In this document: one piece after another, positions 1 through 64,000 of the stretch
Numbering within the stretch: the stretch's first letter is position 1
Layout of the letters: the number at the start of each line of letters is the position of its first letter
NCBI GenBank assembly: GCA_041917695.1
Contig: JAYRXE010000037.1
Location: 2,155-66,154, forward strand
Source: Minisyncoccota bacterium
GTDB lineage: Bacteria > Patescibacteriota > Minisyncoccia > UBA6257 > GWB1-50-10
DNA length: 64,000 bases
Reading direction: 5' to 3'
Position numbers and translations under genes: made by a program
The notes under the pieces: model-generated
Seen by the model: only the letters and a program-made list of their open reading frames with translations
The model's database searches: none
What the model was told of the DNA's origin: nothing

Positions 1-32
1 TCGGTAGGCGACCGTCACCGGTCCGCGCATCC

Positions 33-230
33 TTACTTTGAAGACCGCTTTTTCCCGCGATTGCGGCCTGGTTTGCGCACGCGCTTCACGGAAACCGTGA
101 GTTTTGCGCGCCCTTTCCGGCGGCGGCGGGCAAGCACCTTCCTTCCTCCCGCCGTTTTCGTGCGGGTATGGAAACCGTGCGTCTTCGCCCGCTTCCTTTT
201 CTTGGGTTGATATGTCCTTTTAGTCGCCAT
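33..230 (-). CDS. rpmH: 50S ribosomal protein L34 with a 19-aa basic C-terminal extension
   Basis: Product [46 protein letters not shown] matches the L34 consensus. It lies divergent from dnaA. A possible rnpA ATG at 30 on the minus strand runs off the window edge. Confidence 0.85.
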
Positions 231-237
231 AATCAGC

Positions 238-245
238 TATCCACA
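238..245 (+). promoter_or_regulatory. DnaA-box-like motif TATCCACA upstream of dnaA
   Basis: The motif ctATCCACAac sits in the rpmH-dnaA intergenic region. Confidence 0.4.
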
Positions 246-329
246 ACTTGTGAACAATTAAAGCACAAAGCCTCGGTTGAATCAATATTGCTTACCACTA
301 GAATGTTCGTATAGTAGGTATAACCAAAC

Positions 330-1697
330 ATGGACCATAACGAATTGTGGCAGGCGGTTTTAGGGGATCTTGAAGTGCAGATCTCCCGCACCAATTTTCT
401 TACGTGGTTCAAACAGAGCAAGATTGTCGATCGGCGCGACGGTGAGGGTGTGGTACTCGTCGGCCTCCCCAACAACTTCGCGAAAGAATGGGTGAGGAAC
501 CGCTACCATAAACTTATTCTCGGTTCTCTCCGTAACATGGACTCGAGCGTGAAAAGCGTCGAATATTCCGTGGTCCACAACCATGCCGCGACGCTTGCGC
601 CGGCAAAGGCGGTGAAGCGCGAAGAGCGCCACACCCCCAAACTCCCCCTCGAATCGAAAATCGACCCCAAAACCAACCTCAACCCACGCTACACGCTCGA
701 ATCTTTGGTTGTGGGTTCCTCGAACGAGCTCGCGTATGCGGCAATCCAAGCGATTGTGAAGGAGCCGGGGAAAAAATACAATCCGCTTTTCATTTACGGC
801 GGCGTCGGATTGGGAAAAACCCACCTACTCCAGGGCGGGGGAAACGAAATCAAAAAAAAGTATGACAACCAAGTCCGCGTTTTTTACGTCACATCGGAAA
901 AATTCCTCAATGACGTCGTGGGCGCCATTAAAAACAAGCGCAGTGAGGATATTAAGAACAAATACCGCGACGTTGACGTGCTCATCATCGACGACATCCA
1001 ATTCATCGGCGGCAAGGCGGCGACCGAGCAGGAGTTTTTCCATACCTTCAACTCGCTCTACGAGAACAACAAGCAAATCATCATTTCCTCCGATAAGCCG
1101 CCGGGAGCCATCCCCATCCTCGAAGAGCGCCTCCGGAGCCGATTTGAGGGCGGCATGGTGGTCGATATCACGTATCCGGACTATGAGATGCGCCTCGCTA
1201 TCTTAAAATCCAAAATCGAGCGCGAGCAGGTGTATATCGAGGAGAAAATACTCGAACTTATTGCCTCGAAAGTGCAACGCAACATCCGCGAACTTGAAGG
1301 GGTGCTGAATAAGGTTATTTTTTACACCACTTTCAAAAAAGAGCGTATCGACGAGAAAAAAATAGACGATATTATCGGCGAAATCACCCAGGTAAGCCAC
1401 AAGAATGTGACACCCCAGGAGATCATCCGCATTGTTTCCGAGTTCTTTGAGATATCGACGAGCGACTTAGTGAATAAAGGCCGCAAGAAAGAAGTGGTTG
1501 AGCCCCGTCAAATCGCCATGTTCCTTCTCCGCGACGTCCTGAAACTTTCCTATCCCCACATCGGGGAGCGCCTGGGAAAGCGCGACCACACCACCGTCAT
1601 CCACGCCTGCGAGAAAATCAACCGCGAGATGAACGAAAACCCCCAACTCAACCAAAAAATCCTCCTTATCAAGGAACGGGTATATAAAGATGGATAA
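330..1697 (+). CDS. dnaA: chromosomal replication initiator DnaA
   Basis: 455-aa ORF with Walker A GGVGLGKTHL, an AAA+ core and a C-terminal DnaA-box binding domain (HTTV...). Synteny rpmH-dnaA-dnaN. Confidence 0.95.
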   Translation: MDHNELWQAVLGDLEVQISRTNFLTWFKQSKIVDRRDGEGVVLVGLPNNFAKEWVRNRYHKLILGSLRNMDSSVKSVEYSVVHNHAATLAPAKAVKREERHTPKLPLESKIDPKTNLNPRYTLESLVVGSSNELAYAAIQAIVKEPGKKYNPLFIYGGVGLGKTHLLQGGGNEIKKKYDNQVRVFYVTSEKFLNDVVGAIKNKRSEDIKNKYRDVDVLIIDDIQFIGGKAATEQEFFHTFNSLYENNKQIIISSDKPPGAIPILEERLRSRFEGGMVVDITYPDYEMRLAILKSKIEREQVYIEEKILELIASKVQRNIRELEGVLNKVIFYTTFKKERIDEKKIDDIIGEITQVSHKNVTPQEIIRIVSEFFEISTSDLVNKGRKKEVVEPRQIAMFLLRDVLKLSYPHIGERLGKRDHTTVIHACEKINREMNENPQLNQKILLIKERVYKDG

Positions 1698-1781
1698 CGT
1701 GGGGAAAAAGAGGTTCTTCCGCTGGGTATAAAAGAACTTTCTTCACCACCGAAAAAAGAGCGCTGGGGATAATCCCCAAAA

Positions 1782-1888
1782 CCATCCACAAGATATAAAA
1801 CGTAAAAACGAATCCAGGAAAAGAAAAAACAAACTTATCCACCTATCCACACCCCCTACTACAACAACTATTTCTTTATATACATATC
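1782..1888 (+). promoter_or_regulatory. oriC-like region with DnaA boxes CCATCCACA, TTATCCACC and TATCCACAC plus an AT-rich unwinding stretch
   Basis: Boxes at about 1782-1790, 1835-1843 and 1844-1852 match the TTATCCACA consensus. They are followed by ctatttctttatatacatatc immediately before dnaN. Confidence 0.6.
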
Positions 1889-2995
1889 ATGAAAATAATA
1901 CTGCTTAAGAACAAACTTGTGGAAGCCTTGAACCTCGTCGAACGTGCGACGGGTTCAAACCCTTCCCTGCCAATCCTGAAAAGCGTCCTCATCGAAGCCC
2001 GGGAGAACAAGATATCGATGAGCGCGACAAACCTCGAATTCGCGGTCACATATTCGTTTTCCGGGAAAATCGTCGAAGCGGGTAGCGTAGCGGTTCCCGC
2101 CCCGCTCCTCGCGGGTCTCGTTAAAAACCTCTCCTCCGAGCGCGTGACGCTTGAATTGAAGGGGAAGAAGTTAAGCGTGGTGACCGAAAACTACGAAGCG
2201 GGCATGCAAACCCAGGAAGTGAAGGATTTCCCCATCATTCCACGGCTTACGAGCGAGGCGGCCCGTCTTGAGACCACGACGCGGGGATTCGGGGAAGGAC
2301 TCATGAGCGTCATTTCAGCGACGCAGCTTTCAGAAATCCGCCCGGAGATCAGCGGTGTTTTTGTGACGCGCGAAGGAGGGGTGATGTTGGTCGCCACCGA
2401 CAGCTTCAGGCTCGCGGAAAAGCATTTTGACAGCTTTAAATCCGAATCGCTTGAGGGGGTCCGCGCGGTGGTACCGATTCGTACCGCCGAAGAGGTCTTG
2501 CGCATCCTTACGTCGCGCGAGGATACCCCGCTAGACGTGTTTTTTGACGATACGCAGGTTTTTATGAAGACGAACGATATCGAGGTCGTTTCACGGTTGG
2601 TGGACGGCAATTTCCCCGATTATAAGGCGATTGTGCCGAAAGAAGTGAAAACGGACGTGATAGTCGACCGCCAGGAATTTCTCCAGGCGCTCCGCTTGGT
2701 AAGCACTTTTTCCACGAAAATTAACGACGTGCGCATCACGGTCGGAGAGGGGGGTAAGCACATAGAGGTTTCCTCCTCGAACTCTTCCCTCGGCGAGAAC
2801 GTGTATAAAATTCCGGCAAAAATAAAAGGCGACTCGTTTTCGGTCGCCTTCAATTGGAGGTTTTTGGTTGATGCCCTCAAGTCTTTTTCGGAGGACGATG
2901 TCAGTTTCGGCGTGAACGGCTCCGGACGGCCCTCGGTCATACGCGGCGCAGGGGATAAAAGCCTCTTGTACGTCGTGATGCCGCTCACCATCTAA
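1889..2995 (+). CDS. dnaN: DNA polymerase III beta sliding clamp
   Basis: 368 aa with typical beta-clamp N-terminus MKIILLKNKLVEALNLVERA. Position directly after dnaA. Confidence 0.93.
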   Translation: MKIILLKNKLVEALNLVERATGSNPSLPILKSVLIEARENKISMSATNLEFAVTYSFSGKIVEAGSVAVPAPLLAGLVKNLSSERVTLELKGKKLSVVTENYEAGMQTQEVKDFPIIPRLTSEAARLETTTRGFGEGLMSVISATQLSEIRPEISGVFVTREGGVMLVATDSFRLAEKHFDSFKSESLEGVRAVVPIRTAEEVLRILTSREDTPLDVFFDDTQVFMKTNDIEVVSRLVDGNFPDYKAIVPKEVKTDVIVDRQEFLQALRLVSTFSTKINDVRITVGEGGKHIEVSSSNSSLGENVYKIPAKIKGDSFSVAFNWRFLVDALKSFSEDDVSFGVNGSGRPSVIRGAGDKSLLYVVMPLTI

Positions 2996-3002
2996 CCCCG
3001 CC

Positions 3003-5459
3003 TTAGTGCGCGTAGACGGTGAATTTACGCGATTGGACGCGATTCTTTTGGTCGGTCACCCGAATTTCGAATCGGTTTTCCGCCGCGAGGCCCTGGTAAA
3101 AATAGTATTGATATTCAAACGACTTACCCGCAATATTCAGCTGATTCTTGAGGCTCCCATTCACATAGAGCTGTATCAACGCCAACTCGTCGGATGAGCT
3201 GATTGAAGCCCGGATGGGGAATGGCCCCGATATCGTCGAACCGTCAGAGGGTTCCACTACTCCAATTCTTATCTCGCCGGGCGCGAGAGGAACCGAACCG
3301 GGTGGAAAGTATCCATTCCCAGTTCCAGTTCCCGTGCTCCCCGATCCGGATGTTCCAGGGACGGTAAGTCCGGGATTGTTTTCCTGTATCCACTTGCGCA
3401 CACCATCCTCCCACCCGGGGAATTGGGGGTCGCTTGCAGGATTTTCCGGCCATGCTCCGCGCGGATCGTCCTTGCGCACGTAGTAAAGGATAGAATGCGC
3501 TTCAGGAACGCCGTTATTCATCCACACGTAATCGCCGTTCAACATCGGCTTTGAGATTGCAGGGGAAGAGTCGGGAGCGGGGAACGATTCCTGAGGATAA
3601 TTTTTCAGCGCCTCACGAAGGAAGTTGCTCCACATCGGGATAGCCGCCAGGATGGACCCTCCTTTCCGCACCATCGGCTTGTTGTCGGTATTACCCGCCC
3701 ATACGCCGACCGTGAGTGAGGGCGTGTATCCGAAAGCCCACGCATCGCGGTAGTCTTGCGTGGTACCCGTCTTCAAAGCCACGTCGTATCCCGGAAAAAT
3801 CGTGAGCCCCAAGCTTGACTGGAAGAGTCCCGAGCGAAGTTCCTGGCTCGAGAGAATATGGTTTATACGGCGCGGGTTTTCAGGTTCCATGACGCGCGTC
3901 CCTTCGCTTTCTTTCCATTCTTCCACGGTGTCGCCCGAGGTATTTTCGATTTTCAAGATAATGGACTGGTCGTGGCGAACGCCCTCCTGCGACATCGTTG
4001 CGTATGCGTTTACCAAGTCGACCAAATGCACTTCGCCTCCGCCCAGAACGAGCGTCAAGCTGTACCGGTCGCGGTCGTTTAAGGTGGTGATGCCGAAGTT
4101 ATGGAGCGTGTCGAGCGAGTTTTGGAGGCCCGCGAGATACAGCGTTTTAACCGCGGGTACGTTCAAGGATTGCGCAAGGGCGCTCTGCATCGCAATAGGC
4201 CCCCGGAAAATACCGTCAAAGTTCTCGGGCGAGTAGCTTTCCGACCCGCCGCGCGTGTCGAACTCTGTTTTTGCGTCAAAGAGAAGGGTTTCCGGCGTGT
4301 ACCCCTTTTCAAAAGCGGTGAGGTAGACGTACGGCTTTAGCGCGGAACCCGGCTGGCGGAGCCCCTGCGTCGCGACGTTGTAATTTCCCCGTATTGTGTC
4401 GTCGAAATAGTCGCGTGAGCCGACAAGGGTGAGTATTTGTCCCGTTTTCGGGTCTTCAGCGACCAATGATGCGTTCCGCCCCTCGTAATTTTTTTCGTTG
4501 TTTGCCGCTCCTTCCGCGACCACCTTTTCGGCGATTTCCTGCAGTTTCCAATCAAGCGTGGTGATAACCTTGTATCCGGCCTGGGTTAGGTCCTCGTCTC
4601 CGTATTTCTCCTCAAGGTACTGCTTCACCATGAGTGAAAAATGAGGCGCCCGGATGGAGCCGATTGATTGCGGAAGAAATACCAATTCTTTCCGCTTGGC
4701 GGCGTCCGCCTCGTCCTTCGATATGTATCCCAGCTTCGTCATCTGGTCGAGGACGTAATTTTTCCGGTCCATGAGGTCGTCCACGTGGAATCCGTAGGGT
4801 GAGTAATAGCTGGGGGCCTGCGCCAAAGAAACGATAAGCGCGGCTTCGTGCAATTCGAGGTCTTTCGCGTGTTTTCCGAAAAAGGTCTGCGCCGCCGCTT
4901 CGATGCCGTAGGCGTTCGACCCGTACGGGATTTGATTTAAATAAAAATATAAAATCTCATCCTTCGTGTACCGGTTTTCAAGCTGGACGGCGAGAATAAG
5001 CTCCTTGGCTTTGCGGGTGAAAGTTTTTTCGTTCGTAAGGAATATGTTTTTCGCAAGCTGCTGGGTGATGGTCGAACCGCCCTGCGCATACCGCCCGGAT
5101 TGGAGGTTTACGAAAACGGCCCGGACGATTGATTTCCAGTCGAAGGCGGGCTGGTTGTAAAAATCGGCGTCTTCCGCGGCAAGCGTGGCTTTTTTCACGA
5201 TATCCGGGACGTCCTCCGGCGGTATCAGTGTCCTTTTTTCCTCGCCGTGTATTTCATAGAGCAATACTTCGCCGGTTCGGTCGTATATTTTCGTCGACTG
5301 AGTTATCTTCTTTACGCTGAAATCGTCAGGTGAGGGGAGATTCGCCGCAAGTACGGCGACCGCGATAAGGCCGGCTACCACGCATACCGCAAACGCGCCA
5401 AGCGCCCAGGTAATGGCCTTTTTCCCCAGGGAACTCCTGGAATCCGTTTCTTTTTTCAT
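3003..5459 (-). CDS. penicillin-binding protein 1A (bifunctional glycosyltransferase/transpeptidase) with C-terminal Gly/Ser/Thr linker and extra beta-rich domain
   Basis: N-terminal TM helix, GT51 motifs (EDADFYNQPAFD, RKAKELILAVQLE) and a transpeptidase SxxK context. Start chosen at MKKETD, which has an AGGAAAT RBS. The ORF track extends to 5495. Confidence 0.85.
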   Translation of the reverse strand: MKKETDSRSSLGKKAITWALGAFAVCVVAGLIAVAVLAANLPSPDDFSVKKITQSTKIYDRTGEVLLYEIHGEEKRTLIPPEDVPDIVKKATLAAEDADFYNQPAFDWKSIVRAVFVNLQSGRYAQGGSTITQQLAKNIFLTNEKTFTRKAKELILAVQLENRYTKDEILYFYLNQIPYGSNAYGIEAAAQTFFGKHAKDLELHEAALIVSLAQAPSYYSPYGFHVDDLMDRKNYVLDQMTKLGYISKDEADAAKRKELVFLPQSIGSIRAPHFSLMVKQYLEEKYGDEDLTQAGYKVITTLDWKLQEIAEKVVAEGAANNEKNYEGRNASLVAEDPKTGQILTLVGSRDYFDDTIRGNYNVATQGLRQPGSALKPYVYLTAFEKGYTPETLLFDAKTEFDTRGGSESYSPENFDGIFRGPIAMQSALAQSLNVPAVKTLYLAGLQNSLDTLHNFGITTLNDRDRYSLTLVLGGGEVHLVDLVNAYATMSQEGVRHDQSIILKIENTSGDTVEEWKESEGTRVMEPENPRRINHILSSQELRSGLFQSSLGLTIFPGYDVALKTGTTQDYRDAWAFGYTPSLTVGVWAGNTDNKPMVRKGGSILAAIPMWSNFLREALKNYPQESFPAPDSSPAISKPMLNGDYVWMNNGVPEAHSILYYVRKDDPRGAWPENPASDPQFPGWEDGVRKWIQENNPGLTVPGTSGSGSTGTGTGNGYFPPGSVPLAPGEIRIGVVEPSDGSTISGPFPIRASISSSDELALIQLYVNGSLKNQLNIAGKSFEYQYYFYQGLAAENRFEIRVTDQKNRVQSRKFTVYAH

Positions 5460-5493
5460 ATTTCCTATTGTAGCGCGCCCCGGTTCTTGAAAC

Positions 5494-5521
5494 AAAAAAC
5501 CCGCGACAAGGGCGGGTTTTT
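5494..5521 (-). terminator. rho-independent terminator
   Basis: The hairpin aaaaaacccgcgacaagggcgggttttt lies downstream of the 5544..5744 minus-strand gene. Confidence 0.6.
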
Positions 5522-5543
5522 AACGGTTTCCACCGTGAAGATA

Positions 5544-5744
5544 TTACAATCCTTCTTCTTCGGAGTCTTCACCGTCCATTCCTTCGAGGGCGCCGTCCTC
5601 AGCGAGCATGTCTTCGTCGTCTTCGCTGTGCGCGGCTTTTTTCTTAGATCCGCCGGCGGGCTTTGCATCGTCCAGGACTTCGTTCTCCTGGTATTCGTCA
5701 GTGCCGTCCTCAATGAAGAGATCGTCGTCTACTTTTCTCGGCAT
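5544..5744 (-). CDS. small highly acidic hypothetical protein (66 aa)
   Basis: ORF with a D/E-rich product. It has its own terminator and is the last gene of the ruvB-polA-ruvC minus-strand cluster. Confidence 0.45.
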   Translation of the reverse strand: MPRKVDDDLFIEDGTDEYQENEVLDDAKPAGGSKKKAAHSEDDEDMLAEDGALEGMDGEDSEEEGL

Positions 5745-5820
5745 GCGTTTCGCGTTTTTGTCGTAAAACTTTTAGAGCGACCTTTTCTTTCACCAGAGTA
5801 TACTTCGCCCGAATTCAAAG

Positions 5821-6291
5821 TCAATCCTTCTTAAAGCCCGCCGCGATGGCTATCGCGACCGCATCCGTCTCATCGTCAACCTTACCGGACAAATCAGCCC
5901 CCGAGAACCGTCCGGCCATGCGGGCAACGTCGTTTTTTGCCGCCCGCCCATGCCCCGTGAGGAGGAGCTTCACCTCCATGGGCGAGATCTCAATGACGGG
6001 AATGTTGTTTTCCGCGAAAACCTTCAAAATGACGCCGCGGGCTTCTGCGACCGAGAGGGCGGTGGTCCGATTTTTTGAGAAAAAAAGCGTTTCAACGCCG
6101 GCCCGTTCGGGATGGTGCCGCGCAACAATCTCGCGAAGCGCGGTTTCGATGGTGAAAAGCCTGTCCGCCCGGCCCTCCCCGGAAGTTACCCGCAAAATAC
6201 CGCTCTCCACGTACGAGAAGGCGTTCTTCGCATAGTCGACGATACCGAATCCTGCGCGATCCGTCCCCGGGTCGATGCCGATAATGCGCAT
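5821..6291 (-). CDS. ruvC: crossover junction endodeoxyribonuclease RuvC
   Basis: MRIIGIDPGTDRAGFGIVDY is the RuvC N-terminal catalytic motif. The product is 156 aa. Confidence 0.9.
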   Translation of the reverse strand: MRIIGIDPGTDRAGFGIVDYAKNAFSYVESGILRVTSGEGRADRLFTIETALREIVARHHPERAGVETLFFSKNRTTALSVAEARGVILKVFAENNIPVIEISPMEVKLLLTGHGRAAKNDVARMAGRFSGADLSGKVDDETDAVAIAIAAGFKKD

Positions 6292-6294
6292 ATT

Positions 6295-7572
6295 TTATGA
6301 CGCCGAGTCCGCGGAGAGGGGGAGAGTGACCCAAAACGTGCTTCCGCGGCCTTCTTTGGATTCAAAGTTGGTTTGCCCCCCATGGCGCTCCACAATCTTC
6401 TTTACGATGTAGAGCCCCAAGCCGGTGCCGTTTGCGTCGGTTGAGGAGGCTCCGGCTCCGCGGGAGAATTTTTTGAAAAGCTTTGCACGGTCCGATTCAG
6501 CAATTCCCTTGCCGGTATCTTCGATGGAAATCTTTGCGATACGCCGTTCGGGGAACACTTCAAGACGCACCCGCGCCTCGCCGTTTTTTGTGTTGTATTT
6601 CACCGCGTTATCAATGAGGTTTCCGAGCGCGGTCCCGAGCGTCGCCTCATCGATGCGGGCGGAGGCGGACTCCCATTCCGGGGGAACGGGCTGGAAAAAG
6701 AGGTTTACCGAGCGCTCTTTGGCAAAAAGCGACCCCGCCTCGACGATTTTCCTGAGAAAAGGCGCGAGCGCCACGTCCGCCGGCGCGTAGTCGCCGCTTC
6801 CCGATTCTATCTTCGCCACCTCAAGCAGGTCGTTCACGATCTTTAATGAGCGCGCGGAAACCGAAAGCGCTTCGGTCGCGATGGGAAGGACGCCTGCCGG
6901 ATTTTCCGATGCGCCTTTCACGATGTTTTCGAGGGCCCAATTTATCGCGGTGAGGGGGGTGCGGAGCTGGTGCGCCGCCACGTCGACGAATTCTGATTTT
7001 TCCTCCGCGGTTTCCCGTTCTTCGCTCGCGTCACGCACGCTTTTGATGAAGTAGGCGATACCGCCCTGTTCATTCATGACCCGTGAAACGGACGTGAGGA
7101 ATTTGCGGGAAGGTTTTTCGGTGGTTATCTCGACCCGTTTCGGCCACGCGTCCGCGTCGCTTAATTCGGTCGCCGAGGCGGCCAGGGAAGGGAAGAGTAT
7201 TTGTATGAACAGGCGGTCGTTTCCCGCGAGGTCCGTCCGCGGTTCCGCTTTTTTGCCTTTCCATGCTTCGCGCGCAATACCAAACATTTTTTCAGTTGCG
7301 GCGTTCAAGGCGAGCAGACGGAATTCCTCGTCGTACACGATGACGCTTTCGTCGAGGTGCTCCGCAAGCGCGTCGAATCCCCGAGTCTTCACGTCGAATT
7401 CCTTTCGGAGAAGCGAGAGGGCTGATCGGTTGCGGTAGAGCGGTATGGCGACGACGGCAATACCGAGAAGTCCGGCAACGAGGTTTACGGGAAAAGAGAG
7501 AAACGCTCCGGCGGCGACAAGAAGCGCGCCAAGAAGGACGAGGACCGCGGATTGTTGGGTAAGAAAGCTCAT
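6295..7572 (-). CDS. membrane sensor histidine kinase (orphan)
   Basis: N-terminal TM segments, an H-box AAHQLRTPLTAI and an HATPase region with N, G1 and G2 motifs (IDNAVKYN, DTGKGI, GTGLGL). No response regulator nearby. The ATGA overlap couples it to polA. Confidence 0.85.
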   Translation of the reverse strand: MSFLTQQSAVLVLLGALLVAAGAFLSFPVNLVAGLLGIAVVAIPLYRNRSALSLLRKEFDVKTRGFDALAEHLDESVIVYDEEFRLLALNAATEKMFGIAREAWKGKKAEPRTDLAGNDRLFIQILFPSLAASATELSDADAWPKRVEITTEKPSRKFLTSVSRVMNEQGGIAYFIKSVRDASEERETAEEKSEFVDVAAHQLRTPLTAINWALENIVKGASENPAGVLPIATEALSVSARSLKIVNDLLEVAKIESGSGDYAPADVALAPFLRKIVEAGSLFAKERSVNLFFQPVPPEWESASARIDEATLGTALGNLIDNAVKYNTKNGEARVRLEVFPERRIAKISIEDTGKGIAESDRAKLFKKFSRGAGASSTDANGTGLGLYIVKKIVERHGGQTNFESKEGRGSTFWVTLPLSADSAS

Positions 7573-10025
7573 AGCTCGCGATATTCCATGGCGCCAAGGG
7601 TCTTTCCGACCTTCGCATCCACGGTGAGCGGCACGGTGAGCGCGTATGAATTTTCGAGCACGCGCTTCATATCGCCCATGAATGGCTCAAGAATATCATC
7701 CGAGACCTCGAATATCAATTCATCATGGATGGTGAGCGCAATCCGTGCGGCGTAGTTTTTAGCGTGAATGGTCTCGTACGCCTTCCGCATGGCGATTTTC
7801 ACGATATCCGCTTCGAGGCTTTGGATGGGCATGTTGATGGCTGCGCGTTCGATTTCAAAAAAGTTCTTTGCGTCGGAAAACCAGCGCTTCCGCCCGTTCT
7901 CGTTCTCGACGTAGCCCAATTCCTTTACGCGGGCTTTTTCCTCTTCCTGCCACTTCCTGACTCCGGGGAATTCGGCAAAATACTCGGCTATGTAGCGCTT
8001 CGCGTCCTCCACCGTCATTCCCGCCTCCTGGGCGAAGGCCCGCGCACCCATCCCGTAGGCGAGACCGAAGTTCAGGGTTTTCGCGACTCGGCGCTTTTCC
8101 GGCGATACGGTTTCGGCATGGAAGATTTTTTGCGCGGTCGCCGTATGGATGTCCCGCCCTTCGCGAAAAGCCGTGAGAAGCGCTTCGTCTTTTGAAACGT
8201 GGGCGATGATGCGGAGTTCAAGCTGGGAATAGTCGAAAGAAACGAATGATCTGCCTTTTTCAGCCTCAAACGCTTCGCGGAGCCCTTTTGACCATCGCGA
8301 ACCCTGGGGAAGGTTTTGGAGGTTCGGTTTTTCGGAGGCGATGCGCCCGGTCGCCGTCCCGGTTTGGAGAAACGTGGTTTGGATGAGACCCTTCGATTTG
8401 CGCGAAAGGGCGAGGAGCGGTTCGACGTAGGTGCCGAGTATCTTCGCGTTTTCCCGGTACCCGAGAAGGAGCGAAACGACGGGGTGTTTTCCCAAAAGCG
8501 AGGCGAGTACGTCCTCCTTTGTCGATATCTGCCCGGTTTTCGTTTTTTTCTTCCCGCCGAGTCCCAGTTTTTCAAAAAGAATCCGACCGATTTCCCGCGG
8601 GGAGTTTATATTGAACTCTTCCCCGGCGAGCGCGAAAATTTCCCCGCTCATCGCGCGAATCTCTTTTTCAAGCGCGCTTTTCATCTCTTCAAGCTTTTTC
8701 GGGTTCACGCGGATACCCCCGCGTTCCATATCGCCCAACACTTCAACGAGCGGCATCTCGACGGTTTCGAGGAGTTTGAGTAATTTTTCCGCCTTCAATT
8801 TTTCATGCAGTATTTCGTATGCTTCCTCGAGCGATTCTTCCGTCGGTTCCGTTTCTTCCCGGCGCAAGTACTGCATTGCAATCAGGCTCCAGGGATAGTC
8901 TTTTTGTCCCGGCTGGAGAAGCCATGCGGCGAGAAGCGTATCGAAATAAGTTCCGTCGATCGCCGGCGCCTTTCCCGTCTCAGCGAGTTTTTTCCAAATA
9001 TTTTTCCAATCATGGGCGACTTTTATCGCGTCCCGCGCTGATTTTGTTTCCGAGAAAGCGCTATCGTCCGCCACGGCGACGATGTTCCTGGTTTTTTTCT
9101 TTCGCGGCGACTTTTGTTTTTTGGGTTTTTCTTCGGTCGCCGCCTCGAAAAGGCCTTGGGCGGGGGAGAGTTTCTCGCGTTCGATAAGGCTTCGGAACTC
9201 GAGGTCCATGCACAGTGCGTAGAGTTTTCCGTTTTCAAACCCGCGCCAGGCGAGGTCGGGAAGCTCGATAGGGAGTTCGACGTCCCGCCGTATCGTGGCA
9301 AGAGTCTTCGAGAGGAGCGCCGCCTCTTTTTGGGACCGGACCTTTTCCTCGGCCGTTCCGGTCGCTTTTGATTTCAGGATCTTTTCAAGCGTTCCGTATT
9401 CTTTGAGCAGCTTCGTTGCTCCCACCGCGCCGATGCCGTTCACTCCTTTTATATTGTCCGATTGGTCGCCCACGAGCGCTTTCCAATCAATCAGCGCTTT
9501 CGGGGGCACGCCGAAGCGTTCCTCGACCGCCGCTTCGTCGTAGTCCACGACGTCGTTCACTCCCTTCCTGAACGTGCGGACGACGACGCGTCCGTCCTCG
9601 ACGAGTTGGAGTGCGTCGAGGTCGCCTGTAAGGATGGTGACGAGCGCTTTCTTCTTAAAGCGCTCCGCAAGCGTTCCCAGGATGTCGTCGCCTTCGAATC
9701 CCGGCAGTTCGACGACGGGGATGCCGAACGCCTCAAACACCCGCTTCGCGCTTTCGAGCTGGGGTACGAGCCGGTCGTCGAGTTCGGGCCGGTGCGCCTT
9801 GTAGATTTCAGAGAGCCCGCTCCTGAAGGTGGGGGCGTCGCAGTCGAAAGCGGCCGCCACGTAATCGTACGAATCCCGCTTCAAAATCTTGAAGAGCGTC
9901 GAGGTGACGCCGTAGAGCGCGCCGGTCGGCTCGCCCCGCCCGTTCGTGAGTCCGGGAAGCGCGTGAAACATGCGATGGATGAGGGCATGCGCGTCTATGA
10001 GGAGCAGTTTTTTTGTTTCTTTCAT
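7569..10025 (-). CDS. polA: DNA polymerase I
   Basis: It has a 5'-3' exonuclease N-terminus (LLLIDAHALIHRMFHAL), a polymerase domain (RRVAKTLNFGLAYGMG) and motif C (HDELIFE). Start set at the MKETKK ATG, which makes an ATGA overlap with the tsaE stop. The ORF track extends to 10124. Confidence 0.9.
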   Translation of the reverse strand: MKETKKLLLIDAHALIHRMFHALPGLTNGRGEPTGALYGVTSTLFKILKRDSYDYVAAAFDCDAPTFRSGLSEIYKAHRPELDDRLVPQLESAKRVFEAFGIPVVELPGFEGDDILGTLAERFKKKALVTILTGDLDALQLVEDGRVVVRTFRKGVNDVVDYDEAAVEERFGVPPKALIDWKALVGDQSDNIKGVNGIGAVGATKLLKEYGTLEKILKSKATGTAEEKVRSQKEAALLSKTLATIRRDVELPIELPDLAWRGFENGKLYALCMDLEFRSLIEREKLSPAQGLFEAATEEKPKKQKSPRKKKTRNIVAVADDSAFSETKSARDAIKVAHDWKNIWKKLAETGKAPAIDGTYFDTLLAAWLLQPGQKDYPWSLIAMQYLRREETEPTEESLEEAYEILHEKLKAEKLLKLLETVEMPLVEVLGDMERGGIRVNPKKLEEMKSALEKEIRAMSGEIFALAGEEFNINSPREIGRILFEKLGLGGKKKTKTGQISTKEDVLASLLGKHPVVSLLLGYRENAKILGTYVEPLLALSRKSKGLIQTTFLQTGTATGRIASEKPNLQNLPQGSRWSKGLREAFEAEKGRSFVSFDYSQLELRIIAHVSKDEALLTAFREGRDIHTATAQKIFHAETVSPEKRRVAKTLNFGLAYGMGARAFAQEAGMTVEDAKRYIAEYFAEFPGVRKWQEEEKARVKELGYVENENGRKRWFSDAKNFFEIERAAINMPIQSLEADIVKIAMRKAYETIHAKNYAARIALTIHDELIFEVSDDILEPFMGDMKRVLENSYALTVPLTVDAKVGKTLGAMEYREL

Positions 10026-10471
10026 CGGGAGAGGGGAATGGTCGTATGGAATGTGCGGGCGGATTCCTTCTTCCCGTGCGCGAACCGGATGAGCCGGGCT
10101 CCGCGGAAAAGTCCCGGCACGCACTCAGGCCACTCGACGAGCACGATGTTCTTCGGGTCGCCGAGGATTTTTTTGACGCCGAGCGTTTCAAGCTCTTTTT
10201 TCGACCGGAGGCGGTACGCGTCGATATGGAAGATAACCCGCTCTTTTGCCGGGTAGCGCTTCATGATAACGAACGTGGGGGACGTGACGGCGCGCTTCAC
10301 GCCGAATGCGCGGACGAATGCGCGGGTGAAAGCGGTCTTTCCCGCGCCGAGGTTCCCTTTGAGGGCGATGATAAGCGCCCGCGAGGCGGGGCGCTCCTTT
10401 TTCGCCCATTGGGCGACCCGGGCGGCAAACTCGGCGGTTTTTTTCAGCGACGCGCTTCTATAGGCAGGCAT
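10022..10471 (-). CDS. tsaE: tRNA threonylcarbamoyladenosine biosynthesis protein TsaE
   Basis: P-loop GNLGAGKTAFTRAF and YjeE-family length of 149 aa. Confidence 0.85.
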   Translation of the reverse strand: MPAYRSASLKKTAEFAARVAQWAKKERPASRALIIALKGNLGAGKTAFTRAFVRAFGVKRAVTSPTFVIMKRYPAKERVIFHIDAYRLRSKKELETLGVKKILGDPKNIVLVEWPECVPGLFRGARLIRFAHGKKESARTFHTTIPLSR

Positions 10472-10475
10472 GGAA

Positions 10476-11573
10476 TCAGACGAGGCGGGTTTTCTTCGCC
10501 GCTCCGATGTGTTCGTACGCCTCTTCGGTCGCGATGCGTCCGAGGGGCGTGCGTTCTATCATGTGGAGCGCAAGGAGAAACGGCTCGTAAACGTCTTCAA
10601 TGGTGCCGATTTCTTCCGAAAGGGACGCGGCGAGGGATTTCACGCCGACCGGACCGCCGTTGAATTTCTTGATGATGGTCGAAAGGAGCTCGCGGTCGGC
10701 GCGTTCGAGTCCGCGGGGGTCGATGTCGAGGAGGGCAAGCGTCTTTTCCGCCGCTTCCTTCCCGATGTTTCCTTCGGCGTAGACCTCGGCGTAATCGCGC
10801 GCGCGTTTCAGCAAACGGTTTGCGACGCGGGGCGTGAAGCGCGCCGCCTCGGCGAGAATGCGTATCGCGTCTTCGTCGATGGAAGCTTTCAAAATCTCCG
10901 CCGATTGGCGCAATATCTTTTTCACATCGTCGGCCGAATAGTATTCGAGCTTGAACATCCCGCCGAAACGCGAACGGAGCGGGTTCGAGAGGAGACTCAC
11001 CTTCGTCGTCGCGCCGACGACGGTGAAGGGCGGGAGGTCGAGCGAGAAGGTGCGCGCCGAAGAGCCCTTGCCGACCACGAGGTGGAGCTTCCGGGATTCG
11101 AGCGCGGGGTAAAGCATTTCCTCGACGAACTTATTGATGCGGTGGATTTCGTCGATGAAGAGGATTTCATTCGGCTCGATGTTCGAAAGGATAGCGGCGA
11201 CATCGCCGGCCTTCTCGAGCGCCGGTCCGGTCGTCGTTTTCACGTTCACGCCCATTTCGCGTCCGATGATGTAGGCGAGCGTGGTCTTTCCGAGGCCCGC
11301 CTGGCCGTAGAGAAGCACGTGGTCGAGGGATTCCCCGCGCTTTTTTGCGGCCTCGATCATGAGGCGGAGGTTCGTCTTCGTAAGATCCTGGCCGATATAG
11401 CCGTCCCAGTCTTTGGGGCGCAATTCCTGGTCCACGGTTTCGGCCTGTTTTTCCGGCTCCTGCTTCGTCATTTCCTTAATGATACACGCGCTCGCGAGGC
11501 TTGGGGAGAGTGGCTTAAAACCAGGCTTTTCGAGGGTCCGCAGGCCCGCCCGAAAGACCAATTTCTTTTCCAC
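10476..11573 (-). CDS. ruvB: Holliday junction branch migration helicase RuvB
   Basis: LRPKDWDGYIGQ, Walker A GQAGLGKTTLA and the sensor region. The ORF-track start at 11573 is a GTG. An internal ATG (MTKQEPEK, about 11471) gives a more typical RuvB length. Confidence 0.88.
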   Translation of the reverse strand: MEKKLVFRAGLRTLEKPGFKPLSPSLASACIIKEMTKQEPEKQAETVDQELRPKDWDGYIGQDLTKTNLRLMIEAAKKRGESLDHVLLYGQAGLGKTTLAYIIGREMGVNVKTTTGPALEKAGDVAAILSNIEPNEILFIDEIHRINKFVEEMLYPALESRKLHLVVGKGSSARTFSLDLPPFTVVGATTKVSLLSNPLRSRFGGMFKLEYYSADDVKKILRQSAEILKASIDEDAIRILAEAARFTPRVANRLLKRARDYAEVYAEGNIGKEAAEKTLALLDIDPRGLERADRELLSTIIKKFNGGPVGVKSLAASLSEEIGTIEDVYEPFLLALHMIERTPLGRIATEEAYEHIGAAKKTRLV

Positions 11574-11657
11574 AGGTGGGGATATCGGGCCGGTTTGACA
11601 TTATCCCCAGGCGGGTTTCTAATGGTACCCCTTGAGGGGAGGCTCCCCGAGAGGCTA

Positions 11658-11686
11658 TTGACAAAAAATCTTTCTCGTGCTAATAT
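11658..11686 (+). promoter_or_regulatory. near-consensus sigma70 promoter (TTGACA-17-TAATAT)
   Basis: ttgacaaaaaatctttctcgtgctaatatt has perfect -35 and -10 elements with 17-nt spacing. Confidence 0.55.
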
Positions 11687-11692
11687 TAAGAA

Positions 11693-11912
11693 GGATTAAA
11701 AATTCCATATCCTTGCTAGAGACCCGGGGGCAAACAGATTATTTCTTAAACTATTACAGGACTTTCTGGCTTCGGCTGGGCAGTTCCTCGGAGATATCGG
11801 TCTTCACCTGAATAGAATTCAGGAGAATGTTAAAAGAGCTTACACTCTTCTTGCCCGCGGATCTCTCGTTGGGATATATGAAAACACCGCCTTTAAAGCG
11901 GTGTTTTCTTTT
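11693..11912 (+). ncRNA. candidate small RNA or leader (about 220 nt) bounded by promoter and intrinsic terminator
   Basis: It runs from the consensus promoter to the terminator aaaacaccgcctttaaagcggtgttttctttt. No ORF of 60 aa or more is present. The only ATG is a 30-aa ORF with a poorly spaced RBS. Confidence 0.35.
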
Positions 11913-12025
11913 GTGAGCGCCAAGCTCTTAACAGGGGAGGATGTATTGACAAATACTATAATAGATGGTAAACTATTTTCAGCTAAATATAGTTTTTATT
12001 TTTAATAACTTAATCATTTAAGAAA

Positions 12026-12661
12026 ATGCAAAGTCAAAATTTATGGGAATATTTCGGTGTTCCTATGTGGTTGATTTACGGTATCGAAATTGTTTGTCTT
12101 TTAGCGCTTCTCTATTTGGTTTATTACGGCTTAAGATATGTTTTGAACGCACCATTTATTGATTCTAAAAAACAGGCAACTCCAATAAAAGAAGAGACTG
12201 ACATGCACGAAGAAGGAATCGTTGAAAAAAGAGGCGGTGAAGACAGCGTGGAAGAGTATAAGGCAATAAAGAATAAGAACGAGGTTGAGGATGATGGAAA
12301 ATACGGCCCCAAGACTGATTTTTCAAAGTTCAACTACGAGCATTTTATTGAATTTATAGCGTCAGTTGGAGAATGTGAGGTGGAAATCCTCAAAGCTTCA
12401 GCCGGGGTTGGTATTGGGTGGATAAACTATGTGCAGTTGCTAAAAAAGTCCTGCCTAAATAATGAAATTCTCCCATTTTTTGAGAAGATCCTATCGGGAG
12501 AGTTGAGCATTCCATCTCCTCCAGCTTCATTTGCGGATTTCCCTTTTCTGATTGAATACCGCGAATATAGTGGCAAAAAATACGCCCGTTTATGTTCTCA
12601 GCTTTTAGGAACTCCTAATTCCCCCCTTGCTCAATACAGCCTTTTTGTCAGGGAGAAATAG
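12026..12661 (+). CDS. hypothetical membrane-anchored protein (AT-rich island)
   Basis: ATG start, an N-terminal TM helix and low GC relative to its neighbours. Confidence 0.5.
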   Translation: MQSQNLWEYFGVPMWLIYGIEIVCLLALLYLVYYGLRYVLNAPFIDSKKQATPIKEETDMHEEGIVEKRGGEDSVEEYKAIKNKNEVEDDGKYGPKTDFSKFNYEHFIEFIASVGECEVEILKASAGVGIGWINYVQLLKKSCLNNEILPFFEKILSGELSIPSPPASFADFPFLIEYREYSGKKYARLCSQLLGTPNSPLAQYSLFVREK

Positions 12662-12728
12662 TTTTAAAACCGTCTCAGAAATGAGCGGTTTTTTATTTCT
12701 CAAAACAAACCACTATACTGAGGTTGCT

Positions 12729-13052
12729 ATGCTTTGTACGAAGTGCGGGAGTGAAATTTCAGAAACTGATTATTTCTGCCCGCAGTGCGGGGTGAAAATC
12801 AGAAATCCCAGACTGTCGGTATCCTTCGGCGCGCAGGCGAAGGCGTATCTCGTAAGCGCGCTTTTCCCTCCTTTCGGGCTCTGGTACGCATACCGGTACA
12901 TGAAGAACGGGGATGCGCAGTCGAAGAAAATCGCCCTCGCAGTCGTTCTCGTTAATCTCGTCTTCTTTTTCATAACGCTTTGGCTCGCAGGAAAGATGCT
13001 GGATTATGCAAATAGGGAAGTCGAGCAGCAATTGAACGCATTCACGTTCTAG
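12729..13052 (+). CDS. zinc-ribbon membrane protein
   Basis: MLCTKCGSEI...CPQCG is a CxxC...CxxC zinc ribbon, followed by two TM helices. Start taken at the internal ATG. The ORF track begins at 12627. Confidence 0.5.
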   Translation: MLCTKCGSEISETDYFCPQCGVKIRNPRLSVSFGAQAKAYLVSALFPPFGLWYAYRYMKNGDAQSKKIALAVVLVNLVFFFITLWLAGKMLDYANREVEQQLNAFTF

Positions 13053-13062
13053 TTTCCGCTTA

Positions 13063-13088
13063 AAAACCGCGTTTACGCGGTTTTTTAT
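13063..13088. terminator. bidirectional intrinsic terminator
   Basis: Hairpin aaaaaccgcgtttacgcggttttttatt lies between convergent genes. Its T-tract overlaps the pilB stop codon. Confidence 0.55.
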
Positions 13089-14770
13089 TTCATCCACCAG
13101 TCGATGGAGCCGGTTACGTCCTCGACTTCCGTCCGGCTCGTCACGCCCCTCAGCATTTTCAAAACACCGTCCTCCTGGAGGAATACCAATCCCTCCTTCC
13201 GCGCCGCGTCTTTCAAATCGAATTCCGTCGGGCGCGTGTAGATAAGCCGTTGGATAGGTTCCGTCACGCGGAAGAGCTCGAAGATGGACGTGCGCCCCTT
13301 GTACCCGATGCCCTGGCACGCATCGCATCCGACCGGCTCGTATATTTCTATATTTGCGTACTCGCTTTTATCCACGTTCGCCGGCAGGGATTCAACGAAC
13401 TTCTTTATCGCTTCCTTCTGAGCCTCGGAAAGCTCGAGAGGCTTCCTGCATTCCTTGCAGAGTACGCGAACCAATCGCTGGGCGATGACGAGGCGCAAGC
13501 CCGGCGCGAGGATTTGCGCCTCCGCGCCGAGGTTCAGCATGCGGGGGATCGCTCCGATCGCATCGTTCGTGTGGAGCGTCGAAAAAACGAGGTGGCCGGT
13601 GAGCGAGGCGTTCAGCGCCGTCTCGGCGGTGTCTTTGTCGCGGATTTCACCGACGAGGACCACGTCCGGGTCTTGCCGGAGAATGGAGCGGAGGCCGTTT
13701 GCGAAGGTGTAGTTCGCTTCCTCGTCGACCTGCGTCTGTGAGATGCCTTCCAGATGGTATTCGATGGGGTCTTCGACGGTGATGATTTTGATTTCCGGAT
13801 TTTTCACGTGAGACAGGAAGGCGTAGAGCGTCGTCGTCTTACCGCTTCCGGTGGGGCCGGTGTTCAGGATAAGGCCGTTCGGCTGGGCGATTTCGTGGCG
13901 CGCCACTTCAAGCAAATCTTTCCGCCAGCCCAATTCTTCGAGGTTGGCTTTCAAAGACGAGGGGTCGAGCAAACGCATGACGACCGTTTCGCCGTATTCG
14001 GAGGGGATGACGGAGGTGCGGACTTCGATGGCCTTGCCGGACGCTTTGATGGTGAAGCGCCCGTCCTGCGCTTCGCGGTGGATATTCAACTTCAATCCCG
14101 AAAGGAGCTTGATGCGCGTTACCACCGAGTGGTAGGTGTGCGTCTCGAACGCGTCGTAGGCGGTGTGAAGGATGCCGTCGAGGCGCAGGCGGAAGGTGTT
14201 TTTCGTTTCACCCGCTTCCAAGTGGATGTCGGAAGCGCCGAGGGTAAGCCCGCCCGCCAAAACGATCTCGAGCATTTGGGACGTGTACTCATTGATGTGT
14301 TCTTCGATTTCCGCGGAAAGGTCGGCGATGCTCTTAATGCGGTCGATGAGGTCTTCCAAGTGCGCCGGGTCGATGGAGACCGAACCGCTGATTTCCTTCA
14401 CCTCGGTAACGTACTGGTAATAGCTCCAGGCGTAATTCAGGGAGGTCAGCGAAACGACGAATATCTCGAGCGTCACGCCGGGCGTCGCCTTGAGTTTTTC
14501 GAGAGCTTCTTTTGCGGAGGGCGTGAGCGGGTCGAATGTGGCGACGAGGAGTTTTTGCTTGGAAATTTCAAACGGCGCGACGAGCGCGTCGTGGGCATCG
14601 GCCTCCTTCATGAGGCGCAGGGCTTTCAGGTTCACGGGGATTTTCGAAGCGATGAGGTCGAGATAGGGAAGTCCGGCGCGCGCCGCGCGCCGTTCGGCGT
14701 CCTTTTCCTCGGCGACGTGCCGTTGCTTCGCGAGCTCTTCGTCGAGACCTTTTTGGGAGGCGCTGAACAT
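13085..14770 (-). CDS. type II secretion / type IV pilus assembly ATPase (GspE/PilB family)
   Basis: Walker A GPTGSGKTTT, an Asp box, Walker B and His box, and a C-terminal tetracysteine CDACQGIGYKGR. Confidence 0.9.
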   Translation of the reverse strand: MFSASQKGLDEELAKQRHVAEEKDAERRAARAGLPYLDLIASKIPVNLKALRLMKEADAHDALVAPFEISKQKLLVATFDPLTPSAKEALEKLKATPGVTLEIFVVSLTSLNYAWSYYQYVTEVKEISGSVSIDPAHLEDLIDRIKSIADLSAEIEEHINEYTSQMLEIVLAGGLTLGASDIHLEAGETKNTFRLRLDGILHTAYDAFETHTYHSVVTRIKLLSGLKLNIHREAQDGRFTIKASGKAIEVRTSVIPSEYGETVVMRLLDPSSLKANLEELGWRKDLLEVARHEIAQPNGLILNTGPTGSGKTTTLYAFLSHVKNPEIKIITVEDPIEYHLEGISQTQVDEEANYTFANGLRSILRQDPDVVLVGEIRDKDTAETALNASLTGHLVFSTLHTNDAIGAIPRMLNLGAEAQILAPGLRLVIAQRLVRVLCKECRKPLELSEAQKEAIKKFVESLPANVDKSEYANIEIYEPVGCDACQGIGYKGRTSIFELFRVTEPIQRLIYTRPTEFDLKDAARKEGLVFLQEDGVLKMLRGVTSRTEVEDVTGSIDWWMK

Positions 14771-14867
14771 GACCCCCTTATTCTAGCTTTTTGCCCCCCG
14801 CGCTACAAGGAAAAACCGCATGGTTCCTATGCTTTTCAGGGGAAAACTTGACAGATTTGGTGAATTA

Positions 14868-14896
14868 TTGACTTTTTTACAATTTAGTTGTATAAT
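14868..14896 (+). promoter_or_regulatory. consensus sigma70 promoter (TTGACT-17-TATAAT)
   Basis: ttgacttttttacaatttagttgtataat lies 60 nt upstream of an AAGGAGA RBS. Confidence 0.55.
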
Positions 14897-14954
14897 TAAA
14901 GATAGAAATAGTAAAAAAATAATTTAAAAACATTTCTTTAAGGAGAAATCAAAA

Positions 14955-15575
14955 ATGAAATCAATCGTAATTGCTTTAATAGCTTGCGTTATTTGTCTTT
15001 CACCGGTTCAGGTACATGCTCAGAAAAACCCCGTTAAAAAAACAACGAAGGTGTTCAGGGACGTAGTCACTGATATCGGAAAGACTATTGAAACGGTTTT
15101 CAAGACAAAAACCCGCGTGGAAAAAACAATTGAAGAGAATATGCCGAAGCAGGGTGAATTTGCCGTCGTGAATTCCTACGGCGAAAACTTCATTACTGTG
15201 GTGGAATTAAAAACATCACAAAGTGAGGTAAGCGACGTATTGGCACCGGGGGAAATTGCGAAACTTCCAGCAGAGATATCGCCCACAGATAAAAAAGAAT
15301 TAGTCTGCGGATTTATAAAGGTGTATTACTTCGAACAGTATGCGCCTTCACGGGATAAGGACGGGAACTACGTTTGTAACACCGATGGAAGCCATGTATA
15401 TGGGGACGCCATCTTCTTAGGAAGTTATCCAATTAAGGACTATCTAACTTTCCGGGAACCTATCCAACAGTTATCAGCCGAGAAAAATTTATCTCGTTAT
15501 CTGCGGGACATAAAAAAGCAAAGCAAGATGTATAAAGAACAGTATGAAGCGGAAACGGGCGAAGTAGCGCAGTGA
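14955..15575 (+). CDS. secreted hypothetical protein (signal peptide, AT-rich)
   Basis: MKSIVIALIACVICLSPVQVHA looks like a signal peptide. The gene has a strong RBS and promoter and is followed by a terminator. Confidence 0.55.
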   Translation: MKSIVIALIACVICLSPVQVHAQKNPVKKTTKVFRDVVTDIGKTIETVFKTKTRVEKTIEENMPKQGEFAVVNSYGENFITVVELKTSQSEVSDVLAPGEIAKLPAEISPTDKKELVCGFIKVYYFEQYAPSRDKDGNYVCNTDGSHVYGDAIFLGSYPIKDYLTFREPIQQLSAEKNLSRYLRDIKKQSKMYKEQYEAETGEVAQ

Positions 15576-15597
15576 TGCTCAATATTGAATACCTCCA

Positions 15598-15628
15598 TTA
15601 GGGACCTTTTAGGTCCCTAATTTTTTTG
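15598..15628 (+). terminator. intrinsic terminator
   Basis: attagggaccttttaggtccctaattttttt. Confidence 0.6.
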
Positions 15629-16441
15629 TATACTCTAGACGTGATCATTTTTCTCCACGGTTCCGACTCCTACCGCCGCCAGCATAAATTCCGCGAGCTT
15701 CTTTCCGCATACAAGGGAAAGTACGCGAACCCCGACATGCTCGAGCTTGATTTCGAGGATGACGACGCTTTCACGCGCGCGAAGGACTTTCTCGGCCAAC
15801 CATCGATGTTCGCCGAATCGAAGGTGCTCGCTCTTTCAGGGAGCCTTGAGGGCCGTGATGAGTACGCCGACGCGTTGCGCCGGGAGCTCGAAACGCCGAA
15901 GAATTTTGTCATCATATCGACAGCCGAGGTCCCCGCAGGGGAGCTTGCGTTCCTGCTCGAGGCTCCCGTCCGGCGCGAGCGGTTTGCCGAACTTCTGGGG
16001 ACCGACTTTGAAAACTTCGTCCGCGGGCTTGCGAAGGACGCCGGTGTCGATTTCGACGCGGCGGGTTTTCGCGCGCTTATGCATGCGCTCCAGGCGGAAA
16101 AGCCGGAGAACCGTTCGTGGCGCGCCGCGGCGGAGACGCACAAACTTTCCCTTGCGACGGGAAAGGTGACGGCGGAATCCGTGCGTTCACTCGTACGGCT
16201 TATCCCGACCGGAGACATCTACGCACTCGCGCGTTCTTTTATGTACGGGCGGAGCGCGGCGGCGCGCCTTACGGCCCTCGAAGAGCTTGAAGCGGGGAAC
16301 TTCGATCCGGCATGGGCGTTCAACACGCTGTGTTTCCTTGCAAAAGGACGCGAGACGACGGCGCTTGCCGCCGCGGACCTTGCCGTGAAGTCCGGCTCGC
16401 TCGATTACGAGACCGCGCTCACCAAAGTCGCGCTCGGGTAA
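15626..16441 (+). CDS. holA: DNA polymerase III delta subunit (HolA-like)
   Basis: N-terminal region (FLHGSDSYRRQ...QPSMFAESKVLAL) resembles delta-subunit clamp-loader domain I. The start codon is uncertain: TTG at 15626 or GTG at 15641. Confidence 0.6.
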   Translation: MYTLDVIIFLHGSDSYRRQHKFRELLSAYKGKYANPDMLELDFEDDDAFTRAKDFLGQPSMFAESKVLALSGSLEGRDEYADALRRELETPKNFVIISTAEVPAGELAFLLEAPVRRERFAELLGTDFENFVRGLAKDAGVDFDAAGFRALMHALQAEKPENRSWRAAAETHKLSLATGKVTAESVRSLVRLIPTGDIYALARSFMYGRSAAARLTALEELEAGNFDPAWAFNTLCFLAKGRETTALAAADLAVKSGSLDYETALTKVALG

Positions 16442-16444
16442 AAG

Positions 16445-16468
16445 AAAAACGGCTATTTCGCCGTTTTC
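16445..16468. terminator. bidirectional terminator between holA and rpsT
   Basis: gaaaaacggctatttcgccgtttttc. Confidence 0.5.
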
Positions 16469-16719
16469 TTCAGGTTCTTCGCGAGGCGCGATTTTATCCG
16501 GCTCGCTTTGCCTTTTTTGATGAGTCCGCTTTTCGCCACCTTGTCCACCGCTTTCATCACGCGGGGGAGGGAGGCTTTCGCTTCGTCGAGCTTGCCTTCA
16601 GCGACGAGCTTCCGAAAGCCCTTTACGCTGGATTTGATGATCGCCTTGCGCTTCATATTGCGCGCCCGGCGGGTCACCGACTGGCGAAGCGCTTTTTTTG
16701 CCGATGTGGTTCTGGGCAT
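16453..16719 (-). CDS. rpsT: 30S ribosomal protein S20
   Basis: MPRTTSAKKALRQSVTRRARNMKRK is the S20 signature. The internal ATG is chosen as start. The ORF track extends to 16773. Confidence 0.85.
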   Translation of the reverse strand: MPRTTSAKKALRQSVTRRARNMKRKAIIKSSVKGFRKLVAEGKLDEAKASLPRVMKAVDKVAKSGLIKKGKASRIKSRLAKNLKKTAK

Positions 16720-16804
16720 GATTCTTTGGTTTTCGTGCGTGGGAATCATACCTTTTGCCGCCTGGAACGTCAACTGAAAAACCCCTATACTCTACCTGAA
16801 GACC

Positions 16805-17389
16805 ATGTTTTATTCGCTTCGCGGTACGCTTGTAAAAAAGACCGCCGGCACTGCCGTAATCGAGGTTGCGGGAGTTGGCTATAAAGTTTTCGTGTCTCAG
16901 CGGACGGCAGCCGCGCTTCCGCCCGAAGGGAAGGAGGCCCGCATATTCACTTCGCTTTCGGTGAAGGAAGACGCGCTCGACCTTTTCGGCTTTGCCGACG
17001 AGCCGACCCTCCGCTTTTTCGAATTGCTGTGCACGGTAAGCGGGGTGGGGCCGAAAACCGCGCTTGCCGTCCTCGACGTCGATTCCATCGAGCGCCTTTC
17101 CGCCGCCATCCTCGAAAAACGCGCGGATCTTATCCTGCGCGCGCCCGGCATCGGTAAAAAAACCGCCGAGCGCATCATCGTCGATTTGCATTCCAAGCTG
17201 GAACTCGAAGGCGCCGCCGCGCTTGCCGGCAAAATGACCACCGAGGTGGAAGTCGAGGAAGCGCTGGTCGGGTTGGGATACGCCCGCCACGACGCCCGGC
17301 GGTCGGCGCATGAAGGGGGAAAGGGCGGGGGAAATTTCGAGGAACAATTAAAACGCGCTTTAAAGGCGCTCGGTTCGAATCAAAAATAA
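16805..17389 (+). CDS. ruvA: Holliday junction DNA helicase RuvA
   Basis: MFYSLRGTL...VIEVAGVGYKV, and an HhH domain (VSGVGPKTALAVL). Confidence 0.9.
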   Translation: MFYSLRGTLVKKTAGTAVIEVAGVGYKVFVSQRTAAALPPEGKEARIFTSLSVKEDALDLFGFADEPTLRFFELLCTVSGVGPKTALAVLDVDSIERLSAAILEKRADLILRAPGIGKKTAERIIVDLHSKLELEGAAALAGKMTTEVEVEEALVGLGYARHDARRSAHEGGKGGGNFEEQLKRALKALGSNQK

Positions 17390-17394
17390 AAAAT

Positions 17395-18750
17395 ATGAAA
17401 ATACAATTTTGCGGGGCAAGCCAGATGGTGACGGGGTCGAACTACCTCCTTGAGTCGGGGGATACGAAGATTCTCATCGATTGCGGACTTTTCCAGGGGT
17501 CGCATTTTTGCGACGAGCTGAATTTCGAGGATTTCCGCTATGATCCGAAATCCATCACGGCGCTCATCGTAACGCACGGCCATATCGACCACATCGGCCG
17601 GGTTCCGAAGCTCGTTCGCGACGGTTTCCACGGAGACATTTTTTCCACGCCTCCGACGAAAGACTTTGCCGAATCCCTTCTGCTTGATTCGGAGCATGTG
17701 TTGCGCACCGAGGCGGAACGGATGAACAAACCGCCGCTTTACGAAATCAACGACGTTTCCGAGGCGATGAAATTGTGGAAGAAAATCACCTATCACGAAA
17801 AATTTTCCGTCGGCCCCTTCCAAATCGAGTTTTACGATGCAGGCCATATTCTCGGTTCCGCATTCGTCGTCATCGAAGCCGAAGGCAAACGCATCGTCTT
17901 TTCGGGTGACATCGGCAACCCCCAGATGCCGTTCATCCGCGACCTCGAGATGATCGAGAGCGCGGATTTTTTGGTCGTCGAATCCACCTATGGGAATACG
18001 GTCCACCACGACACCGCCGCGCGGAAAGATATTTTGGAAGACGTCATCGAGGAGGCGGCAAAGGCGGGCGGGGTGCTCATGATTCCGGCCTTCGCGCTCG
18101 AGCGCACGCAGGAGATGATGTACGAACTCGATGAGCTCGTCTCGCACGGCCGGGTTCCGAAAATGCCGGTTTTCGTCGATAGCCCGCTCGCCATCAAACT
18201 CACCGCTGTGTACCAAAAATATTCGACAAATCCCAAATATTTTTCCGCCGAAGCCATCTCGCTTATCAAGGCGGGGGACGCTCTTTTCAATTTTCCCGGC
18301 CTTGAGCTTACGCTCACGCCGGAACAATCGAAGTCCATCGCCAAGGTTCCGCCCCCGAAAATCGTGATTGCGGGCGGCGGCATGTCGCAAGGCGGACGCA
18401 TCGTTTTCCACGAGCGGAACTATCTCGGCGATCCGAAGAATTCCATTCTCTTCGTAGGGTACCAGGCGAAGAATTCCCTCGGCAGGCATATCAAGGACGG
18501 CGAGAAGACCGTGCACATCTTCGGCGAACCGGTCGAGGTGCGCGCGAAGGTGCACGAGATCACCGGCTATTCCGCGCATGCGGACCAGCCTCAGATCATG
18601 CGGTGGGTGCGTCCTATGAAAGGAACGCTCAAGGAAATATTTTTAGTGCACGGCGAACCGGACCAAATGGAGCCCCTGGCGCAAAAGATGCTCGATGAAT
18701 ACGCCGTGCCCGTCAAAATTCCTTCGCTCGGCGATTCCTTCGTGATATAA
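17395..18750 (+). CDS. MBL-fold beta-CASP family ribonuclease (CPSF73/RNase J-like paralogue)
   Basis: HxHxDH motif (THGHIDHIG), a beta-CASP region and a C-terminal RMMBL-like HGEP motif. The product is 451 aa. Confidence 0.7.
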   Translation: MKIQFCGASQMVTGSNYLLESGDTKILIDCGLFQGSHFCDELNFEDFRYDPKSITALIVTHGHIDHIGRVPKLVRDGFHGDIFSTPPTKDFAESLLLDSEHVLRTEAERMNKPPLYEINDVSEAMKLWKKITYHEKFSVGPFQIEFYDAGHILGSAFVVIEAEGKRIVFSGDIGNPQMPFIRDLEMIESADFLVVESTYGNTVHHDTAARKDILEDVIEEAAKAGGVLMIPAFALERTQEMMYELDELVSHGRVPKMPVFVDSPLAIKLTAVYQKYSTNPKYFSAEAISLIKAGDALFNFPGLELTLTPEQSKSIAKVPPPKIVIAGGGMSQGGRIVFHERNYLGDPKNSILFVGYQAKNSLGRHIKDGEKTVHIFGEPVEVRAKVHEITGYSAHADQPQIMRWVRPMKGTLKEIFLVHGEPDQMEPLAQKMLDEYAVPVKIPSLGDSFVI

Positions 18751-18765
18751 TCGAGGTGTTTCACC

Positions 18766-19422
18766 ATGCCTCCCGCAAAAAAAACTCCGGCAAAATCGCC
18801 CGCGAAGCGAATCCGCCTCGCGTCAGACGACCTGCGCTATAAGATTTGCGTTTCCGGCGCGGCCGAGACCGGCTTGTGCTCCGAAGATTGCTACGAAAAG
18901 GCGGTTCTTTTGGGGAAGGAAATCGCCCGGCGGGGGATGGTGCTCGTGACCGGCGCGACCTCGGGCGTGCCGTATTGGGTCGCCAAGGCGGTGAAGGAGG
19001 AAGGCGGCGTTGTCGTCGGCTTTTCGCCCGCCATTTCAAAAAAAGCCCACGTGAATACGTATCATTTGCCGCTCGACTACCATGACGTCGTGATGTATAC
19101 CGGCTTCCATTATTCGGGACGAAACCTCCTCTTGATGCGCTCGGCAGACGCGATTATCACCATCTGCGGACGCATCGGCACGCTGAATGAATTCACTATC
19201 GGTTTCGAAGATAAAAAACCCATCGGCGTCCTTGAGGGCACGGGCGGCATGGCCGACCGCTTGCGCGATATCGTCGAGAATGCCCATCGCGGTCCCGGGC
19301 GCGTCGTTTTCTCCCGCGACCCGAAAGAGCTTTTGGATGAGGTGGTGAAGCTCATCGAAACGAGCGAAGCGGATGACATCCCGAAAGTGGTGACGATGAA
19401 AGAGAAAGAGGGGGAACAATGA
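18766..19422 (+). CDS. LOG family (TIGR00725) Rossmann-fold nucleotide-binding protein with Lys-rich N-terminal tail
   Basis: LVTGATSGVPY and the ICGRIGTLNEF GT-motif. Confidence 0.65.
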   Translation: MPPAKKTPAKSPAKRIRLASDDLRYKICVSGAAETGLCSEDCYEKAVLLGKEIARRGMVLVTGATSGVPYWVAKAVKEEGGVVVGFSPAISKKAHVNTYHLPLDYHDVVMYTGFHYSGRNLLLMRSADAIITICGRIGTLNEFTIGFEDKKPIGVLEGTGGMADRLRDIVENAHRGPGRVVFSRDPKELLDEVVKLIETSEADDIPKVVTMKEKEGEQ

Positions 19423-20717
19423 TTCCGGCGGGACGAAGAATCGTGCGATACGGGGCGCTTCTCGCGCTTTTTTTGATTCCCTTCGGGACGAAGAAATTCG
19501 TTTTCCAGTTTTTCGGGGGAAACCCCACGGAATTGAACGCGGCTTTCATCTTCCTTTCGACACTTGCCGCAGTCTGTTTCATCGCGTGTCTTCCTCAAAG
19601 TTCCTTCCGCGTTTTTCCCCGGACGCTTCTCGCGTTCGTCGCTCTCGCCGCCCTTTCCGCGGGTTTTTCGACCGTTCCTTTGTTTTCGGCTTTTCGGCTT
19701 TTGGAGCTCTGTGTAGCGGTCTTTTTCGGTTTCGGCATCGCATACGCCCTCCGCGAAAAGATCATTTCAGTTTCCGATGCCGCGCGCGCAATCGCGTATT
19801 CGGCATGCATCCAGGCATTCGTGGTATTTGCGCAATTTTATTCGCAAGCGTCTTTAGGGCTCCGCTCCTTGGGTGAATCGGTTATTCCTTTTGGAAAGAC
19901 GGAGGGGGTTGCGCGGGTGGCGCTTGAAGGGACGGCGCTGTTACGGGGGTACGGCACGATGGCGCATGCGAATATCGCGGCAGCCTGGATGGGTCTCGGC
20001 GTCATATGCCTTCTCTTCCTCTTTATATATGAAGGCAGGTCCGCTCTTTCAGCGTCCATACATGCCGCCGCGGGGCTTTTCCTTCTTTTTACGGGGATGG
20101 TGCTTACCTTCTCCCGTTCCGGATGGGTGAGTTTGGCATGCGCAATTCTCGCGTTCCTTGCGGTTCTCTTTTTCACTTTTCCGAAAAAAGACGCGGTTCG
20201 TGCCGTCCTCCTTTGCGCGCTTGCGGCCTCTGCGGTTTTCTTTCCGCTCCGGTGGGCGATTTTTCCGCGCGCGCATTTATCGAGCGGGGAGCCGTCGGTG
20301 AATCTCCGCGTTCTTTATAATTCAATCGGCATTGAAGTTATGCGGGAAAAGCCGTTCGGAACGGGGATGGCGGATGAGCCGCGCTATGCCGAAACCCGGG
20401 GTCTTTTTGAGAAATTCGGCATTCGGAATCCGCTTGATTTCCAGCCGGTGCATAATCTCTATCTGCTTATCGGAACCGAACTGGGCGTGGCCGGGCTTCT
20501 CCTTCTCCTCTTTTTCCTGGGGAGCCTTTTCCGGTCCGTGGGGGGGATTGCGCCCGAATTGCGCGCGCTTTCCATTTCGCTTTTTGCGTTTGTCGCTGTT
20601 TTCGCGCTTTTTGACCATTTCTTTTGGACGCTTGAAGCGGGGCGCCTCATGTTTTGGGGAGCGCTCGGCATCGCGGGATTCGGTCTTGCAACGCGCCGCC
20701 GCCGCGTGCTTTCATAA
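19419..20717 (+). CDS. O-antigen ligase family membrane protein
   Basis: About 11 TM helices and a Wzy_C-like periplasmic loop ([16 protein letters not shown]). ATGA-type overlap with the upstream gene. Confidence 0.6.
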
Positions 20718-21452
20718 ATGCATATGGGGAAGCTCGGCGGGAAAACAGCTATCGTGACCGGCGCTTCGTCCGGCATCGGACGCGCGATCGCGGAGCGTTT
20801 CGCTTCGGAAGGCGCAAAAGTTTTCGGCGTATCTTTCGGCGAGCCTCCCGCTGACCTTCCGGGCGTCGAATTTCTCCGCGCCGACGTGCGCGTTGAAAGC
20901 GATGTTCGCCGGGCCGTTGAAGCGGTCCATGCCCGTGGGGGAGGGCTCCATATTCTCGTGAATGCGGCGGGAATTTCAAAAATGGAAGGCATCGAAGAAA
21001 CCTCGGAGGCCGACTATGACGCGGTGATGGATACGAACATGAAGGGGGTGTTTCTGATGACGAAAGCGTGCATCCCTCATTTGAAGCCCGCGCGCGGCAG
21101 TGTTATCAACGTCGCATCGAAGCTCGCGCTCATTCCCGACGCCGAGGTGCCCGTCTATTGTGCGTCAAAGGCGGCGGTTGCCATGTTTACGAAAGCCATA
21201 GCCCTCCAGTATGCGCGGGAAGGCGTGCGGATAAACGCCGTCTGCCCGGGTCCCGTTGATACGCCCCTTTTGCAGGCGTATTTCGCGAATCGGGAGGAGA
21301 TGATAGCCTATTATGCGGAACACAATCCCATGGGTAGGATCGGTACGCCGGAGGAAGTGGCTGAGGTGGCGCTCTTTCTCGCGTCCGAAAACGCATCCTT
21401 CGTTACCGGGGGGCTTTATACCGTCGACGGCGGCGGGAGCCTTACGAATTAG
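20718..21452 (+). CDS. SDR family short-chain dehydrogenase/reductase
   Basis: [12 protein letters not shown] cofactor motif, NAAG and a YxxxK catalytic motif (YCASKAA). Confidence 0.9.
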
Positions 21453-21476
21453 GGATTTTACTCCGCGCGAATATTT

Positions 21477-21548
21477 GCCCTCGTCGTTCAATGGATAGGA
21501 CGCTGGCCTCCGAAGCCGGAAATTGAGGTTCGACTCCTCACGAGGGCA
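21477..21548 (+). tRNA. tRNA-Arg (anticodon CCG)
   Basis: Cloverleaf GCCCTCG...CGAGGGC. Anticodon loop CTCCGAA on stem CTGGC/GCCGG. No encoded CCA. Confidence 0.85.
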
Positions 21549-21583
21549 CTAAAACAAAAACACCCGTTTCGGGTGTTTTTGTT
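21549..21583 (+). terminator. CTAAAACAAA-hairpin terminator directly after tRNA-Arg
   Basis: ctaaaacaaaaacacccgtttcgggtgtttttgtt. The same CTAAAWACAAA+hairpin architecture follows both tRNA-Pro genes. Confidence 0.6.
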
Positions 21584-21624
21584 CGTGCAGAAGGAAAGTT
21601 AGGGCAGAGGAGAAGAATGATTAC

Positions 21625-21653
21625 TTGACAAATATGTAATATTATGCTATATA
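21625..21653 (+). promoter_or_regulatory. consensus-like sigma70 promoter (TTGACA-17-TATATA)
   Basis: ttgacaaatatgtaatattatgctatata lies upstream of the 21710 gene. Confidence 0.5.
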
Positions 21654-21709
21654 TAAAAACAGAATATTAATTAATTAAATAAGGCATAGTCCTTAAGAAG
21701 GGAGGTCTT

Positions 21710-22348
21710 GTGACCCCGGAAATACAACAGATAATCGGATATGTTGCAGCTACGATCTCTTTCCTTGCATATATTCCATATATTATCGAGTTTGTCGGAG
21801 GACGCACTAAAACGCACCCTCTTACTTATTGGATATGGAAATATGGAAACTTATCCGGAGGTACAAATCCTCGGCAGGCAAGTTGGCTTGTATGGGCTGC
21901 CCTCCAATATGTGATTTTTTCAAGTAGCAGAGAGCAAGGCGCTACCGATAGCGCATGGATAGCTTTTGGATATCTCATTGGTTCAAGTCTAACTGCTATA
22001 CTCCTTTTTTGGTACGGAGATAAAAAATGGGGGAAATTAGATGTGTTCTGCGGAGCACTTGCGGTAGCAAGTCTCATTCTTCTTTACGGAACTCGTAACT
22101 CATTCTGGGCATTAATGCTTGCAATCGCAACCGATGCAATCGCGGCGATTCCAACCATTGTCAGTGTGACTAAAGAACCTAAAAACGAAAGTAAATTAGG
22201 ATGGTCTGTATTTCTCGTTGGCGTACTTGTAAATCTTGGAGCGATAAAAGAATTAAATTTCCAAGAAGCTGGATTCAGCTTTTATCTTCTCCTTGTTATC
22301 GGATACATAAATTTGCGGGTATGGCTCGTATTTGGAAAGAAAAATTGA
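21710..22348 (+). CDS. 7-TM PQ-loop/SWEET-like membrane protein (putative), AT-rich island gene
   Basis: Two 3-TM repeats, each with a PQ-loop-like motif (LAYIPYIIEFVGGRTK and AAIPTIVSVTKEPK). Low GC. Confidence 0.4.
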   Translation: MTPEIQQIIGYVAATISFLAYIPYIIEFVGGRTKTHPLTYWIWKYGNLSGGTNPRQASWLVWAALQYVIFSSSREQGATDSAWIAFGYLIGSSLTAILLFWYGDKKWGKLDVFCGALAVASLILLYGTRNSFWALMLAIATDAIAAIPTIVSVTKEPKNESKLGWSVFLVGVLVNLGAIKELNFQEAGFSFYLLLVIGYINLRVWLVFGKKN

Positions 22349-22450
22349 TTTATTAACTTAGGAGGGGTAACCCTCCTTTTTTCTTGTAATCAAACTGTTA
22401 TTCCATCATACTCGACAGCAGAAAATTAAAATTCTCGAAAGGAGGTATCT

Positions 22451-22771
22451 ATGTCAAGTGGCGACCGTGAAGTGACTAATGAAAGAATTTACCATGAGCG
22501 CGAAACAGATTTTTATGTAGCGCTTGCCGAATATCTTGAAAATCCCCACGATATTGCAAAAGAGTTGGCACTGAAAAATCGCTTAGGGCTTTTAAATAGC
22601 TCAGCGAAAGGGTATTGGAGCATCAAAAAAACGATTTCATGGGATGAGATAGGCCCTAAGGTGGAAAAGCTGAAAAATTTTAATCCATTGGCATGGGAAG
22701 AATTTTTAAAAGGCTTTGAAGGGTCGGACCTATATGACCGTTTTTTGGCGGTATCCCCCTTTTTGGTGTGA
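22451..22771 (+). CDS. hypothetical protein (AT-rich island)
   Basis: ORF with an AAAGGAGG RBS and no recognisable motifs. Confidence 0.4.
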   Translation: MSSGDREVTNERIYHERETDFYVALAEYLENPHDIAKELALKNRLGLLNSSAKGYWSIKKTISWDEIGPKVEKLKNFNPLAWEEFLKGFEGSDLYDRFLAVSPFLV

Positions 22772-22864
22772 TTTTTTAGCTTAAAAAGCGGCTTTTTGTC
22801 GCTTTTTTCTTTGGCTTGGCGCCTGCTTTCAGTTTCCCTCAACTTGAGGCTATAATGAGCCTAA

Positions 22865-23776
22865 ATGAAATTCGCCCGGAAGAAGTCCCTGCAGAAGATA
22901 TCCACGTTTTGCATCGGCGGGCATGCCGAATATTTCTTCGAATCCGGAAGCGAACGCGAACTTTTGAAGGCCATCAAGGTAGCCGAGGAGAAAAAAATAC
23001 CGTGGCGGGTGATGGGCGAGGGGAGCAACATTCTTTTTCCCGATGCGATGACGAAGGGGCTCTTGATTCGCGTTAAGGGCGGAAAGATAGAGCGGAAGGG
23101 GAACCTCGTTGCCGTTTCCGCGGGCATTCCGCTTAAGAAGCTTATTGATTTCTCGATACAAAAAGGTCTCGGCGGACTCGAATCGCTTTCGGGCATTCCC
23201 GGAACGGTGGGGGGCGCAATCACCGGCAACGCCGGCGCGTACGGGCATTCCATAAGCGAATGCGTGAAGCGGGTCGAAGTGTGGGAGAGAGGCGCGGCGC
23301 GCTGGATACCCGCCCAGGAGTGCTCTTTTTCGTATCGCGAAAGCGGCTTCAAATACCGCCCGTGCCTTATTTTGAAAATCGAGTTGAAACTCGCGCCGGC
23401 GAAAAAATCGGAACTTCTTTTGAAATCAAAGCGCATTGTCGCGGAACGGACGCGCAAATATCCGAAGGGGTTGAAATGCCCCGGGAGTTTCTTCAAGAAT
23501 CCGCTCGTCGCCGGCATGCCCCGGTCGGCCCTGCGGAAAATCGACATGAGAAACGTCATCGACGGCAAAGTTCCGGCGGGATATCTGCTGGAGGCAGTGG
23601 GAGCGAAGGCGATGCGGGTGGGCGCCATCCAAGTCGCGGATTACCACGGGAACCTTTTCATCAATACCGGCAAGGGTACGGAAGCCCAGGTGAAGAAACT
23701 CACGAATATCTTGAAAGAGCGCGTGCAACGCACGTTCGGCATCACCCTTCACGAGGAGGTGCGCATCTGGGAGTAA
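22865..23776 (+). CDS. murB: UDP-N-acetylenolpyruvoylglucosamine reductase MurB
   Basis: FAD-binding N-terminus (FCIGGHAEYFFE, GEGSNILF) and a MurB C-terminal domain. Confidence 0.88.
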   Translation: MKFARKKSLQKISTFCIGGHAEYFFESGSERELLKAIKVAEEKKIPWRVMGEGSNILFPDAMTKGLLIRVKGGKIERKGNLVAVSAGIPLKKLIDFSIQKGLGGLESLSGIPGTVGGAITGNAGAYGHSISECVKRVEVWERGAARWIPAQECSFSYRESGFKYRPCLILKIELKLAPAKKSELLLKSKRIVAERTRKYPKGLKCPGSFFKNPLVAGMPRSALRKIDMRNVIDGKVPAGYLLEAVGAKAMRVGAIQVADYHGNLFINTGKGTEAQVKKLTNILKERVQRTFGITLHEEVRIWE

Positions 23777-24402
23777 TGGGAAAAGCCGAGGAGCTCGAAC
23801 GGATCGCTGCCGACCTTGATGCTGATGAATCGCTCCCGCTTCGGGAAGCGAATGTGGTGTTCGGAGAAGGGAATCCCGATGCTGAGGTCGTCTTTATCGG
23901 CGAAGCGCCGGGAAAAAACGAAGACCTTGAGCGGAGGCCGTTTGTCGGGCGCGCCGGACAGCTTTTGCGCGCGTTGATACGCGAGGCCGGGTGGGAGGAG
24001 CGGGATGTCTACATAACGAATATCGTGAAGCGCCGACCGCCGGAAAACCGCGACCCCCTCCCGCACGAGATTGAAAGCTATAAACCGTACCTTGCCCGGC
24101 AATTGCGGGTGCTCAAGCCCAAGGTCATTGCGACCCTCGGGCGTTTTTCCATGAATTATTTTCTTCCCCTCGCGAAGATCTCGCGGGACCACGGAAAGGT
24201 GTACAAGCTCGGCGATTCGCTCCTGGTGCCTTTGTATCATCCCGCCGCAGCGTTGCGGGCGACCGGCGTGAAGCAGGAGCTCGAACGCGACTTCAAAAAA
24301 CTCCCGCGGGTCGTTCAAAAATATTCCGAGCTTCTTTCGAAGTACGGCGCGCCCGATGAAGGGAGGGAAGGGCCCCGCGAAACGCAGGAGGGCCTATTGT
24401 AG
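23776..24402 (+). CDS. uracil-DNA glycosylase, family 4
   Basis: GEGNPDAEVVFIGEAPG and HPAAAL motifs. The start overlaps the murB stop by 1 nt (TAATG). The ORF-track N-terminal extension from 23260 is rejected. Confidence 0.85.
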   Translation: MGKAEELERIAADLDADESLPLREANVVFGEGNPDAEVVFIGEAPGKNEDLERRPFVGRAGQLLRALIREAGWEERDVYITNIVKRRPPENRDPLPHEIESYKPYLARQLRVLKPKVIATLGRFSMNYFLPLAKISRDHGKVYKLGDSLLVPLYHPAAALRATGVKQELERDFKKLPRVVQKYSELLSKYGAPDEGREGPRETQEGLL

Positions 24403-24410
24403 CGCCCCGC

Positions 24411-24821
24411 ATGCGGGGACGAAGCCTTGATTTAGGGGTATACTTTTTACATATCATGCCGCGCGTCGTTTTGGATCGCCTGTTGTTCATTGCCTATATT
24501 TTTGAACGGCTTCTTTTCCGTTTTTGGGAGTTTATCCGCCGGTGGTACGCCGGCGCGGCGATGTGGTTTTGGCGGAAAACCCTGGAACGCTTGCAATCGC
24601 TTGACCGCCGCATCGCCCTCAAGGTGACGGTCATTTATTTCTTCCGGCCTCTGTTCGGCGACGAATCCGTCATCGGGCGGCTTCTCGGTTTCTTTTTCCG
24701 GACGCTCCGCATCGTCTTCGCTTCGGCGCTGTATCTGGTTATCCTCGCCGCCGCCGCATTTGCATATCTTCTGTGGGCGCTTTTCCCCGTCTTCGTGATT
24801 TCAAAAATCGTACTTCCATGA
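24411..24821 (+). CDS. hypothetical small membrane protein, translationally coupled to downstream Clp-like ATPase
   Basis: About 3 TM helices. Its stop overlaps the next start (ATGA). Confidence 0.45.
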   Translation: MRGRSLDLGVYFLHIMPRVVLDRLLFIAYIFERLLFRFWEFIRRWYAGAAMWFWRKTLERLQSLDRRIALKVTVIYFFRPLFGDESVIGRLLGFFFRTLRIVFASALYLVILAAAAFAYLLWALFPVFVISKIVLP

Positions 24822-27313
24822 CCTTCATTTTCCGCGACAAGCGCTTTTTCTTTTCGGTCGTTGAGGAGGCGATATTCCATATCCTTTCCTACGCGACGTA
24901 TGTCTGCCTCGGTGCGGCGGCGTTCATCCTGCTTTTTTCCGATATTCCGCCCCTCCGGTGGTTTGGCCTCCTCATCTTTCTTTTTCTCGCCGATCGGGCG
25001 TTCCAGATCGGAAAGGGGGAACGGAAGCTCTGGCAACTTCACGGCAAACCGCCTGTGAATGTCGCGCGCGCCGCAACTCCGCGGACCGTCGCCATCCTTC
25101 ACCGCGCCTTCCGTACCGCGCAGGCGACGGGAGAAGATATCGGGTTTCTCATCCTCGGCGAGCTTTTAAAAGAGGGGCAGATGAAGCACATCCTTCTGCG
25201 TTTGGGCACCAACCACAAGGAATTTGCGGAAAAAGCTTCTGAATACGGGGAGCATGCGCCATTGCTCACCCGGACTGAGCGCGAAGCGTTCGATGAAATC
25301 GAAAGCATTGCGCTTGCCGCCGCAAAAAACGCCGCCCGCCTGCGGGACCCGTACATCTATCCGGCAAACCTTTTTGCCGCGCTTTTCGAGCATCCTTCGC
25401 CGGCGCTTTCGAAGCTTTTCTATCTTTTCGAGATGGATGCGCGCGATGCGGAATCCGCCCCGCTCTTTAAGCGCGTGGGCCTCTCGACCCGCGCGCTCCG
25501 GGCGCTCCGAACATTTTCCTTTTTTGCCCCTGCTCCGCGCAGGGAAAGGGGAAAGACGATGAACCGTGCGTGGACCGCCCGGCCGACCCCTCTCTTGGAC
25601 AGCTGGAGTGAGGACGTGACCGCGCTTGCCGAAGCGGGAGCTGTCGGTTTCCTCGTGGGACACGACAAAGAATATGAAACGCTTGTTTCCATACTCGCGA
25701 AGCCCGGGAGACCGAATGCCATTCTTGTGGGCGAGGCGGGAGCGGGAAAATCGACGCTTATCGAGCACTTGGCGCTCCAAATGGCGCGCGACGAAGCGCC
25801 GAAGGCCTTTTTCGACAAGCGCCTCGTTTCGTTGAACCTTGCCGAGCTTATGTCGGGTGCGGACGTGAAGGTGATCAGCGAACGGTTGAAGCGCGTGACG
25901 GAAGAAATCTTGCGGGCGGGCAATGTGGTGCTTGCCATCATGAACGCCGAGGAGCTTTTCAAATCCGAGACCGCACGCGCCGCAGAGCCGATCGACTTTC
26001 TCCTTCCCGTCATCGAATCCGGCGACATCCCCGTCATTGCGGCCGCGAACACCCGGGAATTCAAGCGTCTCATCGAACCCCGCTCGGATTTTTTGAAGTT
26101 ATTTGAAATCGTCCGCGTCGAGGAGGTCACGGAGGAGGAAGCGGTCCGCTTTTTGGTCCGGGAGAGCCTCTATCTTGAACGGGAGTTTTCCCTGCCGATT
26201 ACTTTCCGCGCCATGCGGAAGTCCGCGGAGCTTGCCAAGCGCTATTTCCGTTCGCGTCTTTTGCCGGGAAGCGCTCTCGATCTTTTGAAACAATCGGCTG
26301 CGGAGGCGGCGAAGCGCCGCGAACGGACGCTGACCGGCGAGTTGGTGGTCGAGGTGGCTGAACGGCAAAGTAAGGTTCCGATCCAGAAAGCGGACGCCAA
26401 GGAAGCGGAGAAGCTCTTGAATCTGGAGACGCGCATCCATGAACGCCTCGTAAACCAAACTGAGGCCGTCTCCGCGGTTTCCCGGGCGCTCCGCGAATTC
26501 CGGAGCGGCCTTTCCCGCTCCGGAAGCCCCATCGCCTCGTTCCTTTTTGTCGGTCCCACGGGCGTCGGAAAGACGGAGCTTGCAAAGACGCTTGCCGCGA
26601 TTCAGTTCGGTTCCGAATCGCTTATGCGCCGTTTCGACATGTCCGAATACCAGGACAAACAGTCGCTGTATCGCTTGATTGGCACCCCCGACGGTTCGAA
26701 AACCGGCCTCCTCACCGATGCCATTCTCGAAAATCCGTATAGTCTCGTGCTCCTCGACGAATTCGAGAAAGCCCATCCCGATATCCTGAACCTCTTTCTC
26801 CAGGTGCTCGACGACGGACGGCTTACCGATTCCTCCGGCAGGACGGCCGATTTTGAAAACGTCATTATCATCGCGACGTCAAACGCGCATTCCGATTTCA
26901 TCAAGTCGGAAATCGAGCGGAAGGTTTCCCCGGGCGAGCTCGCGGAAAGCGTGAAGGCGAAGCTCACGGAAGTTTTCCGTCCCGAACTCGTGAACCGGTT
27001 TTCGGATATCGTCGTTTTCCGCCCCCTTACGCCTGCGGAGATTGAAGAAGTCGCCTCGCGCATGCTTGCAAGTCTCTGCGAACAGATTCTCTCGACCCAC
27101 GGGATTCGTCTCTCGATCGATACCGCCGCGGTGAAGCGCATTGCGGAGATCGGGTACAGCCCCGTTTTCGGTTCCCGCCCTCTCCGCCAGGCGATTTCGG
27201 AAAATATCCGGGGCGCTTTGGCGGAGAAGCTTTTGAAAAAAGAAATCGGCCGGGGCAATTCCCTCCGCGTCACCTATGCGCAGAACGGTTTTGCCTGGAC
27301 CGTGGTAGAATAA
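24818..27313 (+). CDS. membrane-anchored ClpA/ClpB-family AAA+ ATPase with degenerate first nucleotide-binding domain
   Basis: Two N-terminal TM helices. D1 has an atypical Walker A (GEAGAGKST) and no DExx Walker B. D2 is canonical (GPTGVGKTELAKTLA, LLDEFEKAH, a sensor region and a C-terminal D2-small domain). Confidence 0.75.
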   Translation: MTFIFRDKRFFFSVVEEAIFHILSYATYVCLGAAAFILLFSDIPPLRWFGLLIFLFLADRAFQIGKGERKLWQLHGKPPVNVARAATPRTVAILHRAFRTAQATGEDIGFLILGELLKEGQMKHILLRLGTNHKEFAEKASEYGEHAPLLTRTEREAFDEIESIALAAAKNAARLRDPYIYPANLFAALFEHPSPALSKLFYLFEMDARDAESAPLFKRVGLSTRALRALRTFSFFAPAPRRERGKTMNRAWTARPTPLLDSWSEDVTALAEAGAVGFLVGHDKEYETLVSILAKPGRPNAILVGEAGAGKSTLIEHLALQMARDEAPKAFFDKRLVSLNLAELMSGADVKVISERLKRVTEEILRAGNVVLAIMNAEELFKSETARAAEPIDFLLPVIESGDIPVIAAANTREFKRLIEPRSDFLKLFEIVRVEEVTEEEAVRFLVRESLYLEREFSLPITFRAMRKSAELAKRYFRSRLLPGSALDLLKQSAAEAAKRRERTLTGELVVEVAERQSKVPIQKADAKEAEKLLNLETRIHERLVNQTEAVSAVSRALREFRSGLSRSGSPIASFLFVGPTGVGKTELAKTLAAIQFGSESLMRRFDMSEYQDKQSLYRLIGTPDGSKTGLLTDAILENPYSLVLLDEFEKAHPDILNLFLQVLDDGRLTDSSGRTADFENVIIIATSNAHSDFIKSEIERKVSPGELAESVKAKLTEVFRPELVNRFSDIVVFRPLTPAEIEEVASRMLASLCEQILSTHGIRLSIDTAAVKRIAEIGYSPVFGSRPLRQAISENIRGALAEKLLKKEIGRGNSLRVTYAQNGFAWTVVE

Positions 27314-27317
27314 GCGA

Positions 27318-27821
27318 ATGGAACGAGAGGTATCCGGAGGAATCATCATTTTTCAGCGCACCCCTGAAGGTCCGCGCTTCCTCTTGCTCTTCCGGGGGTA
27401 TTGGAACTTCCCGAAGGGCAAGCTTGAGGCCGGGGAGAAGGCTTTCCGCGCCGCTTTGCGCGAAGTGTGGGAGGAAACAGGCATCCGTTCGAAGGACCTT
27501 GCCTTCGTGAATTGGTTCAAAGCCCAGGACCGGTATGTTTTCCGGAGCCGGAAGAGCGGGGAAAAGGTTTTGAAAACCGTCAGTTTTTATCTCGCGGAAA
27601 CGACCGAGAGCCGCGTGCGCCTGTCTCCCGAACAGCAGGGCTACGGGTGGTTTTTATACCGCGAAGCGTTGCGGATTCTCACCGTCCCGAATTCGAAGCA
27701 TAATTTACGGAAAGCCTATGGCATTATCACACGCAAGCGCGGTGTACGCCGTGACGAGCCGCATCCCAAAAGGGAAGGTGGCAACGTACGCCCAAATAGC
27801 GAAAGCCCTCGGCAGCCCTAA
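27318..27821 (+). CDS. NUDIX hydrolase
   Basis: Nudix box GKLEAGEKAFRAALREVWEETGI. Its 3' end overlaps the next gene by about 100 nt. Confidence 0.8.
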   Translation: MEREVSGGIIIFQRTPEGPRFLLLFRGYWNFPKGKLEAGEKAFRAALREVWEETGIRSKDLAFVNWFKAQDRYVFRSRKSGEKVLKTVSFYLAETTESRVRLSPEQQGYGWFLYREALRILTVPNSKHNLRKAYGIITRKRGVRRDEPHPKREGGNVRPNSESPRQP

Positions 27822-28026
27822 ATCGGCGCGCGCGGTCGGCAATGCCTTAAACAAGAACCCGTTTCCCGGCGAACGGGTTCCGTGCCATCGGGTGGTGAGA
27901 AGCGACGGCACGGTTGGCGGCTTTATGAGCGGCACGGGAAAAAAAATCGCGCTCCTGCGGCGCGAGGGGGTGGAAATGAAAAACGGAAAGATCGATCTTT
28001 CCGTTTTCGGGGTAAAAAAACTCTGA
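27718..28026 (+). CDS. methylated-DNA-[protein]-cysteine S-methyltransferase (Ogt-like, stand-alone C-terminal domain)
   Basis: Active-site PCHRVV and an HTH (YAQIAKALGSPKSARAVGNA). Confidence 0.8.
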   Translation: MALSHASAVYAVTSRIPKGKVATYAQIAKALGSPKSARAVGNALNKNPFPGERVPCHRVVRSDGTVGGFMSGTGKKIALLRREGVEMKNGKIDLSVFGVKKL

Positions 28027-28027
28027 T

Positions 28028-28372
28028 TTATTTAACCGATTCCACGATTTTTCCGAAGACTTTCGGTTCGTGTTCCGCGAGATGGGCGAGGATTTTCCGG
28101 TCGAGGACGATGCCGTTCTTTTTGAGTCGTCCCATGAGGACGCTGTAGCTCATGCCGTGCTCCTTCGCCGCCGCGCCCATTTTGACCTGCCAGGTCGCCC
28201 GTGCGGTGCGCTTCTTTTCCTTGCGGCCCTTGAAGGCGCGCGACATCGAGTGGAGGAGCGCTTCCTTGGCGGCACGCTCCTTCGATTTGCGGCCCCACTT
28301 GAAGCCTTTTGTCTTTTTGAGGACTTTGCGGCGCTTTTTTGTCGCGATTGTCCCTCTTTTTACGCGTGTCAT
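28028..28372 (-). CDS. rplT: 50S ribosomal protein L20
   Basis: MTRVKRGTIATKKRRKVLKKTKGF. Confidence 0.92.
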   Translation of the reverse strand: MTRVKRGTIATKKRRKVLKKTKGFKWGRKSKERAAKEALLHSMSRAFKGRKEKKRTARATWQVKMGAAAKEHGMSYSVLMGRLKKNGIVLDRKILAHLAEHEPKVFGKIVESVK

Positions 28373-28375
28373 GGT

Positions 28376-28552
28376 TTAGTGATAGTTCTTGAGCGTCTTG
28401 GTGCGCATCACAAGGCCGCGGTTTTTCTTGCGGCGGGTGAGCTCCACGGGGCTCTTGTTCGCGCGCGAATGGCCAAGCGACCGGCGGTGGCTAGCCTTCC
28501 CGTTTTTCGTGATTTTTATGCGGCTCACGAAGCTTTTCCGAGACTTTTTCAT
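28376..28552 (-). CDS. rpmI: 50S ribosomal protein L35
   Basis: MKKSRKSFVSRIKITKNGK is L35-like. The internal ATG is chosen as start. The ORF track extends to 28600. Confidence 0.8.
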   Translation of the reverse strand: MKKSRKSFVSRIKITKNGKASHRRSLGHSRANKSPVELTRRKKNRGLVMRTKTLKNYH

Positions 28553-28608
28553 AGACGATTTAGCAGGAGTCAGAATACCAGTATTCCCCGCAAAAGGCAA
28601 TATTCGCC

Positions 28609-29109
28609 TTACTTTTTGGTGATTTGGGCAATGAATCCTCGGCCGCCCTGTTTCGGCGGGAGGGTCATTTGGAAGGGGACGGGGATTTGCGAAATGAATC
28701 CGTTGATTTTTTTTAGCGCCCAGTCCTTGTTCGCTTTTTCGCGTCCGCGGAGCGCAAGCATGATTTCAACCTTATGGCCTTCCTCGAGAAATTCGATGAG
28801 CTTCTTCATTTTCACCTGCAGGTCGCCGGCGGCGGCGCGCGCGGTGATGCGGATGCCTTTCAGTTCCTTTCCTTTCTGCGCGAGCCGCTGTTTCTTCTCC
28901 TCCTTCTCTTTCTGGTAGCGGAACTTGTCGAAGCTCATGATGCGCGCGACCGGCGGTTTCGCGCCCGACGCAATTTCAATGAGATCGAGGCCGAGCGCCC
29001 GTGCCTTCGCAATGGCCTCTTCGCGGGAGAGTACGCCGATGTTTTCGCCGTTTTCCCCGATGACGCGGACTTCAGGGGCCTGTATTTGGTTGTTGATTCG
29101 GTTTTGTAT
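28609..29109 (-). CDS. infC: translation initiation factor IF-3 with non-AUG (AUA/AUC-type) start
   Basis: C-terminal domain KFRYQKEKEEKK... In-frame upstream sequence encodes the IF3 N-domain INNQIQAPEVRVIGENGENIGVLSREEAIAKARALGLDLIEIASGAKPPVARIM with no in-frame ATG before the stop at 29113-29115. Confidence 0.8.
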   Translation of the reverse strand: MQNRINNQIQAPEVRVIGENGENIGVLSREEAIAKARALGLDLIEIASGAKPPVARIMSFDKFRYQKEKEEKKQRLAQKGKELKGIRITARAAAGDLQVKMKKLIEFLEEGHKVEIMLALRGREKANKDWALKKINGFISQIPVPFQMTLPPKQGGRGFIAQITKK

Positions 29110-29218
29110 GGTTCAATCCTACCCGATTCCTTCCAAAAGGGAAGCTCGCCCGTCCGTCACGCGCCGTCTGCCGTTGCGTTATGGAATGTGAACAAAGGTC
29201 GTTTTATCTTTTGCTTGT

Positions 29219-29638
29219 ATGAAGAAAGCATTATTTTTTTCGGCGGTTGCCGTGATGGCGATGTGGGGAGGGGTTTTTGCCCCCGGAGTTTCCGCCGCCG
29301 CGCTCTCGGCCTCCGAGCTCGCGTGCGTGCGCACTGCCGTTGAAAAGCGGGAAAACGGCATCATTGCCGCCCATACCGCTTTTGGAAGCGCAGTCGGCTC
29401 CGCCCTTCAAACGAGAAAGTCTGCACTTGTCTCCGCCTGGGGCATCGAGGACCGGAAAGCGCGGAACACCGCCCGCTACGAAGCCTGGCGCGCCTTCAAA
29501 GACGCCGTCTCCCTTGCCCGCAAAACGCACCGCACGGCGGTCGGCGGCGTCTGGGACGCCTATCGCGGCGAAGCCAAAGCGTGCAACGTCTCAGTCGAAG
29601 GGGTTGAGCCCCGTTCGGTCGACGATGTTCGTTTTTAA
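29219..29638 (+). CDS. secreted hypothetical protein
   Basis: Signal peptide MKKALFFSAVAVMAMWGGVFA. Confidence 0.5.
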   Translation: MKKALFFSAVAVMAMWGGVFAPGVSAAALSASELACVRTAVEKRENGIIAAHTAFGSAVGSALQTRKSALVSAWGIEDRKARNTARYEAWRAFKDAVSLARKTHRTAVGGVWDAYRGEAKACNVSVEGVEPRSVDDVRF

Positions 29639-29739
29639 GGCTTTTGACCAGCCGGAACGCCGAAAGCGCTTTTCTTGGCGCTTTCGGTTTTTTGTACGAT
29701 GATTTTATGTAAGGACATGAACCGTTTTCCGTCACACCT

Positions 29740-30249
29740 ATGGGCGAACTAGAGAAAAAAACATTCCTCGAGGCCTATGACGCCCATGCCGATTCGCTCT
29801 ATCGGCACGCGTACTTTAGAGTCCACGACCGCGGAAAAGCGGAGGAGCTTATGCAGGAAGCGTTTATGCGCGCGTGGGAATATTCGGGGAGCCACGGCTT
29901 GCCGCAAAATTTGCGGGCGTTTCTCTACCGGGTGCTCAACAACCTCATCATCGACGATTTCCGGAAGAAAAAACCAGCGTCCCTCGACGAGCTTTCCGAG
30001 GCGGGGTTTGAGCCTGCGGAGGAGTCGGCCGACGTCGATATCGTCGAAGTGGCGATCATCCGCGAGATGCTCGGCGAATTGCCGGACCATCATCGCGAAG
30101 TGGTCGTGATGCGTTTCATCGACGGTTTCACGCCCTCCGAGATCGCCGAGGTTACGGGGGAGCGGGAAAACACCGTCTCGGTACGCATCCACCGCGCGCT
30201 TCTCAAGCTCAAAAAAGCCTACGAAGCGAGGCAGAAAAAGGCCGCATAA
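29740..30249 (+). CDS. RNA polymerase sigma-70 factor, ECF subfamily
   Basis: Region 2 (LMQEAFMRAW) and region 4 HTH (EIAEVTGERENTVSVRIHRALLKLKK). Confidence 0.85.
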   Translation: MGELEKKTFLEAYDAHADSLYRHAYFRVHDRGKAEELMQEAFMRAWEYSGSHGLPQNLRAFLYRVLNNLIIDDFRKKKPASLDELSEAGFEPAEESADVDIVEVAIIREMLGELPDHHREVVVMRFIDGFTPSEIAEVTGERENTVSVRIHRALLKLKKAYEARQKKAA

Positions 30250-30261
30250 CCATTTATATAT

Positions 30262-31752
30262 ATGAACCCTATACATCACGAAAAATTTGAATCCGAATCG
30301 AAGCGGCTTTTTCTCGACCCCGCGCGGAAAGCGGAAATCCGGGCGAACCTCGTTTCCTTCATGGAAAAGGCTCCCGTAAGGGATGAGGTTCCCAATCGTT
30401 ATATGAATATGGGCCAGGCCTTGTCCGGCCGGCTCGAGCGAATAATGTCGCTCAAAAAGAATGTATTACGTATCATGCCTATTGCACTTATTTTGGCGCT
30501 GATTTTGGGAGGGGGCGCCACCTTTGCGGCGGAGTCGGCCCTTCCGGGCGACACGCTGTATCCTGTTAAGGTCGAAGTGAACGAGAATGTCCGCGGGTGG
30601 TTTGCCGCGTCCGACGAAGCGAAAGCCAAGTGGGAATCGGAACTCGCCGAACGCCGGCTTGAAGAAGCTGAAAAACTGGCGGCTGACGGCCGCTTGGATG
30701 CGTCAGCGACTGCCGATTTGAAATCGCGTTTTTCGGAGCATTCGGCGGAAGTGAAGAGCCGGGTCGAGGTGATGGAATCGGCGGACGATAGCCGTCCTGC
30801 CGCGCTTTCCGTGAGCTCCGATTTTGACGCTAAGCTCCGCGCACACACCGATATCCTTACCGCTCTTTCGGTGAAAAAGACTGAAGTTGCGGATGACGTG
30901 AGGGATATCGTGGCGGTAGTGAACGCCGAAGCGAACGCCGTCGCTTCCGTGAAAGCGGATGCCGAGTCGGGCATTGCCCGCGGGAACGCTGAAGCCGAAG
31001 TGAAGATTCGCGCAGCGGCCGAAGCGCGCCGGAAAGCGGCAGAGCAGAAGATCGCTGAAGCGAGAAAACTCCTTTCCGCACCGCAGGTAGCCGATGTGGC
31101 GACCTACGCTGAAGCTGAAGCGAAAATCAAACTTGCCGATGAGCTCTATGGCCAGGGCGAGGGGTATTTCAAGGCTGAGGCGTATGGCAAGGCTTTCGTT
31201 TCTTTCCAGGAAGCCTTCGCCAACGCGGTGAAAGCGTGGACGGTCCTCCGAGGGAGCGCCGCGCTCCAGGTTTCGGTGGGAAGCGCGACGACGGTAAGTC
31301 CGGGTATTGCGCCGAATCCCAATCCCAACCAGGGGCAAAAGACCCCGCAGACGGTTGCTGAGGCGAAATACCGCGAGGCCGTTTCCACCATTGCGGAAAT
31401 CAGGACTTTCATTTCGGTCCGCCTGGGCGTTATGACGGAAGAGATGGCAAAACGCGTCGAGGCCCAGTTGGCGCTTGCCGACCGCTTAGTTGCGGAAGGG
31501 AAGTCCTACTTCAGCGCCGGTGCGTATGAGAAGGCTTCCGTAAGCTTTGACGGAGCCACCGAGGCGGCGAAGGCGGTCCATAAGATCCTCTATGGCGACG
31601 ACCCGCGCGTCCCTGCGGCGGGAAATCTCGTTCCTGTTCAAAAAACGAGTCCGTCCGGCGAGGTTGAGATAGAGTTCGAGGATTCCTTGGAATCCGGCAA
31701 GAACCGCTCAAGCGGCTCCGGCAGCGGGAGCGTCGAAGTGAAACTTCGGTAA
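30262..31752 (+). CDS. single-pass membrane protein with Ala-rich coiled-coil exodomain (candidate anti-sigma / DUF5667-like)
   Basis: Immediately downstream of the ECF sigma. It has a cytoplasmic N-terminus, one TM helix and a long A/E/K-rich periplasmic domain. Confidence 0.5.
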   Translation: MNPIHHEKFESESKRLFLDPARKAEIRANLVSFMEKAPVRDEVPNRYMNMGQALSGRLERIMSLKKNVLRIMPIALILALILGGGATFAAESALPGDTLYPVKVEVNENVRGWFAASDEAKAKWESELAERRLEEAEKLAADGRLDASATADLKSRFSEHSAEVKSRVEVMESADDSRPAALSVSSDFDAKLRAHTDILTALSVKKTEVADDVRDIVAVVNAEANAVASVKADAESGIARGNAEAEVKIRAAAEARRKAAEQKIAEARKLLSAPQVADVATYAEAEAKIKLADELYGQGEGYFKAEAYGKAFVSFQEAFANAVKAWTVLRGSAALQVSVGSATTVSPGIAPNPNPNQGQKTPQTVAEAKYREAVSTIAEIRTFISVRLGVMTEEMAKRVEAQLALADRLVAEGKSYFSAGAYEKASVSFDGATEAAKAVHKILYGDDPRVPAAGNLVPVQKTSPSGEVEIEFEDSLESGKNRSSGSGSGSVEVKLR

Positions 31753-31857
31753 TTCCCGCCCTCTTAAAATCCCCCTACGCGGGGGATTTTTATTTGACTC
31801 ATCCGCCGTTTTTCGGCGATAGTGAGAGCAGAATTTTAAACAGTTGAAAGGAGGCAT

Positions 31858-32250
31858 ATGAGCCATTTGTTGTATCTTTTGGCTTCCCGCGTTCCTACTC
31901 CCATCATAATTATCCGTTTGCGCGCACCTGAACCGCCTGACGCGCGCGAGGGCGAGGTTGAGGTGGGGAATCTTTCCGACCGTGAGAAAGAGCTCTATCG
32001 CATGGCCGAAGACCTCTTTTGGGACGCGCTTCGCTTAAAAGCCTTATATAAGGAAGAGCGAAGCAGGAAGTTGCGCGAACTTTTGCTTGCCGAATCGCAA
32101 TACCTTTGCGATGAGTGCATTCGCATGGAACAGGAGCTCTATAGCCGCATCCGCTTTAAATTTCCGAGCCCCTATTTCGCAGGCCAAGTGAGAATCCGCA
32201 AGGATTATAAGATCGTCCGGGAGAAAAAGGGGAGAAGGAATTATTTGTAA
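31858..32250 (+). CDS. hypothetical protein
   Basis: ORF with a GAAAGGAGGC RBS. Confidence 0.4.
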   Translation: MSHLLYLLASRVPTPIIIIRLRAPEPPDAREGEVEVGNLSDREKELYRMAEDLFWDALRLKALYKEERSRKLRELLLAESQYLCDECIRMEQELYSRIRFKFPSPYFAGQVRIRKDYKIVREKKGRRNYL

Positions 32251-32351
32251 AAAACCGCCAGATAAGGCGGTTTTGATTTTTTATCCTTAAATCTGTATCG
32301 TGGGTAGAGTTAAATTATAAATTTTTCCATAGCATAGAAAGGAGGCGGCGT

Positions 32352-32708
32352 ATGCCCTACGGAATGAGTCAGAAAGACGTCGATTATAATCAAAGGCTTG
32401 AAAAGCAGTTTCGGAAAAAGCGGGAGATGAAAAAACTTCTGGAAGACCCCGTGTATGGCGAAAAGCTTTTGAATATGCATTGGCAGGAGACTGAGCTTGG
32501 AACGATAAGCACGCGTTCATTGAACATCCTTATTTGGGCCAAGGGAACCAGGGCTCCGCTGAAAGATATTCTTACCCTTACCGAACACAGGCTTTTATCT
32601 TTCAGAAGCTGCGGAAAAAAGTCGGTGGCTGAAATCAATGAAAAGCTCAAAGAGATGGGGTTGCATTTAGGAATGCAATTACCGGAAGAAAAAAAGATCC
32701 CCACATGA
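32352..32708 (+). CDS. stand-alone RNA polymerase alpha-subunit C-terminal-domain-like (HhH) protein
   Basis: RSLNILIWAKG...LLSFRSCGKKSVAEINEKLKEMGLHLGMQL aligns with the alphaCTD consensus RSANCLK...[28 protein letters not shown]. Confidence 0.6.
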   Translation: MPYGMSQKDVDYNQRLEKQFRKKREMKKLLEDPVYGEKLLNMHWQETELGTISTRSLNILIWAKGTRAPLKDILTLTEHRLLSFRSCGKKSVAEINEKLKEMGLHLGMQLPEEKKIPT

Positions 32709-32728
32709 CGCGGGGATTTTTCTTTTTA

Positions 32729-32886
32729 CTGTGGAGATGGTGGGAATTTCACATCGCTCCGCTCTTTGGAACCCAGCGGTTCCAATACCTCCGCCACGGG
32801 GAAACTCTCGTTTCCCTGGCCCCTTTCCTAGTTCAACTCCATATCTCCGAAATCAAATTACCTCCCATTGGGAGGTAATTTGATTC
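32729..32886 (-). repeat. tmRNA 3'-flanking structured module ending in a copy of the tmRNA acceptor 3' strand
   Basis: ctgtggagatggtgggaatttcac at 32729-32752 duplicates the ssrA 3' end at 32886. The intervening sequence shares hairpins and motifs with the modules that follow tRNA-Pro and tRNA-Lys. Confidence 0.7.
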
Positions 32887-33218
32887 TGTGGAGATGGTGG
32901 GAGTTGAACCCACGTCCGATGAGGAGCGTCCATGCGATCTACGAGCGTAGTTTCTGATTGCTCAGAGGAACGATATTCCGAACTGGATTTCTCGCTTTCC
33001 CTTCTTTGTCCGGAGGGTCCGGAAAAGCCAGCCTAAGGTATTACACCGGATGCCTCCTATTAGGCATCAGAGTCCGATGTCCGGAGCGTTACGCCGCGAA
33101 GGCGAACGCCGGAACTGCAACTTTGTTGTTGTCAGTTAGTGTTTGTGGCCGGAGTACGAGCGTGCCGTCTCGGCCCGCACGCGTGAGCGCTTTCTTACCG
33201 TCGAAGCCCGACATCCCC
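32887..33218 (-). ncRNA. ssrA: tmRNA (ssrA)
   Basis: 5' GGGGAUGUCGGGCUUCGACGG pairs with 3' CAUCUCCA. The T-arm GGUUCAACUCCC is present. The tag ORF ends ...VAVPAFAFAA-UAA. The gene is adjacent to smpB. Confidence 0.88.
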
Positions 33219-33267
33219 TAAAACATTTTACTGCGTAAAATGTTCGGGCGATCACGCGTTGCGTGAT

Positions 33268-33543
33268 TTAGCCCTTGCCTATATTTCGTCTTTTAAGGAA
33301 CTCGCTTTTAAGCCTTTGCTTAAATCGGCCACCCCATAGGCTTTTCAGGAATCGCTCGCGATTGAAAGCTTCGGTTTTATCCAAAAACTTTTCAGAATGA
33401 ATCAGAGTTAGCGGGCGGCGATTGTGAGTTGCTTCGACAATTCCTTGTTCATGCGCCTTTAGTCGATGCTCAAGATTTGAAGTGCATCCCACATAAAGTT
33501 TTTCGTCTTTCTCACTGAAGAGAATATAAACGAAATATTCCAT
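33268..33543 (-). CDS. GIY-YIG domain nuclease (UPF0213/YhbQ-like), low-GC insertion between ssrA and smpB
   Basis: YFVYILFSEKDEKLYVGCTSNLEHRLKAH is a GIY-YIG motif. GC is much lower than the flanks. Confidence 0.75.
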   Translation of the reverse strand: MEYFVYILFSEKDEKLYVGCTSNLEHRLKAHEQGIVEATHNRRPLTLIHSEKFLDKTEAFNRERFLKSLWGGRFKQRLKSEFLKRRNIGKG

Positions 33544-33547
33544 AAAC

Positions 33548-33988
33548 CTATTTGTGAAACCTGCGGATTTCGCGTTCGGTTTCGCGCTTCTTGATCACCT
33601 CGCGCTTGTCGAACTGCTTTTTCCCGCGCCCGAGTCCAAGCTCAAGCTTCAGGAATCCGCGCTTATTGTTATAGAGCGAGACGGGGACGAGGGTCAAGCC
33701 GGTTTTCATTTTTTCAGCGAGGGTTTTCAGCTCTTTTTTACCGAGAAGGAGTTTCCGCGTCCGGTCCGGCTTGTGGGATTCGGGGACGTTTCCCGGCTGG
33801 AAGGGCTGGATCATGAGGCCGACCACGAAAGCCTCGCCGTTCCGGATGATGGCGTGCGAGCCCTGGAGGTTCGCCCGGCCCATTTTCACCGATTTCGCCT
33901 CAAGACCGGTCAAAACAACCCCCGCCTCGAGGGTGTCGAGTATCTCATAGTCGAATCTAGCTCTTTTATTGACGGCGTAGGGTTCCAT
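33548..33988 (-). CDS. smpB: SsrA-binding protein SmpB
   Basis: AVNKRARFDYEI...GLEAKSVKMGRANL. ATG chosen at MEPYAV. The ORF track extends to a TTG at 34018. Confidence 0.88.
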   Translation of the reverse strand: MEPYAVNKRARFDYEILDTLEAGVVLTGLEAKSVKMGRANLQGSHAIIRNGEAFVVGLMIQPFQPGNVPESHKPDRTRKLLLGKKELKTLAEKMKTGLTLVPVSLYNNKRGFLKLELGLGRGKKQFDKREVIKKRETEREIRRFHK

Positions 33989-34041
33989 ACGTAGCCTAAG
34001 GGTAGCATTTAATATCAATTTAAAAAAAGAAAGGAGGCCGT

Positions 34042-34836
34042 ATGCGCCGACTCATCATAGCCGATTTGGACGACACCCTGATCGACAGCGAAGAGCAGAT
34101 ATACCGGGAAGGCCAGCGACGGGTCCTTTCCTTCCTTCAGCAGACGTTTGACGTTTCCCACGAGGAATTTTCAGTGCTCCAGCGCGAGCTGACGCACGCG
34201 TTACACGAAAAGATAAATCCGGAAAACGGAAAACCGTACCATTACAGCCTTGAGCGATATACGCACGGGCTCCGGGACTGTTACCGTTCGTTATGCAAAA
34301 AACATGGCGTGAAAGAAGCGAAAGAGATGTCCCGGCAGGTGATTCGGCTCGCCGAGAGCGTTTTTTCGGAAGACATCATCCGTGCATGCATCAAGCTCGA
34401 AACCTTCGACTTCATGCGTTTTTGCCGGAAGAACGATATTGCCGTCTTTGTCCTTACCAAGGGCGAAGAAAATATCCAGCATATGAAGTTGAGAATTCTC
34501 TATCAGGAACTTGAAAAAAGGAATTCTCACGCGGTATATGCGTCCGAAATAGCCACGCGGGATAAGACCCCGGAACATTTTCAGAAGCTTATGGATGTTG
34601 TGAAAGGGAAGCCTGTGGAGATATACGTTATGGGCAATTCCTTTGAAAAAGACATCCGGCCCGCCCTTGATGCATTCCCGGAGGTAAAAGGAATCTTTGT
34701 TCCCTGCCAAATTTGGGAATCGAACGTCGAGGAAGAGCTCAAAACGGTATGCGGAAAATATTCCGGCCGGTGTGTTATCGCACACAACCTTATTGAAGTA
34801 ATATCGGTATTGAAAAATGAAACCGCCATCGCGTAA
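34042..34836 (+). CDS. HAD-superfamily hydrolase
   Basis: Motif I IADLDDTLID. Confidence 0.7.
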   Translation: MRRLIIADLDDTLIDSEEQIYREGQRRVLSFLQQTFDVSHEEFSVLQRELTHALHEKINPENGKPYHYSLERYTHGLRDCYRSLCKKHGVKEAKEMSRQVIRLAESVFSEDIIRACIKLETFDFMRFCRKNDIAVFVLTKGEENIQHMKLRILYQELEKRNSHAVYASEIATRDKTPEHFQKLMDVVKGKPVEIYVMGNSFEKDIRPALDAFPEVKGIFVPCQIWESNVEEELKTVCGKYSGRCVIAHNLIEVISVLKNETAIA

Positions 34837-34897
34837 GAAACGGGGCGGTTTTTATTTTTGCGCCTCGGATGAAAGTCCGCTAAAGTAAATATCGAAC

Positions 34898-36517
34898 ATG
34901 GTACGGGAAAACATACGGAAATATATAGCGAAAACCATCCCCGCCGGGGAGATTTTTTCCGTCGATTTCCAGGAGAAAGACCCCCAGAAATTCGGCCATT
35001 ACGCGACGAATGCCGCGCTCCTTTCCGCGAAGAAAGAAGGGAAAAATCCCCTTGAAACAGCGGAGCGCATTGCGGAGGCTTTGCGGAAAGAGAAGGATTT
35101 TTTTGCGCGGGTTGAAGTCGCCCCGCCGGGCTTCGTGAACATGTGGCTTTCTCCGTCGGTGCTTTTTGGCGCCGTTACGGAAGCGCGGGGCCTTGAGGGC
35201 GCGTATGGCAGGAACGATTCGGGCGCTGGGAAAAAGGCCCGGGTCGAATACGTTTCCGCGAACCCCACCGGACCGCTCCACGTGGGGAACGCGCGGGGCG
35301 GGCCGATCGGAGAAGCGCTCGCGAAAGCGCTCGAACTTTCGGGCTACACGGTGCTTCGCGAATACATCCATAACGATGCGGGAAACCAAGTCGAGAAGAT
35401 GGGCGAAACGGTCTTTTACTGGTGCGAGAAGCTCCAGGGAAGGGAGAGCGCGTTTCCAGAGGGGGGATACGCCGGCGAATATCTTTCCGAGGTCGCCGGC
35501 GCGTTCTTGAAGCACAGCGGCGGAAAAGCCACGCGTGATGATTTGCATGCCATGACCGATTTCGCGCTCCGCTATATCTATGCGGAAAACATCGAAACCC
35601 TGAAGCGGATGGGTATTGCGTTCGACTACGTCGTGAAGGAGAGTGAGCTCATTTCGTCCGGTAAAACAGAGCAGGCTCTTGCGGAGCTCGATTCCCGGGG
35701 CGTTTTAAAAGAAAAAGAAGGCGCGGTTTGGTTCCAGCCGAACGACGAATTCCTGGAAGACCGCGAGACGGTTGTCCGCCGCTCGAACGGGAAGCCGACC
35801 TATTTCGCTTCCGACATCGCCTATCATAAAGACAAGTTCTCGAGCGGGTACGATCTCGTCATCGATGTTTTCGGTTCGAACCACCATGGCCACGTGCCGA
35901 AACTGCAGGCGCTCACGAAAATCTTCAATTTTCCTTCCGAACGCTTTTTTGTCCTTTTGTACCAATATGTGCGCCTCAAGCGGGGGAGCGAGGTCGTAAA
36001 GATGGCAAAGCGCGCGGGAACGTATGTGACCGCGAAAGAGGTGCTCGACGAGGTGGGCGCGGACAATATGGTTTTTTCATTCCTCCTGAATTCCCCGAAC
36101 ACGCATATCGATTTCGATTTGGAGGGAGTGAAGGCGGAATCAATGAAAAACCCCGTTTATTACGTGCAATATGCCGCGGTGCGCGCGGGGAGCATTCTTC
36201 AGAAGGCGAAAGCCGAAGGCGTGATACCGCTGGAAAACTTTACGAATCTCACGACGCCGGAGGACGAGTTTCTCATCCGCAAGGTTGCGGAATACCCCGA
36301 AGTCATTTTCGACACCGCCCGCGACTTCGAGGTCCAGCGCCTCACGCGGTTTGCCGTCGACCTGGCCCGGGGGTTCCATTCGTTCTATGAAAAGGAGCGC
36401 ATCGTGGGCGAGCCGGCAGAAATCGCCGGGGAGCGCATGGCGCTCGTCGCCGGGGTTTTGCAGGTTTTGAAAAACGTATTGGCGACCATCGGCATTTCCG
36501 CGCCGGACAAAATGTAA
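34898..36517 (+). CDS. argS: arginine--tRNA ligase
   Basis: SANPTGPLHVGNARG is the HIGH region, and a DALR anticodon-binding C-terminus is present. The product is 539 aa. Confidence 0.9.
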   Translation: MVRENIRKYIAKTIPAGEIFSVDFQEKDPQKFGHYATNAALLSAKKEGKNPLETAERIAEALRKEKDFFARVEVAPPGFVNMWLSPSVLFGAVTEARGLEGAYGRNDSGAGKKARVEYVSANPTGPLHVGNARGGPIGEALAKALELSGYTVLREYIHNDAGNQVEKMGETVFYWCEKLQGRESAFPEGGYAGEYLSEVAGAFLKHSGGKATRDDLHAMTDFALRYIYAENIETLKRMGIAFDYVVKESELISSGKTEQALAELDSRGVLKEKEGAVWFQPNDEFLEDRETVVRRSNGKPTYFASDIAYHKDKFSSGYDLVIDVFGSNHHGHVPKLQALTKIFNFPSERFFVLLYQYVRLKRGSEVVKMAKRAGTYVTAKEVLDEVGADNMVFSFLLNSPNTHIDFDLEGVKAESMKNPVYYVQYAAVRAGSILQKAKAEGVIPLENFTNLTTPEDEFLIRKVAEYPEVIFDTARDFEVQRLTRFAVDLARGFHSFYEKERIVGEPAEIAGERMALVAGVLQVLKNVLATIGISAPDKM

Positions 36518-36525
36518 CCGCACCT

Positions 36526-39500
36526 ATGCTGAAGAAGATAGAAAAATTCTCACTCCCGGACGTCGAAACGCGCGTCCTGGAATTTTGGAAGAAGAACAAG
36601 ACGTTCGAGCGCGCGCTTTCCCGCGGGAAAAAGCGGAAGACTTTTGTTTTTTACGAAGGCCCGCCGACGGCGAACGGCCGCCCCGGCATCCACCATGTGC
36701 TCGGCCGGGCCTTTAAGGACGTCGTTTTGCGGTACAAGACGATGCGGGGCTACCACGTTCCGCGGAAGGGCGGATGGGATACCCACGGGCTTCCCGTCGA
36801 GATTGAAGTGGAAAAAACCCTTGGGCTCAAATCGAAGCGGGAAATCGAGGAATACGGCGTTGCCGAGTTTAATGCGGAATGCCGCAAGTCGGTGTGGAAG
36901 TACAAGGATGAATGGGAGCGGCTCACGGAACGCATGGGCTTTTGGCTCGATATGGACCGGCCGTACGTTACGTATAAGAACGAATATATTTCTGTCGTAT
37001 GGCAGGTCGTGAAGGAAATCGAGAAACGGGGCCTCATCTATAAGGGGCATAAGATCGTTCCGTGGTGCACGCGGTGCGGCACCGCGCTTTCCTCCCATGA
37101 GCTCGCGCAAGGCTACCGGGAGGTTACGGACAATTCGGTATATGTGAAATTCAAGGTTGCGAGCAAGGCCTTTAACGACGGCACTCCCGTTCCGCCGAAC
37201 ACCTACATTCTTTCGTGGACGACGACTCCCTGGACGCTTCCGGGGAACGTTGCCCTCGCCGTCGGTAAAAAAATATCTTATTCATATATTGAGGTAGGGG
37301 ATGAGCGGTATATTGTTGCGACTGATCTCATCACGAAAATCTTTCCATCTTCGGAAGATACGGCTCGGAGCGGAAAAGAGTTCCTGGGGGAAAACCTTCT
37401 TGGTTTGCGGTACGACCCGCTTTTCCGGGTTAATTCTAAGGAATTTGAAAACAATGAGCGCGCCTTCACGGTGCAACCCGCAGATTTCGTAACGACGACG
37501 GACGGCACGGGTGTCGTGCATACCGCCGTGATGTACGGCGAGGATGACTACCGGCTCGGCGAGGAGCTCGGCCTTCCGCAATTCCATACGGTTTCAGCCG
37601 ACGGGCGTTTTGTTCCCGACGTTGAGGGTATTGCGGGGGAGAAGGCGAAGACCCCGGAGACCGAGGAAAAAATTTTCACCCATCTGCGTTCCCGGGGGCT
37701 GCTTTTCAAGATCGAGCCGTATGTCCATGAATACCCGCATTGTTGGCGTTGCGGAACGCCGCTCCTCTACTACGCGAGGCATTCGTGGTTTGTGCGCATG
37801 AGCAGCCTGCGCGGAGCGCTTATGAAGGAAAACGCGAAGATCAACTGGATTCCCGAGAATCTGCGCGAGGGCCGGTTCGGTGCGTGGCTTTCCGAGGCGA
37901 AGGATTGGGCGATTTCGCGCGAGCGGTATTGGGGTACGCCTTTGCCCATATGGGAATGCGACCGCTGCCCCGAACGGAGGGTCGTAACGGGGGATGCTGA
38001 TTTTGCGGAGCTCAAGCCGAAAAACCGCTATATCCTCATGCGCCACGGCTATTCCGAAAGCAATGCGAAAGATATGCTCGATTCGCACGGCGGCAAGAAG
38101 ACCTTTCCGCTTACGAAACGCGGAGAGCGCGAAGCGCGGGAAGCCGCACGGAAGCTCGGGAAGGAAAAAGTCGACGTCGTATTCGCTTCGGATGTGTACC
38201 GCGCGAAACAGACGGCGGAAATCGTTTCCGAGGCGCTCGGCGCCCCCGTGCACATCGATCCGCGCTTACGCGAAATAAACGTAGGATCGCTTGCCGGAAC
38301 GTCCCACCGGAAATTCGACGCCCTCCCCGAAAAACTGAAATTTCTCGAGGCGGTTCCGGGCGGAGAATCCCGCAATGATGTGCGCCGCCGAGTATACGCT
38401 TTTTTGAAGGAATGCGAGGAAAAATACGACGGGCAGACGATCCTTGTCGTGAGCCATGACGATCCGTTGTGGATGATGCTTGCCGTGATGAACGGCTGGG
38501 ATTCCGACGAGGCGATCGCGTGGGCGAAACGCAAAAAAGGAGCCTTGTTTCCCTTTGCGGGCTTTTCCAAAGCCGACTATCGGGTGATTCCCCGCGATGA
38601 ATTGGGGGTGAAGGATTACCACAAGCCGTATATCGACGAGATGGCTTTCCCGTGCGTGTGCGGGGGGAGGATGCGCCGCGCGCCGGAGGTCATGGACGTG
38701 TGGTTCGATTCCGGTTCGATGCCCTGGGCGCAAAAAGGGTACCTGTATGCCCCGAAAGCCAAAAGAATCGACCGTTCAGACTTCCCGGCTGATTATATCG
38801 CCGAAGGCGTCGACCAGACCCGCGGGTGGTTCTACACCATGCTTGCCATCGGCGTTCTTTTGGAGGCGGGTTCTCCCTATAAGACGGCGATGTCTTTGGG
38901 GCTCCTCTTGGATTCCAAAGGCCAAAAAATGTCCAAGTCGAAAGGCAACGTGGTCGATCCCTGGGAGATGATGGAGCGCCACGGCGTTGACGTTGCGCGC
39001 TGGTTTTTCTTCACGGTGAATCCGCCCGGCGAGCCGAAGCGCTTCGACGAACGCGAGCTCGTGAAGGTTTCCCGGCAGGTCTTCATGATTCTTTACAACT
39101 CGTTCGCCTTCCTCGATTTATACGGGAAGCAAACCGCGCGACGGAAAATCGTTCCGACCCACGTGCTCGACCGGTGGGTGATGGCGCGGCTTCACGCGAC
39201 GATTCAAGCGACTCAAAAGGCCATGGACGCGTATGAAATAGGGGACGCCGCCCGCGCAATCCAGGGACTCGTGGACGACCTTTCGCGCTGGCATATCCGC
39301 CGGAGCCGGAAGCGTTTCCAACGGCCCGTCTCGCAAAAAGACCGCGAGCAGGCTTCCGCGGTCCTCGCGCACGTGATGCGGGAGATCGCAAAGCTTCTGG
39401 CGCCTTTCACGCCGTTCTTCGCGGAGGCACTCTATAAATCCCTTTCGCAGAAGGCGTCTGATTCCGTGCATCTTGCTTCCTGGCCGGCGTTTGAGAAAAA

Positions 39501-40011
39501 GCTTTTTGACGCGAAACTCCTTTCCTACATGGAGGAGACTCGCCGCATTGCGAGCCTCACGCTCGCCAAGCGCGCCGAACTGGGCATCAAGGTCCGCCAA
39601 CCCCTTGCCGAGTTGCGCGTGAAATCCACCCTTTTGAAGGGCGTGAAGGCGAAGGAATGCCTCCTTATTTTGAAGGACGAGGTGAACGTGAAGCGCGTCG
39701 TTTTCGACCCATCGCTTACCGAAGAAATAACGCTCGATACGGCGATCACCCCCGAATTGAAGGAAGAGGGTTTGCTTCGCGAGCTTGTCCGCGCCATCCA
39801 GGAACTCCGTCAGGAAGCGGGGTTCGTACCGAAAGACAAGGTGCGCGTCTACGTTTCGGGCGCGGGTTTGGGGCTTATCGAACGCCACGGCGATTTCCTG
39901 AAGCGGGAAGTGAATGCGCGCTCCATCGAATTCCAGCATTTGGTGAAAAAAGCGAAAGCCGAAACGACCGTAGACCTCGACGAGGGCCACGCCTGGATCG
40001 GCGTCCTCTAA
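36526..40011 (+). CDS. ileS: isoleucine--tRNA ligase carrying an inserted histidine-phosphatase (PGAM-like) domain
   Basis: HIGH-type PPTANGRPGIHH, WAISRERYWGTP and KMSKSKGN. An insert of about 215 aa (37960-38620) contains ILMRHGYSESN and ILVVSHDDP. Confidence 0.9.
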   Translation: MLKKIEKFSLPDVETRVLEFWKKNKTFERALSRGKKRKTFVFYEGPPTANGRPGIHHVLGRAFKDVVLRYKTMRGYHVPRKGGWDTHGLPVEIEVEKTLGLKSKREIEEYGVAEFNAECRKSVWKYKDEWERLTERMGFWLDMDRPYVTYKNEYISVVWQVVKEIEKRGLIYKGHKIVPWCTRCGTALSSHELAQGYREVTDNSVYVKFKVASKAFNDGTPVPPNTYILSWTTTPWTLPGNVALAVGKKISYSYIEVGDERYIVATDLITKIFPSSEDTARSGKEFLGENLLGLRYDPLFRVNSKEFENNERAFTVQPADFVTTTDGTGVVHTAVMYGEDDYRLGEELGLPQFHTVSADGRFVPDVEGIAGEKAKTPETEEKIFTHLRSRGLLFKIEPYVHEYPHCWRCGTPLLYYARHSWFVRMSSLRGALMKENAKINWIPENLREGRFGAWLSEAKDWAISRERYWGTPLPIWECDRCPERRVVTGDADFAELKPKNRYILMRHGYSESNAKDMLDSHGGKKTFPLTKRGEREAREAARKLGKEKVDVVFASDVYRAKQTAEIVSEALGAPVHIDPRLREINVGSLAGTSHRKFDALPEKLKFLEAVPGGESRNDVRRRVYAFLKECEEKYDGQTILVVSHDDPLWMMLAVMNGWDSDEAIAWAKRKKGALFPFAGFSKADYRVIPRDELGVKDYHKPYIDEMAFPCVCGGRMRRAPEVMDVWFDSGSMPWAQKGYLYAPKAKRIDRSDFPADYIAEGVDQTRGWFYTMLAIGVLLEAGSPYKTAMSLGLLLDSKGQKMSKSKGNVVDPWEMMERHGVDVARWFFFTVNPPGEPKRFDERELVKVSRQVFMILYNSFAFLDLYGKQTARRKIVPTHVLDRWVMARLHATIQATQKAMDAYEIGDAARAIQGLVDDLSRWHIRRSRKRFQRPVSQKDREQASAVLAHVMREIAKLLAPFTPFFAEALYKSLSQKASDSVHLASWPAFEKKLFDAKLLSYMEETRRIASLTLAKRAELGIKVRQPLAELRVKSTLLKGVKAKECLLILKDEVNVKRVVFDPSLTEEITLDTAITPELKEEGLLRELVRAIQELRQEAGFVPKDKVRVYVSGAGLGLIERHGDFLKREVNARSIEFQHLVKKAKAETTVDLDEGHAWIGVL

Positions 40012-40023
40012 AATAGGGAAAAC

Positions 40024-40052
40024 AAAAACCCGCCGAATCGGCGGGTTTTTTG
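40024..40052. terminator. bidirectional intrinsic terminator
   Basis: aaaacccgccgaatcggcgggttttttgc lies between convergent ileS and rnj. Confidence 0.65.
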
Positions 40053-41747
40053 CTAGATCTCGATGACGACCGGCAGGATCATCGGCCGGCGCTTCGTCTT
40101 GTTGTACAAGAACTGGCCGATTTGGTCGCGCACCATCGTGCGGAGATAATCCGGATCGACCTGGTGGCCTTCGATGCGGCCGATGATGCCGCGGATCTTC
40201 CGGCGGATTTCGTTCAGGAAATCCTGGTTTTCCTTCAGGTAGATAAATCCGCGGGAGATGATATCGGGGTTTTTCAATGTCTTCCCCGTTTTCTTATCGA
40301 GCGTCGTGATGATGACGAGCATGCCTTCCGCGGCAAGCGAGCGGCGGTCGCGGAGTACGATGTCGGAAACGTCTCCCACGCCCAAGCCGTCCACCATGAC
40401 CGGATAGGCCGGTACTTCCTCGCCCGAGAGGCGGGCGATGTCCTTCGTGAATTCCACCACAAGGCCGTTGTCCGCCACGATCGTGGCTTCCGGCTTCAGT
40501 CCCACCGCTTCCTGCGCGAGCTTCGCGTTTTGGGAGCGGAGGAAGTAATACCCGTGGATGGGGAGGAAATGTTTGGGGTTTACGAGCTTCATCACCGTCT
40601 TCAGCTCTTCCTGCGGCGCGTGGCCGGAGGAGTGGATGTCTATCATCTTGTTGTGGAAGATGATGGCTCCCTGGCGGCAGAGGTTGTCCTTGAGGTTTTG
40701 GATGCTCCGTTCGTTGCCCGGGATGATGGAGGAGGAGAGGATGATGGTGTCACCCTTCTTTATCTGGACCTGCTTGTGCTCGCCGTTTGCCATGCGCATG
40801 AGGCTGGCATTCGATTCGCCCTGGGCGCCGGTCGCGAGGATGACGACTTTGTCATCCTTGTATTTGTGTATCTCGTCGAGCGAGATCATCGTTCCGCGCT
40901 CCGCTTTCAGGTAGCCGAGGCGTTTCGCAATCTCCAGGTTCGTCTTCATGGAATACCCGGAGGTCGCCACGTGTTTGCCGAGCTTTTCCGCGATTTTGAT
41001 CATTTCTATCAAGCGGTCGAGAAGCGAAGCGAACGTGCCCACGATGATGCGGCCCTTCGCCGCCTTGAAAAGCTTTTCGAGTTCCGCCTCGACGACGCGT
41101 TCCGACAGGGCGAAGCCCGGCACCTCGGACCCCGTCGAGTCGAGCATGAGGGTATGGATGCCTTCGGCGCCGACCTGCTTCCAGACTTCCAAGCCGCGCG
41201 GCTTGCCGTCCTTGTCGTAGTCGAATTTGAATTCGCCCGGGTGGACGATATTTCCCACCGGCGTGCGGATGATCATGCCGAATCCGTCGGGGATGTTGTG
41301 CACGACGTCAAAAAACGTCATGGCGAAGTTCTTCGATATCTGGCGCGTTTCCCCGCCGGCGACAAGATTGAAGACCGGTTTCGGCGCATGGGGAAAGTCC
41401 TCCAAGCGCTTCATGATCACTTCTTTGGTGAGCCGCGTGGTGTAAATCGTCGGATTTCCCAGCCGGTCGAGCAGATGGGGGATGGCGCCGATGTGGTCCA
41501 TGTGGCCGTGCGTAATCACGAGCCCTTTGATATTCGACTTTTTCTTCTCAAGGTACGACGTGTTCGGGATGATATAATCGATTCCCGGCGTTTCTTCTTC
41601 GGGGAACTGCAACCCCGCGTCAATGATGATGATCTCGTTTTCGTATTCGAAGAACATCATGTTCCGCCCTATTTCTTCCAAGCCCCCGAGCGCAACGAAC
41701 CGAACGACCGGCTCGTTTGAATGAGGCTTCTTTGTTATTTTTCTCAT
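40053..41747 (-). CDS. rnj: ribonuclease J
   Basis: VITHGHMDHIG, a beta-CASP domain and a C-terminal domain. The product is 564 aa. Confidence 0.9.
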   Translation of the reverse strand: MRKITKKPHSNEPVVRFVALGGLEEIGRNMMFFEYENEIIIIDAGLQFPEEETPGIDYIIPNTSYLEKKKSNIKGLVITHGHMDHIGAIPHLLDRLGNPTIYTTRLTKEVIMKRLEDFPHAPKPVFNLVAGGETRQISKNFAMTFFDVVHNIPDGFGMIIRTPVGNIVHPGEFKFDYDKDGKPRGLEVWKQVGAEGIHTLMLDSTGSEVPGFALSERVVEAELEKLFKAAKGRIIVGTFASLLDRLIEMIKIAEKLGKHVATSGYSMKTNLEIAKRLGYLKAERGTMISLDEIHKYKDDKVVILATGAQGESNASLMRMANGEHKQVQIKKGDTIILSSSIIPGNERSIQNLKDNLCRQGAIIFHNKMIDIHSSGHAPQEELKTVMKLVNPKHFLPIHGYYFLRSQNAKLAQEAVGLKPEATIVADNGLVVEFTKDIARLSGEEVPAYPVMVDGLGVGDVSDIVLRDRRSLAAEGMLVIITTLDKKTGKTLKNPDIISRGFIYLKENQDFLNEIRRKIRGIIGRIEGHQVDPDYLRTMVRDQIGQFLYNKTKRRPMILPVVIEI

Positions 41748-41766
41748 ATTATTTTTTTCGACTCTG

Positions 41767-41848
41767 TGCCGGAGGTGGGACTTGAACCCACAAGCCTTTC
41801 GGCATACGGCCCTGAACCGTACGTGTCTGCCAATTTCACCACTCCGGC
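41767..41848 (-). tRNA. tRNA-Leu (anticodon CAG)
   Basis: GCCGGAGTGGTGAAATTGGCAGACACGTACGGTTCAGGGCCGTA... with a long variable arm and 82 nt length. Confidence 0.85.
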
Positions 41849-41873
41849 TTTTCGCTCAATTATATCCTACCGA

Positions 41874-42842
41874 TTACTTTTTCCGCATTGCGGATTTGAA
41901 GGCGCGGATGGAAGGGGTTTCGCGGGGATTTACCCCCGTTTTTTTTGCACTGTGATACGCCGTCCACTGCGCCGCGAGGATGCCGTTCCATGCCCGCTCC
42001 GCAAGGGTTTTCCCTTCGAGGGGTACGGACATCACGGGAATGCCGTGCGATGCGAGAAGTTTTTTCGTAAGCGTAAAACGCTTCCGTACCGCCGCCGATT
42101 CACCCGGATTTTCGAGAAAGATTCCGGCGAGCGTCTGCGCGCCCGCTCCGAACGATTCAATCTCGTTATGGTTCGCTTCGGGAATTTCAGAAGCGAACGC
42201 GGCGAGCTTTGCCGTTTCGTTAAGGTACGTTTTCCAGGCGTAGGCTACCGATGCGAGCGCTTTACCGGAATATACGACTGCCGTCCGGTTTTGAAGCGCG
42301 TCCGCAATTTCCTTTCCGCCTGCTTCCATATGTTCTGAACGAAGATTCCGGGGGAAAGCGATACGCTCCCGAAGTCCCGGAAAAAACAAATGGAGGAGTG
42401 AGAAAACAGCATGAGCAGTATACCCCACGCCTTCGCGCGGCGTCAAGTTTCCGGCGTCAAATGTCGCAAGGGGAATGCCTTTTTTCACCGCCGCCCGGAA
42501 GAGCTTTCCGCCTCCCGCGGCGACCGCGACGCGGTTTTTCGGCGCTATGCGGAGCGCCACGGCAAAACTCGAAAGTGCCTCTTCCGTATCTCCCGAAAAG
42601 GAAACGACGACGTAGAGCGCATCGGTGAATTTCGGCGCGTCATAGCCGTTCCATACGATGACGGGGACGGCGAGCTGGGGCCGCACGAGGTCGGCGAGCA
42701 CTTTGCCGGCAAGGCCCGAGCCTCCCATGCCGCAAATGACGACGGCTTTCGGCGCCGCACCGCGTTTCGCCTTTCCGACGATGAGGCGGGTTTTCCCGAA
42801 TTGTTCGGGGAACGCACGCAGTATGTCGCGAAGCGCATCCAT
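41874..42842 (-). CDS. bifunctional phosphoglucose/phosphomannose isomerase (SIS domain)
   Basis: VICGMGGSGLAG SIS motif and archaeal-type PGI/PMI length of 322 aa. Confidence 0.75.
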   Translation of the reverse strand: MDALRDILRAFPEQFGKTRLIVGKAKRGAAPKAVVICGMGGSGLAGKVLADLVRPQLAVPVIVWNGYDAPKFTDALYVVVSFSGDTEEALSSFAVALRIAPKNRVAVAAGGGKLFRAAVKKGIPLATFDAGNLTPREGVGYTAHAVFSLLHLFFPGLRERIAFPRNLRSEHMEAGGKEIADALQNRTAVVYSGKALASVAYAWKTYLNETAKLAAFASEIPEANHNEIESFGAGAQTLAGIFLENPGESAAVRKRFTLTKKLLASHGIPVMSVPLEGKTLAERAWNGILAAQWTAYHSAKKTGVNPRETPSIRAFKSAMRKK

Positions 42843-42844
42843 GG

Positions 42845-44434
42845 CTATTTGAATATCCTACCATGCTCAACGTACCAATCTCCGACGTTCGAAAAACGGT
42901 CCGCGGGGTTGCCGATCATCGGGGTTTTCGGCGCAAAACCGCGCAGGCGCGATTCGCGGACGTACGAATAGGGCATCGCATAGAGGAACACGGCGGGGGT
43001 TTCGTTGCCGATATAGAGGGCCAGCGAATCGAGTTCGGCGCTTCGCGTGGAGGCATCGTCGGTCGCACGAAGGTTTTCAAGCAAGGTGTCCGCATTCGCA
43101 TTCGCAAATCCGGATATGTTTTGGCCGGGGTAGTCACGCGCGGAGGAGTGCCAGAACGGATACAGGTCATCGGGATTTTCAAGGATATTTCCGAAGAGTA
43201 CGGCGTCATATTCGCCGGTCTTCAGTGAATTTTCGAAAATATCTTTCGCATCACGCACGTCAATTGTGATTTCGCCGGCGCCCACCGACTCCCAGGAGGC
43301 TTTGAGCATCTCGGCGGTTTTTTCCAAGAAAACGTTTTTCGGGACGGTAAGCGTAAAGGAAAGGTTTTTAACGCCGGCTTTCGATATCAATTCGCTGGCG
43401 GTTTCCCGGTTCTCGCGGTTTTCCGCCGGCACGCCGGGCCGGAGTACGGGCGAGTTGATGAGCGTTCCGCGTCCGTCGAGCGCTTCATCGATGATTCGCT
43501 GTTTCGGAGCCGCACGGTCGAGCGCGAGGCGGATGTCTTTGTTCCGCACGGCCGCATTTTTCCCGCGGAGGTTGAAAAAGACGGCATAATAACGGCCCAT
43601 CGGCACCGTTTCGAGCGTGCCGCGCGGATCGTTATCGATGAGTTTTCCGGCGGTGCCGAAGCCGTCGAGGGAACGGAGGCGGTATGCGGATTCAAGTTCT
43701 TCCTGCGTTTCGAAGAACGAAAGCGAGAATCGCGAAATGTACGGCTTCCCTCCCGCCCAATAGGCGTTCGGCGTGAGATCGTAACGGGTAATCTTCCCGT
43801 CGCTTTCCGCGACGCGTTTCACGCGATACGGGCCGCTCCCGACCGGTTCTCGCGCATAGGGGGAAAAGGCGAGTGCGTCGCCCGAAAGGCCTTCAAATAC
43901 GTGCCGGGGAATGGGCCGCAGGCGCGAAAGGTTTTCCAAAAAGAACGCGTAATCGATGGGCAGGATGAAGCGTACCTGCAATTCGCTCAGGCGTTCCGCC
44001 CGCACGCCTTGCCAATCCGAGAGAAGGGGGGAGTTCGATTCGGGATCCTGGATGCGCGCGACGGTGAACACCACGTCGTCGGCCGTAAAGGGCTTTCCGT
44101 CGCTCCACATCAATCCCTCAGCCAACGTTACGACGTGCACGCGTCCGCCCTCTTCCTCGCGATGGGCGGTCATAAGCTTGGGAAGGCTTTCAAACAACAG
44201 CGCTGAAACGTCCGCGTCGGCCTGTGTTTTGCCGAAAACCGGATTTACGATTTCCGGATGTCCCAGGACGCCTTCGCGCCACGAGCCTCCGTGGAAGGGG
44301 ACGATTTCAGTCCGTTCGACGAACGCGGTGACCGCATAAGCGGCTATCGAAAAGGCAAGCACGACGCTGAGCGCAAAAAAAACCTTCCGTTCTTTTGCGG
44401 AGAGGTTTTCAATGATTTTTTTTGCTACCCGCAT
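42845..44434 (-). CDS. ABC transporter substrate-binding protein, family 5 (peptide/nickel)
   Basis: SBP_bac_5-like sequence with an N-terminal TM anchor. ATG chosen at MRVAKK. The ORF track extends to 44506 and would overlap secG. Confidence 0.7.
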   Translation of the reverse strand: MRVAKKIIENLSAKERKVFFALSVVLAFSIAAYAVTAFVERTEIVPFHGGSWREGVLGHPEIVNPVFGKTQADADVSALLFESLPKLMTAHREEEGGRVHVVTLAEGLMWSDGKPFTADDVVFTVARIQDPESNSPLLSDWQGVRAERLSELQVRFILPIDYAFFLENLSRLRPIPRHVFEGLSGDALAFSPYAREPVGSGPYRVKRVAESDGKITRYDLTPNAYWAGGKPYISRFSLSFFETQEELESAYRLRSLDGFGTAGKLIDNDPRGTLETVPMGRYYAVFFNLRGKNAAVRNKDIRLALDRAAPKQRIIDEALDGRGTLINSPVLRPGVPAENRENRETASELISKAGVKNLSFTLTVPKNVFLEKTAEMLKASWESVGAGEITIDVRDAKDIFENSLKTGEYDAVLFGNILENPDDLYPFWHSSARDYPGQNISGFANANADTLLENLRATDDASTRSAELDSLALYIGNETPAVFLYAMPYSYVRESRLRGFAPKTPMIGNPADRFSNVGDWYVEHGRIFK

Positions 44435-44439
44435 GCGGC

Positions 44440-44652
44440 TTAGATGCCGGAGAGTTTGATAAGGGCAAGCGAGACGAAGACGATGGCGGCAACTATGGTT
44501 GCCCAATAGATCGCGCGTTCAGCGCCCCGCCGCGTTTGGTATGCGGTATCGCCGCCGCCTCCGAAAAGGCCGCCGGCGCCGCCGCCGCGCTCTTGCATGA
44601 GGATCAATGCGATGAGGATAAGGGAAACCGCTATTTCTGCTATTTCAAACAT
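44440..44652 (-). CDS. secG: preprotein translocase subunit SecG
   Basis: 70 aa with two TM helices and a Gly-rich loop GGGAGGLFGGGG. Confidence 0.8.
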   Translation of the reverse strand: MFEIAEIAVSLILIALILMQERGGGAGGLFGGGGDTAYQTRRGAERAIYWATIVAAIVFVSLALIKLSGI

Positions 44653-44656
44653 GAAT

Positions 44657-45022
44657 TTATTCTTTATAGAGCATCCGCCCGCTCGACGTGAAAAGGAAAT
44701 TTATAATTCCGATGAGTAACGACGAGTACAGGAGGGGCAAATACCCTTGTATTGTAAGAGGGGTGATGAAGAAGTCAAGAATCGCGAGCGTTATGGCGTT
44801 TATCACGATGAGGAACAGCCCGAAGGTGAGGAGAATAAGCGGGCCGAGGAGGAGCTTTAACACGGGACGGAGGAAGAGATTGATGACGGCGAGCGCCGCC
44901 GCGGCAATGCCAAGATCGGTGATATTTCCCGTGAAGGTGAATCCCGAGATGAACTGCGCGCACAGGTATATGGCGAGCATGTTCGAGAGAAACTGGAAGA
45001 CGAATTTCGCGATCAATTTCAT
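44657..45022 (-). CDS. YvlD/DUF360 family 4-TM membrane protein
   Basis: Hydrophobic 121-aa ORF. Confidence 0.55.
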   Translation of the reverse strand: MKLIAKFVFQFLSNMLAIYLCAQFISGFTFTGNITDLGIAAAALAVINLFLRPVLKLLLGPLILLTFGLFLIVINAITLAILDFFITPLTIQGYLPLLYSSLLIGIINFLFTSSGRMLYKE

Positions 45023-45045
45023 TAACGGGGTTTATTTCGTTTTCA

Positions 45046-45933
45046 TTATACCAGCTGGGGAAGGAGGCTTTCGCCGGTCATATCGGCCGGTTTTTTTACG
45101 CCGAGTATCTCCAAAATTGTCGGCGCCACATCCGACAGGAGTCCGATATTTTGGAGCTTTTCCGCCCCTCCGCCGTTTTTCCGCTCAAACCGCTTTCCGA
45201 TGAGGTAGAAGGGGACGGGATTTGTCGTATCTTTTCCTTCAGGCTTTCCGCTCCCAAGGTCGAGCATGTATTCGAGGTTTCCATGCGTCGAGGTGATGAT
45301 AAGCGTATGGTCTTCGGCGAGCACCGCGCGGGCGATGCGGTCGATTGCCGTGTCGAGCGCGCGCACGGCGCGCGTTGCGCTCTCAAAATTTGCCGTTTTC
45401 CCGATGACGTCGGGGTTCGCGTAGGTCGCAGCGAGAAAATCGTAACCGCGGTCCGCAAGCGCAAGAAGGATGCGTTCGGTGACGGCCTCCGCCATCATTT
45501 CCGGATGTTTCTCGGGCTCAAGCGGTTCCCGCGAGGGGATTTCCACCCGGTACTCGTTTTCATACGCCGCCTCGCGCATGCCGTTCAGATAAAACGTGAC
45601 GCCCCGGTAGCGCACCGATTCGGCGATGCGCATTTGGTTTTTCCCCGCACCCGCCACCGCTTCACCCAGGTTTCCGCGTATTTCTCCCGATGCAAGTCCG
45701 TTTTCATTCGCCACCGCCCGTCCGGCGCCGATCGTCGCGTGCCCCACCTCGCTCGAACCCGCCGTGTCCCAGGGGAGCCCGATTGCAAGTCCCGACGCTT
45801 GAAGCGACCCGGCGGGAAAACGGGCTGCAAGCATATCAAGCGTTTTGGTGCCGGCAAGATATATCGGGTTCGATTCGTCGCGCTTTCCGATTCCCCAGCC
45901 GTCGAGAATGAGGAGAACACAAGTATTTTTCAT
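45046..45933 (-). CDS. short metalloenzyme-superfamily phosphoglycerate mutase-like protein (iPGM/ApgM-related)
   Basis: N-terminal LLILDGWG and C-terminal ITSTHGN. At 295 aa it is much shorter than canonical iPGM. Confidence 0.55.
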   Translation of the reverse strand: MKNTCVLLILDGWGIGKRDESNPIYLAGTKTLDMLAARFPAGSLQASGLAIGLPWDTAGSSEVGHATIGAGRAVANENGLASGEIRGNLGEAVAGAGKNQMRIAESVRYRGVTFYLNGMREAAYENEYRVEIPSREPLEPEKHPEMMAEAVTERILLALADRGYDFLAATYANPDVIGKTANFESATRAVRALDTAIDRIARAVLAEDHTLIITSTHGNLEYMLDLGSGKPEGKDTTNPVPFYLIGKRFERKNGGGAEKLQNIGLLSDVAPTILEILGVKKPADMTGESLLPQLV

Positions 45934-46054
45934 GGGATGTGAACTTCTTCGTAGCGGTTTTTTAGCATTCTAGTTCTTTTGACACCCCTATGGAAGGGTC
46001 CTAAAATTAAAGTGCGAACACACATGTCGATATACACATCATTACTACACTTCC

Positions 46055-47578
46055 ATGGATTCCAGCACGCTTCTCGCGGTTGGCTCCGCGATCTTAGGGT
46101 TGGCGCTCGGGTACGGGGCGCGGTATTACCTAGCCCTCAAATCAAAGACTTCGGTCGAAGCTAAAGCGGGGGAAGAGCTCGAGAAAGCCCGTTCCCAGGC
46201 GAAAGAGATAGTCCTCGCGGCAAAAGACGAGGCGGCCGCCGTCGTTTTAGAAGTTCAGCGGGACGAACGGGAACGAAAAGCCGAGCTTCGCAGGCTTGAA
46301 GACCACCTTTTAAAGAAGGACGCCGCGATAGAGGCGAGCCAGGCTTCCGTCCGCGCCCTTGAAAAGCAGAAGCAGGACGAACTGAACCGCCTCGGCGAAC
46401 AAAAACGCGAAGTTGCCGAACTCCGCGAAAAAGCGCTCACGGAACTCGAGCGCGCCGCGGGGCTTTCGAAGGAAGAGGCGAAGGCCCGCATGTTTTCCGA
46501 GCTTGAACAGCACGCCCGCGAAGAGTTGCGGGAAAAAGTGATTCGCCTTGAGCGCGAAAAGCTCCAGGAGATCGAGGCGCGGAGCCTTGATATCATCACG
46601 TCGTCGCTCCAGCGGTACGCGCGGAGCTCGGTGAACGACATCACGACCTCCGTTGTGCATATTCCGAACGAGGAACTGAAGGGCAAGGTCATCGGCCGCG
46701 AGGGGCGCAATATCCGCACGTTCGAACGGCTTACGGGCGTCGAGGTGATCGTGGACGACACCCCTGACACCATTCTGCTTTCCTCGTTCGACCCGATGCG
46801 GCGCGAGCTCGCGAAGATCGCGCTTGAAAAACTTTTGAAAGACGGGCGCATTCAGCCCGCGAAGATCGAGGAAGCCGTCGAGGAGGCGCGCGAAGAGCTC
46901 GACCGCCACGTGCAGAAAGCGGGTGAGGATGCGGCGTACGACGTCGGCATCCTTGATTTCCCGAAGGAAATCCTCCATCTCCTGGGCCGCCTGAATTACC
47001 GCACGAGCTATGGGCAGAACGTCCTGAAGCACTCCGTTGAAATGGCCCACATCGCCGGCATGCTCGCATCGGAACTCCATGTGAATGTCGAAGTCGCGAA
47101 GCGCGGAGCCTTGGTGCACGATATCGGCAAGGCCATCGACCACGAGGTCGAAGGAACGCACGTCGAAATCGGCAGGAAGTTGCTGAAGAAATACGGCATT
47201 TCGGACGAGATTGTGAAGGCCATGGAAGCCCACCACGAGGAGTATCCTTTCTCGACTCCCGAGTCGTATATCGTCGCCGCCGCAGATGCCATCTCCGGCG
47301 CCCGGCCTGGCGCGCGGCGCGACACGCTCGAGAAATATTTGAAGCGCCTTGAGGACATCGAACGGGTGGTAAAAACGTTTGACGGCATTTCGCAGGCGTA
47401 TGCCGTATCCGCCGGCAGGGAAGTGCGCGTGTTCGTCACGCCGGAAAAGGTGGATGATTACGGAGCGCTCCAGCTCGCGAAGCAGATTGCCGCGAAAATC
47501 AAATCCGAACTCCGTTTCCCCGGGGAAATCAAAGTAATCGTCATCCGCGAGGTGAAGGCTGTCGAGTACGCCCGGTAG
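46055..47578 (+). CDS. rny: ribonuclease Y
   Basis: N-terminal TM helix, a coiled coil, a KH domain (GKVIGREGRNIRTFE) and an HD domain (LVHDIGK). Confidence 0.9.
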   Translation: MDSSTLLAVGSAILGLALGYGARYYLALKSKTSVEAKAGEELEKARSQAKEIVLAAKDEAAAVVLEVQRDERERKAELRRLEDHLLKKDAAIEASQASVRALEKQKQDELNRLGEQKREVAELREKALTELERAAGLSKEEAKARMFSELEQHAREELREKVIRLEREKLQEIEARSLDIITSSLQRYARSSVNDITTSVVHIPNEELKGKVIGREGRNIRTFERLTGVEVIVDDTPDTILLSSFDPMRRELAKIALEKLLKDGRIQPAKIEEAVEEAREELDRHVQKAGEDAAYDVGILDFPKEILHLLGRLNYRTSYGQNVLKHSVEMAHIAGMLASELHVNVEVAKRGALVHDIGKAIDHEVEGTHVEIGRKLLKKYGISDEIVKAMEAHHEEYPFSTPESYIVAAADAISGARPGARRDTLEKYLKRLEDIERVVKTFDGISQAYAVSAGREVRVFVTPEKVDDYGALQLAKQIAAKIKSELRFPGEIKVIVIREVKAVEYAR

Positions 47579-47732
47579 GAATAAAAAAATCACCCCCGAA
47601 GGGGGTGAAAATACCTTATTTACCAAGACGCTAAGACCACAACCCGTCTCTTATACTGTAAAAGGCTAGGATTTATGCTATTATTTCAGGGTAAAGCGAA
47701 GAAAGGTCGGCAAATTTATCACTAAAAACACC

Positions 47733-48008
47733 ATGAAGAAAGTAGGACTTGTAGAGGCGGTGCAGAAGGCCGCCGGGATTGAAACGAAGAAACAGGCGGA
47801 GCAGGCCGTCGAAGCCATGTTCGACACCATCGTAAAGTGCATGTCGAAGGGCGAAGAGGTCGCTATCACCGGTTTCGGCACGTTCCGTGTCGCGAAGCGC
47901 GCGGCACGCATGGGCGTAAACCCGAAGACGGGCGAAAAGATCCAGATTGCCGCGTCGACGAAGCCGAAGTTCCGCGCGGGCAAACTCCTCAAAGAGGCAG
48001 TCGCCTAA
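47733..48008 (+). CDS. hup: DNA-binding protein HU
   Basis: GFGTFRVAKRAARMGVNPKTGEKIQI. Confidence 0.9.
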   Translation: MKKVGLVEAVQKAAGIETKKQAEQAVEAMFDTIVKCMSKGEEVAITGFGTFRVAKRAARMGVNPKTGEKIQIAASTKPKFRAGKLLKEAVA

Positions 48009-48023
48009 GCGAAATTCCATTCG

Positions 48024-48056
48024 TAAACAAAAAGCCCCCTCGCGGGGGCTTTTTGT
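48024..48056 (+). terminator. intrinsic terminator after hup
   Basis: aaaaagccccctcgcgggggctttttgtc. Confidence 0.65.
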
Positions 48057-48065
48057 CATCCCGGG

Positions 48066-48965
48066 TTAGAGCGATCTCCTCACAAGATTGCTCATCTCGA
48101 TGAAGATCTGATAGGACTCTTTCACTTTCGCGAAAGAGGCGTCTACCGTCTCTTTTATCGAGGGGGATTGCATAGGGGGGGTGGGGGGAGTGGATGAACT
48201 CGAAGCGAGTTCTTTCTTTTCTTTTTCAGCCTTCATTTTTTCTTCTTTCAGCTCGGCTTCAATGGCGAGTTTTTCCTCGCTGCCGTCTTTCATGAAGGGA
48301 TAGAGGTAGCTTTTGGCGAATTGGCGTACGCCAGTATCGTTCATCGCGCGGGCGTCGCCGATGAGAGTCGAGGCTTTCTTAAGGCTTTCCTCAACTTCCT
48401 TTATTTTCTTGAATTTTGCCTTTTTGAGTTTCGCGACGTCGGCGGAAACCTTTTCAAGGCGGTTTTCGGCGGTCTCGAGGGATTTCTTATGCTGTTCAAG
48501 AAGCAGATAGGATTGCACTTCATCGAAAAGCGGGGTGTAGGTTTCTTCCCGCCATTTCTTCAGGTCTTCCGCGCGGAGCTTCACTTCGTCCACGGTGGGG
48601 TGCTCGATCATGTTCACGATGCGCGTCTCGTTTTCGTAATGCTTCACGGCGTCTTGGAGGGCCGCGATGCGGTTTTTCTTCCACACGGCGGTCGTGGTGG
48701 TCGTTTTGTCGTCCTCGTAAGCGAGGAGCTTTAAGCGCATGTCGCGGGCGTCCGTCGTCGCGAGCTCGAGCACCTTCTTGTAGGCGTCGAGGCGAGCCTC
48801 GCCTTCGCCTTCGTTTTTGTCTTTTGCGCCGATCAGGGCTTCAACGGTGTCCATTACGCCCTGGATCACCTTCTCGGCGGGGTTCGTCTGAGCCGATGCG
48901 GGAATCGCCGAAAAGGCGAATGAGGCGACCGTTGCGGAGAGGAGTATGAGGAGTTTTCGTGCCAT
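48066..48965 (-). CDS. secreted coiled-coil hypothetical protein (last gene of ECF sigma operon)
   Basis: Signal peptide MARKLLILLSATVASFAFSAIPASA and a K/E-rich coiled coil. Confidence 0.5.
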   Translation of the reverse strand: MARKLLILLSATVASFAFSAIPASAQTNPAEKVIQGVMDTVEALIGAKDKNEGEGEARLDAYKKVLELATTDARDMRLKLLAYEDDKTTTTTAVWKKNRIAALQDAVKHYENETRIVNMIEHPTVDEVKLRAEDLKKWREETYTPLFDEVQSYLLLEQHKKSLETAENRLEKVSADVAKLKKAKFKKIKEVEESLKKASTLIGDARAMNDTGVRQFAKSYLYPFMKDGSEEKLAIEAELKEEKMKAEKEKKELASSSSTPPTPPMQSPSIKETVDASFAKVKESYQIFIEMSNLVRRSL

Positions 48966-48966
48966 G

Positions 48967-49434
48967 TTAGAGGGTTACGTTTTCAAGCAGGCGATCGATT
49001 TCGTCATTCGCGGTGCCCGCTTTCTGGATATCATCGATCTCCGACTGGATCGGTCCTTCCTTCAAGTGGCTCACATTCGTATCGCGGATTTCCGTGATGG
49101 CGGCAGTGATCACTTCGTTCGTGTTATTTCGATAGTTTACCTCTTCAAGCTCGATGGAGATAGGGAGCTCAGCGGCTTCCTTCGAGAGCTTATCGGCATC
49201 TTTCAAAGAGGAGAGAGACGGGGAGCGGTACGAAGCAAGCAAGGGGACGGCGGCGATCAAAAACCCGGCCACGCCAAGACCAAGTCCGCGTACCCACGTG
49301 GGCTGGAAGCTGGGAAGCGAAAAGACGCTCCGTCTCGCGGGAGTGGAGACGATCGCAAAACGCGTACGCGCTTCAAAACCCCGGTCGGGGGCGATCGAGG
49401 CGAGCATTTTCAGTTTTCGCTTGATGGTTTCCAT
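48967..49434 (-). CDS. putative membrane anti-sigma factor
   Basis: Single TM helix. Its start immediately follows the stop of the ECF sigma. Confidence 0.45.
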   Translation of the reverse strand: METIKRKLKMLASIAPDRGFEARTRFAIVSTPARRSVFSLPSFQPTWVRGLGLGVAGFLIAAVPLLASYRSPSLSSLKDADKLSKEAAELPISIELEEVNYRNNTNEVITAAITEIRDTNVSHLKEGPIQSEIDDIQKAGTANDEIDRLLENVTL

Positions 49435-49989
49435 TTAATTATTTTCCCGGGGAGGGGTCTCCTCGAGTATTTTCTTCAGGCGCCGCAGGGCGCGGTGCTG
49501 GATGACCCGTATGGCCCCTTCGGTCTTCGCGAGGGAGTCCGAGATCTCCTTGTTTGAAAGTTCGTTCACGAATTTCATGATGACGACGCTTTGCTCGTCG
49601 TCGGTGAGAAGGCGGAGCGCTTCGCCGATGCGTTCCATTTCGATGGAGGTTTCGAGGTCGCGTTCAGCGTCCTCTTCGGCAATGCCGAGCTTCTCTTCTC
49701 CCACCGCCTCGATGTCCACGTAGGGCTTCGCGGTCCGGTAGAAGTCGATGACGGCGTTTGAGGCGATCTTGTAGAGCCAGCTCGAAAAGGGGACTCCTTT
49801 CGGCTTATAGCTTCCGATGTTCTTCCAGGCGTTCATGAACACCTGGTGCGCCAAGTCTTCCGCATTCTGTCGCTGGCCCACTTTGAGGTATACGAAACGG
49901 TAGATTTTCGCGATGTGCGCGTCGTACAGCTTTCCGAAGGACTCGGAATCGCCTTTCTGGGCCTTATAAATGAGCTCCGCTTCGTTCAT
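49435..49989 (-). CDS. RNA polymerase sigma-70 factor, ECF subfamily
   Basis: Region 2 (AEDLAHQVFMNAWKN) and region 4 (ISDSLAKTEGAIRVIQHRALRRLKK). Confidence 0.85.
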   Translation of the reverse strand: MNEAELIYKAQKGDSESFGKLYDAHIAKIYRFVYLKVGQRQNAEDLAHQVFMNAWKNIGSYKPKGVPFSSWLYKIASNAVIDFYRTAKPYVDIEAVGEEKLGIAEEDAERDLETSIEMERIGEALRLLTDDEQSVVIMKFVNELSNKEISDSLAKTEGAIRVIQHRALRRLKKILEETPPRENN

Positions 49990-50143
49990 ATTCTATAACG
50001 AGGCCTGTTCCGAAACGTTTCTTCAGGCTCCTTTCGGGGTGTAACGTTACAGATTTTTGCCTCATGCCAGGCAATTATACATGATTTTAGCCTTACCGAA
50101 ATCTTGCGCCGCATTCTCCGCTATGACACAATCAGAGACGTTC

Positions 50144-50217
50144 GCGGGATTCGTATAGTGGTAGTACGTCACCCTTCCAAGGTGAAGGCACGGGTTCAAT
50201 TCCCGTATTCCGCTCCA
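50144..50217 (+). tRNA. tRNA-Gly (anticodon TCC), CCA encoded
   Basis: GCGGGAT...ATTCCGC-T-CCA. Anticodon loop CTTCCAA. Confidence 0.85.
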
Positions 50218-50281
50218 GTTCTTTTCGGGAAGTTTGTTTTCCCGGCTTCCGCGTGATATACATAACTCCACTTAATTATTT

Positions 50282-50893
50282 ATGGACGAACAAGCAAAAA
50301 AGACCCTTCTCATACTTTCCCTCTCGCTCGTAGGCATCGTGGTGGCGCTTTCCGCGCTCGCTTTCGGTCTTCCGTACATCCAAAAGCGGGCACCGCTCCC
50401 GACAGGCTTTTCAGAATCGCGCTCACGGGCGGCAGAGATCAGCCGCGATATCGTTTCGCTTTCGAACGAGACGAACGACAAGGTGAAGGCTCTGAGCGCG
50501 CTCGATCCGAAGAAGGATAAGGCGCAAGCCACCGCCCTCGTCGCCGATGCAAAGGCGAAGAACAATGAGGCGTATGCGAAAGCCGTTGACCTTTCGAAGG
50601 AATTGGAAGGCATGTCGAATTCGTTCAAAGGCATCAAATCCCTCGACCTTCAGCGCATCATGTATGACGGCATCGCCGTAGAGATCGCGCTCGTAACGGA
50701 ATTCATCCAATACACGAAAGATTTCAATGGCTTCTTGGAAGCCGTATCCGCCTTCCTTGCCAATCCGACACCGGAGCACAAGCTTGCCGTGCAGGCGGGG
50801 GAGTCGGCGGTGAACACCCGCGTGACGAACATCAACCGCTTAAACGACGAATTCTTAAAGCGGATGGACGAGTTCGAGAAGGCACTTAAGTAG
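50282..50893 (+). CDS. membrane-anchored or secreted coiled-coil hypothetical protein
   Basis: N-terminal TM or signal sequence LLILSLSLVGIVVALSALAFG. Confidence 0.45.
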   Translation: MDEQAKKTLLILSLSLVGIVVALSALAFGLPYIQKRAPLPTGFSESRSRAAEISRDIVSLSNETNDKVKALSALDPKKDKAQATALVADAKAKNNEAYAKAVDLSKELEGMSNSFKGIKSLDLQRIMYDGIAVEIALVTEFIQYTKDFNGFLEAVSAFLANPTPEHKLAVQAGESAVNTRVTNINRLNDEFLKRMDEFEKALK

Positions 50894-50977
50894 CGCCTTC
50901 TTCGTGTTTTTTGACTAAAGCCATTTTTAGTGGCATTTTTTGTTTAGTTATTTTTTTAAAAATAGAAGGAGGCATAC

Positions 50978-51301
50978 ATGCCAAACGACTGGTTTTTGCT
51001 CGTTATTGGAAATGAGACCACTACAACATGCATGGGAGGGCACACTGAAACCGTAACGCAGGTGCATGTGGCATACGGAACCGATAAAGCAGTGAGGGAT
51101 TCCTTTACCAAAAAAGCCATTGCATTGAGAGACAGAAACAAGCAAAGGAAGCGGATCACTTTCCACGCTTCTATTAAGAGCGTCATCATCAAACGGCTTA
51201 CCAGCAATGGGGAAACTCTCCCTGAAAAAGAAATGGAAGAATTTGTAAGGGCTGCCGTAACTATGGATCCTGCGAAACTAAAGAAAGCATTAGCTAGCTG
51301 A
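50978..51301 (+). CDS. hypothetical protein (AT-rich)
   Basis: ORF with an AGGAGG RBS and a terminator at about 51311-51338. Confidence 0.4.
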   Translation: MPNDWFLLVIGNETTTTCMGGHTETVTQVHVAYGTDKAVRDSFTKKAIALRDRNKQRKRITFHASIKSVIIKRLTSNGETLPEKEMEEFVRAAVTMDPAKLKKALAS

Positions 51302-51337
51302 TAAGATCCCAAACTCCGCGTATGCGGGGTTTTTTAT

Positions 51338-51669
51338 TGGGCGTAGAAATTTCACGTCGCGGGGCTGGGGAATTGAACAATTCGCCCTTTCCCGTTCAAT
51401 TCACTCCTAGTCCTAAAACCCCGATCTGAAATATCGGGGTTCGGACGAACAAATCCGCCTTCAGGCGGATTTGTTTTAGTCGGGCTGCTGGGAATTTCAC
51501 GTCGTCCCGCCGAAGGCGTGACTCCTTGAGAACCGAGGGTTCTCAACCGCCAGTTGGCGGTCTCTCCGACACGGAAGGGACACATCCGTTTCCCTTCCGA
51601 CCCATCCCTCGTTCAATTCCCTAATTCAACAAACGCAAACGCAGGCTGAATGCCTGCGTTTGTATTTAG
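51338..51669 (-). repeat. two tandem tRNA-3'-flanking structured modules (module 1 about 51480-51669, decayed module 2 about 51338-51479)
   Basis: Module 1 is about 90% identical, in inverted orientation, to 58660-58852 and ends in GACGTGAAATTCCCAGCAGCCCGA. Module 2 ends in CGTGAAATTTCTACGCCCA. Confidence 0.7.
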
Positions 51670-51740
51670 TCGGGCTGCTGGGAATTGAACCCAGTCTACC
51701 TGCTCCCAAAGCAGGCGTACTACCGGTATACGACAGCCCG
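51670..51740 (-). tRNA. tRNA-Pro (anticodon TGG)
   Basis: CGGGCTG...CAGCCCG-A. Anticodon loop TTTGGGA. Outside the anticodon arm it is identical to the tRNA-Pro at 58589. Confidence 0.85.
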
Positions 51741-51751
51741 ATTAATAAATG

Positions 51752-53866
51752 CTATTCCCTGTGCAGGGTCTTCGCAAACTCAGTGATGCGGCGTTTTATC
51801 TCCGGCACCGTGTCGAGGCGGGGGTCGGTGCGGAGAATCTCGTCCGCGTATTCCTTCGCGTGCTTCAAAAGGCGGGGATTCTGGAGCGCCGACATCGCCA
51901 AATCGGGGAAGCCCGATTGCGAGAGCCCGAAGAGCTCGCCCGGCCCCCGGTCTTTCAAATCATACTCGGCGAGTTCAAAACCGTTTTTTGCTTTCTCAAG
52001 ATATCGGAGCCGTTCCTGGGTTTTCTCGTCCTCCTTTTCGGTGAAGAGGAGGCAATGCGATTGGTGCATGCCTCTCCCTACGCGGCCGCGAAATTGGTAA
52101 AGCTGGGCGAGGCCGAAGCGGTCGGCGTCTTCAACCATCATGACGGTCGCGTTCGGGACGTCGATGCCGACCTCGATGACCGACGTAGAGACCAGGATGT
52201 CGATTTTTCGCGCGGAAAAGTCTCCCATCACTTTCTCTTTCTCCGCCGGCTTCATCTTCCCATGCAGCATGCCCACGCGAAGATCAGGGAAGGTTTTCTT
52301 TGCAAGCTTTTCGTACTCGAGCTTCACAGACTTCGCTTCAAGGGTCGCTTCCTCCTTTTCGGTGAGAGGAGCGGCTTCCGGAGGCTCGATGCGGGGACAA
52401 ATCACAAATGCCTGTCGGCCCGTCGCAATTTCTTTTTTGATGAATTCATATGCTGATTTCCGCTCATCCTTCGGTACGAGCCTCGTCTCAATCGGTTTGC
52501 GGTCTTTCGGCAGCTCGGTGATGAGTGAGAGATCAAGGTCTGCAAAAAGCACGAGGGACATCGTGCGGGGAATCGGCGTTGCGGACATCGAAAGGAAATG
52601 CGGCACGACTTTGCCGGTTTCAGCTTCGAGAAGCTTGGCGCGCTGGGAAACGCCGAAGCGGTGCTGTTCGTCCACGACGGCGAGCACGAGGTTTTTGAAC
52701 GCGCTCCGGCGGTTCAAGAGGGCGTGGGTGCCCACGACGATCTTCACCGCGCCTTTTTTGATTTCCTTTTCGAGCGCGGGCTTTGTCATCACGGTTTCAA
52801 GCCCTGCGCCGTAGAAGACGCGCGCTTCCGAGGCGGTGAGGAGCGCGATACCCGTTTCAAGTTCGCCGAAAAGGCGGGTGAGATTTCCGTAATGCTGGCG
52901 TGCGAGGATTTCCGTCGGCGCCATCATCGCGGCCTGGAAGCCTTTTTGGGCGGCAAGTACGGCGGCAAGCGCTGCAACGATGGTCTTTCCGCTTCCCACG
53001 TCTCCCTGCAGCAGGCGGTGCATGGGGAAGCCTCTTCCCAAGTCTTTTACCGTTTCCCACAAGGCGTGCTTTTGCGATTCCGTGAGCTCGAATGGCACGA
53101 GCTTCAAGAGTTCTTTGATCTCCTCTGTCTCTATCGGAAGCGGGAACGCTTTCTTCGCCTCTATCCTTTTTCGCTCAAGTCCCATATGGACGGAAAGCGT
53201 GAGGAGCTCCTCAAAGGCGAATCGCGCTTTTGCATGATAGGCAGCGGCAAGATTTTCGGGAAAATGGATGGCGCGCAGCGCATCTTCCCGTCCCGGCAAA
53301 TTTTCCTTTTCGAGCATCTCCACCGGCAGGGTTTCGGGTACGCGCACGTGGTTCAAGATCGGCTGAACGATGAAGCGGATGCCGCGGGAAGTCAGTCCCT
53401 TCGTTTCGCGGTAGACGGGGACGATGCGCGCGGTGTGCTTAGTGGATTCGTTTTCAGAAGGCTCGTAGAGTGGGTTGGTGAGCTGGATGCGCCCGTCTTT
53501 TTCGGTGACGCGCCCGGCGAAATTCGCGTGCGCTCCCTTGGGAAGGGATTTCGCCACATACGATTGGTTGAACCATACGATGGAGAGCTTGCCGGTGCCG
53601 TCCGAGATCCGCGCTTCCGTGATCGTCATGCGCCTCCGCCAGATCTTCCGGAGCTCGATCTTTTCAACGATGCCGCTTACCGTACAGGACGTTCCGGCCG
53701 TGAGTTCGGCAATGGGCGTGATTCGCGAAAAGTCCTCATAGCGATAGGGGAAGTGGAAGAAAAGGTCTTTCACGGTCTCGACCCCCAGTTTTTTGAGCCG
53801 CTCGGCAAAATAGCCGCGCATGGATTTCAGCTGTGCAATGGGAGTTTCGAGGGAGATGAGCGGCAT
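51752..53866 (-). CDS. recG: ATP-dependent DNA helicase RecG
   Basis: Wedge domain, Walker A GDVGSGKT, DEQHRFG and helicase C motifs. The product is 704 aa. Confidence 0.92.
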   Translation of the reverse strand: MPLISLETPIAQLKSMRGYFAERLKKLGVETVKDLFFHFPYRYEDFSRITPIAELTAGTSCTVSGIVEKIELRKIWRRRMTITEARISDGTGKLSIVWFNQSYVAKSLPKGAHANFAGRVTEKDGRIQLTNPLYEPSENESTKHTARIVPVYRETKGLTSRGIRFIVQPILNHVRVPETLPVEMLEKENLPGREDALRAIHFPENLAAAYHAKARFAFEELLTLSVHMGLERKRIEAKKAFPLPIETEEIKELLKLVPFELTESQKHALWETVKDLGRGFPMHRLLQGDVGSGKTIVAALAAVLAAQKGFQAAMMAPTEILARQHYGNLTRLFGELETGIALLTASEARVFYGAGLETVMTKPALEKEIKKGAVKIVVGTHALLNRRSAFKNLVLAVVDEQHRFGVSQRAKLLEAETGKVVPHFLSMSATPIPRTMSLVLFADLDLSLITELPKDRKPIETRLVPKDERKSAYEFIKKEIATGRQAFVICPRIEPPEAAPLTEKEEATLEAKSVKLEYEKLAKKTFPDLRVGMLHGKMKPAEKEKVMGDFSARKIDILVSTSVIEVGIDVPNATVMMVEDADRFGLAQLYQFRGRVGRGMHQSHCLLFTEKEDEKTQERLRYLEKAKNGFELAEYDLKDRGPGELFGLSQSGFPDLAMSALQNPRLLKHAKEYADEILRTDPRLDTVPEIKRRITEFAKTLHRE

Positions 53867-53913
53867 ACCCTCTAGTTTTAGCAGATTTCAGCCCCCTTTC
53901 CGAGAAAGCGCCG

Positions 53914-54234
53914 ATGTGCTTCCATGGTGAGAGCAGGATTCACAATCTATTCTCAGAAAGGAGTTGTTGCCCTATGGCACTCTGGAAATTGTTTGTATTG
54001 TTTTTTGCCGCACTCGCCATATCCATTCTTAACGGCGCATGCGGTCCGGGAGTGTGGTGCGGAAACGCGCTGCATGACCATTCGGTGCGCGCGATCCCGG
54101 GAGGAACGAATACCTTCTTCTTCAACCCCGAAATTCCCGAAGGCGAAGACCATATCGCCATTCCTGAATTCCCTCCGGAAGAATTTTTTGAGGAACCCGA
54201 TGCGATTGACGATATCGACATGAAAAATATTTGA
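53914..54234 (+). CDS. small secreted hypothetical protein with acidic C-terminus
   Basis: Hydrophobic stretch MALWKLFVLFFAALAISILNGA is signal-peptide-like. The alternative start at about 53974 is more likely. Confidence 0.4.
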   Translation: MCFHGESRIHNLFSERSCCPMALWKLFVLFFAALAISILNGACGPGVWCGNALHDHSVRAIPGGTNTFFFNPEIPEGEDHIAIPEFPPEEFFEEPDAIDDIDMKNI

Positions 54235-54376
54235 ATACCAAAATCCCCCAGCGGGGGATTTTTATTCTTGCCAAATGGAAAGAGTGTGGTATGGTTTTTC
54301 ATAGCACTTCAGCGGTAACGCTGGAGATAACATACCAATTATTCATTAACTTTTAACCCAGTGGAGAAGAATCCCG

Positions 54377-54691
54377 ATGAGAAAATTAATCACTTCGGGG
54401 CTCCTTTTCCTGGTTTGCCTCTTCGTCATGGGAGTAAGCGCGTATTCGTCGGGCAAGGGCGATGTGATCGTTGGCGGGTTTGCCGATGATGATATCCTTG
54501 CCGGAATAACGCAGACAAAACCGTACGGAGAAATGCAAAACCCGGAAAAGATGTGCTCACCGCCCGAAACGGCGAACATTACCAACCCGATGGTTGGGGT
54601 CACAAAAGTTTCAGGTAATATCCAGGGTGCCGTTTCGGCAGGCGAGAGGGGGACAGAGGTGGCGTACGCCACAGAACTTGCTCTTTGCTGA
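54377..54691 (+). CDS. small secreted hypothetical protein
   Basis: Signal peptide MRKLITSGLLFLVCLFVMGVSAYS. Confidence 0.45.
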   Translation: MRKLITSGLLFLVCLFVMGVSAYSSGKGDVIVGGFADDDILAGITQTKPYGEMQNPEKMCSPPETANITNPMVGVTKVSGNIQGAVSAGERGTEVAYATELALC

Positions 54692-54860
54692 AATAACATC
54701 CAGTAATGAATAAAAAAATTAAAGGCACGATGCCTTTAGGGTTTATCCCAAGAAAGAAGCGCTCTCCTATTATGTACGGAGGCGCTTTTTATTTTTGACA
54801 ATACCGCCCGCGTAGCGTACAAAGAGGCGAGTATTTCAATAATTTTAAAAGGAGGTTCAG

Positions 54861-55268
54861 GTGTTCGGTCTCAATAAGAAAGGGGCGGTGAAAGTCCTTG
54901 ATCCAAAGGCGGATTATTCAAATCTTTGGCATTTTAATGACGATTTTCACGTTATTAAGGTTTTGGATATTTCAGAAAGATTCGAATCGAAAGCGGGAGA
55001 AATCATTCTTCTTTATGGAGCGCGGGGAAGGGACACGGAAGCGTTTTTTCTAAAATTCGGTACGGGATCTACTTATTGTCCGTTAACTTCTCAATTCGAT
55101 TATTATTTGGCAGAAAGGCTATATTGGCTTGTAGATATTCTCGGCTCGGATTCTTCTTCTTTTTATGATTTTATTCAATTTCACCGCCCGCCGACGGAGA
55201 GATGGGTGCATGCCATAAGTCCTTTTTTCGGCATCACGGACAGCACGTACATGAAAAGTTACATTTAA
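54861..55268 (+). CDS. hypothetical protein (AT-rich)
   Basis: AAAGGAGG RBS and a GTG start. Confidence 0.4.
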   Translation: MFGLNKKGAVKVLDPKADYSNLWHFNDDFHVIKVLDISERFESKAGEIILLYGARGRDTEAFFLKFGTGSTYCPLTSQFDYYLAERLYWLVDILGSDSSSFYDFIQFHRPPTERWVHAISPFFGITDSTYMKSYI

Positions 55269-55363
55269 ACGCCCTCCGGGGCGTTTTTATTGCGAATTTT
55301 CCGGGGTGTGCTATAAAAAGGCCACAGTAAACCGTTTAACAAATTAATCCGAGAAAGGTACAG

Positions 55364-55621
55364 GTGACTCTGATGGCACGCATCAAAATTTCTTACCGCC
55401 ACATCGTGCGCGGCATTCTCACGATGATTTGCGGCATTGCGCTCTTTGTTTCGCTGGAACTGGCGCAAATCGCTTCATGCATGACGACACTGGAAGATAC
55501 TCATTTTTCAAATCCGCACCAGGTTGCCCCGATCGAAAGGATTGTTCCCAACGTTCAGGGACATGTTTTTCCGAAACCGACCGGGACACGGATAGAATTG
55601 CATGCACGCAGTAATTGCTGA
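55364..55621 (+). CDS. small hypothetical membrane protein
   Basis: One TM helix. Confidence 0.3.
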   Translation: MTLMARIKISYRHIVRGILTMICGIALFVSLELAQIASCMTTLEDTHFSNPHQVAPIERIVPNVQGHVFPKPTGTRIELHARSNC

Positions 55622-55750
55622 TTTTGTTTCATGCTGTTACCTCTTATTAATTGTTTTACCTCCGATTGGCGCCCTCTGTGGGCGCCTTTTTCTTGAAAAA
55701 GTTCCCCGGCTATTCTAATCTAACGAAAGTCCTTCAGAAGCGGTTTTATC

Positions 55751-55823
55751 GCCCCGTTAGCTCAGTTGGTAGAGCAGTTGCCTCTTAAGCAAACGGTCCT
55801 AGGTTCGAGCCCTAGACGGGGCA
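55751..55823 (+). tRNA. tRNA-Lys (anticodon CTT)
   Basis: GCCCCGT...ACGGGGC-A. Anticodon loop CTCTTAA. Confidence 0.85.
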
Positions 55824-55963
55824 CACCGTGCATTTTATTCCAGAGCTCGAACCCGTATGGGGTCGGGAGCGGCGGAACGCTCCCGCGGAGGAATGCATGC
55901 CTGCGTAGGCAGGCATTGAAAACCGTGGGTTTTCAACTCCGTGAGATTGCCCTAGACGGGGCA
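55824..55963 (+). repeat. tRNA-Lys 3'-flanking structured module ending in a copy of the tRNA-Lys 3' end
   Basis: It contains hairpin gcatgcctgcgtaggcaggcat and hairpin TTGAAAACCgtgGGTTTTCAA, then CCGTGAGATTGCCCTAGACGGGGCACAC, which repeats the tRNA 3' end at 55811-55826. Confidence 0.7.
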
Positions 55964-56005
55964 CACTTTTCGCTTTCAATCCCTCTTCTTGTAGGATAAA
56001 CATGC

Positions 56006-56079
56006 GTCCTCGTAGCTCAACTGGATAGAGTACTTGGCTTCGAACCAAGAGGTTGCAGGTTCAAGTCCTGCCGAGGACA
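56006..56079 (+). tRNA. tRNA-Arg (anticodon TCG)
   Basis: GTCCTCG...CGAGGAC-A. Anticodon loop CTTCGAA. Confidence 0.8.
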
Positions 56080-56095
56080 CCCTATTCTCAGCCGT

Positions 56096-57574
56096 ATGAA
56101 AAAAGAAGCCGATATCGCGATTCCGCGTCCCGTGGTGGATGCGGCGAGCGCCCTTATCCACAAGGGCTATCAGGCGTATCTGGTCGGGGGGTCCGTGCGC
56201 GATATGGCACGGGGCATTGCGCCGAAGGATTACGATATCGCGACCGACGCCCTGCCGGAAGATGTGCTTAAAATTTTCCCCGACGGGAAATATGAAAATT
56301 CATTCGGCACGGTCCTCGTTAAAACCGGTTCAGACGATGAAACGGTAAAGATCCTTGAAGTCACCACGTTCCGCATCGAAGGCAAATACTCCGATTTCCG
56401 CCGCCCGGATGACGTGACGTTTGCAAAGACCATCGAGGAGGATCTCTCGCGGCGCGATTTCACGGTGAATGCGCTCGCGCTCGATCTTTCGCCACAGGGG
56501 AGCGGGGAGATCGTCGACCCGTTCGGCGGAAGAGATGATTTGGAAAATGGCCTCATCCGCGCCGTCGGGAATCCCGACGACCGTTTCACTGAAGATGCCT
56601 TGCGTCTCATCCGTGCCGTGCGTTTTGCCGTCGCGCTCGATTTCGCTATCGAGAAAGAGACCTTTTCGGCCCTGGTGGGCCGCGCACCGCTACTCGAAAA
56701 AGTCGCGAAAGAGCGCATCCGCGACGAGTTCCAGAAAATCATCATGACTCCCCGCGCTGCGGATGGCGTAGTGCTCCTCGAGGAAGCGGGACTCCTTCGG
56801 TACGTGATGCCGGAACTCCGGGAGGGAATCGGATGCGCGCAGAATAAGCACCATATCTATACCGTTTTCGAGCATAACGTGAAGGCGCTCGAGTATGCGG
56901 CGCAAAAGGGCTTTTCGCTTGAGGTTCGCCTTGCGGCACTGATGCATGACATCGGGAAACCTCGCACGAAGCGTGGGCAGGGAGCTGACGCGACCTTCTA
57001 TAATCACGAGATGGTCGGCGCGCGGATGGCGAAAGAGATTCTCACGAGGCTTGCGTTTTCCTCGGCAACCATCGAAAAGGTGCGGCATCTTATCCGTTAC
57101 CACATGTTCTATTACAACGTGGGCGAGGTTTCCGCTTCAGGCGTACGCCGTTTCCTCGCGCGCGTCGGGAGCGAGCATATCGACGACATCATGCGCGTCC
57201 GCGAAGCGGACCGCATCGGCAGCCACGTGCCGAAGGCGTTCCCGTACAAATTGCGGCATCTGATGTTCATGATAGAAAAGGTCCGGCACGACCCCGTGCA
57301 TCCGAAGATGCTCGTCGTGAAAGGCGACGACGTGATGAAGTTCCTTGGCATTCCCGCCGGCCCGAAGGTGGGTCAGGTGCTTTCCGTACTCCTTGAGGAT
57401 GTACTCGACGATCCCTCGCGGAATACCCGGGAATATCTTGAGCCGCGTGTCCGCGAACTCGGAAGCCTAACCGACGAGGAGCTTGTGAAGCGGATGCAGG
57501 ATGCCAAAGAGCGCGCCCGCGAAGCCGAAGAAGAGACGGAGGAAGAAATGAAGCGGAAGTTCAAGGTACAATAA
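56096..57574 (+). CDS. cca: CCA-adding tRNA nucleotidyltransferase with HD domain
   Basis: Pol-beta-like head GGSVRDMARGIAPKDYDIAT and HD motif LMHDIGK. This matches the absence of encoded CCA on most tRNAs here. Confidence 0.88.
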   Translation: MKKEADIAIPRPVVDAASALIHKGYQAYLVGGSVRDMARGIAPKDYDIATDALPEDVLKIFPDGKYENSFGTVLVKTGSDDETVKILEVTTFRIEGKYSDFRRPDDVTFAKTIEEDLSRRDFTVNALALDLSPQGSGEIVDPFGGRDDLENGLIRAVGNPDDRFTEDALRLIRAVRFAVALDFAIEKETFSALVGRAPLLEKVAKERIRDEFQKIIMTPRAADGVVLLEEAGLLRYVMPELREGIGCAQNKHHIYTVFEHNVKALEYAAQKGFSLEVRLAALMHDIGKPRTKRGQGADATFYNHEMVGARMAKEILTRLAFSSATIEKVRHLIRYHMFYYNVGEVSASGVRRFLARVGSEHIDDIMRVREADRIGSHVPKAFPYKLRHLMFMIEKVRHDPVHPKMLVVKGDDVMKFLGIPAGPKVGQVLSVLLEDVLDDPSRNTREYLEPRVRELGSLTDEELVKRMQDAKERAREAEEETEEEMKRKFKVQ

Positions 57575-57580
57575 GAGCAT

Positions 57581-58147
57581 ATGCGGAACGCCATCAAGAT
57601 ACTTCTTTTTGCCGATGCGTGGTGCGGTTTCGCGCTCGGTATGATCGGGCCTATTTACGCGATCTTCGTGGAAGGCATCGGCGGGAGCATCTTGGATGCG
57701 AGCTGGGCGTACTTCGCCTTCATGGTTTCGCAAGGACTCGCGCTTTTCGCGCTCGGTCACGCCGAAGACCGCACGATCCGCCGGGAGCGCTACGTGACGG
57801 GCGGATATGCGCTTATTGCCTTGAGCTGCCTGATGTACTTGGTGGTGTACGACCAAACGACGCTCGTTATCACGCAGGTCGTCGCCGGCCTTGGCGGAGC
57901 CGTGCTTTCTCCCGCGTTCGATTCGCTCTACGGCGAACACGTCGATAAAAAACATGAGGCCTCGGAGTGGGGGTATTGGGAGGGGATGGGGTATCTCGTC
58001 ACCGCCGCGGGCGCCATCACCGGGGGATACATCGCACATCTCTACGGATTTCGGACGCTTTTCCTCTACATGTTTGCCGTTTCTTTTGTGAGTGTCCTTG
58101 TTTCCCTAAATTTGTGGCGGGGCGAAAAGTATTTAGCCAATCATTAA
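57581..58147 (+). CDS. half-size (6-TM) MFS-like membrane protein
   Basis: Six predicted TM helices and an MFS motif-A-like GHAEDRTIRRER after TM2. It is only 188 aa. Confidence 0.45.
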   Translation: MRNAIKILLFADAWCGFALGMIGPIYAIFVEGIGGSILDASWAYFAFMVSQGLALFALGHAEDRTIRRERYVTGGYALIALSCLMYLVVYDQTTLVITQVVAGLGGAVLSPAFDSLYGEHVDKKHEASEWGYWEGMGYLVTAAGAITGGYIAHLYGFRTLFLYMFAVSFVSVLVSLNLWRGEKYLANH

Positions 58148-58152
58148 CGACC

Positions 58153-58584
58153 ATGAAAGTACGCATCAAACGGTTTGATACCGAACTTCCGCTTCCCGAA
58201 TACAAAACTTCCGGGGCAGCCGCTTTCGATTTGACCGCGCGTGAAGAAGTGACGATAGCACCCCATGTGATCGGTTACGTACCGCTAAACGTCGCCATCG
58301 AGACCCCGGAAGGATATTTTCTTCTTATCGCCGCCCGAAGCGGTACTCATAAGCGGGGACTTATGCTCTCAAATGGAATTGGGATTATCGACCCCGACTA
58401 TTCGGGGGACAATGACGAGGTGATCGCCGCTTACTTTAATTTTACGGAAACCCCTGTTATAGTGGAGCGCGGAGAACGGATCGCTCAAGGAACATTCATA
58501 AAGATCGAGAGGGGGATTTGGCAGGAGGAAAAATCCATGCCAAACAAAAACCGCGGCGGATTTGGCTCCACAGGACATAAATAA
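58153..58584 (+). CDS. dut: dUTP diphosphatase
   Basis: AARSGTHKRGLMLSNGIGIIDPDYSGD dUTPase motifs. Start taken at the internal ATG (MKVRIKR). Confidence 0.88.
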   Translation: MKVRIKRFDTELPLPEYKTSGAAAFDLTAREEVTIAPHVIGYVPLNVAIETPEGYFLLIAARSGTHKRGLMLSNGIGIIDPDYSGDNDEVIAAYFNFTETPVIVERGERIAQGTFIKIERGIWQEEKSMPNKNRGGFGSTGHK

Positions 58585-58588
58585 TCAT

Positions 58589-58659
58589 CGGGCTGTCGTA
58601 TACCGGTAGTACGCACGCTTCGGGTGCGTGTAGACTGGGTTCAATTCCCAGCAGCCCGA
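58589..58659 (+). tRNA. tRNA-Pro (anticodon CGG)
   Basis: CGGGCTG...CAGCCCG-A. Anticodon loop TTCGGGT. Starts 4 nt after the dut stop. Confidence 0.85.
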
Positions 58660-58852
58660 CTAAATACAAACGCAGGCTGAATGCCTGCGTTTGTGTTTGT
58701 TGAATTAGGGAATTGAACGAGGGATGGGTCGGAAGGGAAACGGATGTGTCCCTTCCGTGTCGGAGAGACCGCCAGCCGGCGGTTGAGAACCGAGGGTTCT
58801 CAAGGAGTCCCGCCTTTGGCGGGACGACGTGAAATTCCCAGCAGCCCGACCA
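58660..58852 (+). repeat. tRNA-Pro 3'-flanking structured module (four hairpins) ending in GACGTGAAATTCCCAGCAGCCCGACCA
   Basis: Hairpins: aaacgcaggctgaatgcctgcgttt, ggaagggaaacggatgtgtcccttcc, ccgccagccggcgg, ttgagaaccgagggttctcaa and cccgcctttggcggg. Then comes a T-loop-like motif and a copy of the acceptor 3' strand. An inverted copy is at 51480-51669. Confidence 0.75.
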
Positions 58853-58967
58853 ATAATCTAAAAGCCGCCTTAAGGCGGCTTTTAGATTAGAAAATTTGCC
58901 TCATTTTTGCTTTTCCTGTATGACAAAGGCAGAAATATTAACGTTTTAAAACGAAAGAGAGGGATAC

Positions 58968-59759
58968 GTGGAAAACCTATTTTCCAAGCTTTTCAAGGAT
59001 TCAAAGATCATTATCGGAATGTTGCATATCTTGAACGGCAATAAATCCGTTGATGAGATCACCGAAGATGTTTTGAACGATTTGTACATCTATAAAGGAC
59101 GGGTGCACGGCGCCATCGTTGAGAATTACGGATGGGGAGGCGGGAATTCGTACCGCGCAAACCCGCGCGTTGAAGAAATCCTCACGAAGGTTACGAAAGC
59201 GGCAGTTACCGCAGGCGGTTCGAATTTTGTCATCGGCGTGAACGTGCTTCCGAATGATTACAAAATGGCTTTCCGTATCGCGCGGAACGCCGGCGCGGAA
59301 TTCATACAGCTTGATTATGTGGCAGGGGCGTACGAAGGAAGCGATTTGACCGAATGGGATGATTTCATGAAAGAACGCGAGCGTTGCGCCGATATCGCCG
59401 TATTAGGCGGAATATACCCCAAGTACTACCGCCCTACGAAGGAGTCTCCTTCATTCATACGCTCTGCTTTTGACGCAATGGACCGCGCGGACGCAATCGT
59501 GATAACCGGAGAAAAGACCGGCGGCGAGGCGAATCAGAAGGATATTGAAACACTGAACCGCTATCCCGAACTGAAACCTTTCCCGAAAATAATCGGGAGC
59601 GGAATGACCGCTACGAACCTCCGCCTGCTTGATGGCGTGCGGGGCGCCATCGTGGGAAGTTATTTCAAGACCGATGGGAAGGTTAATTTCGGGAGCCGCG
59701 TTGAAGAAGGCCGCGTAGAAAAATTCATGGAAGCGCTTACCAGGCGTTTCACGCTCTAA
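58968..59759 (+). CDS. BtpA/SgcQ family TIM-barrel protein
   Basis: IIIGMLHIL...GAIVENYG is a family signature. The product is 263 aa. Confidence 0.6.
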   Translation: MENLFSKLFKDSKIIIGMLHILNGNKSVDEITEDVLNDLYIYKGRVHGAIVENYGWGGGNSYRANPRVEEILTKVTKAAVTAGGSNFVIGVNVLPNDYKMAFRIARNAGAEFIQLDYVAGAYEGSDLTEWDDFMKERERCADIAVLGGIYPKYYRPTKESPSFIRSAFDAMDRADAIVITGEKTGGEANQKDIETLNRYPELKPFPKIIGSGMTATNLRLLDGVRGAIVGSYFKTDGKVNFGSRVEEGRVEKFMEALTRRFTL

Positions 59760-59783
59760 ACCAAGGCGCCATACGGCGCCTTT

Positions 59784-60677
59784 TTATTTTCCTTTCTTGT
59801 GGAGCGCCAAAAACTCGAGCGGTATCAAAAGCCCGTTCGAAAGGAAGACGAAAGCGGCGGGACCCACGAGCGCGGGAGCGCCGAAGAGGGTAAGCACGAT
59901 CACGGATGAGACCGTGAAGTTTTTTGAAATGGCGACGATGGTCCACGTGATCTTTTCCCGCTTTTTCCGCCCGAAGGCGAAGCCCGCGACCGCTTGGACG
60001 AGAAGAAGGACGAAGACGACGCCGAGCGCAATCCAAAATTCATGGGGATTCGCGCGTATCGCCGCGCTTGCCGGAGCCATGGTCGCCCAAATGAGGAGAA
60101 AGAGCAGGAATTCATTCGTCCACCCGGATTTTTTGAGAATGGGCCCGTCCCATCCGAAATGCCTCGCGATTTGCGCGAGGATGAGCGGGATGAAGACCAA
60201 TTTTGCGATAAGGAGCATCATGTCAGTCGCGTGGATGGATACCTCGGTATGCGCGAAAAACCAAACGAGAAACGGCGTCGCAAGCGGCGCGACGATGTGG
60301 GCGAGGGTGGTGCCGACGAGCGCTTTGTGAGGCTCGCCGCCAAGCACGTCCGAAAGGAAGACGACGGCAATCGCCGTCGGGGCCGCCGCAATCACCATCA
60401 GCCCGATGAACGACATGTCCGAAAGGAATCCCTTTGCCGCAAAGACCGTGAGCGTCGGCAAAACAAAGACGATGAGAAGCAGAATGAGGTATTTCCAAGC
60501 TTCCCGTTCGGCGAGGGCGATGTCTTTCATGCTGATCTTGAGGCAGGAGAAGAACATCATAAGCGCAAGCGGGTAGATGAGGTACGGCTTCAAGGGGAGG
60601 ACGGGACCGGGCAGGAAAAAGCCGAGCGCGATGCCGAGAAGGATGAAGAGGCCGAAATATTTCCGGATGTTTCGCAT
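59784..60677 (-). CDS. putative Na+-dependent transporter (BASS/SBF-like), 8-9 TM
   Basis: Polytopic membrane ORF of 297 aa. Family assignment is tentative. Confidence 0.4.
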   Translation of the reverse strand: MRNIRKYFGLFILLGIALGFFLPGPVLPLKPYLIYPLALMMFFSCLKISMKDIALAEREAWKYLILLLIVFVLPTLTVFAAKGFLSDMSFIGLMVIAAAPTAIAVVFLSDVLGGEPHKALVGTTLAHIVAPLATPFLVWFFAHTEVSIHATDMMLLIAKLVFIPLILAQIARHFGWDGPILKKSGWTNEFLLFLLIWATMAPASAAIRANPHEFWIALGVVFVLLLVQAVAGFAFGRKKREKITWTIVAISKNFTVSSVIVLTLFGAPALVGPAAFVFLSNGLLIPLEFLALHKKGK

Positions 60678-60680
60678 GGG

Positions 60681-61358
60681 TTAGGGTACGAGCACCGTTT
60701 CGACGCCCGATTCGCCGACCATAACGCATGAGCTCGGCTGGTGTATCCACACCCCGGTGTTCCAGTACGATACGCCGTTTTCCGTGAGTTCATACGGGAA
60801 ATGCGTATGGCCGCAGAAGACGCGGGTTGAGCCCCGGGCGCGCGCTTTCGCGATGGCGTTCACTGCCACGTGGTGCGAGAATTTCCGCCACAGGCCGAAT
60901 TTTTTCTGCGTGAAGGTGATGAGTTTGTCCGCGATGATGATGAGCGGCGTGAGGCCGTAATAAAAGAAGAAGATGGCTTCGTTCACGATTTGGAACGGGG
61001 TGAAGGGCGTTTCAAATTCATCCCCGTGGAAGGCGAGGTGTTTTTCTCCGCGGTATTCCCATTCGTATTCATGGATGACGGGGATGCCGAGGAAAGGGGA
61101 GAGGTGCGAAAGCTCGCGATCGTGGTTTCCCGTGATCCACACCACCTCTTTCCCGCTTTCGTGGATTTCGCGGATGCGCGCGAGAAATTCGTAATCTTCG
61201 AAACGAAGTTTCCGCAGATTCATCGAGTGGAGCACGTCCCCGAGGAGGATAAGCCGCGAGAATCCCGTTTCGGCGATGAGCTTCGTGAGCTCCGCGACAC
61301 GCGCCGTGCGCAAGCCGAGATGGATATCCGAAACGATGAGGGTATCGACGTTAATCAT
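60681..61358 (-). CDS. calcineurin-like metallophosphoesterase (LpxH-like)
   Basis: VSDIHLG, LGDVLH, GNHD and GHTH motifs. Confidence 0.75.
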   Translation of the reverse strand: MINVDTLIVSDIHLGLRTARVAELTKLIAETGFSRLILLGDVLHSMNLRKLRFEDYEFLARIREIHESGKEVVWITGNHDRELSHLSPFLGIPVIHEYEWEYRGEKHLAFHGDEFETPFTPFQIVNEAIFFFYYGLTPLIIIADKLITFTQKKFGLWRKFSHHVAVNAIAKARARGSTRVFCGHTHFPYELTENGVSYWNTGVWIHQPSSCVMVGESGVETVLVP

Positions 61359-62250
61359 AGTTTCCGAGAAGCAAGATGCCGAAGATCATCGCGGTGAAGA
61401 GCAGGGTCTTTTTCATGATCGCTCCGCCGCCCGTATGCTCGTGGAAGATGCGCGGGAAACGGCGCTTCAAAAGCCCGCCGAAAAGCAGAATGAAAAACGG
61501 TGAAGCCATCGCGATGCTTTTTACGATAGTGACCGGCGCAAGCGTGATGGCGTACGCTTCCGCGGAAAAGGCGAGGAAGGTGAAGAGCTCTTCAAAGGCG
61601 AGGACGGGAATGAGTGCGCGAACGGCACGGTGTCTCCCCGAGAGATCTTTCCGTACGGCAGGGAAGAGGATGAGCGGTAGGGCAAAAAGGGTAGAAACGA
61701 TGAGCTCGCCCCCGACTGCCGTCGAGTAGTTCACGCCGTGATTAAAGAGGTATTTGAGAAGCACGCCTTCAAACGAAAGCATGAAGGCGGCAAGGCCGAT
61801 ATACCAAAACGATTTGCTGAAGAGGAGTTTTGCGTGGCGCTTGTGGAAGCTCAGAAGGACGCTGGAAATGATGATGAGCGCGACGCCTACGTATTGGGCG
61901 GGGGAGAGCACTTCGCCGACGATGAGGAAGGCGAGAATAGGGATGAATATCCTGCCGATGCCGAAGAACGCGGAGACGACCGACGTATCGTCGTTTTGGA
62001 GGCCTTTATAGTACGGATAGAGGTAGCCGAAATTGATGAAGCCGAGAACGAGGATGATGGGGATGAGGCTTGCGCTCGGCATCACCGGGCGTTCGGCGTA
62101 GAAAAGCACGGGCAGGAAAAGCAGGTTGAAGAGCGACGCGTAAAAGACGATAGTCCAGGGATTTTTAAAAAGCCTGTTTGAAAGGTAATTGTCGACTATC
62201 TCGGCGACCGCGTAGAGCGCGGGAGCCGCAAATGCGAAGAAAAGCCACAT
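61351..62250 (-). CDS. DMT superfamily (EamA-like) transporter
   Basis: 10-TM ORF with two EamA-like repeats. It overlaps the downstream gene by 8 nt. Confidence 0.65.
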   Translation of the reverse strand: MWLFFAFAAPALYAVAEIVDNYLSNRLFKNPWTIVFYASLFNLLFLPVLFYAERPVMPSASLIPIILVLGFINFGYLYPYYKGLQNDDTSVVSAFFGIGRIFIPILAFLIVGEVLSPAQYVGVALIIISSVLLSFHKRHAKLLFSKSFWYIGLAAFMLSFEGVLLKYLFNHGVNYSTAVGGELIVSTLFALPLILFPAVRKDLSGRHRAVRALIPVLAFEELFTFLAFSAEAYAITLAPVTIVKSIAMASPFFILLFGGLLKRRFPRIFHEHTGGGAIMKKTLLFTAMIFGILLLGNYD

Positions 62251-62289
62251 GGTGGGAGTATACCTTAACCGGCTTTCTTCGGGGAAGCC

Positions 62290-62655
62290 TTACGCAACGA
62301 GAATGGCGAGCAAGACAAGCGCAAAGAGCACGAGCCAGCCGACGGTCCAAAAGAAAAGAGTAAACGCGTGCTTCTTTGCCCCGTCGAGATAAAGCATGAT
62401 GGGCTTGCCGAGGACGAGCGCCCCCGTGACGGAAGCGGAGATGACGAAAACGATGAGCATCAATATCGGTCCGAGCATGTTTTTCTCGGGAACGATGTGC
62501 TCCAGGTTCGACATCAAAAGAACGAGTAGCGCGATGTACGCGGCGACGCCGACGGCGCTTATAAGGCTCCGCGACGCATGGTCTGATGTTTTCATGGTTT
62601 TATTATACGCTTCAAGACGTTTTCCGAATCGGAAGGAAATTTTGACAAATTTCAT
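62290..62655 (-). CDS. small hypothetical membrane protein
   Basis: Three TM helices. The internal ATG (MKTSDH, about 62595) is a plausible start. Confidence 0.4.
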   Translation of the reverse strand: MKFVKISFRFGKRLEAYNKTMKTSDHASRSLISAVGVAAYIALLVLLMSNLEHIVPEKNMLGPILMLIVFVISASVTGALVLGKPIMLYLDGAKKHAFTLFFWTVGWLVLFALVLLAILVA

Positions 62656-62706
62656 TTTTTATTATTAAACTCATTCCAGTAATTTAACTTTAAAAAGGAG
62701 ATGCTT

Positions 62707-64000
62707 ATGGCATTAAAGAAAAGCCAACTGTGGGAAGCTGCACTTCGCGTTTCCCGCATCACCATCCAAAATCGCGGAAGGGGGCTTCTATACAGTTCGT
62801 TAGTCGCCCTTCAATGTTTTCGGTATTCCGTCCGCTATGTGTTTTTCAAGCTTTTCTCGGGATTTCCCAGGATGAAGCGATTCCTCATGCGCCGCGTCAT
62901 TTCCCGTTCATTTTTGGAAAACAGAATGATTGGGTTGATGCGCGACCTTGGGCAGGAGCCGAAGGCGCTTTTTTTGGATGATGCCATTTTGCAGGACTTG
63001 GTAGTGCTTGCAGATGACGGCGGAGACGAAGTTTTCCGCCGGGCGATTTTTGGCGCGTTGTCCCAATTGAACGGCGATCCGCAGCAGGCGTTTGATTTTT
63101 TAACCCGCATGCTCAAAGAAGCCGGCAAGGTGTTGCCTCCTGAGCTTTTGAAGGGCGGCTTTTATGGGAAAGTCATCCGTACCGTTGCCGGAGTTGTAGG
63201 CTACTGCTATTACCAGGATAAAAAGTATCCGCTTATGCGCGCGGTTGAGATAGGCTGCTCGTTCGGCTTCCTCTATTTGTACGATGAAGCATTGGATACA
63301 CCAGGACTCGTTTCTCGCGGAGAGATGGCATGGATGAAAAGAATGGTAGCCGCATTTATGCGAAACGACGCGGATTTCTTCAAAAAAGAAATCCCACCGG
63401 GTGATTTTTCCCGCATTCTTGTGAACGCCGCTTTGCGTTTGGCTAAACTCTGCCCCCGTTCGCAGTATCCCGACTTCTATACGTGCCTTGCCGTCCTCGC
63501 TGAAGCCCAGGAAGCCGAGTTTTCCGAAAAGAATTCAGGCAACCTTGAGCGTATGTATTCGCTTGTAGCGATTAAGTCGGCAATGACGCGTCTTATTCCT
63601 GCGGCACTGGTGGGATGGGGAATCACTGAGCGGTATGTGCATTACACGATGACCATCGGGCTGGCGAATCAGATATTGGATGATTTGCGGGATATGCCTG
63701 AAGACGTGAAAAATTCCACGCCGACCCCATTTGTGAAATATCTCAGGGGAGAAATCAAAGCCCATCCGCTTGAGATGTATTTCAGCGCTATTGAGCTTTC
63801 GCTCGGGTATTTCTCCCGAAGCCGCTTGCTCATACGCTTCCTGTGGTCGGTGCGCATGACGCACATCTTGAGAGTGCTTGCGCTCAAGGCGAGTGAGGCG
63901 GGTTTCAATCCGCCCCTGGGAGCCTTTTGGGGCGCATACACCGCCATCCTTCGCGTGCAGGATAAGGTGATTGTCGATGTTGAAATGCGCTTGGCGCGAA
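62707..64000 (+). CDS. hypothetical protein, 3'-truncated by window end (alpha-helical, Asp-rich motifs; isoprenoid-synthase-like fold suspected)
   Basis: ATG at 62707 with an AAAGGAG RBS, and an open frame to the window end (431 aa or more). It is not in the ORF track because it has no stop. Motifs LYLYDEALD and ILDDLRDMPED. Confidence 0.55.
   Translation, partial: MALKKSQLWEAALRVSRITIQNRGRGLLYSSLVALQCFRYSVRYVFFKLFSGFPRMKRFLMRRVISRSFLENRMIGLMRDLGQEPKALFLDDAILQDLVVLADDGGDEVFRRAIFGALSQLNGDPQQAFDFLTRMLKEAGKVLPPELLKGGFYGKVIRTVAGVVGYCYYQDKKYPLMRAVEIGCSFGFLYLYDEALDTPGLVSRGEMAWMKRMVAAFMRNDADFFKKEIPPGDFSRILVNAALRLAKLCPRSQYPDFYTCLAVLAEAQEAEFSEKNSGNLERMYSLVAIKSAMTRLIPAALVGWGITERYVHYTMTIGLANQILDDLRDMPEDVKNSTPTPFVKYLRGEIKAHPLEMYFSAIELSLGYFSRSRLLIRFLWSVRMTHILRVLALKASEAGFNPPLGAFWGAYTAILRVQDKVIVDVEMRLAR

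Follow-up and report, generated by a model that had tools for sequence, protein, structure and literature searches.

Integrative elements that insert at the 3′ ends of tRNA and tmRNA genes leave attL and attR sites bearing a partial copy of the tRNA (Williams, 2002, as cited in PMC9897764). Their classical signature is a complete tRNA gene with a direct copy of its 3′ end downstream; tmRNA is also a classical integration target, and tandem accretion is typical (PMC9897764). A second class of described system is chromosomal inversion through homologous recombination of inverted repeats, exemplified by rrn operons, IS copies and duplicated tRNA genes. The locus described here, in a window of 64,000 nucleotides (the whole stretch of DNA that was analyzed), shares features with both.

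A repeat search of the window returned one inverted pair far above all others (272 nt, 92% complementary, with 6834 nt between the arms); the runner-up spans only 31 nt at 74%. Long, highly similar inverted repeats of the kind that repeat-mediated inversion calls for thus lie at the segment ends. The preliminary description had proposed an inverted tRNA-Pro repeat of about 260 bp, which is borne out, with both tRNAs called by ARAGORN and Rfam. Each arm consists of a tRNA-Pro gene and a 193-nt module:

51476..51747, minus strand, left arm: tRNA-Pro(TGG), 7 nt upstream of it and module 1 (repeat search)
51669..51740, minus strand, tRNA-Pro(TGG), CCA not encoded, chimeric (ARAGORN, Rfam)
51636..51662, minus strand, terminator-like hairpin directly 3′ of tRNA-Pro(TGG)
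51611..51621, minus strand, "anti-T" segment GGGAATTGAAC (sequence comparison with the tRNA)
51497..51610, minus strand, module core: GGGTCGG-hairpin-CCGTGTCGGAG motif, then three more hairpins
51475..51496, minus strand, direct copy of the tRNA 3′ end AATTCCCAGCAGCCCGACTAAA, from T-loop position 57
51337..51449, minus strand, decayed tandem second module: anti-T-like GTGAATTGAAC, T-arm fragment, GACGTGAAATTTCTACGCCCAAT
58582..58853, plus strand, right arm: tRNA-Pro(CGG), 7 nt upstream of it and its own module (repeat search)
58589..58660, plus strand, tRNA-Pro(CGG), CCA not encoded (ARAGORN, Rfam)
58661..58853, plus strand, module after tRNA-Pro(CGG), 93% identical to module 1: hairpin 58667-58693, anti-T 58708-58718, core 58719-58832, 3′-end copy 58833-58853
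58855..58888, plus strand, second terminator-like hairpin, beyond the tRNA-Pro(CGG) module

A start at 51338, as first described, takes in the second, decayed copy. That the arms are identical except in the anticodon arm and at a few module positions stands as an observation, the detail being 22 mismatches, of which six fall in the anticodon arm, two precede the tRNA and 14 lie within the module, the last mostly within hairpin loops. The longest perfect runs shared by the arms are 80, 48 and 33 nt. The anti-T is the reverse complement of tRNA positions 53-63 (the T-loop and the start of the 3′ T-stem strand), and the hairpin at 51636..51662 on the minus strand appears to resemble the terminator found after tRNA-Pro in relatives that lack modules. 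In Rfam 15, tRNA and tmRNA alone reach the gathering score, with nothing credible over the modules even at E ≤ 10, and no paper describing the module was found in the literature. Two intron classes were considered and rejected. A self-splicing group I intron in the T-loop gave no Intron_gpI match, and the junction sequences of the modules, by inspection, cannot form the bulge-helix-bulge of a BHB tRNA intron; in both cases the upstream tRNA copy is complete without splicing.

The segment between the arms contains the following genes, in agreement with the preliminary description, together with a module after tRNA-Lys:

51752..53866, minus strand, recG (Pfam scan)
55751..55824, plus strand, tRNA-Lys(CTT) (tRNA call)
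55825..55967, plus strand, shorter family module after tRNA-Lys: anti-T GCTCGAACC at 55845-55853, 3′-end copy GCCCTAGACGGGGCACAC at 55949-55966
56006..56081, plus strand, tRNA-Arg(TCG), without a module (tRNA call)
56096..57574, plus strand, cca, tRNA nucleotidyltransferase (Pfam scan)
57581..58147, plus strand, half-size MFS protein of 188 aa (Pfam scan)
58153..58584, plus strand, dut, dUTPase (Pfam scan)

In all close relatives examined, tRNA-Pro(TGG) comes after recG. Four small secreted proteins had also been proposed; three of these ORFs (86, 104 and 82 aa) have signal-like hydrophobic N-termini, but the fourth (135 aa, with a GTG start) has none and is missing from the gene calls of the Logan assembly. 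The window begins with dnaA and dnaN, so inversion of the segment changes gene orientation relative to replication, as had been suggested.

Has the segment inverted? The synteny comparison in relatives that the preliminary description recommended was run, and it supports inversion as a historical event. Five independent sister-species contigs (L288-L292, from five Logan assemblies) are colinear with the window in the flanks and inverted between window positions 51660 and 58694. The same arrangement is seen in L293 plus L164, which come from another sample. By tblastx, L288 1-9748 and 14309-15202 match window 41883-50905 and 59784-60677 in the same orientation, while L288 9751-13825 matches window 58694-51660 inverted. 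The order in L288 is tRNA-Gly, a 203-aa gene, Pro(CGG), cca, tRNA-Arg and tRNA-Lys (these last four on the minus strand), then recG and Pro(TGG) on the plus strand, a 124-aa gene and SBF. In genomes of this type Pro(CGG) adjoins the left flank and recG-Pro(TGG) the right, both tRNA-Pro genes having moved with the segment; L162 and L163 (RecG 70% identical) have their left junction in common with the window. Both orientations thus occur between species, with colinear flanks and breakpoints at the repeats. Gene content differs at the junctions (a 107-aa ORF and BtpA in the window, the 124-aa gene in L288), and these extra genes at both junctions place the breakpoints only to intervals just 3′ of tRNA-Pro, not to the nucleotide. 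The direction of the inversion cannot be polarized because the outgroups L295 and L296 are uninformative. The suggestion that the repeats drove the inversion fares less well than the inversion itself. L288 and L164 are without modules and contain no hybrid repeats, and their tRNA-Pro genes match at only about 48/72 positions, so the repeats cannot be shown to have been present at the inversion.

Both same-species contigs that bridge the left arm (L166 and L169, JGI contigs of other samples) are in the window orientation, and none has the other; short-read contigs break at both arms, making orientation ambiguous for such data. GC skew is uniform, at +0.047 within the segment and equal to that of the flanks, and this check, proposed earlier, gave no sign of a recent flip.

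Gene conversion between the two Pro isoacceptors, also proposed earlier, is supported by comparison with orthologues. The anticodon arm of the window tRNA-Pro(TGG) is identical to that of its L162 and L163 orthologues, while its acceptor, D and T arms are those of Pro(CGG). The two genes match at 66/72 positions in the window, against only about 48/72 in L288. Pro(CGG) sequence has replaced that of Pro(TGG) save in the anticodon arm. Even in this homogenized genome, the 3′ sequence shared by the tRNA genes alone amounts to only about 31 nt.

The modules are not confined to tRNA-Pro. Judged by sequence comparison, the family is widespread downstream of Patescibacteria tRNAs, with further members after tRNA-Ala as well as after tRNA-Lys and tmRNA. 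Two other loci of the window are relevant:

32729..32885, minus strand, family member directly 3′ of the tmRNA gene: hairpin, anti-acceptor/anti-T GGAGATATGGAGTTGAAC, core, copy TCCCACCATCTCCACAG
50144..50217, plus strand, tRNA-Gly(TCC), without a module in the window; T-loop the same as that of tRNA-Pro

Within 200 nt downstream, 24/204 tRNAs have a stretch of 9 nt or more that is the reverse complement of their T-loop, against 1/204 upstream, and 16 of 222 tRNAs have a copy of their own 3′ end 138-208 nt downstream; upstream or reverse-strand matches to the tRNA 3′ end come solely from neighboring paralogous tRNAs. The anti-T tracks each host, with 9-19 nt complementary in Ala, Met, Lys, Ser, Gly, Pro and tmRNA. 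Module sizes cluster tightly at 125-210 nt, and modules from different tRNAs and genomes share a conserved, structured interior. The terminal inverted repeat (anti-T versus 3′ copy) is host tRNA sequence and differs from tRNA to tRNA. Direct repeats of the 3′ end bound the insert as at att sites (18-22 nt at both tRNA-Pro genes, 18 nt at tRNA-Lys, 17 nt at tmRNA and 33 nt at L169 tRNA-Gly); across the family the duplication is 13 to 111 nt long and sometimes includes the tRNA's terminator.

Copies occur at no fewer than five loci in the window genome, and also at tRNA-Gly in sister strains, a multi-copy, presence/absence pattern like that of MITEs. L169 and L167 (97-99% identical to the window) have after tRNA-Gly a Pro-type module that the window is without; it is a 94-95% identical copy of the Pro module, is flanked by a perfect 33-nt direct repeat, and in L169 shows GGGA microhomology at one junction. 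At the orthologous tRNA-Pro, modules are absent from L164 and L288, a remnant is present in L162 and a full copy in L296. The modules are thus a family following tRNA and tmRNA genes that is probably mobile, which would be the simplest reason for the same 193 nt standing at two differently oriented tRNA-Pro genes. Among the larger ORFs across 49-62 kb and selected ORFs of at least 120 aa elsewhere in the window, Pfam scans detected no integrase, transposase or reverse transcriptase, and so no enzyme candidate for the proposed mobility.

We consider it rather probable that these observations share one explanation, in which module copies 3′ of two outward-pointing tRNA-Pro genes form an inverted repeat, recombination between the repeats yields both inversion and gene conversion, T-loop matching spreads the modules, and the orientation is fixed or nearly so. 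The inverted tRNA-Pro/module repeats would undergo RecA-type homologous recombination to give the inversion; a crossover 3′ of the anticodon would leave each anticodon with its own side of the segment, and gene conversion would arise from the same pairing. The common T-loop GGGTTCAATTCCC matched by the anti-T may have brought modules to both tRNA-Pro genes and, in sister strains, to tRNA-Gly. The present orientation would now be fixed or nearly so, with no programmed switch. More speculatively still, the module might spread as a folded single-stranded hairpin of RNA or ssDNA, its closing stem might imitate the target's T-loop-to-3′-end duplex, and insertion might duplicate the target from T-loop position ~57 to the insertion point. 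Only tentatively, and with real doubt about the proposal as a whole, do we suggest that the modules are an undescribed class of non-autonomous mobile elements in Patescibacteria, homing to the T-loop/3′ end of tRNA and tmRNA by a guide-like anti-T, duplicating the target from ~57, probably via a folded RNA or ssDNA hairpin, and seeding the inverted repeats behind inversions and gene conversion among tRNAs. If this is true, near-identical modules at oppositely oriented tRNAs create repeats for inversion and gene conversion in very small genomes.

Could the modules instead be a working part of the host transcript? As a functional RNA domain within the 3′ trailer of the tRNA, pairing with the T-loop or acting like a minihelix via RNase P, RNase Z or the CCA-adding enzyme, they would be inherited vertically and sometimes lost, and the repeat would be two related tRNA transcription units. 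This seems to us somewhat unlikely. It does account for modules being found only on the tRNA-sense downstream side and for an anti-T that follows each host's own sequence. The two Pro modules fold far more strongly than shuffled sequence (z-scores −8.4 and −10.8), and hairpin pairing is kept through compensatory changes, with 94% of cells paired versus at most 61% in slid controls and both sides altered in 26/38 pairs, in an alignment that was fitted to the model's structure and favors that structure. However, G-T and A-C pairs are equally rare (6 and 6 of 328 cells), so the modules show no strand-specific wobble tolerance; the two Pro copies have hairpin loops flipped relative to each other, and the L002 copy is oriented against its tRNA. 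In favor of a trailer domain, some copies (L163 and L169 tRNA-Gly) have no terminator between tRNA and module, but most copies follow a strong terminator-like hairpin. Tandem and decayed copies, the lack of an Rfam match, and presence that varies among strains 97-99% identical, with a perfect 33-nt target duplication, likewise count against a trailer domain.

We also think it somewhat unlikely that the modules are bystanders, inserted after an inversion that took place through once more similar inverted tRNA-Pro genes or by another mechanism at highly transcribed sites. The inverted but module-free genomes of the L288 type are what such a history would leave, modules are gained and lost rapidly, and single tRNAs have flipped without a full module (Pro(TGG) in L163 versus L162; tRNA-Gly in the window versus all relatives). 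Against this, a module or remnant stands at the recG-linked Pro(TGG) in the window and L162, as well as in the more distant L296, and is therefore probably old in the clade, the breakpoints fall just 3′ of the tRNAs, where modules sit, and the short 3′ sequence shared by the tRNA genes alone offers little for recombination.

It is very unlikely that the modules are scars of integrase-mediated phages or ICEs at tRNA 3′ ends, with the interior lost and attL- and attR-proximal DNA left. The complete tRNA with its downstream 3′-end copy, the use of tmRNA and the tandem accretion all resemble such scars, but the sizes show no scatter, the interior is conserved and structured, and an inverted T-arm copy is foreign to att sites; moreover, no integrase is encoded in the scanned window ORFs, phage records gave no module match and viral-contig matches are at chance level. 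A programmed reversible switch, or a window orientation that is a repeat assembly artefact, is barely credible: short-read assemblies do break exactly at both arms, but Pfam scans of the ORFs specified above found no recombinase in or beside the segment (ORFs without a Pfam match being uncharacterized), the genes inside are housekeeping ones, two independent JGI contigs run through the left arm in the window orientation and GC skew is uniform.

How, then, does the locus compare with known systems? As in inversion between inverted repeats, the locus has two inverted copies that share long perfect runs, the segment occurs in both orientations among relatives with colinear flanks, and the repeats are gene-converted. 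The unit here, however, is a tRNA gene plus an undescribed 193-nt module at two different isoacceptors, and the orientations differ between species, the same-species contigs that bridge an arm showing only that of the window. A site-specific invertible switch, driven by an invertase or tyrosine recombinase, was rejected since the scanned ORFs include no recombinase. Like the loci of integrative elements, module loci comprise a complete gene and a direct 3′-end copy starting in the T-loop or T-stem, include tmRNA, and carry older decayed tandem copies further from the gene. Unlike those elements, the insert encodes no integrase or other protein, has no room for a gene, and carries an inverted T-loop copy, covarying hairpins and a variable duplication that can include the tRNA terminator.

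REP/BIME sequences and bacterial MITEs (Correia, RUP, ERIC) are likewise small, non-coding, hairpin-rich, strand-symmetric palindromes in intergenic 3′ regions, mosaic in composition, with several copies per genome and presence/absence among strains. Modules differ in lying strictly at the 3′ flank of tRNA or tmRNA, in terminal repeats that derive from the target rather than the element, and in a duplication of no fixed length, and no RAYT or transposase was found in the scanned window ORFs; a MITE was rejected for lack of element-specific terminal inverted repeats and of a fixed-length target-site duplication. SINE/LINE target-primed reverse transcription also involves non-autonomous, tRNA-related elements and a variable duplication anchored at one fixed end, and the L169 microhomology would fit, but the module is prokaryotic and without an A-tail, and the scanned ORFs encode no reverse transcriptase. 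Integron attC and the CTXphi attP(+) at dif resemble the module in being imperfect palindromes with a stem that reproduces the target duplex, and the layout of the locus (complete site, linker, inverted arm, apical region, direct arm) is that which single-strand hairpin integration would leave; the element, though, would be only about 150-200 nt long, and the scanned window ORFs include no recombinase. Having neither a prior description nor an Rfam family, the module is a more unusual part of the locus than the inversion, and represents an apparently mobile family attached to tRNA and tmRNA genes.

The inverted tRNA-Pro repeat of the window is real, the segment that it brackets has been inverted in the course of evolution and the tRNA-Pro pair has been homogenised, so that for evolutionary time the preliminary description was largely right. 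Both tRNA-Pro genes are called by ARAGORN and Rfam, and a repeat search of the window recovers each of them, together with the hairpin-rich module of about 193 nt directly 3' of it, as one arm of an inverted pair:

330-1697: dnaA, at the window start
1889-2995: dnaN, at the window start
51476-51747 and 58582-58853: the two arms, an inverted pair
51669-51740, minus strand: tRNA-Pro(TGG)
58589-58660, plus strand: tRNA-Pro(CGG)

The arms are 272 nt long, 92% complementary and spaced by 6834 nt; the pair is far outstanding, the runner-up in the same search being 31 nt at 74%. Of the 22 mismatches, six fall in the anticodon arm and two upstream of the tRNA; the remainder lie in the module, mainly in hairpin loops, with mismatch-free stretches of 80, 48 and 33 nt. 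As described, recG, tRNA-Lys(CTT), tRNA-Arg(TCG), cca, a gene for a 188-aa half-MFS protein and dut all lie between the arms. Four small secreted proteins had also been proposed there; signal-like N-termini are found in three of these small ORFs but not in the other.

GC skew is positive over the whole window which, with dnaA and dnaN at its start, therefore represents one replichore from the origin with the plus strand leading, and places the repeat on the leading-strand side about 50 kb from the presumed origin. The host is uncultured, with a genome of about 0.7 Mb. In species-level genome and metagenome contig collections the top RecG matches are from Patescibacteria (Paceibacterota/Jorgensenbacteria-like) at no more than 55% identity, too remote for synteny, yet these served the module census; closer relatives (61-70% identity) are present in the protein database. 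Elsewhere in the window, 36526-40011 (plus strand) encodes a 1161-aa class I aminoacyl-tRNA synthetase with a histidine-phosphatase domain (His_Phos_1) inserted at residues 503-663. It belongs to the Pfam family tRNA-synt_1, which spans the Ile, Leu, Met and Val synthetases, and is putatively IleRS-like.

What are the modules? The general layout is a complete gene, trailer, inverted arm, apical core and direct arm, and the duplication is anchored in the T-loop at one end and variable at the other. The inverted arm carries the reverse complement of the T-loop region of the host tRNA (hereafter anti-T). The parts of the Pro module are:

Part 1, directly 3' of the tRNA: a terminator-like hairpin
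Part 2: anti-T GGGAATTGAAC, the exact reverse complement of tRNA positions 53-63
Part 3: the motif GGGTCGG-hairpin-CCGTGTCGGAG
Part 4: three further hairpins
Part 5: a direct tRNA copy from T-loop position 57 to a few bases past the discriminator, beginning AATTCCCAGCAGCCCGAC
Part 6: a second terminator-like hairpin

A decayed second copy lies in tandem beyond the Pro(TGG) module. The tRNA-Lys module is shorter, and its anti-T (GCTCGAACC) and 3' copy (GCCCTAGACGGGGCACAC) both fit tRNA-Lys. Further members were sought with a covariance model built from three near-identical copies with the structure written by hand, since MAFFT put the hairpin strands of divergent members out of register. Matches are found directly 3' of the tmRNA gene (32742-32842, E=3e-8, copy TCCCACCATCTCCACAG), after tRNA-Ala(CGC) on a same-species contig just past the window end (L171), and after tRNA-Ala in L003 and tRNA-Met in L010 and L002. 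The module of the tmRNA gene (32886-33218) occupies 32729-32885 on the minus strand and carries, besides a 17-nt copy of the tmRNA 3' end, an 18-nt stretch antisense to the acceptor and T-loop of tmRNA (GGAGATATGGAGTTGAAC). Where the 17-nt copy covers the T-loop it has the AATT of tRNA-Pro and tRNA-Gly in place of the AACT of tmRNA, which suggests that the module came from a Pro/Gly-type site.

A census of about 2.3 Mb, mostly Patescibacteria loci, places structured modules of about 130-190 nt after roughly one tRNA in ten in the loci sampled, and also after tmRNA. The reverse complement of a tRNA's own T-loop region (at least 9 nt, within 200 nt) occurs downstream of 24 of 204 tRNAs and upstream of one; a copy of the tRNA's own 3' end lies 138-208 nt downstream in 16 of 222, with no genuine upstream copy. 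The anti-T follows the sequence of its host, be it tmRNA or a tRNA for Ala, Met, Lys, Gly, Pro or Ser (several isoacceptors), and in some cases is 16-19 nt long and covers the acceptor 3' strand as well. Most direct copies begin 2-6 nt inside the T-loop; their length is 13-111 nt, and fresh ones take in the tRNA trailer or terminator.

Other duplications of tRNA 3' ends were observed. After tRNA-Phe in a Saccharibacteria MAG (L078, 18932-19420), a 208-nt unit made up of the tRNA-Phe 3' end, terminator and module start stands in tandem, with 111 nt near-identical. tRNA-Ile(TAT) in L017 (7639-7770), L025 and L101 is followed by a 16-17-nt spacer and a 31-41-nt copy of its own 3' half beginning in the anticodon loop, a different and even smaller type. 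L104 and L109 hold 1.1-kb repeats of a tRNA-Ile 3' end, and the translated ORFs between them have no integrase-like features on inspection. In the outgroup contig L296 (2560-2600), a 3' fragment of another tRNA (GGTTCGATTCTCCATCCGCCA) lies beyond the Pro(TGG) module and 3' copy, consistent with successive insertions at one site.

A serious rival to a mobile origin is that the module is a functional trailer RNA. In a model-fitted alignment, the fitting of which itself favours structure, 94% of cells are paired against at most 61% with slid partners, both sides have changed in 26 of 38 pairs, and the observed values were reached by none of 500 shuffles. G-T pairs (6/328 cells) are as rare as A-C pairs (6/328). 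The tRNA-Met module of L002 (5508-5650) directly abuts the tRNA 3' end in opposite orientation to the tRNA, with no 3'-end duplication and the T-arm complement at its far end; in L010 the module of the orthologous tRNA-Met is in direct orientation. Two of five hairpin loops are reverse-complemented between the Pro modules (ATTCA vs TGAAT, CTC vs GAG):

51636-51662 and 58667-58693: hairpin with a flipped loop
51526-51546 and 58783-58803: hairpin with a flipped loop

All copies, including that after tRNA-Gly in the same-species contig L169, consequently read identically on the genome plus strand, irrespective of the orientation of the module. Small as the numbers are, these three observations favor strand-symmetric, DNA-like palindromes over one functional RNA strand. 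The modules have no Rfam match (at the gathering threshold for the whole window, or at E<=10 over 51300-59000). An HDV-like ribozyme, an idea taken from the motif GGGUCGG, was rejected for want of a conserved complementary P1 3' strand and of an Rfam match, as was a T-loop intron of the group I or BHB type: the tRNA copy upstream needs no splicing to be complete, a ribozyme core is lacking and a BHB motif cannot be formed at the junctions.

Module content differs between close relatives. In strains from two further samples (L169, L167), 97-99% identical to the window, a copy with 94-95% identity to the Pro(CGG) module follows tRNA-Gly(TCC), with a perfect 33-nt direct repeat (AATTCCCGTATTCCGCTCCAGTTCTTTTCGGGA) on both sides. 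This module is absent from the window and the same-species contig L165. The T-loop GGGTTCAATTCCC is common to tRNA-Gly and both tRNA-Pro genes, and one anti-T thus fits all three. The Pro(TGG) module is complete in the window and L296, reduced to a remnant in the relative L162 (anti-T plus GGAAGGGATG) and absent from L164 and L288; the tRNA-Gly site of L162 and L163 holds a different module. That the modules are scars of ordinary integrase elements is unlikely: such scars would also duplicate a tRNA 3' end, and no integrase, transposase, reverse transcriptase or invertase was matched by Pfam among the window ORFs scanned. A viral origin was likewise rejected, as the 115 matches of a degenerate core pattern in IMG/VR are close to the hand-estimated chance number and none lies beside a tRNA in the right orientation; phage records gave no blastn match to the module.

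Recombination between inverted repeats inverts the intervening DNA, and such an inversion had been proposed here. Five independent samples yielded contigs (L288-L292, up to 38 kb) that encode a 68%-identical homolog of the 203-aa protein left of the repeat; they represent a sister species in which exactly the bracketed segment is flipped between colinear flanks (tblastx):

L288 1-9748: window 41883-50905, colinear
L288 9751-13825: window 58694-51660, inverted
L288 14309-15202: window 59784-60677, colinear

The order in L288 is tRNA-Gly, 203aa(+), terminator, tRNA-Pro(CGG)(-), cca(-), tRNA-Arg(-), tRNA-Lys(-), recG(+), tRNA-Pro(TGG)(+), terminator, 124aa(-), SBF(-), tRNA-Ala. Contigs L293 and L164, from another sample, each hold half of this arrangement, and L162 and L163 (RecG 70% identical) share the left junction of the window. 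The segment between the two tRNA-Pro genes has therefore been inverted at least once in this clade. As each tRNA-Pro retained its anticodon and inner neighbor, the breakpoints lie just 3' of the tRNAs, and the breakpoint intervals coincide with the module positions of the window. The opposite-orientation genomes lack the modules and have dissimilar tRNA-Pro genes. Neither the outgroups L295 and L296, whose flanking genes have no window homolog, nor GC skew (equilibrated in the window, too weak in L288) polarizes the inversion. In L288 and L164 recG abuts tRNA-Lys; the small signal-peptide genes found between these in the window (53914-55621) are a lineage-specific insertion within the invertible segment. 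L288 also lacks the 107-aa ORF (50978-51301) and BtpA (58968-59759), one at each junction. About 50 kb from dnaA, the flip exchanges the tRNA genes that are co-directional with replication for those that oppose it, and does likewise with recG and cca. Single tRNA genes also seem commonly inverted in this clade: tRNA-Gly(TCC) (50144-50217) points the same way as the 203-aa gene in the window and is divergent from it in L162, L163, L288 and L295, and L163 and L162 differ in the orientation of tRNA-Pro(TGG) plus its promoter.

On ongoing flipping, the other part of the proposal, the same-species contigs say little. Two JGI contigs from other samples, L166 (98.8% identical) and L169 (97-99%), bridge the left arm in the window arrangement (203aa-107aa-module-Pro(TGG)-recG), and no contig of the species has the opposite orientation. 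The suggested skew check gave no sign of a recent flip, the skew being uniform across the window. A programmed switch is unlikely; the bridging contigs (2/2) are window-oriented. Misassembly of the window is also unlikely: Logan short-read contigs do break exactly at the repeats and hold no orientation information (L001/L170, 6990 nt, is 100% identical to 51670-58659, the exact inter-repeat stretch, and the adjoining L165 and L171 end inside the modules or just short of them), and the left arm is bridged in independent samples.

The suggestion of gene conversion between the isoacceptors is supported. The two tRNA-Pro genes agree at 66 of 72 positions in the window and at about 48 of 72 in L288. 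The anticodon arm of the window Pro(TGG) (CCTGCTTTGGGAGCAGG) is identical in the orthologous Pro(TGG) of L162 and L163, and in the acceptor, D and T arms the gene has the sequence of Pro(CGG), for which the match to the L288 Pro(CGG) is 68.5/72. Pro(CGG) thus overwrote both sides of the anticodon arm, leaving a chimeric Pro(TGG).

Pairing between the inverted tRNA-Pro/module copies would account for both inversion and homogenization, the copies being present because a T-loop-matching module family may spread among tRNA and tmRNA genes. By analogy, a folded single-strand hairpin could integrate, as with CTXphi or an integron attC site, or a target-primed process could copy the unit; either would give the observed layout. 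The wider interest lies in this repeat unit, which carries the host T-loop-to-3'-end in antisense as well as in sense and varies among strains 97-99% identical. If mobile, it would target the most conserved sequence in any genome by a new route, and would be a source of rearrangement and tRNA homogenization in genomes considered to have little mobile DNA. As a functional trailer RNA, it would instead reveal an unknown step of tRNA or tmRNA biogenesis in Patescibacteria.

A full-text literature search gave general background on tRNA gene fragments (PMC9897764) but no account of such modules. As an event, the inversion is of an ordinary kind. The module is reminiscent of the attL/attR signature of tRNA-integrating elements (PMC9897764) but has no integrase and no room for a gene, and it resembles REP/BIME and MITE repeats but differs from these in having no element-specific terminal repeats and no target duplication of fixed length.

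Follow-up and report, generated by a model that had tools for sequence, protein, structure and literature searches.

The segment at 51336-51479, which lies beyond module 1 of the tRNA-Pro(TGG) gene, is read here, with a probability of roughly 0.6, as the oldest and outermost layer of a stack of insertions. Its odd end would be the decayed older 3' end of tRNA-Pro(TGG), and module 1 would have arrived later from the CGG paralogue. The segment belongs to a Patescibacteria-wide family of structured modules of 100-270 nt directly 3' of tRNA and tmRNA genes, and the family itself is a more important result than the odd end. All positions are those of the window, the whole 64-kb stretch of DNA that was analysed; numbers preceded by L denote related loci and contigs.

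Anatomy of the tRNA-Pro(TGG) locus

The initial annotation had described the segment as a further copy of module 1 that ends in the acceptor-like 7-mer of another tRNA. The strings on which it relied are all present on the minus strand at 51336-51479: CTAAAACAAATCCGCC with its hairpin (51479-51448), GGAGTGAATTGAACGGGAAAGGG (51407-51385), GACGTGAAATT (51358-51348) and TACGCCC (51345-51339). Anti-T denotes the module segment that is complementary to the host's own T-loop and the 3' strand of its T-stem; it always ends in GAAC. From the tRNA outwards, the locus is made up as follows.

51670..51740, minus strand: tRNA-Pro(TGG), the host gene (ARAGORN; Rfam tRNA model, 59.2 bits; tRNA-Pro alignment)
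51629..51669, minus strand: proximal trailer, CTAAATACAAA-hairpin-TTTGTT, terminator-like, and a short spacer before module 1 (terminator scan, stem 51662-51636)
51480..51628, minus strand: module 1 (family covariance model, 36.8 bits; inverted repeats I6, I7 and I14; repeat D1)
51448..51479, minus strand: terminator-like trailer after the 3'-end copy of module 1, CTAAA and a hairpin (perfect 13-bp inverted repeat, fold)
51417..51442, minus strand: second hairpin, GAACCCCGAT..ATCGGGGTT, then TTTTAGGA (fold; L197 sequence)
51334..51411, minus strand: module 2 proper, an internally deleted relic (family covariance model with filters off, 15.7 bits)
51407-51394, minus strand: anti-T of module 2, GGAGTGAATTGAAC
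51393-51385, minus strand: core remnant of module 2, GGGAAAGGG
51378-51357, minus strand: T-arm-like stretch of module 2, GTTCAATTCCCCAGCCCCGCGA
51358-51348, minus strand: conserved right end of module 2, GACGTGAAATT
51347-51336, minus strand: terminal stretch of module 2, TCTACGCCCAAT
51339..51345, minus strand: the 7-mer TACGCCC, followed by AAT, read as part of a decayed older tRNA-Pro(TGG) 3'-end copy
51308..51335, no strand assigned: hairpin AAAAAACCCCGC-ATAC-GCGGAGTTT, the putative native terminator of the old tRNA-Pro end (terminator scan, plus strand 51311-51332)

Module 1 runs from its anti-T GGGAATTGAAC (51621-51611) through a hairpin core and GACGTGAAATT to an exact copy of the last 17 nt of tRNA-Pro(TGG) (51496-51480). 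With the adjoining CTAAA these 17 nt form the 22-nt direct repeat D1, found at tRNA-Pro(TGG) and again at the end of module 1. The trailer that follows resembles that of tRNA-Arg(CCG) (z 5.8), a gene with no module whose trailer is also of the same style as the proximal trailer of tRNA-Pro(TGG). The second hairpin and TTTTAGGA are found in L197 as well, at the matching relative position.

Module 2 was missed by the covariance model with default filters. With the filters off it was matched end to end (51334-51411) at 15.7 bits, with 55 internal model positions replaced by 15 nt. The segment is therefore a member of the module family, as had been proposed, and an internally deleted relic in place of a full copy. 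Its 7-mer does differ from the acceptor strand of tRNA-Pro, CAGCCCG. In the family register the right end consists of a pseudo-T-loop (GTGAAATT), 5 nt of T-stem, 7 nt of acceptor strand and the discriminator, and the 12 nt after the loop divide here into TCTAC and GCCCAAT. Taken as an intact 7-nt acceptor strand, TACGCCC is out of this register and leaves a T-stem of 2 nt; that reading is arbitrary.

The hairpin at 51308..51335 doubles as the terminator of a convergent ORF (50978-51301, plus strand) of 107 aa, which has its own ribosome-binding site and no Pfam hit. This ORF is located between the terminator of module 2 and a conserved 203-aa gene. It is absent from the corresponding position in L193 and L195 and is therefore taken as a lineage-specific insertion beside the module stack. 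A comparable gene of about 203 aa, putatively homologous, is found near a tRNA-Pro in L197 and L201.

The trailers of this locus belong to a recurrent family, C(T/C)AAA(A/T)ACAAA-GC hairpin-TTTGTT(CGT), with conserved flanks and compensatory changes in the stem. Its sites (window 21550-21590, 51629-51668 and 51448-51479; L201 5580-5620) stand after tRNA-Arg(CCG), which has no module, after tRNA-Pro and after module 1, and a close relative follows tRNA-Pro(CGG) in L201 (z 9.7).

A family of tRNA- and tmRNA-linked modules

Family members share one order of parts: host gene, an optional terminator-like spacer, anti-T, core, GTGA(A/G)A and a copy of the host 3' end. The conserved core begins with nAGGrAnGGGGTC, continues with a GGGAAAC/GTTTCCC hairpin and GTGGnGGA, and closes with a hairpin containing AACC..GGTT. 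GTGA(A/G)A differs from the host's GTTC(A/G)A in having GA for TC, and the distal copy spans the 3' strand of the host T-stem, the 3' strand of the acceptor stem and the discriminator. Five copies lie in the 64-kb window, behind four of its eight tRNA and tmRNA genes, and up to three were counted per 12-kb contig. Besides modules 1 and 2, the copies in the window are the following.

58661..58850, plus strand: sister module behind tRNA-Pro(CGG) (37.8 bits; about 95% identical to module 1, hairpin loops inverted)
32729..32887, minus strand: family member behind tmRNA (122.7 bits; anti-T GGAGTTGAAC fits the tmRNA T-arm; ends in a copy of the tmRNA 3' end)
55825..55964, plus strand: family member behind tRNA-Lys(CTT) (35.5 bits; ends in GTGAGATT and GCCCTAGACGGGGCAC, a copy of the host 3' end)

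GACGTGAAATT occurs again behind tRNA-Pro(CGG) and GATGTGAAATT again behind tmRNA; tRNA-Lys(CTT) was revealed as the fourth module host in the window by the covariance model. A pattern scan over one genome per species gave ten loci with six true members, five in Patescibacteria MAGs and one in a genome annotated as uncultured bacterium; five stand directly behind a tRNA and the sixth is cut by a contig end. A metagenome scan gave 76 further loci. The covariance model was annotated by hand and built on seven members. It superseded an alignment of 19 modules made with MAFFT and RNAalifold, which was shifted and recovered two hairpins only. With the model, 96 copies were found in the window, L001 and the fetched Patescibacteria loci, and their hosts include nearly every tRNA type as well as tmRNA. 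Saccharibacteria are among the lineages with modules (L107, L110).

Both outer segments are matched to the host. Anti-T complementarity has a median of 11 nt to the module's own host against 4 nt to other hosts, and the exact distal 3'-end copy a median of 15 nt with the own host against 6 with others (58 distinct modules). Searches of Rfam 15 with the window region and a canonical member at permissive thresholds returned tRNA, which passes, and otherwise hairpin noise far below the gathering score. No description of the module family was found in a full-text literature search. In viral collections, motifs of 14-15 bases gave 105 loci, all attributable to chance, and both motifs together were found in none. 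In the search for an autonomous full-length element, host-less modules had no matching tRNA elsewhere in their own contigs.

A second type of module with a different core was seen in L118 (the first module behind tRNA-Ser), L120, L144 and L175. It has an anti-T followed by GAA(A/T)A(G/C)(T/G)CGG.. or ..ACGGGGTCGCGAAAC.., ends in a host 3'-end copy and often stands in tandem with a canonical module, which suggests a wider superfamily. A tRNA-Asn module in L186 (1256-1300) has the distal end GTGAGATTCCCTGCCTACCGGCAGGCAGGCTACCGCCGGAGCTA; there the host end is partly duplicated around a new small hairpin, and this looks like a template switch inside the 3'-end copy. A weak covariance-model match in the window (61072-61142, plus strand; 12.8 bits, E 0.36), with no tRNA adjacent, contains AGGAAAGGGG and is either a chance match or a stray core fragment.

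Gain and loss in relatives

Orthologous loci of relatives with RecG 60-70% identical and CCA-adding enzyme 73% identical were compared. Empty sites were found: in L201/L194 the tRNA-Pro(TGG), tRNA-Pro(CGG) and tRNA-Lys genes all stand without a module, and so does tRNA-Pro(TGG) in L195. The tRNA-Pro(CGG) of L200 is identical to that of the window; its module, a canonical one (92.8 bits), and its proximal trailer both differ from those of the window. Beyond them, L200 has a distal 3'-end copy and trailer that are homologous to those of the window (z 9.7) and match the L197 trailer immediately after tRNA-Pro (z 11.6). Tandem arrays occur in L118, L120, L144 and L175, in agreement with serial entry next to the tRNA. 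Compared with the host 3' end, the distal copies in L114 and L118 show decay, visibly so in the distal module of the L118 array. On these points the initial annotation, which had proposed a mobile origin and serial integration for the module family, is supported.

Because the window and L200 share the distal trailer and differ in core and proximal trailer, the distal copy and its trailer can be taken as the resident native part of the locus. The insert is then predicted to consist of a 3'-end copy, the proximal trailer, the anti-T and the core. Such a unit would enter the tRNA gene at the T-loop, a step suggested by topology alone since no recombinase or transposase was found. It would bring a replacement tRNA 3' end, a trailer (often a terminator), a T-arm complement and a hairpin core with GTGA at its end; what the gene had before, its original 3' end and its native trailer, would stay behind on the far side. 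Repeated entry would stack the units, the newest beside the tRNA, and the outer ones would decay.

The opposite polarity was also considered. A unit made of core, copy and trailer might carry the 3'-end copy and terminator on its right side and insert downstream of an intact tRNA, so that the end of module 2 would come from an L196/L197-type tRNA-Pro(TGG) in another lineage or at another locus, not from another tRNA species. It is in keeping with this that the terminator matching that of module 2 is tRNA-proximal in L196, a position that speaks against the polarity preferred here, which needs a unit that once captured this terminator from a related tRNA-Pro locus. Carried-in sequence is an equally good reading of the distal copy and trailer of L196, which match the tRNA end and trailer of L197. 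Against right-side carriage stand the shared distal trailer with different cores and proximal trailers at tRNA-Pro(CGG) in the window and L200, and the decay of the distal copy relative to the host 3' end in L114 and L118, and we consider it rather unlikely.

Two other indicators of polarity were tried and set aside. An encoded CCA after the distal copy was rejected as a marker of the original end, as the genome is mostly without encoded CCA and other loci show the opposite pattern; a comparison of the tRNA-Lys/tRNA-Arg spacers was rejected with the relatives' spacers too diverged. Separately, tRNA-Pro(TGG) is inverted relative to RecG in L195 (2835-2908) and L197 (2463-2534, with the relic) as compared with the window and L193/L196. 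In the window the tRNA-Gly beside the 203-aa gene is inverted, and small inversions cluster near these tRNA genes.

Identity of the distal end

In the tRNA-Pro alignment the CGG gene is constant among lineages and the TGG genes vary by lineage. The tRNA-Pro(TGG) of the window is chimeric: its acceptor, D and T arms are those of tRNA-Pro(CGG), and its anticodon arm is that of the relatives' TGG genes. The CGG-type arms imply that the 3' end now carried by the gene was imported and that the odd distal end predates it. The proposal of a foreign acceptor end is not supported, and its logic is probably inverted.

The best alignment of the window end together with its terminator was to the 3' end and terminator of tRNA-Pro(TGG) in L196 (score 25; shuffle mean 6.7; next best 18). 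The hairpin at 51308..51335 agrees with the terminator directly after that gene at 19 of 23 positions (z 8.6). The end is short and heavily decayed and admits two alignment registers: TACGCCC may be compared with the L196 acceptor strand CACCCCG (4/7, T-stem truncated), or may represent T-stem plus acceptor positions 64-70 in the L197 register. At the same locus L197 reads GGAATTGAA-tga-GTGAAATTTCCTAC-AATgaatatAAAAAA-terminator, that is, a matching relic GTGAAATTTCCTAC..AAT..AAAAAA-terminator, again preceded by the hairpin and TTTTAGGA. This relic resembles the end of L197's own tRNA-Pro (CCCTGCA against TCCTACA). The L193 mini-module immediately behind tRNA-Pro and the relic in L197 both resemble module 2 itself (p 0.004 and 0.011, respectively). 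These relatives are distant, and the case for orthology of the relics is made by alignments of 20-40 nt (p about 0.005-0.01) and by position. Compared by eye, the anti-T of module 2, GGAGTGAATTGAAC, matches the complement of the L196/L197-type T-arm at 12 of 14 positions.

Aligned alone, without the terminator, the end does not discriminate among tRNA ends: p was 0.009 for a tRNA-Trp-like end of another organism, 0.018 for the L193-type Pro and 0.09-0.26 for the window's own Pro. It becomes informative once the flanking terminator and the relatives' relics are included, and the odd end is then most likely the worn-down original 3' end of the same tRNA-Pro(TGG), pushed out by later insertions. 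Module 2 would have lost its internal hairpins, and TCTACGCCCAAT with the next hairpin would be the decayed 3' end and terminator of a tRNA-Pro(TGG) of the CCCTG/CACCCCG type. The tRNA-Pro(CGG) paralogue would be the later source of module 1, with homologous recombination as the simplest route, and the tRNA body would have been converted to the CGG type.

The initial annotation had instead read the end as the acceptor strand of a different tRNA species, one with 5' GGGCGUA, carried from one tRNA gene to another by the element. A tRNA with a 3' end ..TCTACGCCCA, or with 5' GGGCGUA or AUUGGGC, would then be expected beside a module of the same subtype, and TCTACGCCC in the module of another tRNA. 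The mismatch to the present tRNA-Pro and the weak alignment to the tRNA-Trp-like 3' end from another contig agree with such a source. Of the 11 occurrences of GGGCGTA in the window (6.2 expected) none lies at the start of a tRNA, and among 131 tRNAs of the window and the related fetched loci none starts with GGGCGT and none ends with TACGCCC. The 7-mer also breaks the family register, and both the terminator beside it and the relic in L197 link the end to tRNA-Pro(TGG). Across 58 distinct modules, the distal copy shares 12 or more exact nt with the current host in 66%; for other hosts the figure is 0.7%. A different tRNA species is accordingly the least probable of the sources weighed. What probability it keeps is due mainly to the 64 kb of genome in view and to a stray fragment in L196, by which stray tRNA ends may occur at this locus. 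That fragment (L196 2561-2582) is a lone 22-nt sequence, GGTTCGATTCTCCATCCGCCAC, like the 3' end of a non-Pro tRNA and with a terminator after it, placed 13 nt beyond the distal copy of the tRNA-Pro module.

It is also conceivable that no insertion took place and that the locus arose by local tandem duplication or unequal crossing-over between 3'-end copies, in which case the end of module 2 would be a decayed copy of the present tRNA-Pro end. The direct repeats of 17-22 nt that flank the unit could drive unequal exchange, and the internal stretch GTTCAATTCCCCAGCCCCGCGA resembles an end of the present type. Yet module 1 bears very little resemblance to module 2 and shares about 95% identity with the module of tRNA-Pro(CGG), 7 kb distant. 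The relatives' TGG-type ends give a better alignment with the end than the present one does, and L193 and L197 have mini-modules of the module 2 type but no module 1. Duplication is improbable on this evidence, only slightly less so than a different tRNA species. The mini-modules suggest that the relic predates the split from L193 and L197. If what looks like a foreign acceptor end is native and decayed, it is unfit as evidence for an element that shuttles between tRNA species.

RNA or DNA element

In an alignment fitted to the model, the three modelled helices have 92.7% of cells paired, against 78.7% in shuffles, and double changes occur at 23 of the 26 model base pairs. G.U and A.C counts are 40 and 31 overall, and G.U makes up about 1% in the two core hairpins. 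Between the tRNA-Pro(TGG) and tRNA-Pro(CGG) modules, hairpin loops are reverse-complemented with the stems unchanged (CTC/GAG and ATTCA/TGAAT; 51536-51552 against 58778-58794, and 51636-51662 against 58668-58694). Loop inversion with intact stems is a signature of hairpin flipping or template switching at the DNA level. Since G.U is no commoner than A.C and loops are inverted, the modules look more like template-switched DNA palindromes than like selected RNA. The anti-T is 4-22 nt long and always contiguous outward from GAAC, a variation that would fit passive outward extension of a quasi-palindrome. Against the DNA reading, the purine-rich joining regions and GNRA-like loops have an apparent bias to the tRNA strand, judged from the listed sequences. 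We lean slightly towards a DNA-level element; a functional RNA is the less probable alternative and still a serious one.

A more speculative view, which we think doubtful, is that the modules are programmable targeting devices, a scaffold with two exchangeable segments that would form a guide-directed mobile system specific to Patescibacteria. One segment would complement the sense strand of the host T-arm; the other, being the tRNA 3' end, would be complementary to the antisense strand. RNA or folded single-stranded DNA would direct some enzyme to the T-loop of the chosen tRNA gene, and the change from GTTC to GTGA would shield the module's own copy. One candidate for the enzyme would be a small GIY-YIG nuclease that is repeatedly encoded just upstream of module-bearing tRNA and tmRNA genes.

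In the window this nuclease is a stand-alone ORF of 91 aa (33271-33543, minus strand; Pfam 1.7e-14) between smpB (33551-34018) and tmRNA (33218-32888), immediately upstream of the module-bearing tmRNA. Five of the seven distinct GIY-YIG ORFs with a visible downstream flank, counted in the window and in fetched loci that had been chosen for having modules, lie up to 139 nt upstream of a module-bearing tRNA or tmRNA gene on the same strand (one with a 6-nt overlap).

Comparison with known mobile systems

Surveys by K. P. Williams in 2002-2003 reportedly described tyrosine-integrase islands and prophages with attL/attR in the 3' part of tRNA and tmRNA genes, and tandem arrays at ssrA. The modules likewise sit in the 3' part of the gene, tmRNA included, form tandem stacks with decaying outer copies, and leave an intact gene regenerated by element-borne sequence, their far junction marked by a 15-24-nt copy of the gene's 3' end that starts in the T-loop. 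The distal 3'-end repeat and the regenerated gene of an integrase island were both found (22-nt repeat here; median 15 nt in 58 modules), and filled loci share a conserved distal trailer with an unfilled relative. Unlike such islands, the modules measure only 100-270 nt, contain no ORF and have no recurrent recombinase gene nearby; one conserved core serves nearly all tRNA types, and they carry a host-matched T-arm complement, which integrase att sites do not need. Neither a recombinase beside the modules nor a transposase was recognised in clusters of about 1450 flanking ORFs from 81 loci, which were judged by eye. Those that could be recognised were housekeeping genes; the one conspicuous family besides them was the small GIY-YIG.

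With MITEs and REPIN/REP elements the modules share the form of short, non-coding, hairpin-rich, stem-forming units, present in multiple copies in small genomes and in intergenic 3' regions. Their stems also show compensatory changes with no enrichment of G.U, and loops are inverted between near-identical copies, which implies palindrome dynamics at the DNA level. They differ in occurring strictly behind tRNA and tmRNA genes and always in a single orientation. In place of a fixed transposase site, their terminal inverted repeat varies with the host (4-22 nt), and what is duplicated at the flank is a variable length of the tRNA 3' end, not a target site of fixed length.

The attP(+) site of CTX-phi, which is used by XerCD, has a mismatched overlap in a folded single strand. 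As in this site and in integron attC, the anti-T and pseudo-T-loop of a module can fold to a 12-bp duplex that mimics the target T-arm DNA, and the central 2-nt mismatch of this duplex in most copies (TC to GA) recalls the mismatched overlap. No sign of a single-stranded intermediate, of Xer or IntI involvement or of replication functions was seen for the modules, and their conserved purine-rich joining regions have no counterpart in these sites.

Rolling-circle elements of the IS91 family have an HUH (Y2) transposase and move by one-ended transposition to the target tetranucleotide GTTC/GAAC, where they insert without target duplication. In the modules an invariant GAAC delimits the core on its left, with GTGA or GTTC on its right, and the T-loop's universal GTTC is where the junction falls. 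An IS91-type unit running from a fixed end to the next GTTC would automatically gather the host 3' end and trailer. No HUH transposase came to light, nor any autonomous element, and the likeness to IS91 is a tentative lead.

The family represents a new, miniature kind of mobile DNA that targets tRNA genes, or else a new RNA linked to them. Patescibacteria genomes are very small, yet half of the tRNA and tmRNA genes of the window bear a conserved module of 100-200 nt that is tailored to the host on both sides. Related lineages have gained and lost modules, which appear able to pull a tRNA body towards the sequence of its paralogue. They provide natural markers of strain-level history in uncultured lineages, and their tRNA 3'-end pseudo-fragments can mislead island-finding tools.

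Assemblies also break at modules. L001, a Logan contig of 6990 nt that corresponds to window 51670-58660 and carries an identical RecG, ends exactly at the 3' ends of both tRNA-Pro genes, from which it appears that the repeated unit of tRNA plus module breaks short-read assemblies.

Follow-up and report, generated by a model that had tools for sequence, protein, structure and literature searches.

Gene-less modules behind tRNA and tmRNA genes of Patescibacteria resemble miniature mobile elements with target-derived arms

Within the 64-kb stretch of DNA analysed here (64,000 nucleotides of an ultra-small bacterium of the Patescibacteria, or CPR; hereafter the window), the 3′ ends of half the tRNA and tmRNA genes are occupied by gene-less modules of 130-190 nt which appear to be miniature mobile elements of a type not described before; full-text literature searches returned no description of them. 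We think it likely that the modules are mobile insertions rather than RNA genes of the host, and a purely cellular RNA function is unlikely. Whether they are, jointly, non-autonomous insertion cassettes of Patescibacteria, specific for tRNA and tmRNA 3′ ends and equipped with a folded site that is used in trans, is in our judgement an evenly balanced proposition, and the mechanistic part of it (a folded att site served by a recombinase in trans) is tentative. The miniature-element reading is nevertheless the best available because of empty sites, att-type repeats, arrays, cargo and the presence of one core subtype at three different tRNAs. The most informative feature of the modules is an inverted arm derived from the target itself.

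Modules in the window

Host coordinates were called with ARAGORN and Rfam. As an earlier note on this DNA had described, modules follow tRNA-Pro(CGG), tRNA-Pro(TGG), tRNA-Lys(CTT) and tmRNA, and there is a fifth, decayed copy. This last one lies behind the module of tRNA-Pro(TGG). The features are as follows.

Module A, behind tRNA-Pro(CGG), plus strand
58589-58659, +: host tRNA-Pro(CGG) (ARAGORN, Rfam)
58643-58660, +: proximal repeat (gene 3′ end and one trailer nucleotide)
58661-58707, +: proximal part, with CTAAAT trailer, terminator-like hairpin (stem 58666-58694) and spacer
58708-58718, +: box GGGAATTGAAC, reverse complement of host GTTCAATTCCC (tRNA positions 53-63)
58719-58828, +: conserved core, with a purine-rich junction; helices P2 58730-58757, P2a (an extra hairpin) 58769-58782, P3 58783-58803, P4 58807-58825
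58829-58836, +: T-loop-like GTGAAATT, overlapping the distal repeat
58833-58850, +: distal repeat AATTCCCAGCAGCCCGAC
58856-58887, +: native terminator of tRNA-Pro(CGG), ATCTAAAA-hairpin-TTTTAGAT, like the post-module flank in relative L167

Module B and the fifth cassette, behind tRNA-Pro(TGG), minus strand
51670-51740, -: host tRNA-Pro(TGG) (ARAGORN, Rfam)
51669-51686, -: proximal repeat AATTCCCAGCAGCCCGAC
51479-51668, -: module B, with hairpin 51635-51663 and box 51611-51621; helices P2 51572-51599, P2a 51547-51560, P3 51526-51546, P4 51504-51522
51493-51500, -: T-loop-like GTGAAATT
51479-51496, -: distal repeat
51337-51478, -: fifth, decayed cassette, stacked behind module B
51449-51474, -: its hairpin, with CTAAAA trailer; second hairpin 51417-51444
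51394-51404, -: its box GTGAATTGAAC; core largely deleted
51365-51378, -: its GTTCAATTCCCCAG
51337-51355, -: its end, GTGAAATT and degenerate repeat TCTACGCCCAA
51311-51335, -: native terminator behind the fifth cassette

Module C, behind tmRNA, minus strand
33548-34018, -: smpB, immediately upstream of tmRNA
32886-33218, -: host tmRNA (ssrA; ARAGORN, Rfam)
32886-32902, -: proximal repeat TCCCACCATCTCCACAG
32729-32885, -: module C, with hairpin 32851-32885
32843-32848, -: GGAGAT, reverse complement of the acceptor 3′ strand
32831-32840, -: box GGAGTTGAAC, reverse complement of host GTTCAACTCC
32793-32820 and 32766-32785, -: helices P2 and P3
32745-32752, -: T-loop-like GTGAAATT
32729-32745, -: distal repeat
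32691-32721, -: native terminator after module C

Module D, behind tRNA-Lys(CTT), plus strand
55751-55823, +: host tRNA-Lys(CTT) (ARAGORN, Rfam)
55809-55826, +: proximal repeat GCCCTAGACGGGGCACAC
55827-55966, +: module D, a divergent copy without a terminator-type hairpin
55845-55853, +: box GCTCGAACC, reverse complement of host GGTTCGAGC
55865-55884, 55896-55916 and 55916-55936, +: helices P2, P2a and P3
55886-55890/55937-55941, +: CGGAG/CTCCG helix
55941-55948, +: T-loop-like GTGAGATT
55949-55966, +: distal repeat
56006: tRNA-Arg(TCG), downstream of tRNA-Lys(CTT)

A module reads as a 5′ arm (the box), a conserved core (P2 and P3, with variable P2a and P4) and a 3′ arm composed of the T-loop-like sequence and the repeat. 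The motifs reported earlier were all found again: the hairpin immediately behind the discriminator base, the box, a GGGAAACG hairpin, a TTGRRAACC..GGTTYYCAA hairpin, and a GTGARATT motif that leads into an exact copy of the host 3′ end. Modules A and B, whose host genes have identical 3′ halves, are themselves near-identical except in two loops, those of the first hairpin and P3, which are reverse complements of each other in the two modules. A terminator-like hairpin separates tRNA and module in most copies. The first hairpin 3′ of tmRNA fails a simple terminator test. The CTAAAWACAAA sequence with its hairpin, also noted behind tRNA-Arg(CCG), is indeed present there but is only a terminator of the local type, and no module follows it. 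Similarly, the modules had been said to accommodate no ORF; mechanically called ORFs do overlap them, but these run through the tRNA genes and are not credible.

All four intact modules end in a direct repeat of 17-18 nt of the host 3′ end. The earlier description of this repeat as an exact copy of the acceptor 3′ strand was right as to the exact copying but too narrow, as it spans the T-stem 3′ strand, the acceptor 3′ strand, the discriminator and 1-3 trailer nucleotides. In module A the distal repeat is followed by CA, such that the distal copy reads ...GA-CCA. Repeat lengths computed in twelve modules from the genome scan are 14-35 nt; over all repeats read, the length ranges between 14 and more than 45 nt. 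The left edge is nearly fixed at about T-loop position 57-61. The right edge is variable, lying anywhere between +0 and +13 nt or more past the gene, and once runs through the terminator; at one locus (L066) the duplication takes in both trailer and terminator, in direct orientation. Several copies have a one-nucleotide addition at the T-loop junction. The host tRNA remains intact at modules with flanking repeats: since the cassette lies between two copies of the host 3′ segment, the gene is preserved and its former 3′ end is moved downstream. A whole cassette consists of a trailer, usually with a terminator hairpin, optional cargo, and a structured module of 110-170 nt.

Target-derived arms around a covarying core

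The box had been reported as a shared motif, and its consensus GGARTTGAAC-NRGG-RA-NGGG does occur four times against 0.39 expected. The GGARTTGAAC portion, however, is not generic: in every module it is the reverse-complemented T-loop and T-stem 3′ strand of the host concerned. Out of 10 variable positions, the reverse-complemented box agrees with its own host at 8.0 and with other hosts at 5.5, a correspondence that was reached by none of 20000 permutations. Likewise, base 57 of the T-loop-like end equals base 57 of the host in every copy read. With the host T-loop and T-stem repeated in inverted form by the box, every module becomes a long hairpin in which target-derived arms enclose the conserved core, and the segment from host T-loop to box always folds as a single long hairpin; in module A the proximal part and box close it onto the host T-loop. 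The fold is probably that of the sense strand, and the basal stem of the hairpin reproduces the target duplex. In GTGA-type copies the box is closer to the real T-loop of the host than to the module's own T-loop-like arm, in that it copies the host GTTC where that arm has GTGA.

A covariance model (R1) trained without the Lys copy and the fifth copy recovered both of them, with 33.5 bits (E = 4e-7) and 23 bits (E = 3e-4), respectively, and found no other significant match in the 64-kb window. R1 matches 31 copies in the window and the genome-scan loci, the latter having been pre-selected with a motif pattern before the R1 search, and four further copies in syntenic relatives (one each in L167 and L170 and two in L171). 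The check proposed in the earlier note, a covariance-model search of related genomes for the same module behind tRNA genes, thereby has a positive outcome: about 35 R1 modules are present in MAGs of Patescibacteria, where they follow tRNAs of at least 12 isotypes, and R1-type cores occur in MAGs labelled Paceibacterota, Liptonbacteria, Wolfebacteria, Saccharibacteria and others. As the motif pattern by which relatives were selected demanded the conserved core, its conservation is in part a product of ascertainment. Three further core families follow the same box and repeat logic (L141, L170).

Compensatory changes, the other check proposed earlier, are plentiful. Across the R1 helices pairing is kept in 87.6% of cells and 17 of 28 pairs change on both sides, values reached by none of 500 shuffles. 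P3 covaries at all eight of its pairs. In the arm helix P1, where a 2-nt mismatch or a 1-nt bulge recurs, 79% of cells are paired. G.T exceeds A.C in P2 (8 against 2) and in P3 (at least 5 against 0, by hand alignment), the P2 loops are of GNRA type, and the purine-rich core is strongly conserved. Wobble pairs and GNRA loops favour a fold of the sense strand, whereas single-sequence folding energies fail to separate the two strands. In Rfam 15 only the tRNA and tmRNA models match the window at gathering and permissive (E≤10) thresholds, and nothing credible was returned for module families 1-4 in L022, L170 and L141. A core that is conserved, covarying and common to several CPR classes is to be read as a functional cis element and not as debris.

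Probable mobility, proposed mechanism and alternative readings

The distribution of modules among relatives is that expected of an insertion. In the related L164-166 and L168 no module occupies the Pro(CGG), Pro(TGG) or Lys site; the Pro(CGG) site is filled in L167, where the distal flank terminator has the same ATCTAAAA-hairpin-TTTTAGAT form, and other relatives carry modules at tRNA-Ala (L170) and tRNA-Pro(TGG) (L171). No R1 module was found at 34 tmRNA genes in 722 kb of other CPR contigs around smpB homologues, the 80 smpB loci being too distant for flank-by-flank comparison with the window. In one MAG (DATAXS01) near-identical cores sit at Arg(CCT), Gly(CCC) and Glu(CTC), with arms and repeats that differ by site. 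Cassettes also stack: newer ones adjoin the gene, older ones are pushed outwards and the most decayed lie farthest from the tRNA, as with module B and the fifth copy behind tRNA-Pro(TGG). Some enclose genes, namely a 445-aa ORF between two modules with the same repeat (L071) and hicA/hicB between tRNA-Asp and a module (L056). The modules thus resemble CIMEs in being att-flanked and free of mobility genes, with empty and filled orthologous tRNA sites. Near modules in relatives we also observed plain partial tRNA duplications that lack the core (L126 and unit 1 of L170). Separately, one tmRNA (L152) is followed by a 1.25-kb integrase-less islet with a DUF3800 ORF and a repeat of ~170 nt.

Our searches revealed no helper. 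By Pfam, the 49 window ORFs are housekeeping genes only (dnaA, dnaN, polA, recG, smpB, tRNA synthetases and others), with no integrase, transposase, recombinase or reverse transcriptase; the cargo of L056 and L071 contains no Phage_integrase or other recombinase family; and no intI-like gene was found in the window or in the annotated relatives L164-L174. The arrays start at tRNA genes. No recombinase was linked to modules in the other genomes, which were read as 8-20 kb pieces, and no circular or excised form was seen. The integrase-bearing full-length element that the earlier note had envisaged did not emerge from viral contigs, where a pattern scan gave three chance matches, all inside coding sequence, or from blastn against phage and plasmid records. 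We therefore infer mobilisation in trans by a putative helper. By analogy with integron attC sites and the CTX-phage attP(+) hairpin, the folded single strand may act as the cis-acting recombination site for a putative recombinase encoded elsewhere, docking at the tRNA T-loop region. A single-stranded form of the DNA would probably come from transformation or replication; site specificity would be set or maintained by the arm that matches the target, and retargeting might proceed via hairpin-templated correction. Counting against this folded-site model, both arms and the carried 3′ end have to change in concert whenever the site moves to another tRNA. The closer match of the box to the host T-loop than to its own arm is not predicted by a pure self-hairpin site, the fixed left and variable right repeat edges are also compatible with target-primed or copy-type insertion, and the conserved core and GNRA loops would be equally fitting for an RNA.

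The last point bears on a reading in which the module is a structured RNA beneficial to the host, a co-transcribed 3′ extension of the tRNA or tmRNA that is then processed out, possibly to regulate or assist tRNA 3′ maturation or to mask the duplicated 3′ fragment. We regard this as unlikely. The covarying helices, the GNRA-type P2 loops, the sense-strand G.T excess and the strongly conserved purine-rich core would all suit it, and read-through is plausible where the tmRNA hairpin fails the terminator test and where the Lys module has no terminator. However, modules are absent from orthologous tRNAs of related genomes and from the 722 kb of other CPR contigs, no Rfam family matches, and co-transcription of the box would break up the T-arm of the tRNA; there are also stacked arrays, decayed copies and cargo genes. 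It is the patchy occurrence, the terminator before most modules and the same flanks around four unrelated cores that disfavour a host RNA function. The tRNA-linked RNA proposed in the earlier note may hence survive as a molecular form, but hardly as a host function.

An improbable alternative is a SINE-like retroelement whose transcript, with the tRNA 3′ segment at its end, would pair with the T-loop of a nicked tRNA gene and be inserted by target-primed reverse transcription, in which case the repeat would be a target-site duplication. The near-fixed left edge (about 57-61) with a right edge from +0 to +13 nt or more, the single-nucleotide additions at the T-loop junction and the RNA-like fold agree with this, and new sites would gain the tail of the new host automatically, which fits the retargeting in DATAXS01. 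Against it, the inverted box is left unexplained, including its copy of host GTTC where the module arm has GTGA; most modules have a terminator upstream, which speaks against their being transcribed routinely; the repeats hold genomic trailer sequence and no CCA end; and the window has no reverse transcriptase. Group II introns, which are retroelements encoding a reverse transcriptase themselves, went undetected in Patescibacteria (PMC13011429).

It is quite improbable that no dedicated element is involved and that, as in tandem-inversion duplications, hairpin-driven template switching during replication at tRNA and terminator hairpins of repair-poor CPR genomes produced the modules. Such events could account for a tRNA tail present as direct, inverted and second direct copy around two hairpin apices, for the two loops flipped between modules A and B, and for the core-less duplications in relatives, but not for the same ~100-nt core behind at least 12 isotypes in MAGs with diverse labels, nor for core subtypes common to different tRNAs within one genome, as local switching is unable to import foreign conserved sequence; horizontal spread of the core is suggested. 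Lastly, it is very unlikely that the modules are inert att scars of integrase-bearing prophages or islands that suffered internal deletion at tRNA genes: att-type repeats of tRNA 3′ ends and small integrase-less islets in relatives (L152) are in keeping with this, but independent deletions would not yield the same boundaries and a covarying core at dozens of sites, site-specific arms surround shared cores, and viral contigs, phage and plasmid records held no full-length relative. The integrative-element reading of the earlier note thus stands in its non-autonomous form, which fits best, while "scars" is too weak a word for a functional cis element.

Several other identities were rejected. Casposons and mini-casposons make a 14-15 bp duplication at tRNA-Pro. 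The modules lack terminal inverted repeats at the insert ends, which excludes such an element, and their inverted arms vary by site and copy the host, with repeats of 14 to >45 nt, unlike a MITE. Single-strand transposition of the IS200/IS605 type produces no duplication, serine recombinases are ruled out by the long repeats, and a giant palindrome from a hairpin-capped break is incompatible with the direct-orientation duplication of trailer and terminator in L066. Hammerhead, HDV-like and other ribozyme cores are not visible. For a group I intron remnant, no intron model matches, and CPR tRNA introns lie in the anticodon loop, not the T-loop (PMC13011429).

Implications and comparison with known systems

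The genomes of CPR bacteria are tiny, and few mobile elements have been recognised in them. Gene-less stacking cassettes with possible cargo would be a main route of genome plasticity in this large, uncultured lineage. On the practical side, modules break short-read assemblies at tRNA genes (contigs carrying the window locus end at Pro modules) and can give spurious partial tRNA calls. Their anatomy is unusual in that the conserved scaffold has the target on one side as an inverted copy and on the other as a direct one. More speculatively, Patescibacteria may harbour a folded-single-strand cassette system that can dock at any tRNA or tmRNA T-loop region, places site choice in a nucleic-acid arm rather than a protein, either as a tRNA-anchored integron-like system or as a guide-directed one, and employs several unrelated scaffold families; we consider this doubtful at present. 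If the arm directs insertion, the system would be reprogrammable through 11-16 nt, with appeal as a tool, and the four scaffold families offer natural controls for experiments.

tRNA-integrating islands and tycheposons, tyrosine-recombinase elements of which integrase-less derivatives exist, also integrate at the 3′ part of tRNA and tmRNA genes (10.1101/2020.12.28.424599). They and the modules alike leave a full gene on one side and a partial tRNA copy on the other, push older elements outwards by serial integration with decayed remnants staying behind, and carry cargo such as toxin-antitoxin genes. The modules differ in being gene-less, 130-190 nt long and without an adjacent integrase, and in having a conserved covarying hairpin core and an inverted target copy. 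We know of no such core or inverted copy described for the islands. With CIMEs and MITE-type elements the modules share the absence of mobility genes, the reliance on cis sites only, the many copies per genome and, by inference, dependence on a helper; the "terminal inverted repeats" of the modules, in contrast, are copied from each target instead of being fixed ends, and insertion is strictly site- and orientation-specific.

Integron attC sites and the CTX attP(+) hairpin are single-stranded recombination sites that act in folded form with tyrosine recombinases, and the modules resemble them in architecture. In each, a structured site of about 60-140 nt terminates the cassette and the stem is usually irregular (a bulge or tandem G.A mismatch). 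The paired arms of the site (...YGAAC / GTTCRA... in the modules) rebuild a duplex recombination site, the fold is strand-specific and the recombinase acts in trans, all three putatively so for the modules. Integron cassettes, too, stack beside a fixed docking site, and some of the cassettes are empty. The module arms ...AATYGAAC / GTTCRATT... match the attC core-site consensus (R″/R′, RYYYAAC / GTTRRRY) at 6/7 positions each, a resemblance that falls short of identity, and the apex is unlike attC, being conserved in sequence where attC apices are variable. Moreover, a tRNA T-loop would take the place of attI or dif as the dock, the repeats of 14-35 nt must restore a tRNA tail whereas the integron system uses a 7-nt core, and no link of the modules to IntI or Xer emerged.

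Finally, elements that carry guides (IS110 bridge RNA or seekRNA, IS200/IS605 guides and the EBS of group II introns) come with a DEDD, HUH or reverse-transcriptase gene, which the modules lack. The modules have long direct repeats and a single contiguous arm of 11-16 nt (helix P1) that addresses one target strand, as against a two-loop bridge or 4-nt guides. What these guide-bearing elements and the modules have in common is an internal segment complementary to the target across the insertion point, which varies with the target while the scaffold is held constant.

Modules behind tRNA and tmRNA genes in the window

The window starts with dnaA and dnaN and its remaining genes are housekeeping genes; its CCA-adding enzyme is closest to homologues that carry the name Candidatus Jorgensenbacteria or Patescibacteria. 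With ARAGORN and Rfam, eight RNA genes are found, seven for tRNA and one for tmRNA, and non-coding modules lie behind four of them: tRNA-Pro(CGG) (module A), tRNA-Pro(TGG) (module B), tmRNA (module C) and tRNA-Lys(CTT) (module D). A decayed fifth copy is present behind module B, and there is no module behind the window's tRNA-Arg(CCG), Leu(CAG), Gly(TCC) or Arg(TCG). The motifs listed in the earlier note were all found in the window where it had placed them. Each module ends with an exact repeat of 17-18 nt of the 3′ end of its host (the gene that carries it), comprising the T-stem 3′ strand, the acceptor 3′ strand, the discriminator and 1-3 trailer nucleotides. Since a -10-like sequence lies before tRNA-Arg(TCG), this gene may or may not share a transcript with tRNA-Lys across module D. 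Two other features of the window are recorded here.

330-2995: dnaA/dnaN, the chromosomal replication-origin region; the five cassettes lie less than 60 kb away
36526-40011: isoleucyl-tRNA synthetase-like protein (1161 aa) with a His_Phos_1 (histidine-phosphatase) domain inserted at residues 503-663, which is unusual for a class I synthetase

Target-derived arms and a conserved fold

A feature overlooked in the earlier note is the origin of the box, the GGARTTGAAC motif on the 5′ side of the module. In each module it is the reverse complement of the T-loop and T-stem 3′ strand of that module's own host.

Boxes and the host sequences that they complement
Pro: box GGGAATTGAAC; host sequence GTTCAATTCCC
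tmRNA: box GGAGTTGAAC; host sequence GTTCAACTCC
Lys: box GCTCGAACC; host sequence GGTTCGAGC

For the 23 modules whose host is known, box and host agree at 8.0 of 10 variable positions, against 5.5 when the box is compared with other hosts; none of 20000 permutations reached the total for own hosts. Likewise, T-loop position 57 of the module 3′ arm holds the same purine as the host in all copies read. Together with the distal repeat, the box means that the tRNA tail is present three times, in the order direct (gene), inverted (box) and direct (distal repeat), and in some modules, such as the one behind tmRNA, the inverted copy reaches into the acceptor strand. On folding, the stretch from host T-loop to box always forms one long hairpin with the 'terminator' at its top; in the alternative fold, helix P1 is formed by the box and the distal T-loop-like arm and encloses the conserved core. 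At three loci from two MAGs (L014, L040 and L058) a second conserved nested motif, CTCTCGGCG...CGCCTCCGAGA, lies within the long hairpin, and may be a further small hairpin element or a piece of a longer cassette form. At L067 (~1690-1730, minus strand) the module fits, by its box and its repeat, the 3′ half of a tRNA-Thr-like gene (T-arm and acceptor strand) at which ARAGORN detects no complete tRNA; the host is possibly a fragment of a gene, or a tRNA with an intron such as have been reported in Patescibacteria.

The modules form a real and structured family, which is widespread yet patchy. One pattern scan over 185,579 species genomes, in which the pattern required the conserved core so that family breadth and sequence conservation are both ascertained, gave 79 loci. 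About 25 of these are true modules, all from Patescibacteria MAGs (one such genome bears the label Bdellovibrionales), and the labels of the MAGs that share this core span several CPR groups; the other matches are chance ones within coding sequence of other phyla. Hosts among the scan loci are Ser, Arg, Asp, Glu, Gln, Val, Ile, Gly, Leu and Thr genes, which Ala, Pro, Lys and tmRNA join once the window and its syntenic relatives are counted. No Rfam family matches the modules of the window and its relatives, and searches of phage and plasmid records and of viral contigs found no module. In 722 kb flanking smpB homologues on other CPR metagenome contigs there were no matches to R1, the covariance model of the family, and none of 34 tmRNA genes had a module directly 3′.

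The earlier note had proposed a covariance model and a search for compensatory changes. R1, built from 25 copies, recovered the window's Lys and fifth copies, neither of which was used to train it, and extra copies in the scan loci. It also gives a weak match at 13007-13135 on the minus strand (15 bits, E ~0.05, E-values from this model being rough), mostly coding sequence beside a T2SSE ATPase gene and probably due to chance. In an alignment of 31 copies, fitted to the model and hence biased towards structure, 87.6% of cells are paired and both sides change in 17 of 28 pairs (8/8 in core helix P3, 5/9 in P2 and 4/11 in P1, where about half of the copies carry a 2-nt mismatch of the GTGA type). 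Shifted registers all score far worse than the real alignment of these copies, none of 500 shuffles reached the observed pairing and covariation values, and the same compensatory changes are already visible in a MAFFT-only alignment. Pairs of the G.T type exceed A.C (8 versus 2 in P2; at least 5 versus 0 in P3, by hand alignment) and P2 loops are mostly GNRA, so the fold is selected on the strand with tRNA sense, acting as RNA or as single-stranded DNA.

Three more families without sequence similarity to the main core each combine an inverted T-loop arm with a repeat starting at position ~54-57, and fold into a long hairpin of which the tRNA tail is the 3′ arm. Unrelated cores with the same flanks indicate that generality lies in the architecture and not in a particular core.

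Further core families
Family 2: behind tRNA-Ile(GAT), loci L141 and L126
Family 3: behind both tRNA-Pro genes, locus L170; the arm differs exactly at the positions where the two hosts differ
Family 4: behind tRNA-Lys, locus L170

Empty sites, movement and stacking

Syntenic loci were taken from contigs with CCA-enzyme homologues, a comparison that covers 8-20 kb pieces of other genomes.

Syntenic loci, with CCA-enzyme identity to the window
L164-166 (73%): Pro(CGG), Pro(TGG) and Lys each followed by just a simple terminator; Lys-Arg gap 39 nt
L168/169 (67%): Pro(CGG), Pro(TGG) and Lys without insert
L167 (73%): identical tRNA-Pro(CGG) with a canonical module (R1, 103 bits)
L170 (67%): module behind tRNA-Ala(CGC)
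L171 (67%): module behind tRNA-Pro(TGG)

The terminator past the distal repeat of L167 has the same form as that of the window, ATCTAAAA-hairpin-TTTTAGAT. After the window's distal Pro(CGG) copy comes CA, giving ...GA-CCA as in the empty L164 gene, and after the proximal copy comes CTAA, as in L167; this agrees with the distal copy having been the end of the gene originally. Near-identical strains with identical CCA enzymes (L173 and L174) differ by an insert of ~95 nt at tRNA-Pro(CGG), flanked by a 14-nt repeat, CCCTGCACCCCGAC. In the MAG DATAXS01, near-identical cores sharing subtype-specific features lie behind Arg(CCT), Gly(CCC) and Glu(CTC), with box, T-loop-like end and repeat differing site by site; the core therefore moves between tRNA genes of one genome, and the arms come from, or are fitted to, the target. 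The modules are thus insertions.

Several local rearrangements were also seen. Downstream of tRNA-Pro(CGG), the terminator hairpins of L173 (4766-4875) and L174 (3340-3420) are wholly different between conserved flanks and seem to be swapped as units. Modules A and B are near-identical, 7 kb apart and in opposite orientation, and the loops of two hairpins (window 51635-51663 versus 58666-58694, and 51526-51546 versus 58783-58803) are exact reverse complements (TGAAT/ATTCA and GAG/CTC), so that both hairpins read alike on the genome plus strand. This suggests gene conversion or template switching confined to palindromic hairpins; hairpin-level DNA events do happen here. In L171, 2-3 units of a 27-nt tandem repeat, AATTCGACTTCGCTCATGGTCTACGAC (~6230-6300 and 14880-14964), lie after one tRNA-Pro(TGG)-type module and before a second one 8 kb off at the contig end, which could be an assembly effect.

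Cassettes also accumulate. The decayed fifth copy, with its own CTAAA-type trailer and hairpin and a degenerate terminal repeat, lies outside intact module B, and the newest cassette is therefore nearest the gene. L071 has two modules with the same repeat around a 445-aa and a 73-aa ORF, with further decayed tRNA-Glu tails; in L056, hicA/hicB separate tRNA-Asp from a module that has lost its distal end and has a box matching tRNA-Asp over 17 nt; and in L044 there is a second module, which is divergent and in which P2 is expanded. Tycheposon islands stack in the same way, are kilobases long and encode their own integrase (10.1101/2020.12.28.424599). At L152 (10687-12400) an islet of 1.25 kb lies behind a tmRNA gene; it encodes a DUF3800 protein, has no integrase and is bounded by a repeat, ~170 nt long, of the 3′ part of the tmRNA, and is a bigger, gene-carrying analogue of the cassettes. 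Short-read contigs with the window's locus (L001 and CCA-enzyme contigs) are ~6-8 kb and end at the two tRNA-Pro modules, and the cassettes behave as assembly-breaking repeats in CPR metagenomes.

A proposed folded site for a recombinase

Insertion at t(m)RNA 3′ ends is site- and orientation-specific and preserves the gene, and the modules are non-autonomous, with a sense-strand fold and target-derived arms. We infer that the folded module is a putative cis-acting site for an enzyme encoded elsewhere. Such a site does not predict that the box copies the host GTTC where the module's own arm is GTGA. On retargeting, both arms and the carried tail would have to be replaced, possibly through correction templated within the hairpin, a kind of DNA-level event of which the flipped loops of modules A and B are an example. 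Target-primed, copy-type insertion would make retargeting easy and would account for a repeat whose left edge is fixed and whose right edge varies, but it is without a candidate reverse transcriptase and leaves the box unexplained. Less likely are a host function as RNA, against which the empty orthologous sites and the unrelated cores with like flanks speak, and a pure artefact of replication, against which speaks the recurrence of one core behind many different tRNAs.

The earlier note's observation is upheld and extended. Its suggestion of a miniature non-autonomous integrative element is the better of its two readings, except that 'scar' is the wrong word for a cis structure that is conserved and functional. 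We rate the modules as belonging with site-specific integrative elements at tRNA genes; no description of them was found in Rfam 15 or by full-text literature searches, and the mechanism behind them has a genuine chance of being new. Integron attC and the CTX attP(+) hairpin are sites where a tyrosine recombinase acts on a folded single strand, and by analogy we favour this enzyme class for the folded module. The grounds are that its stem rebuilds the target duplex and is nearly always irregular at some point, that the docking site at which cassettes stack is fixed, and that the module arms resemble the RYYYAAC/GTTRRRY of integron attC at 6/7 positions.
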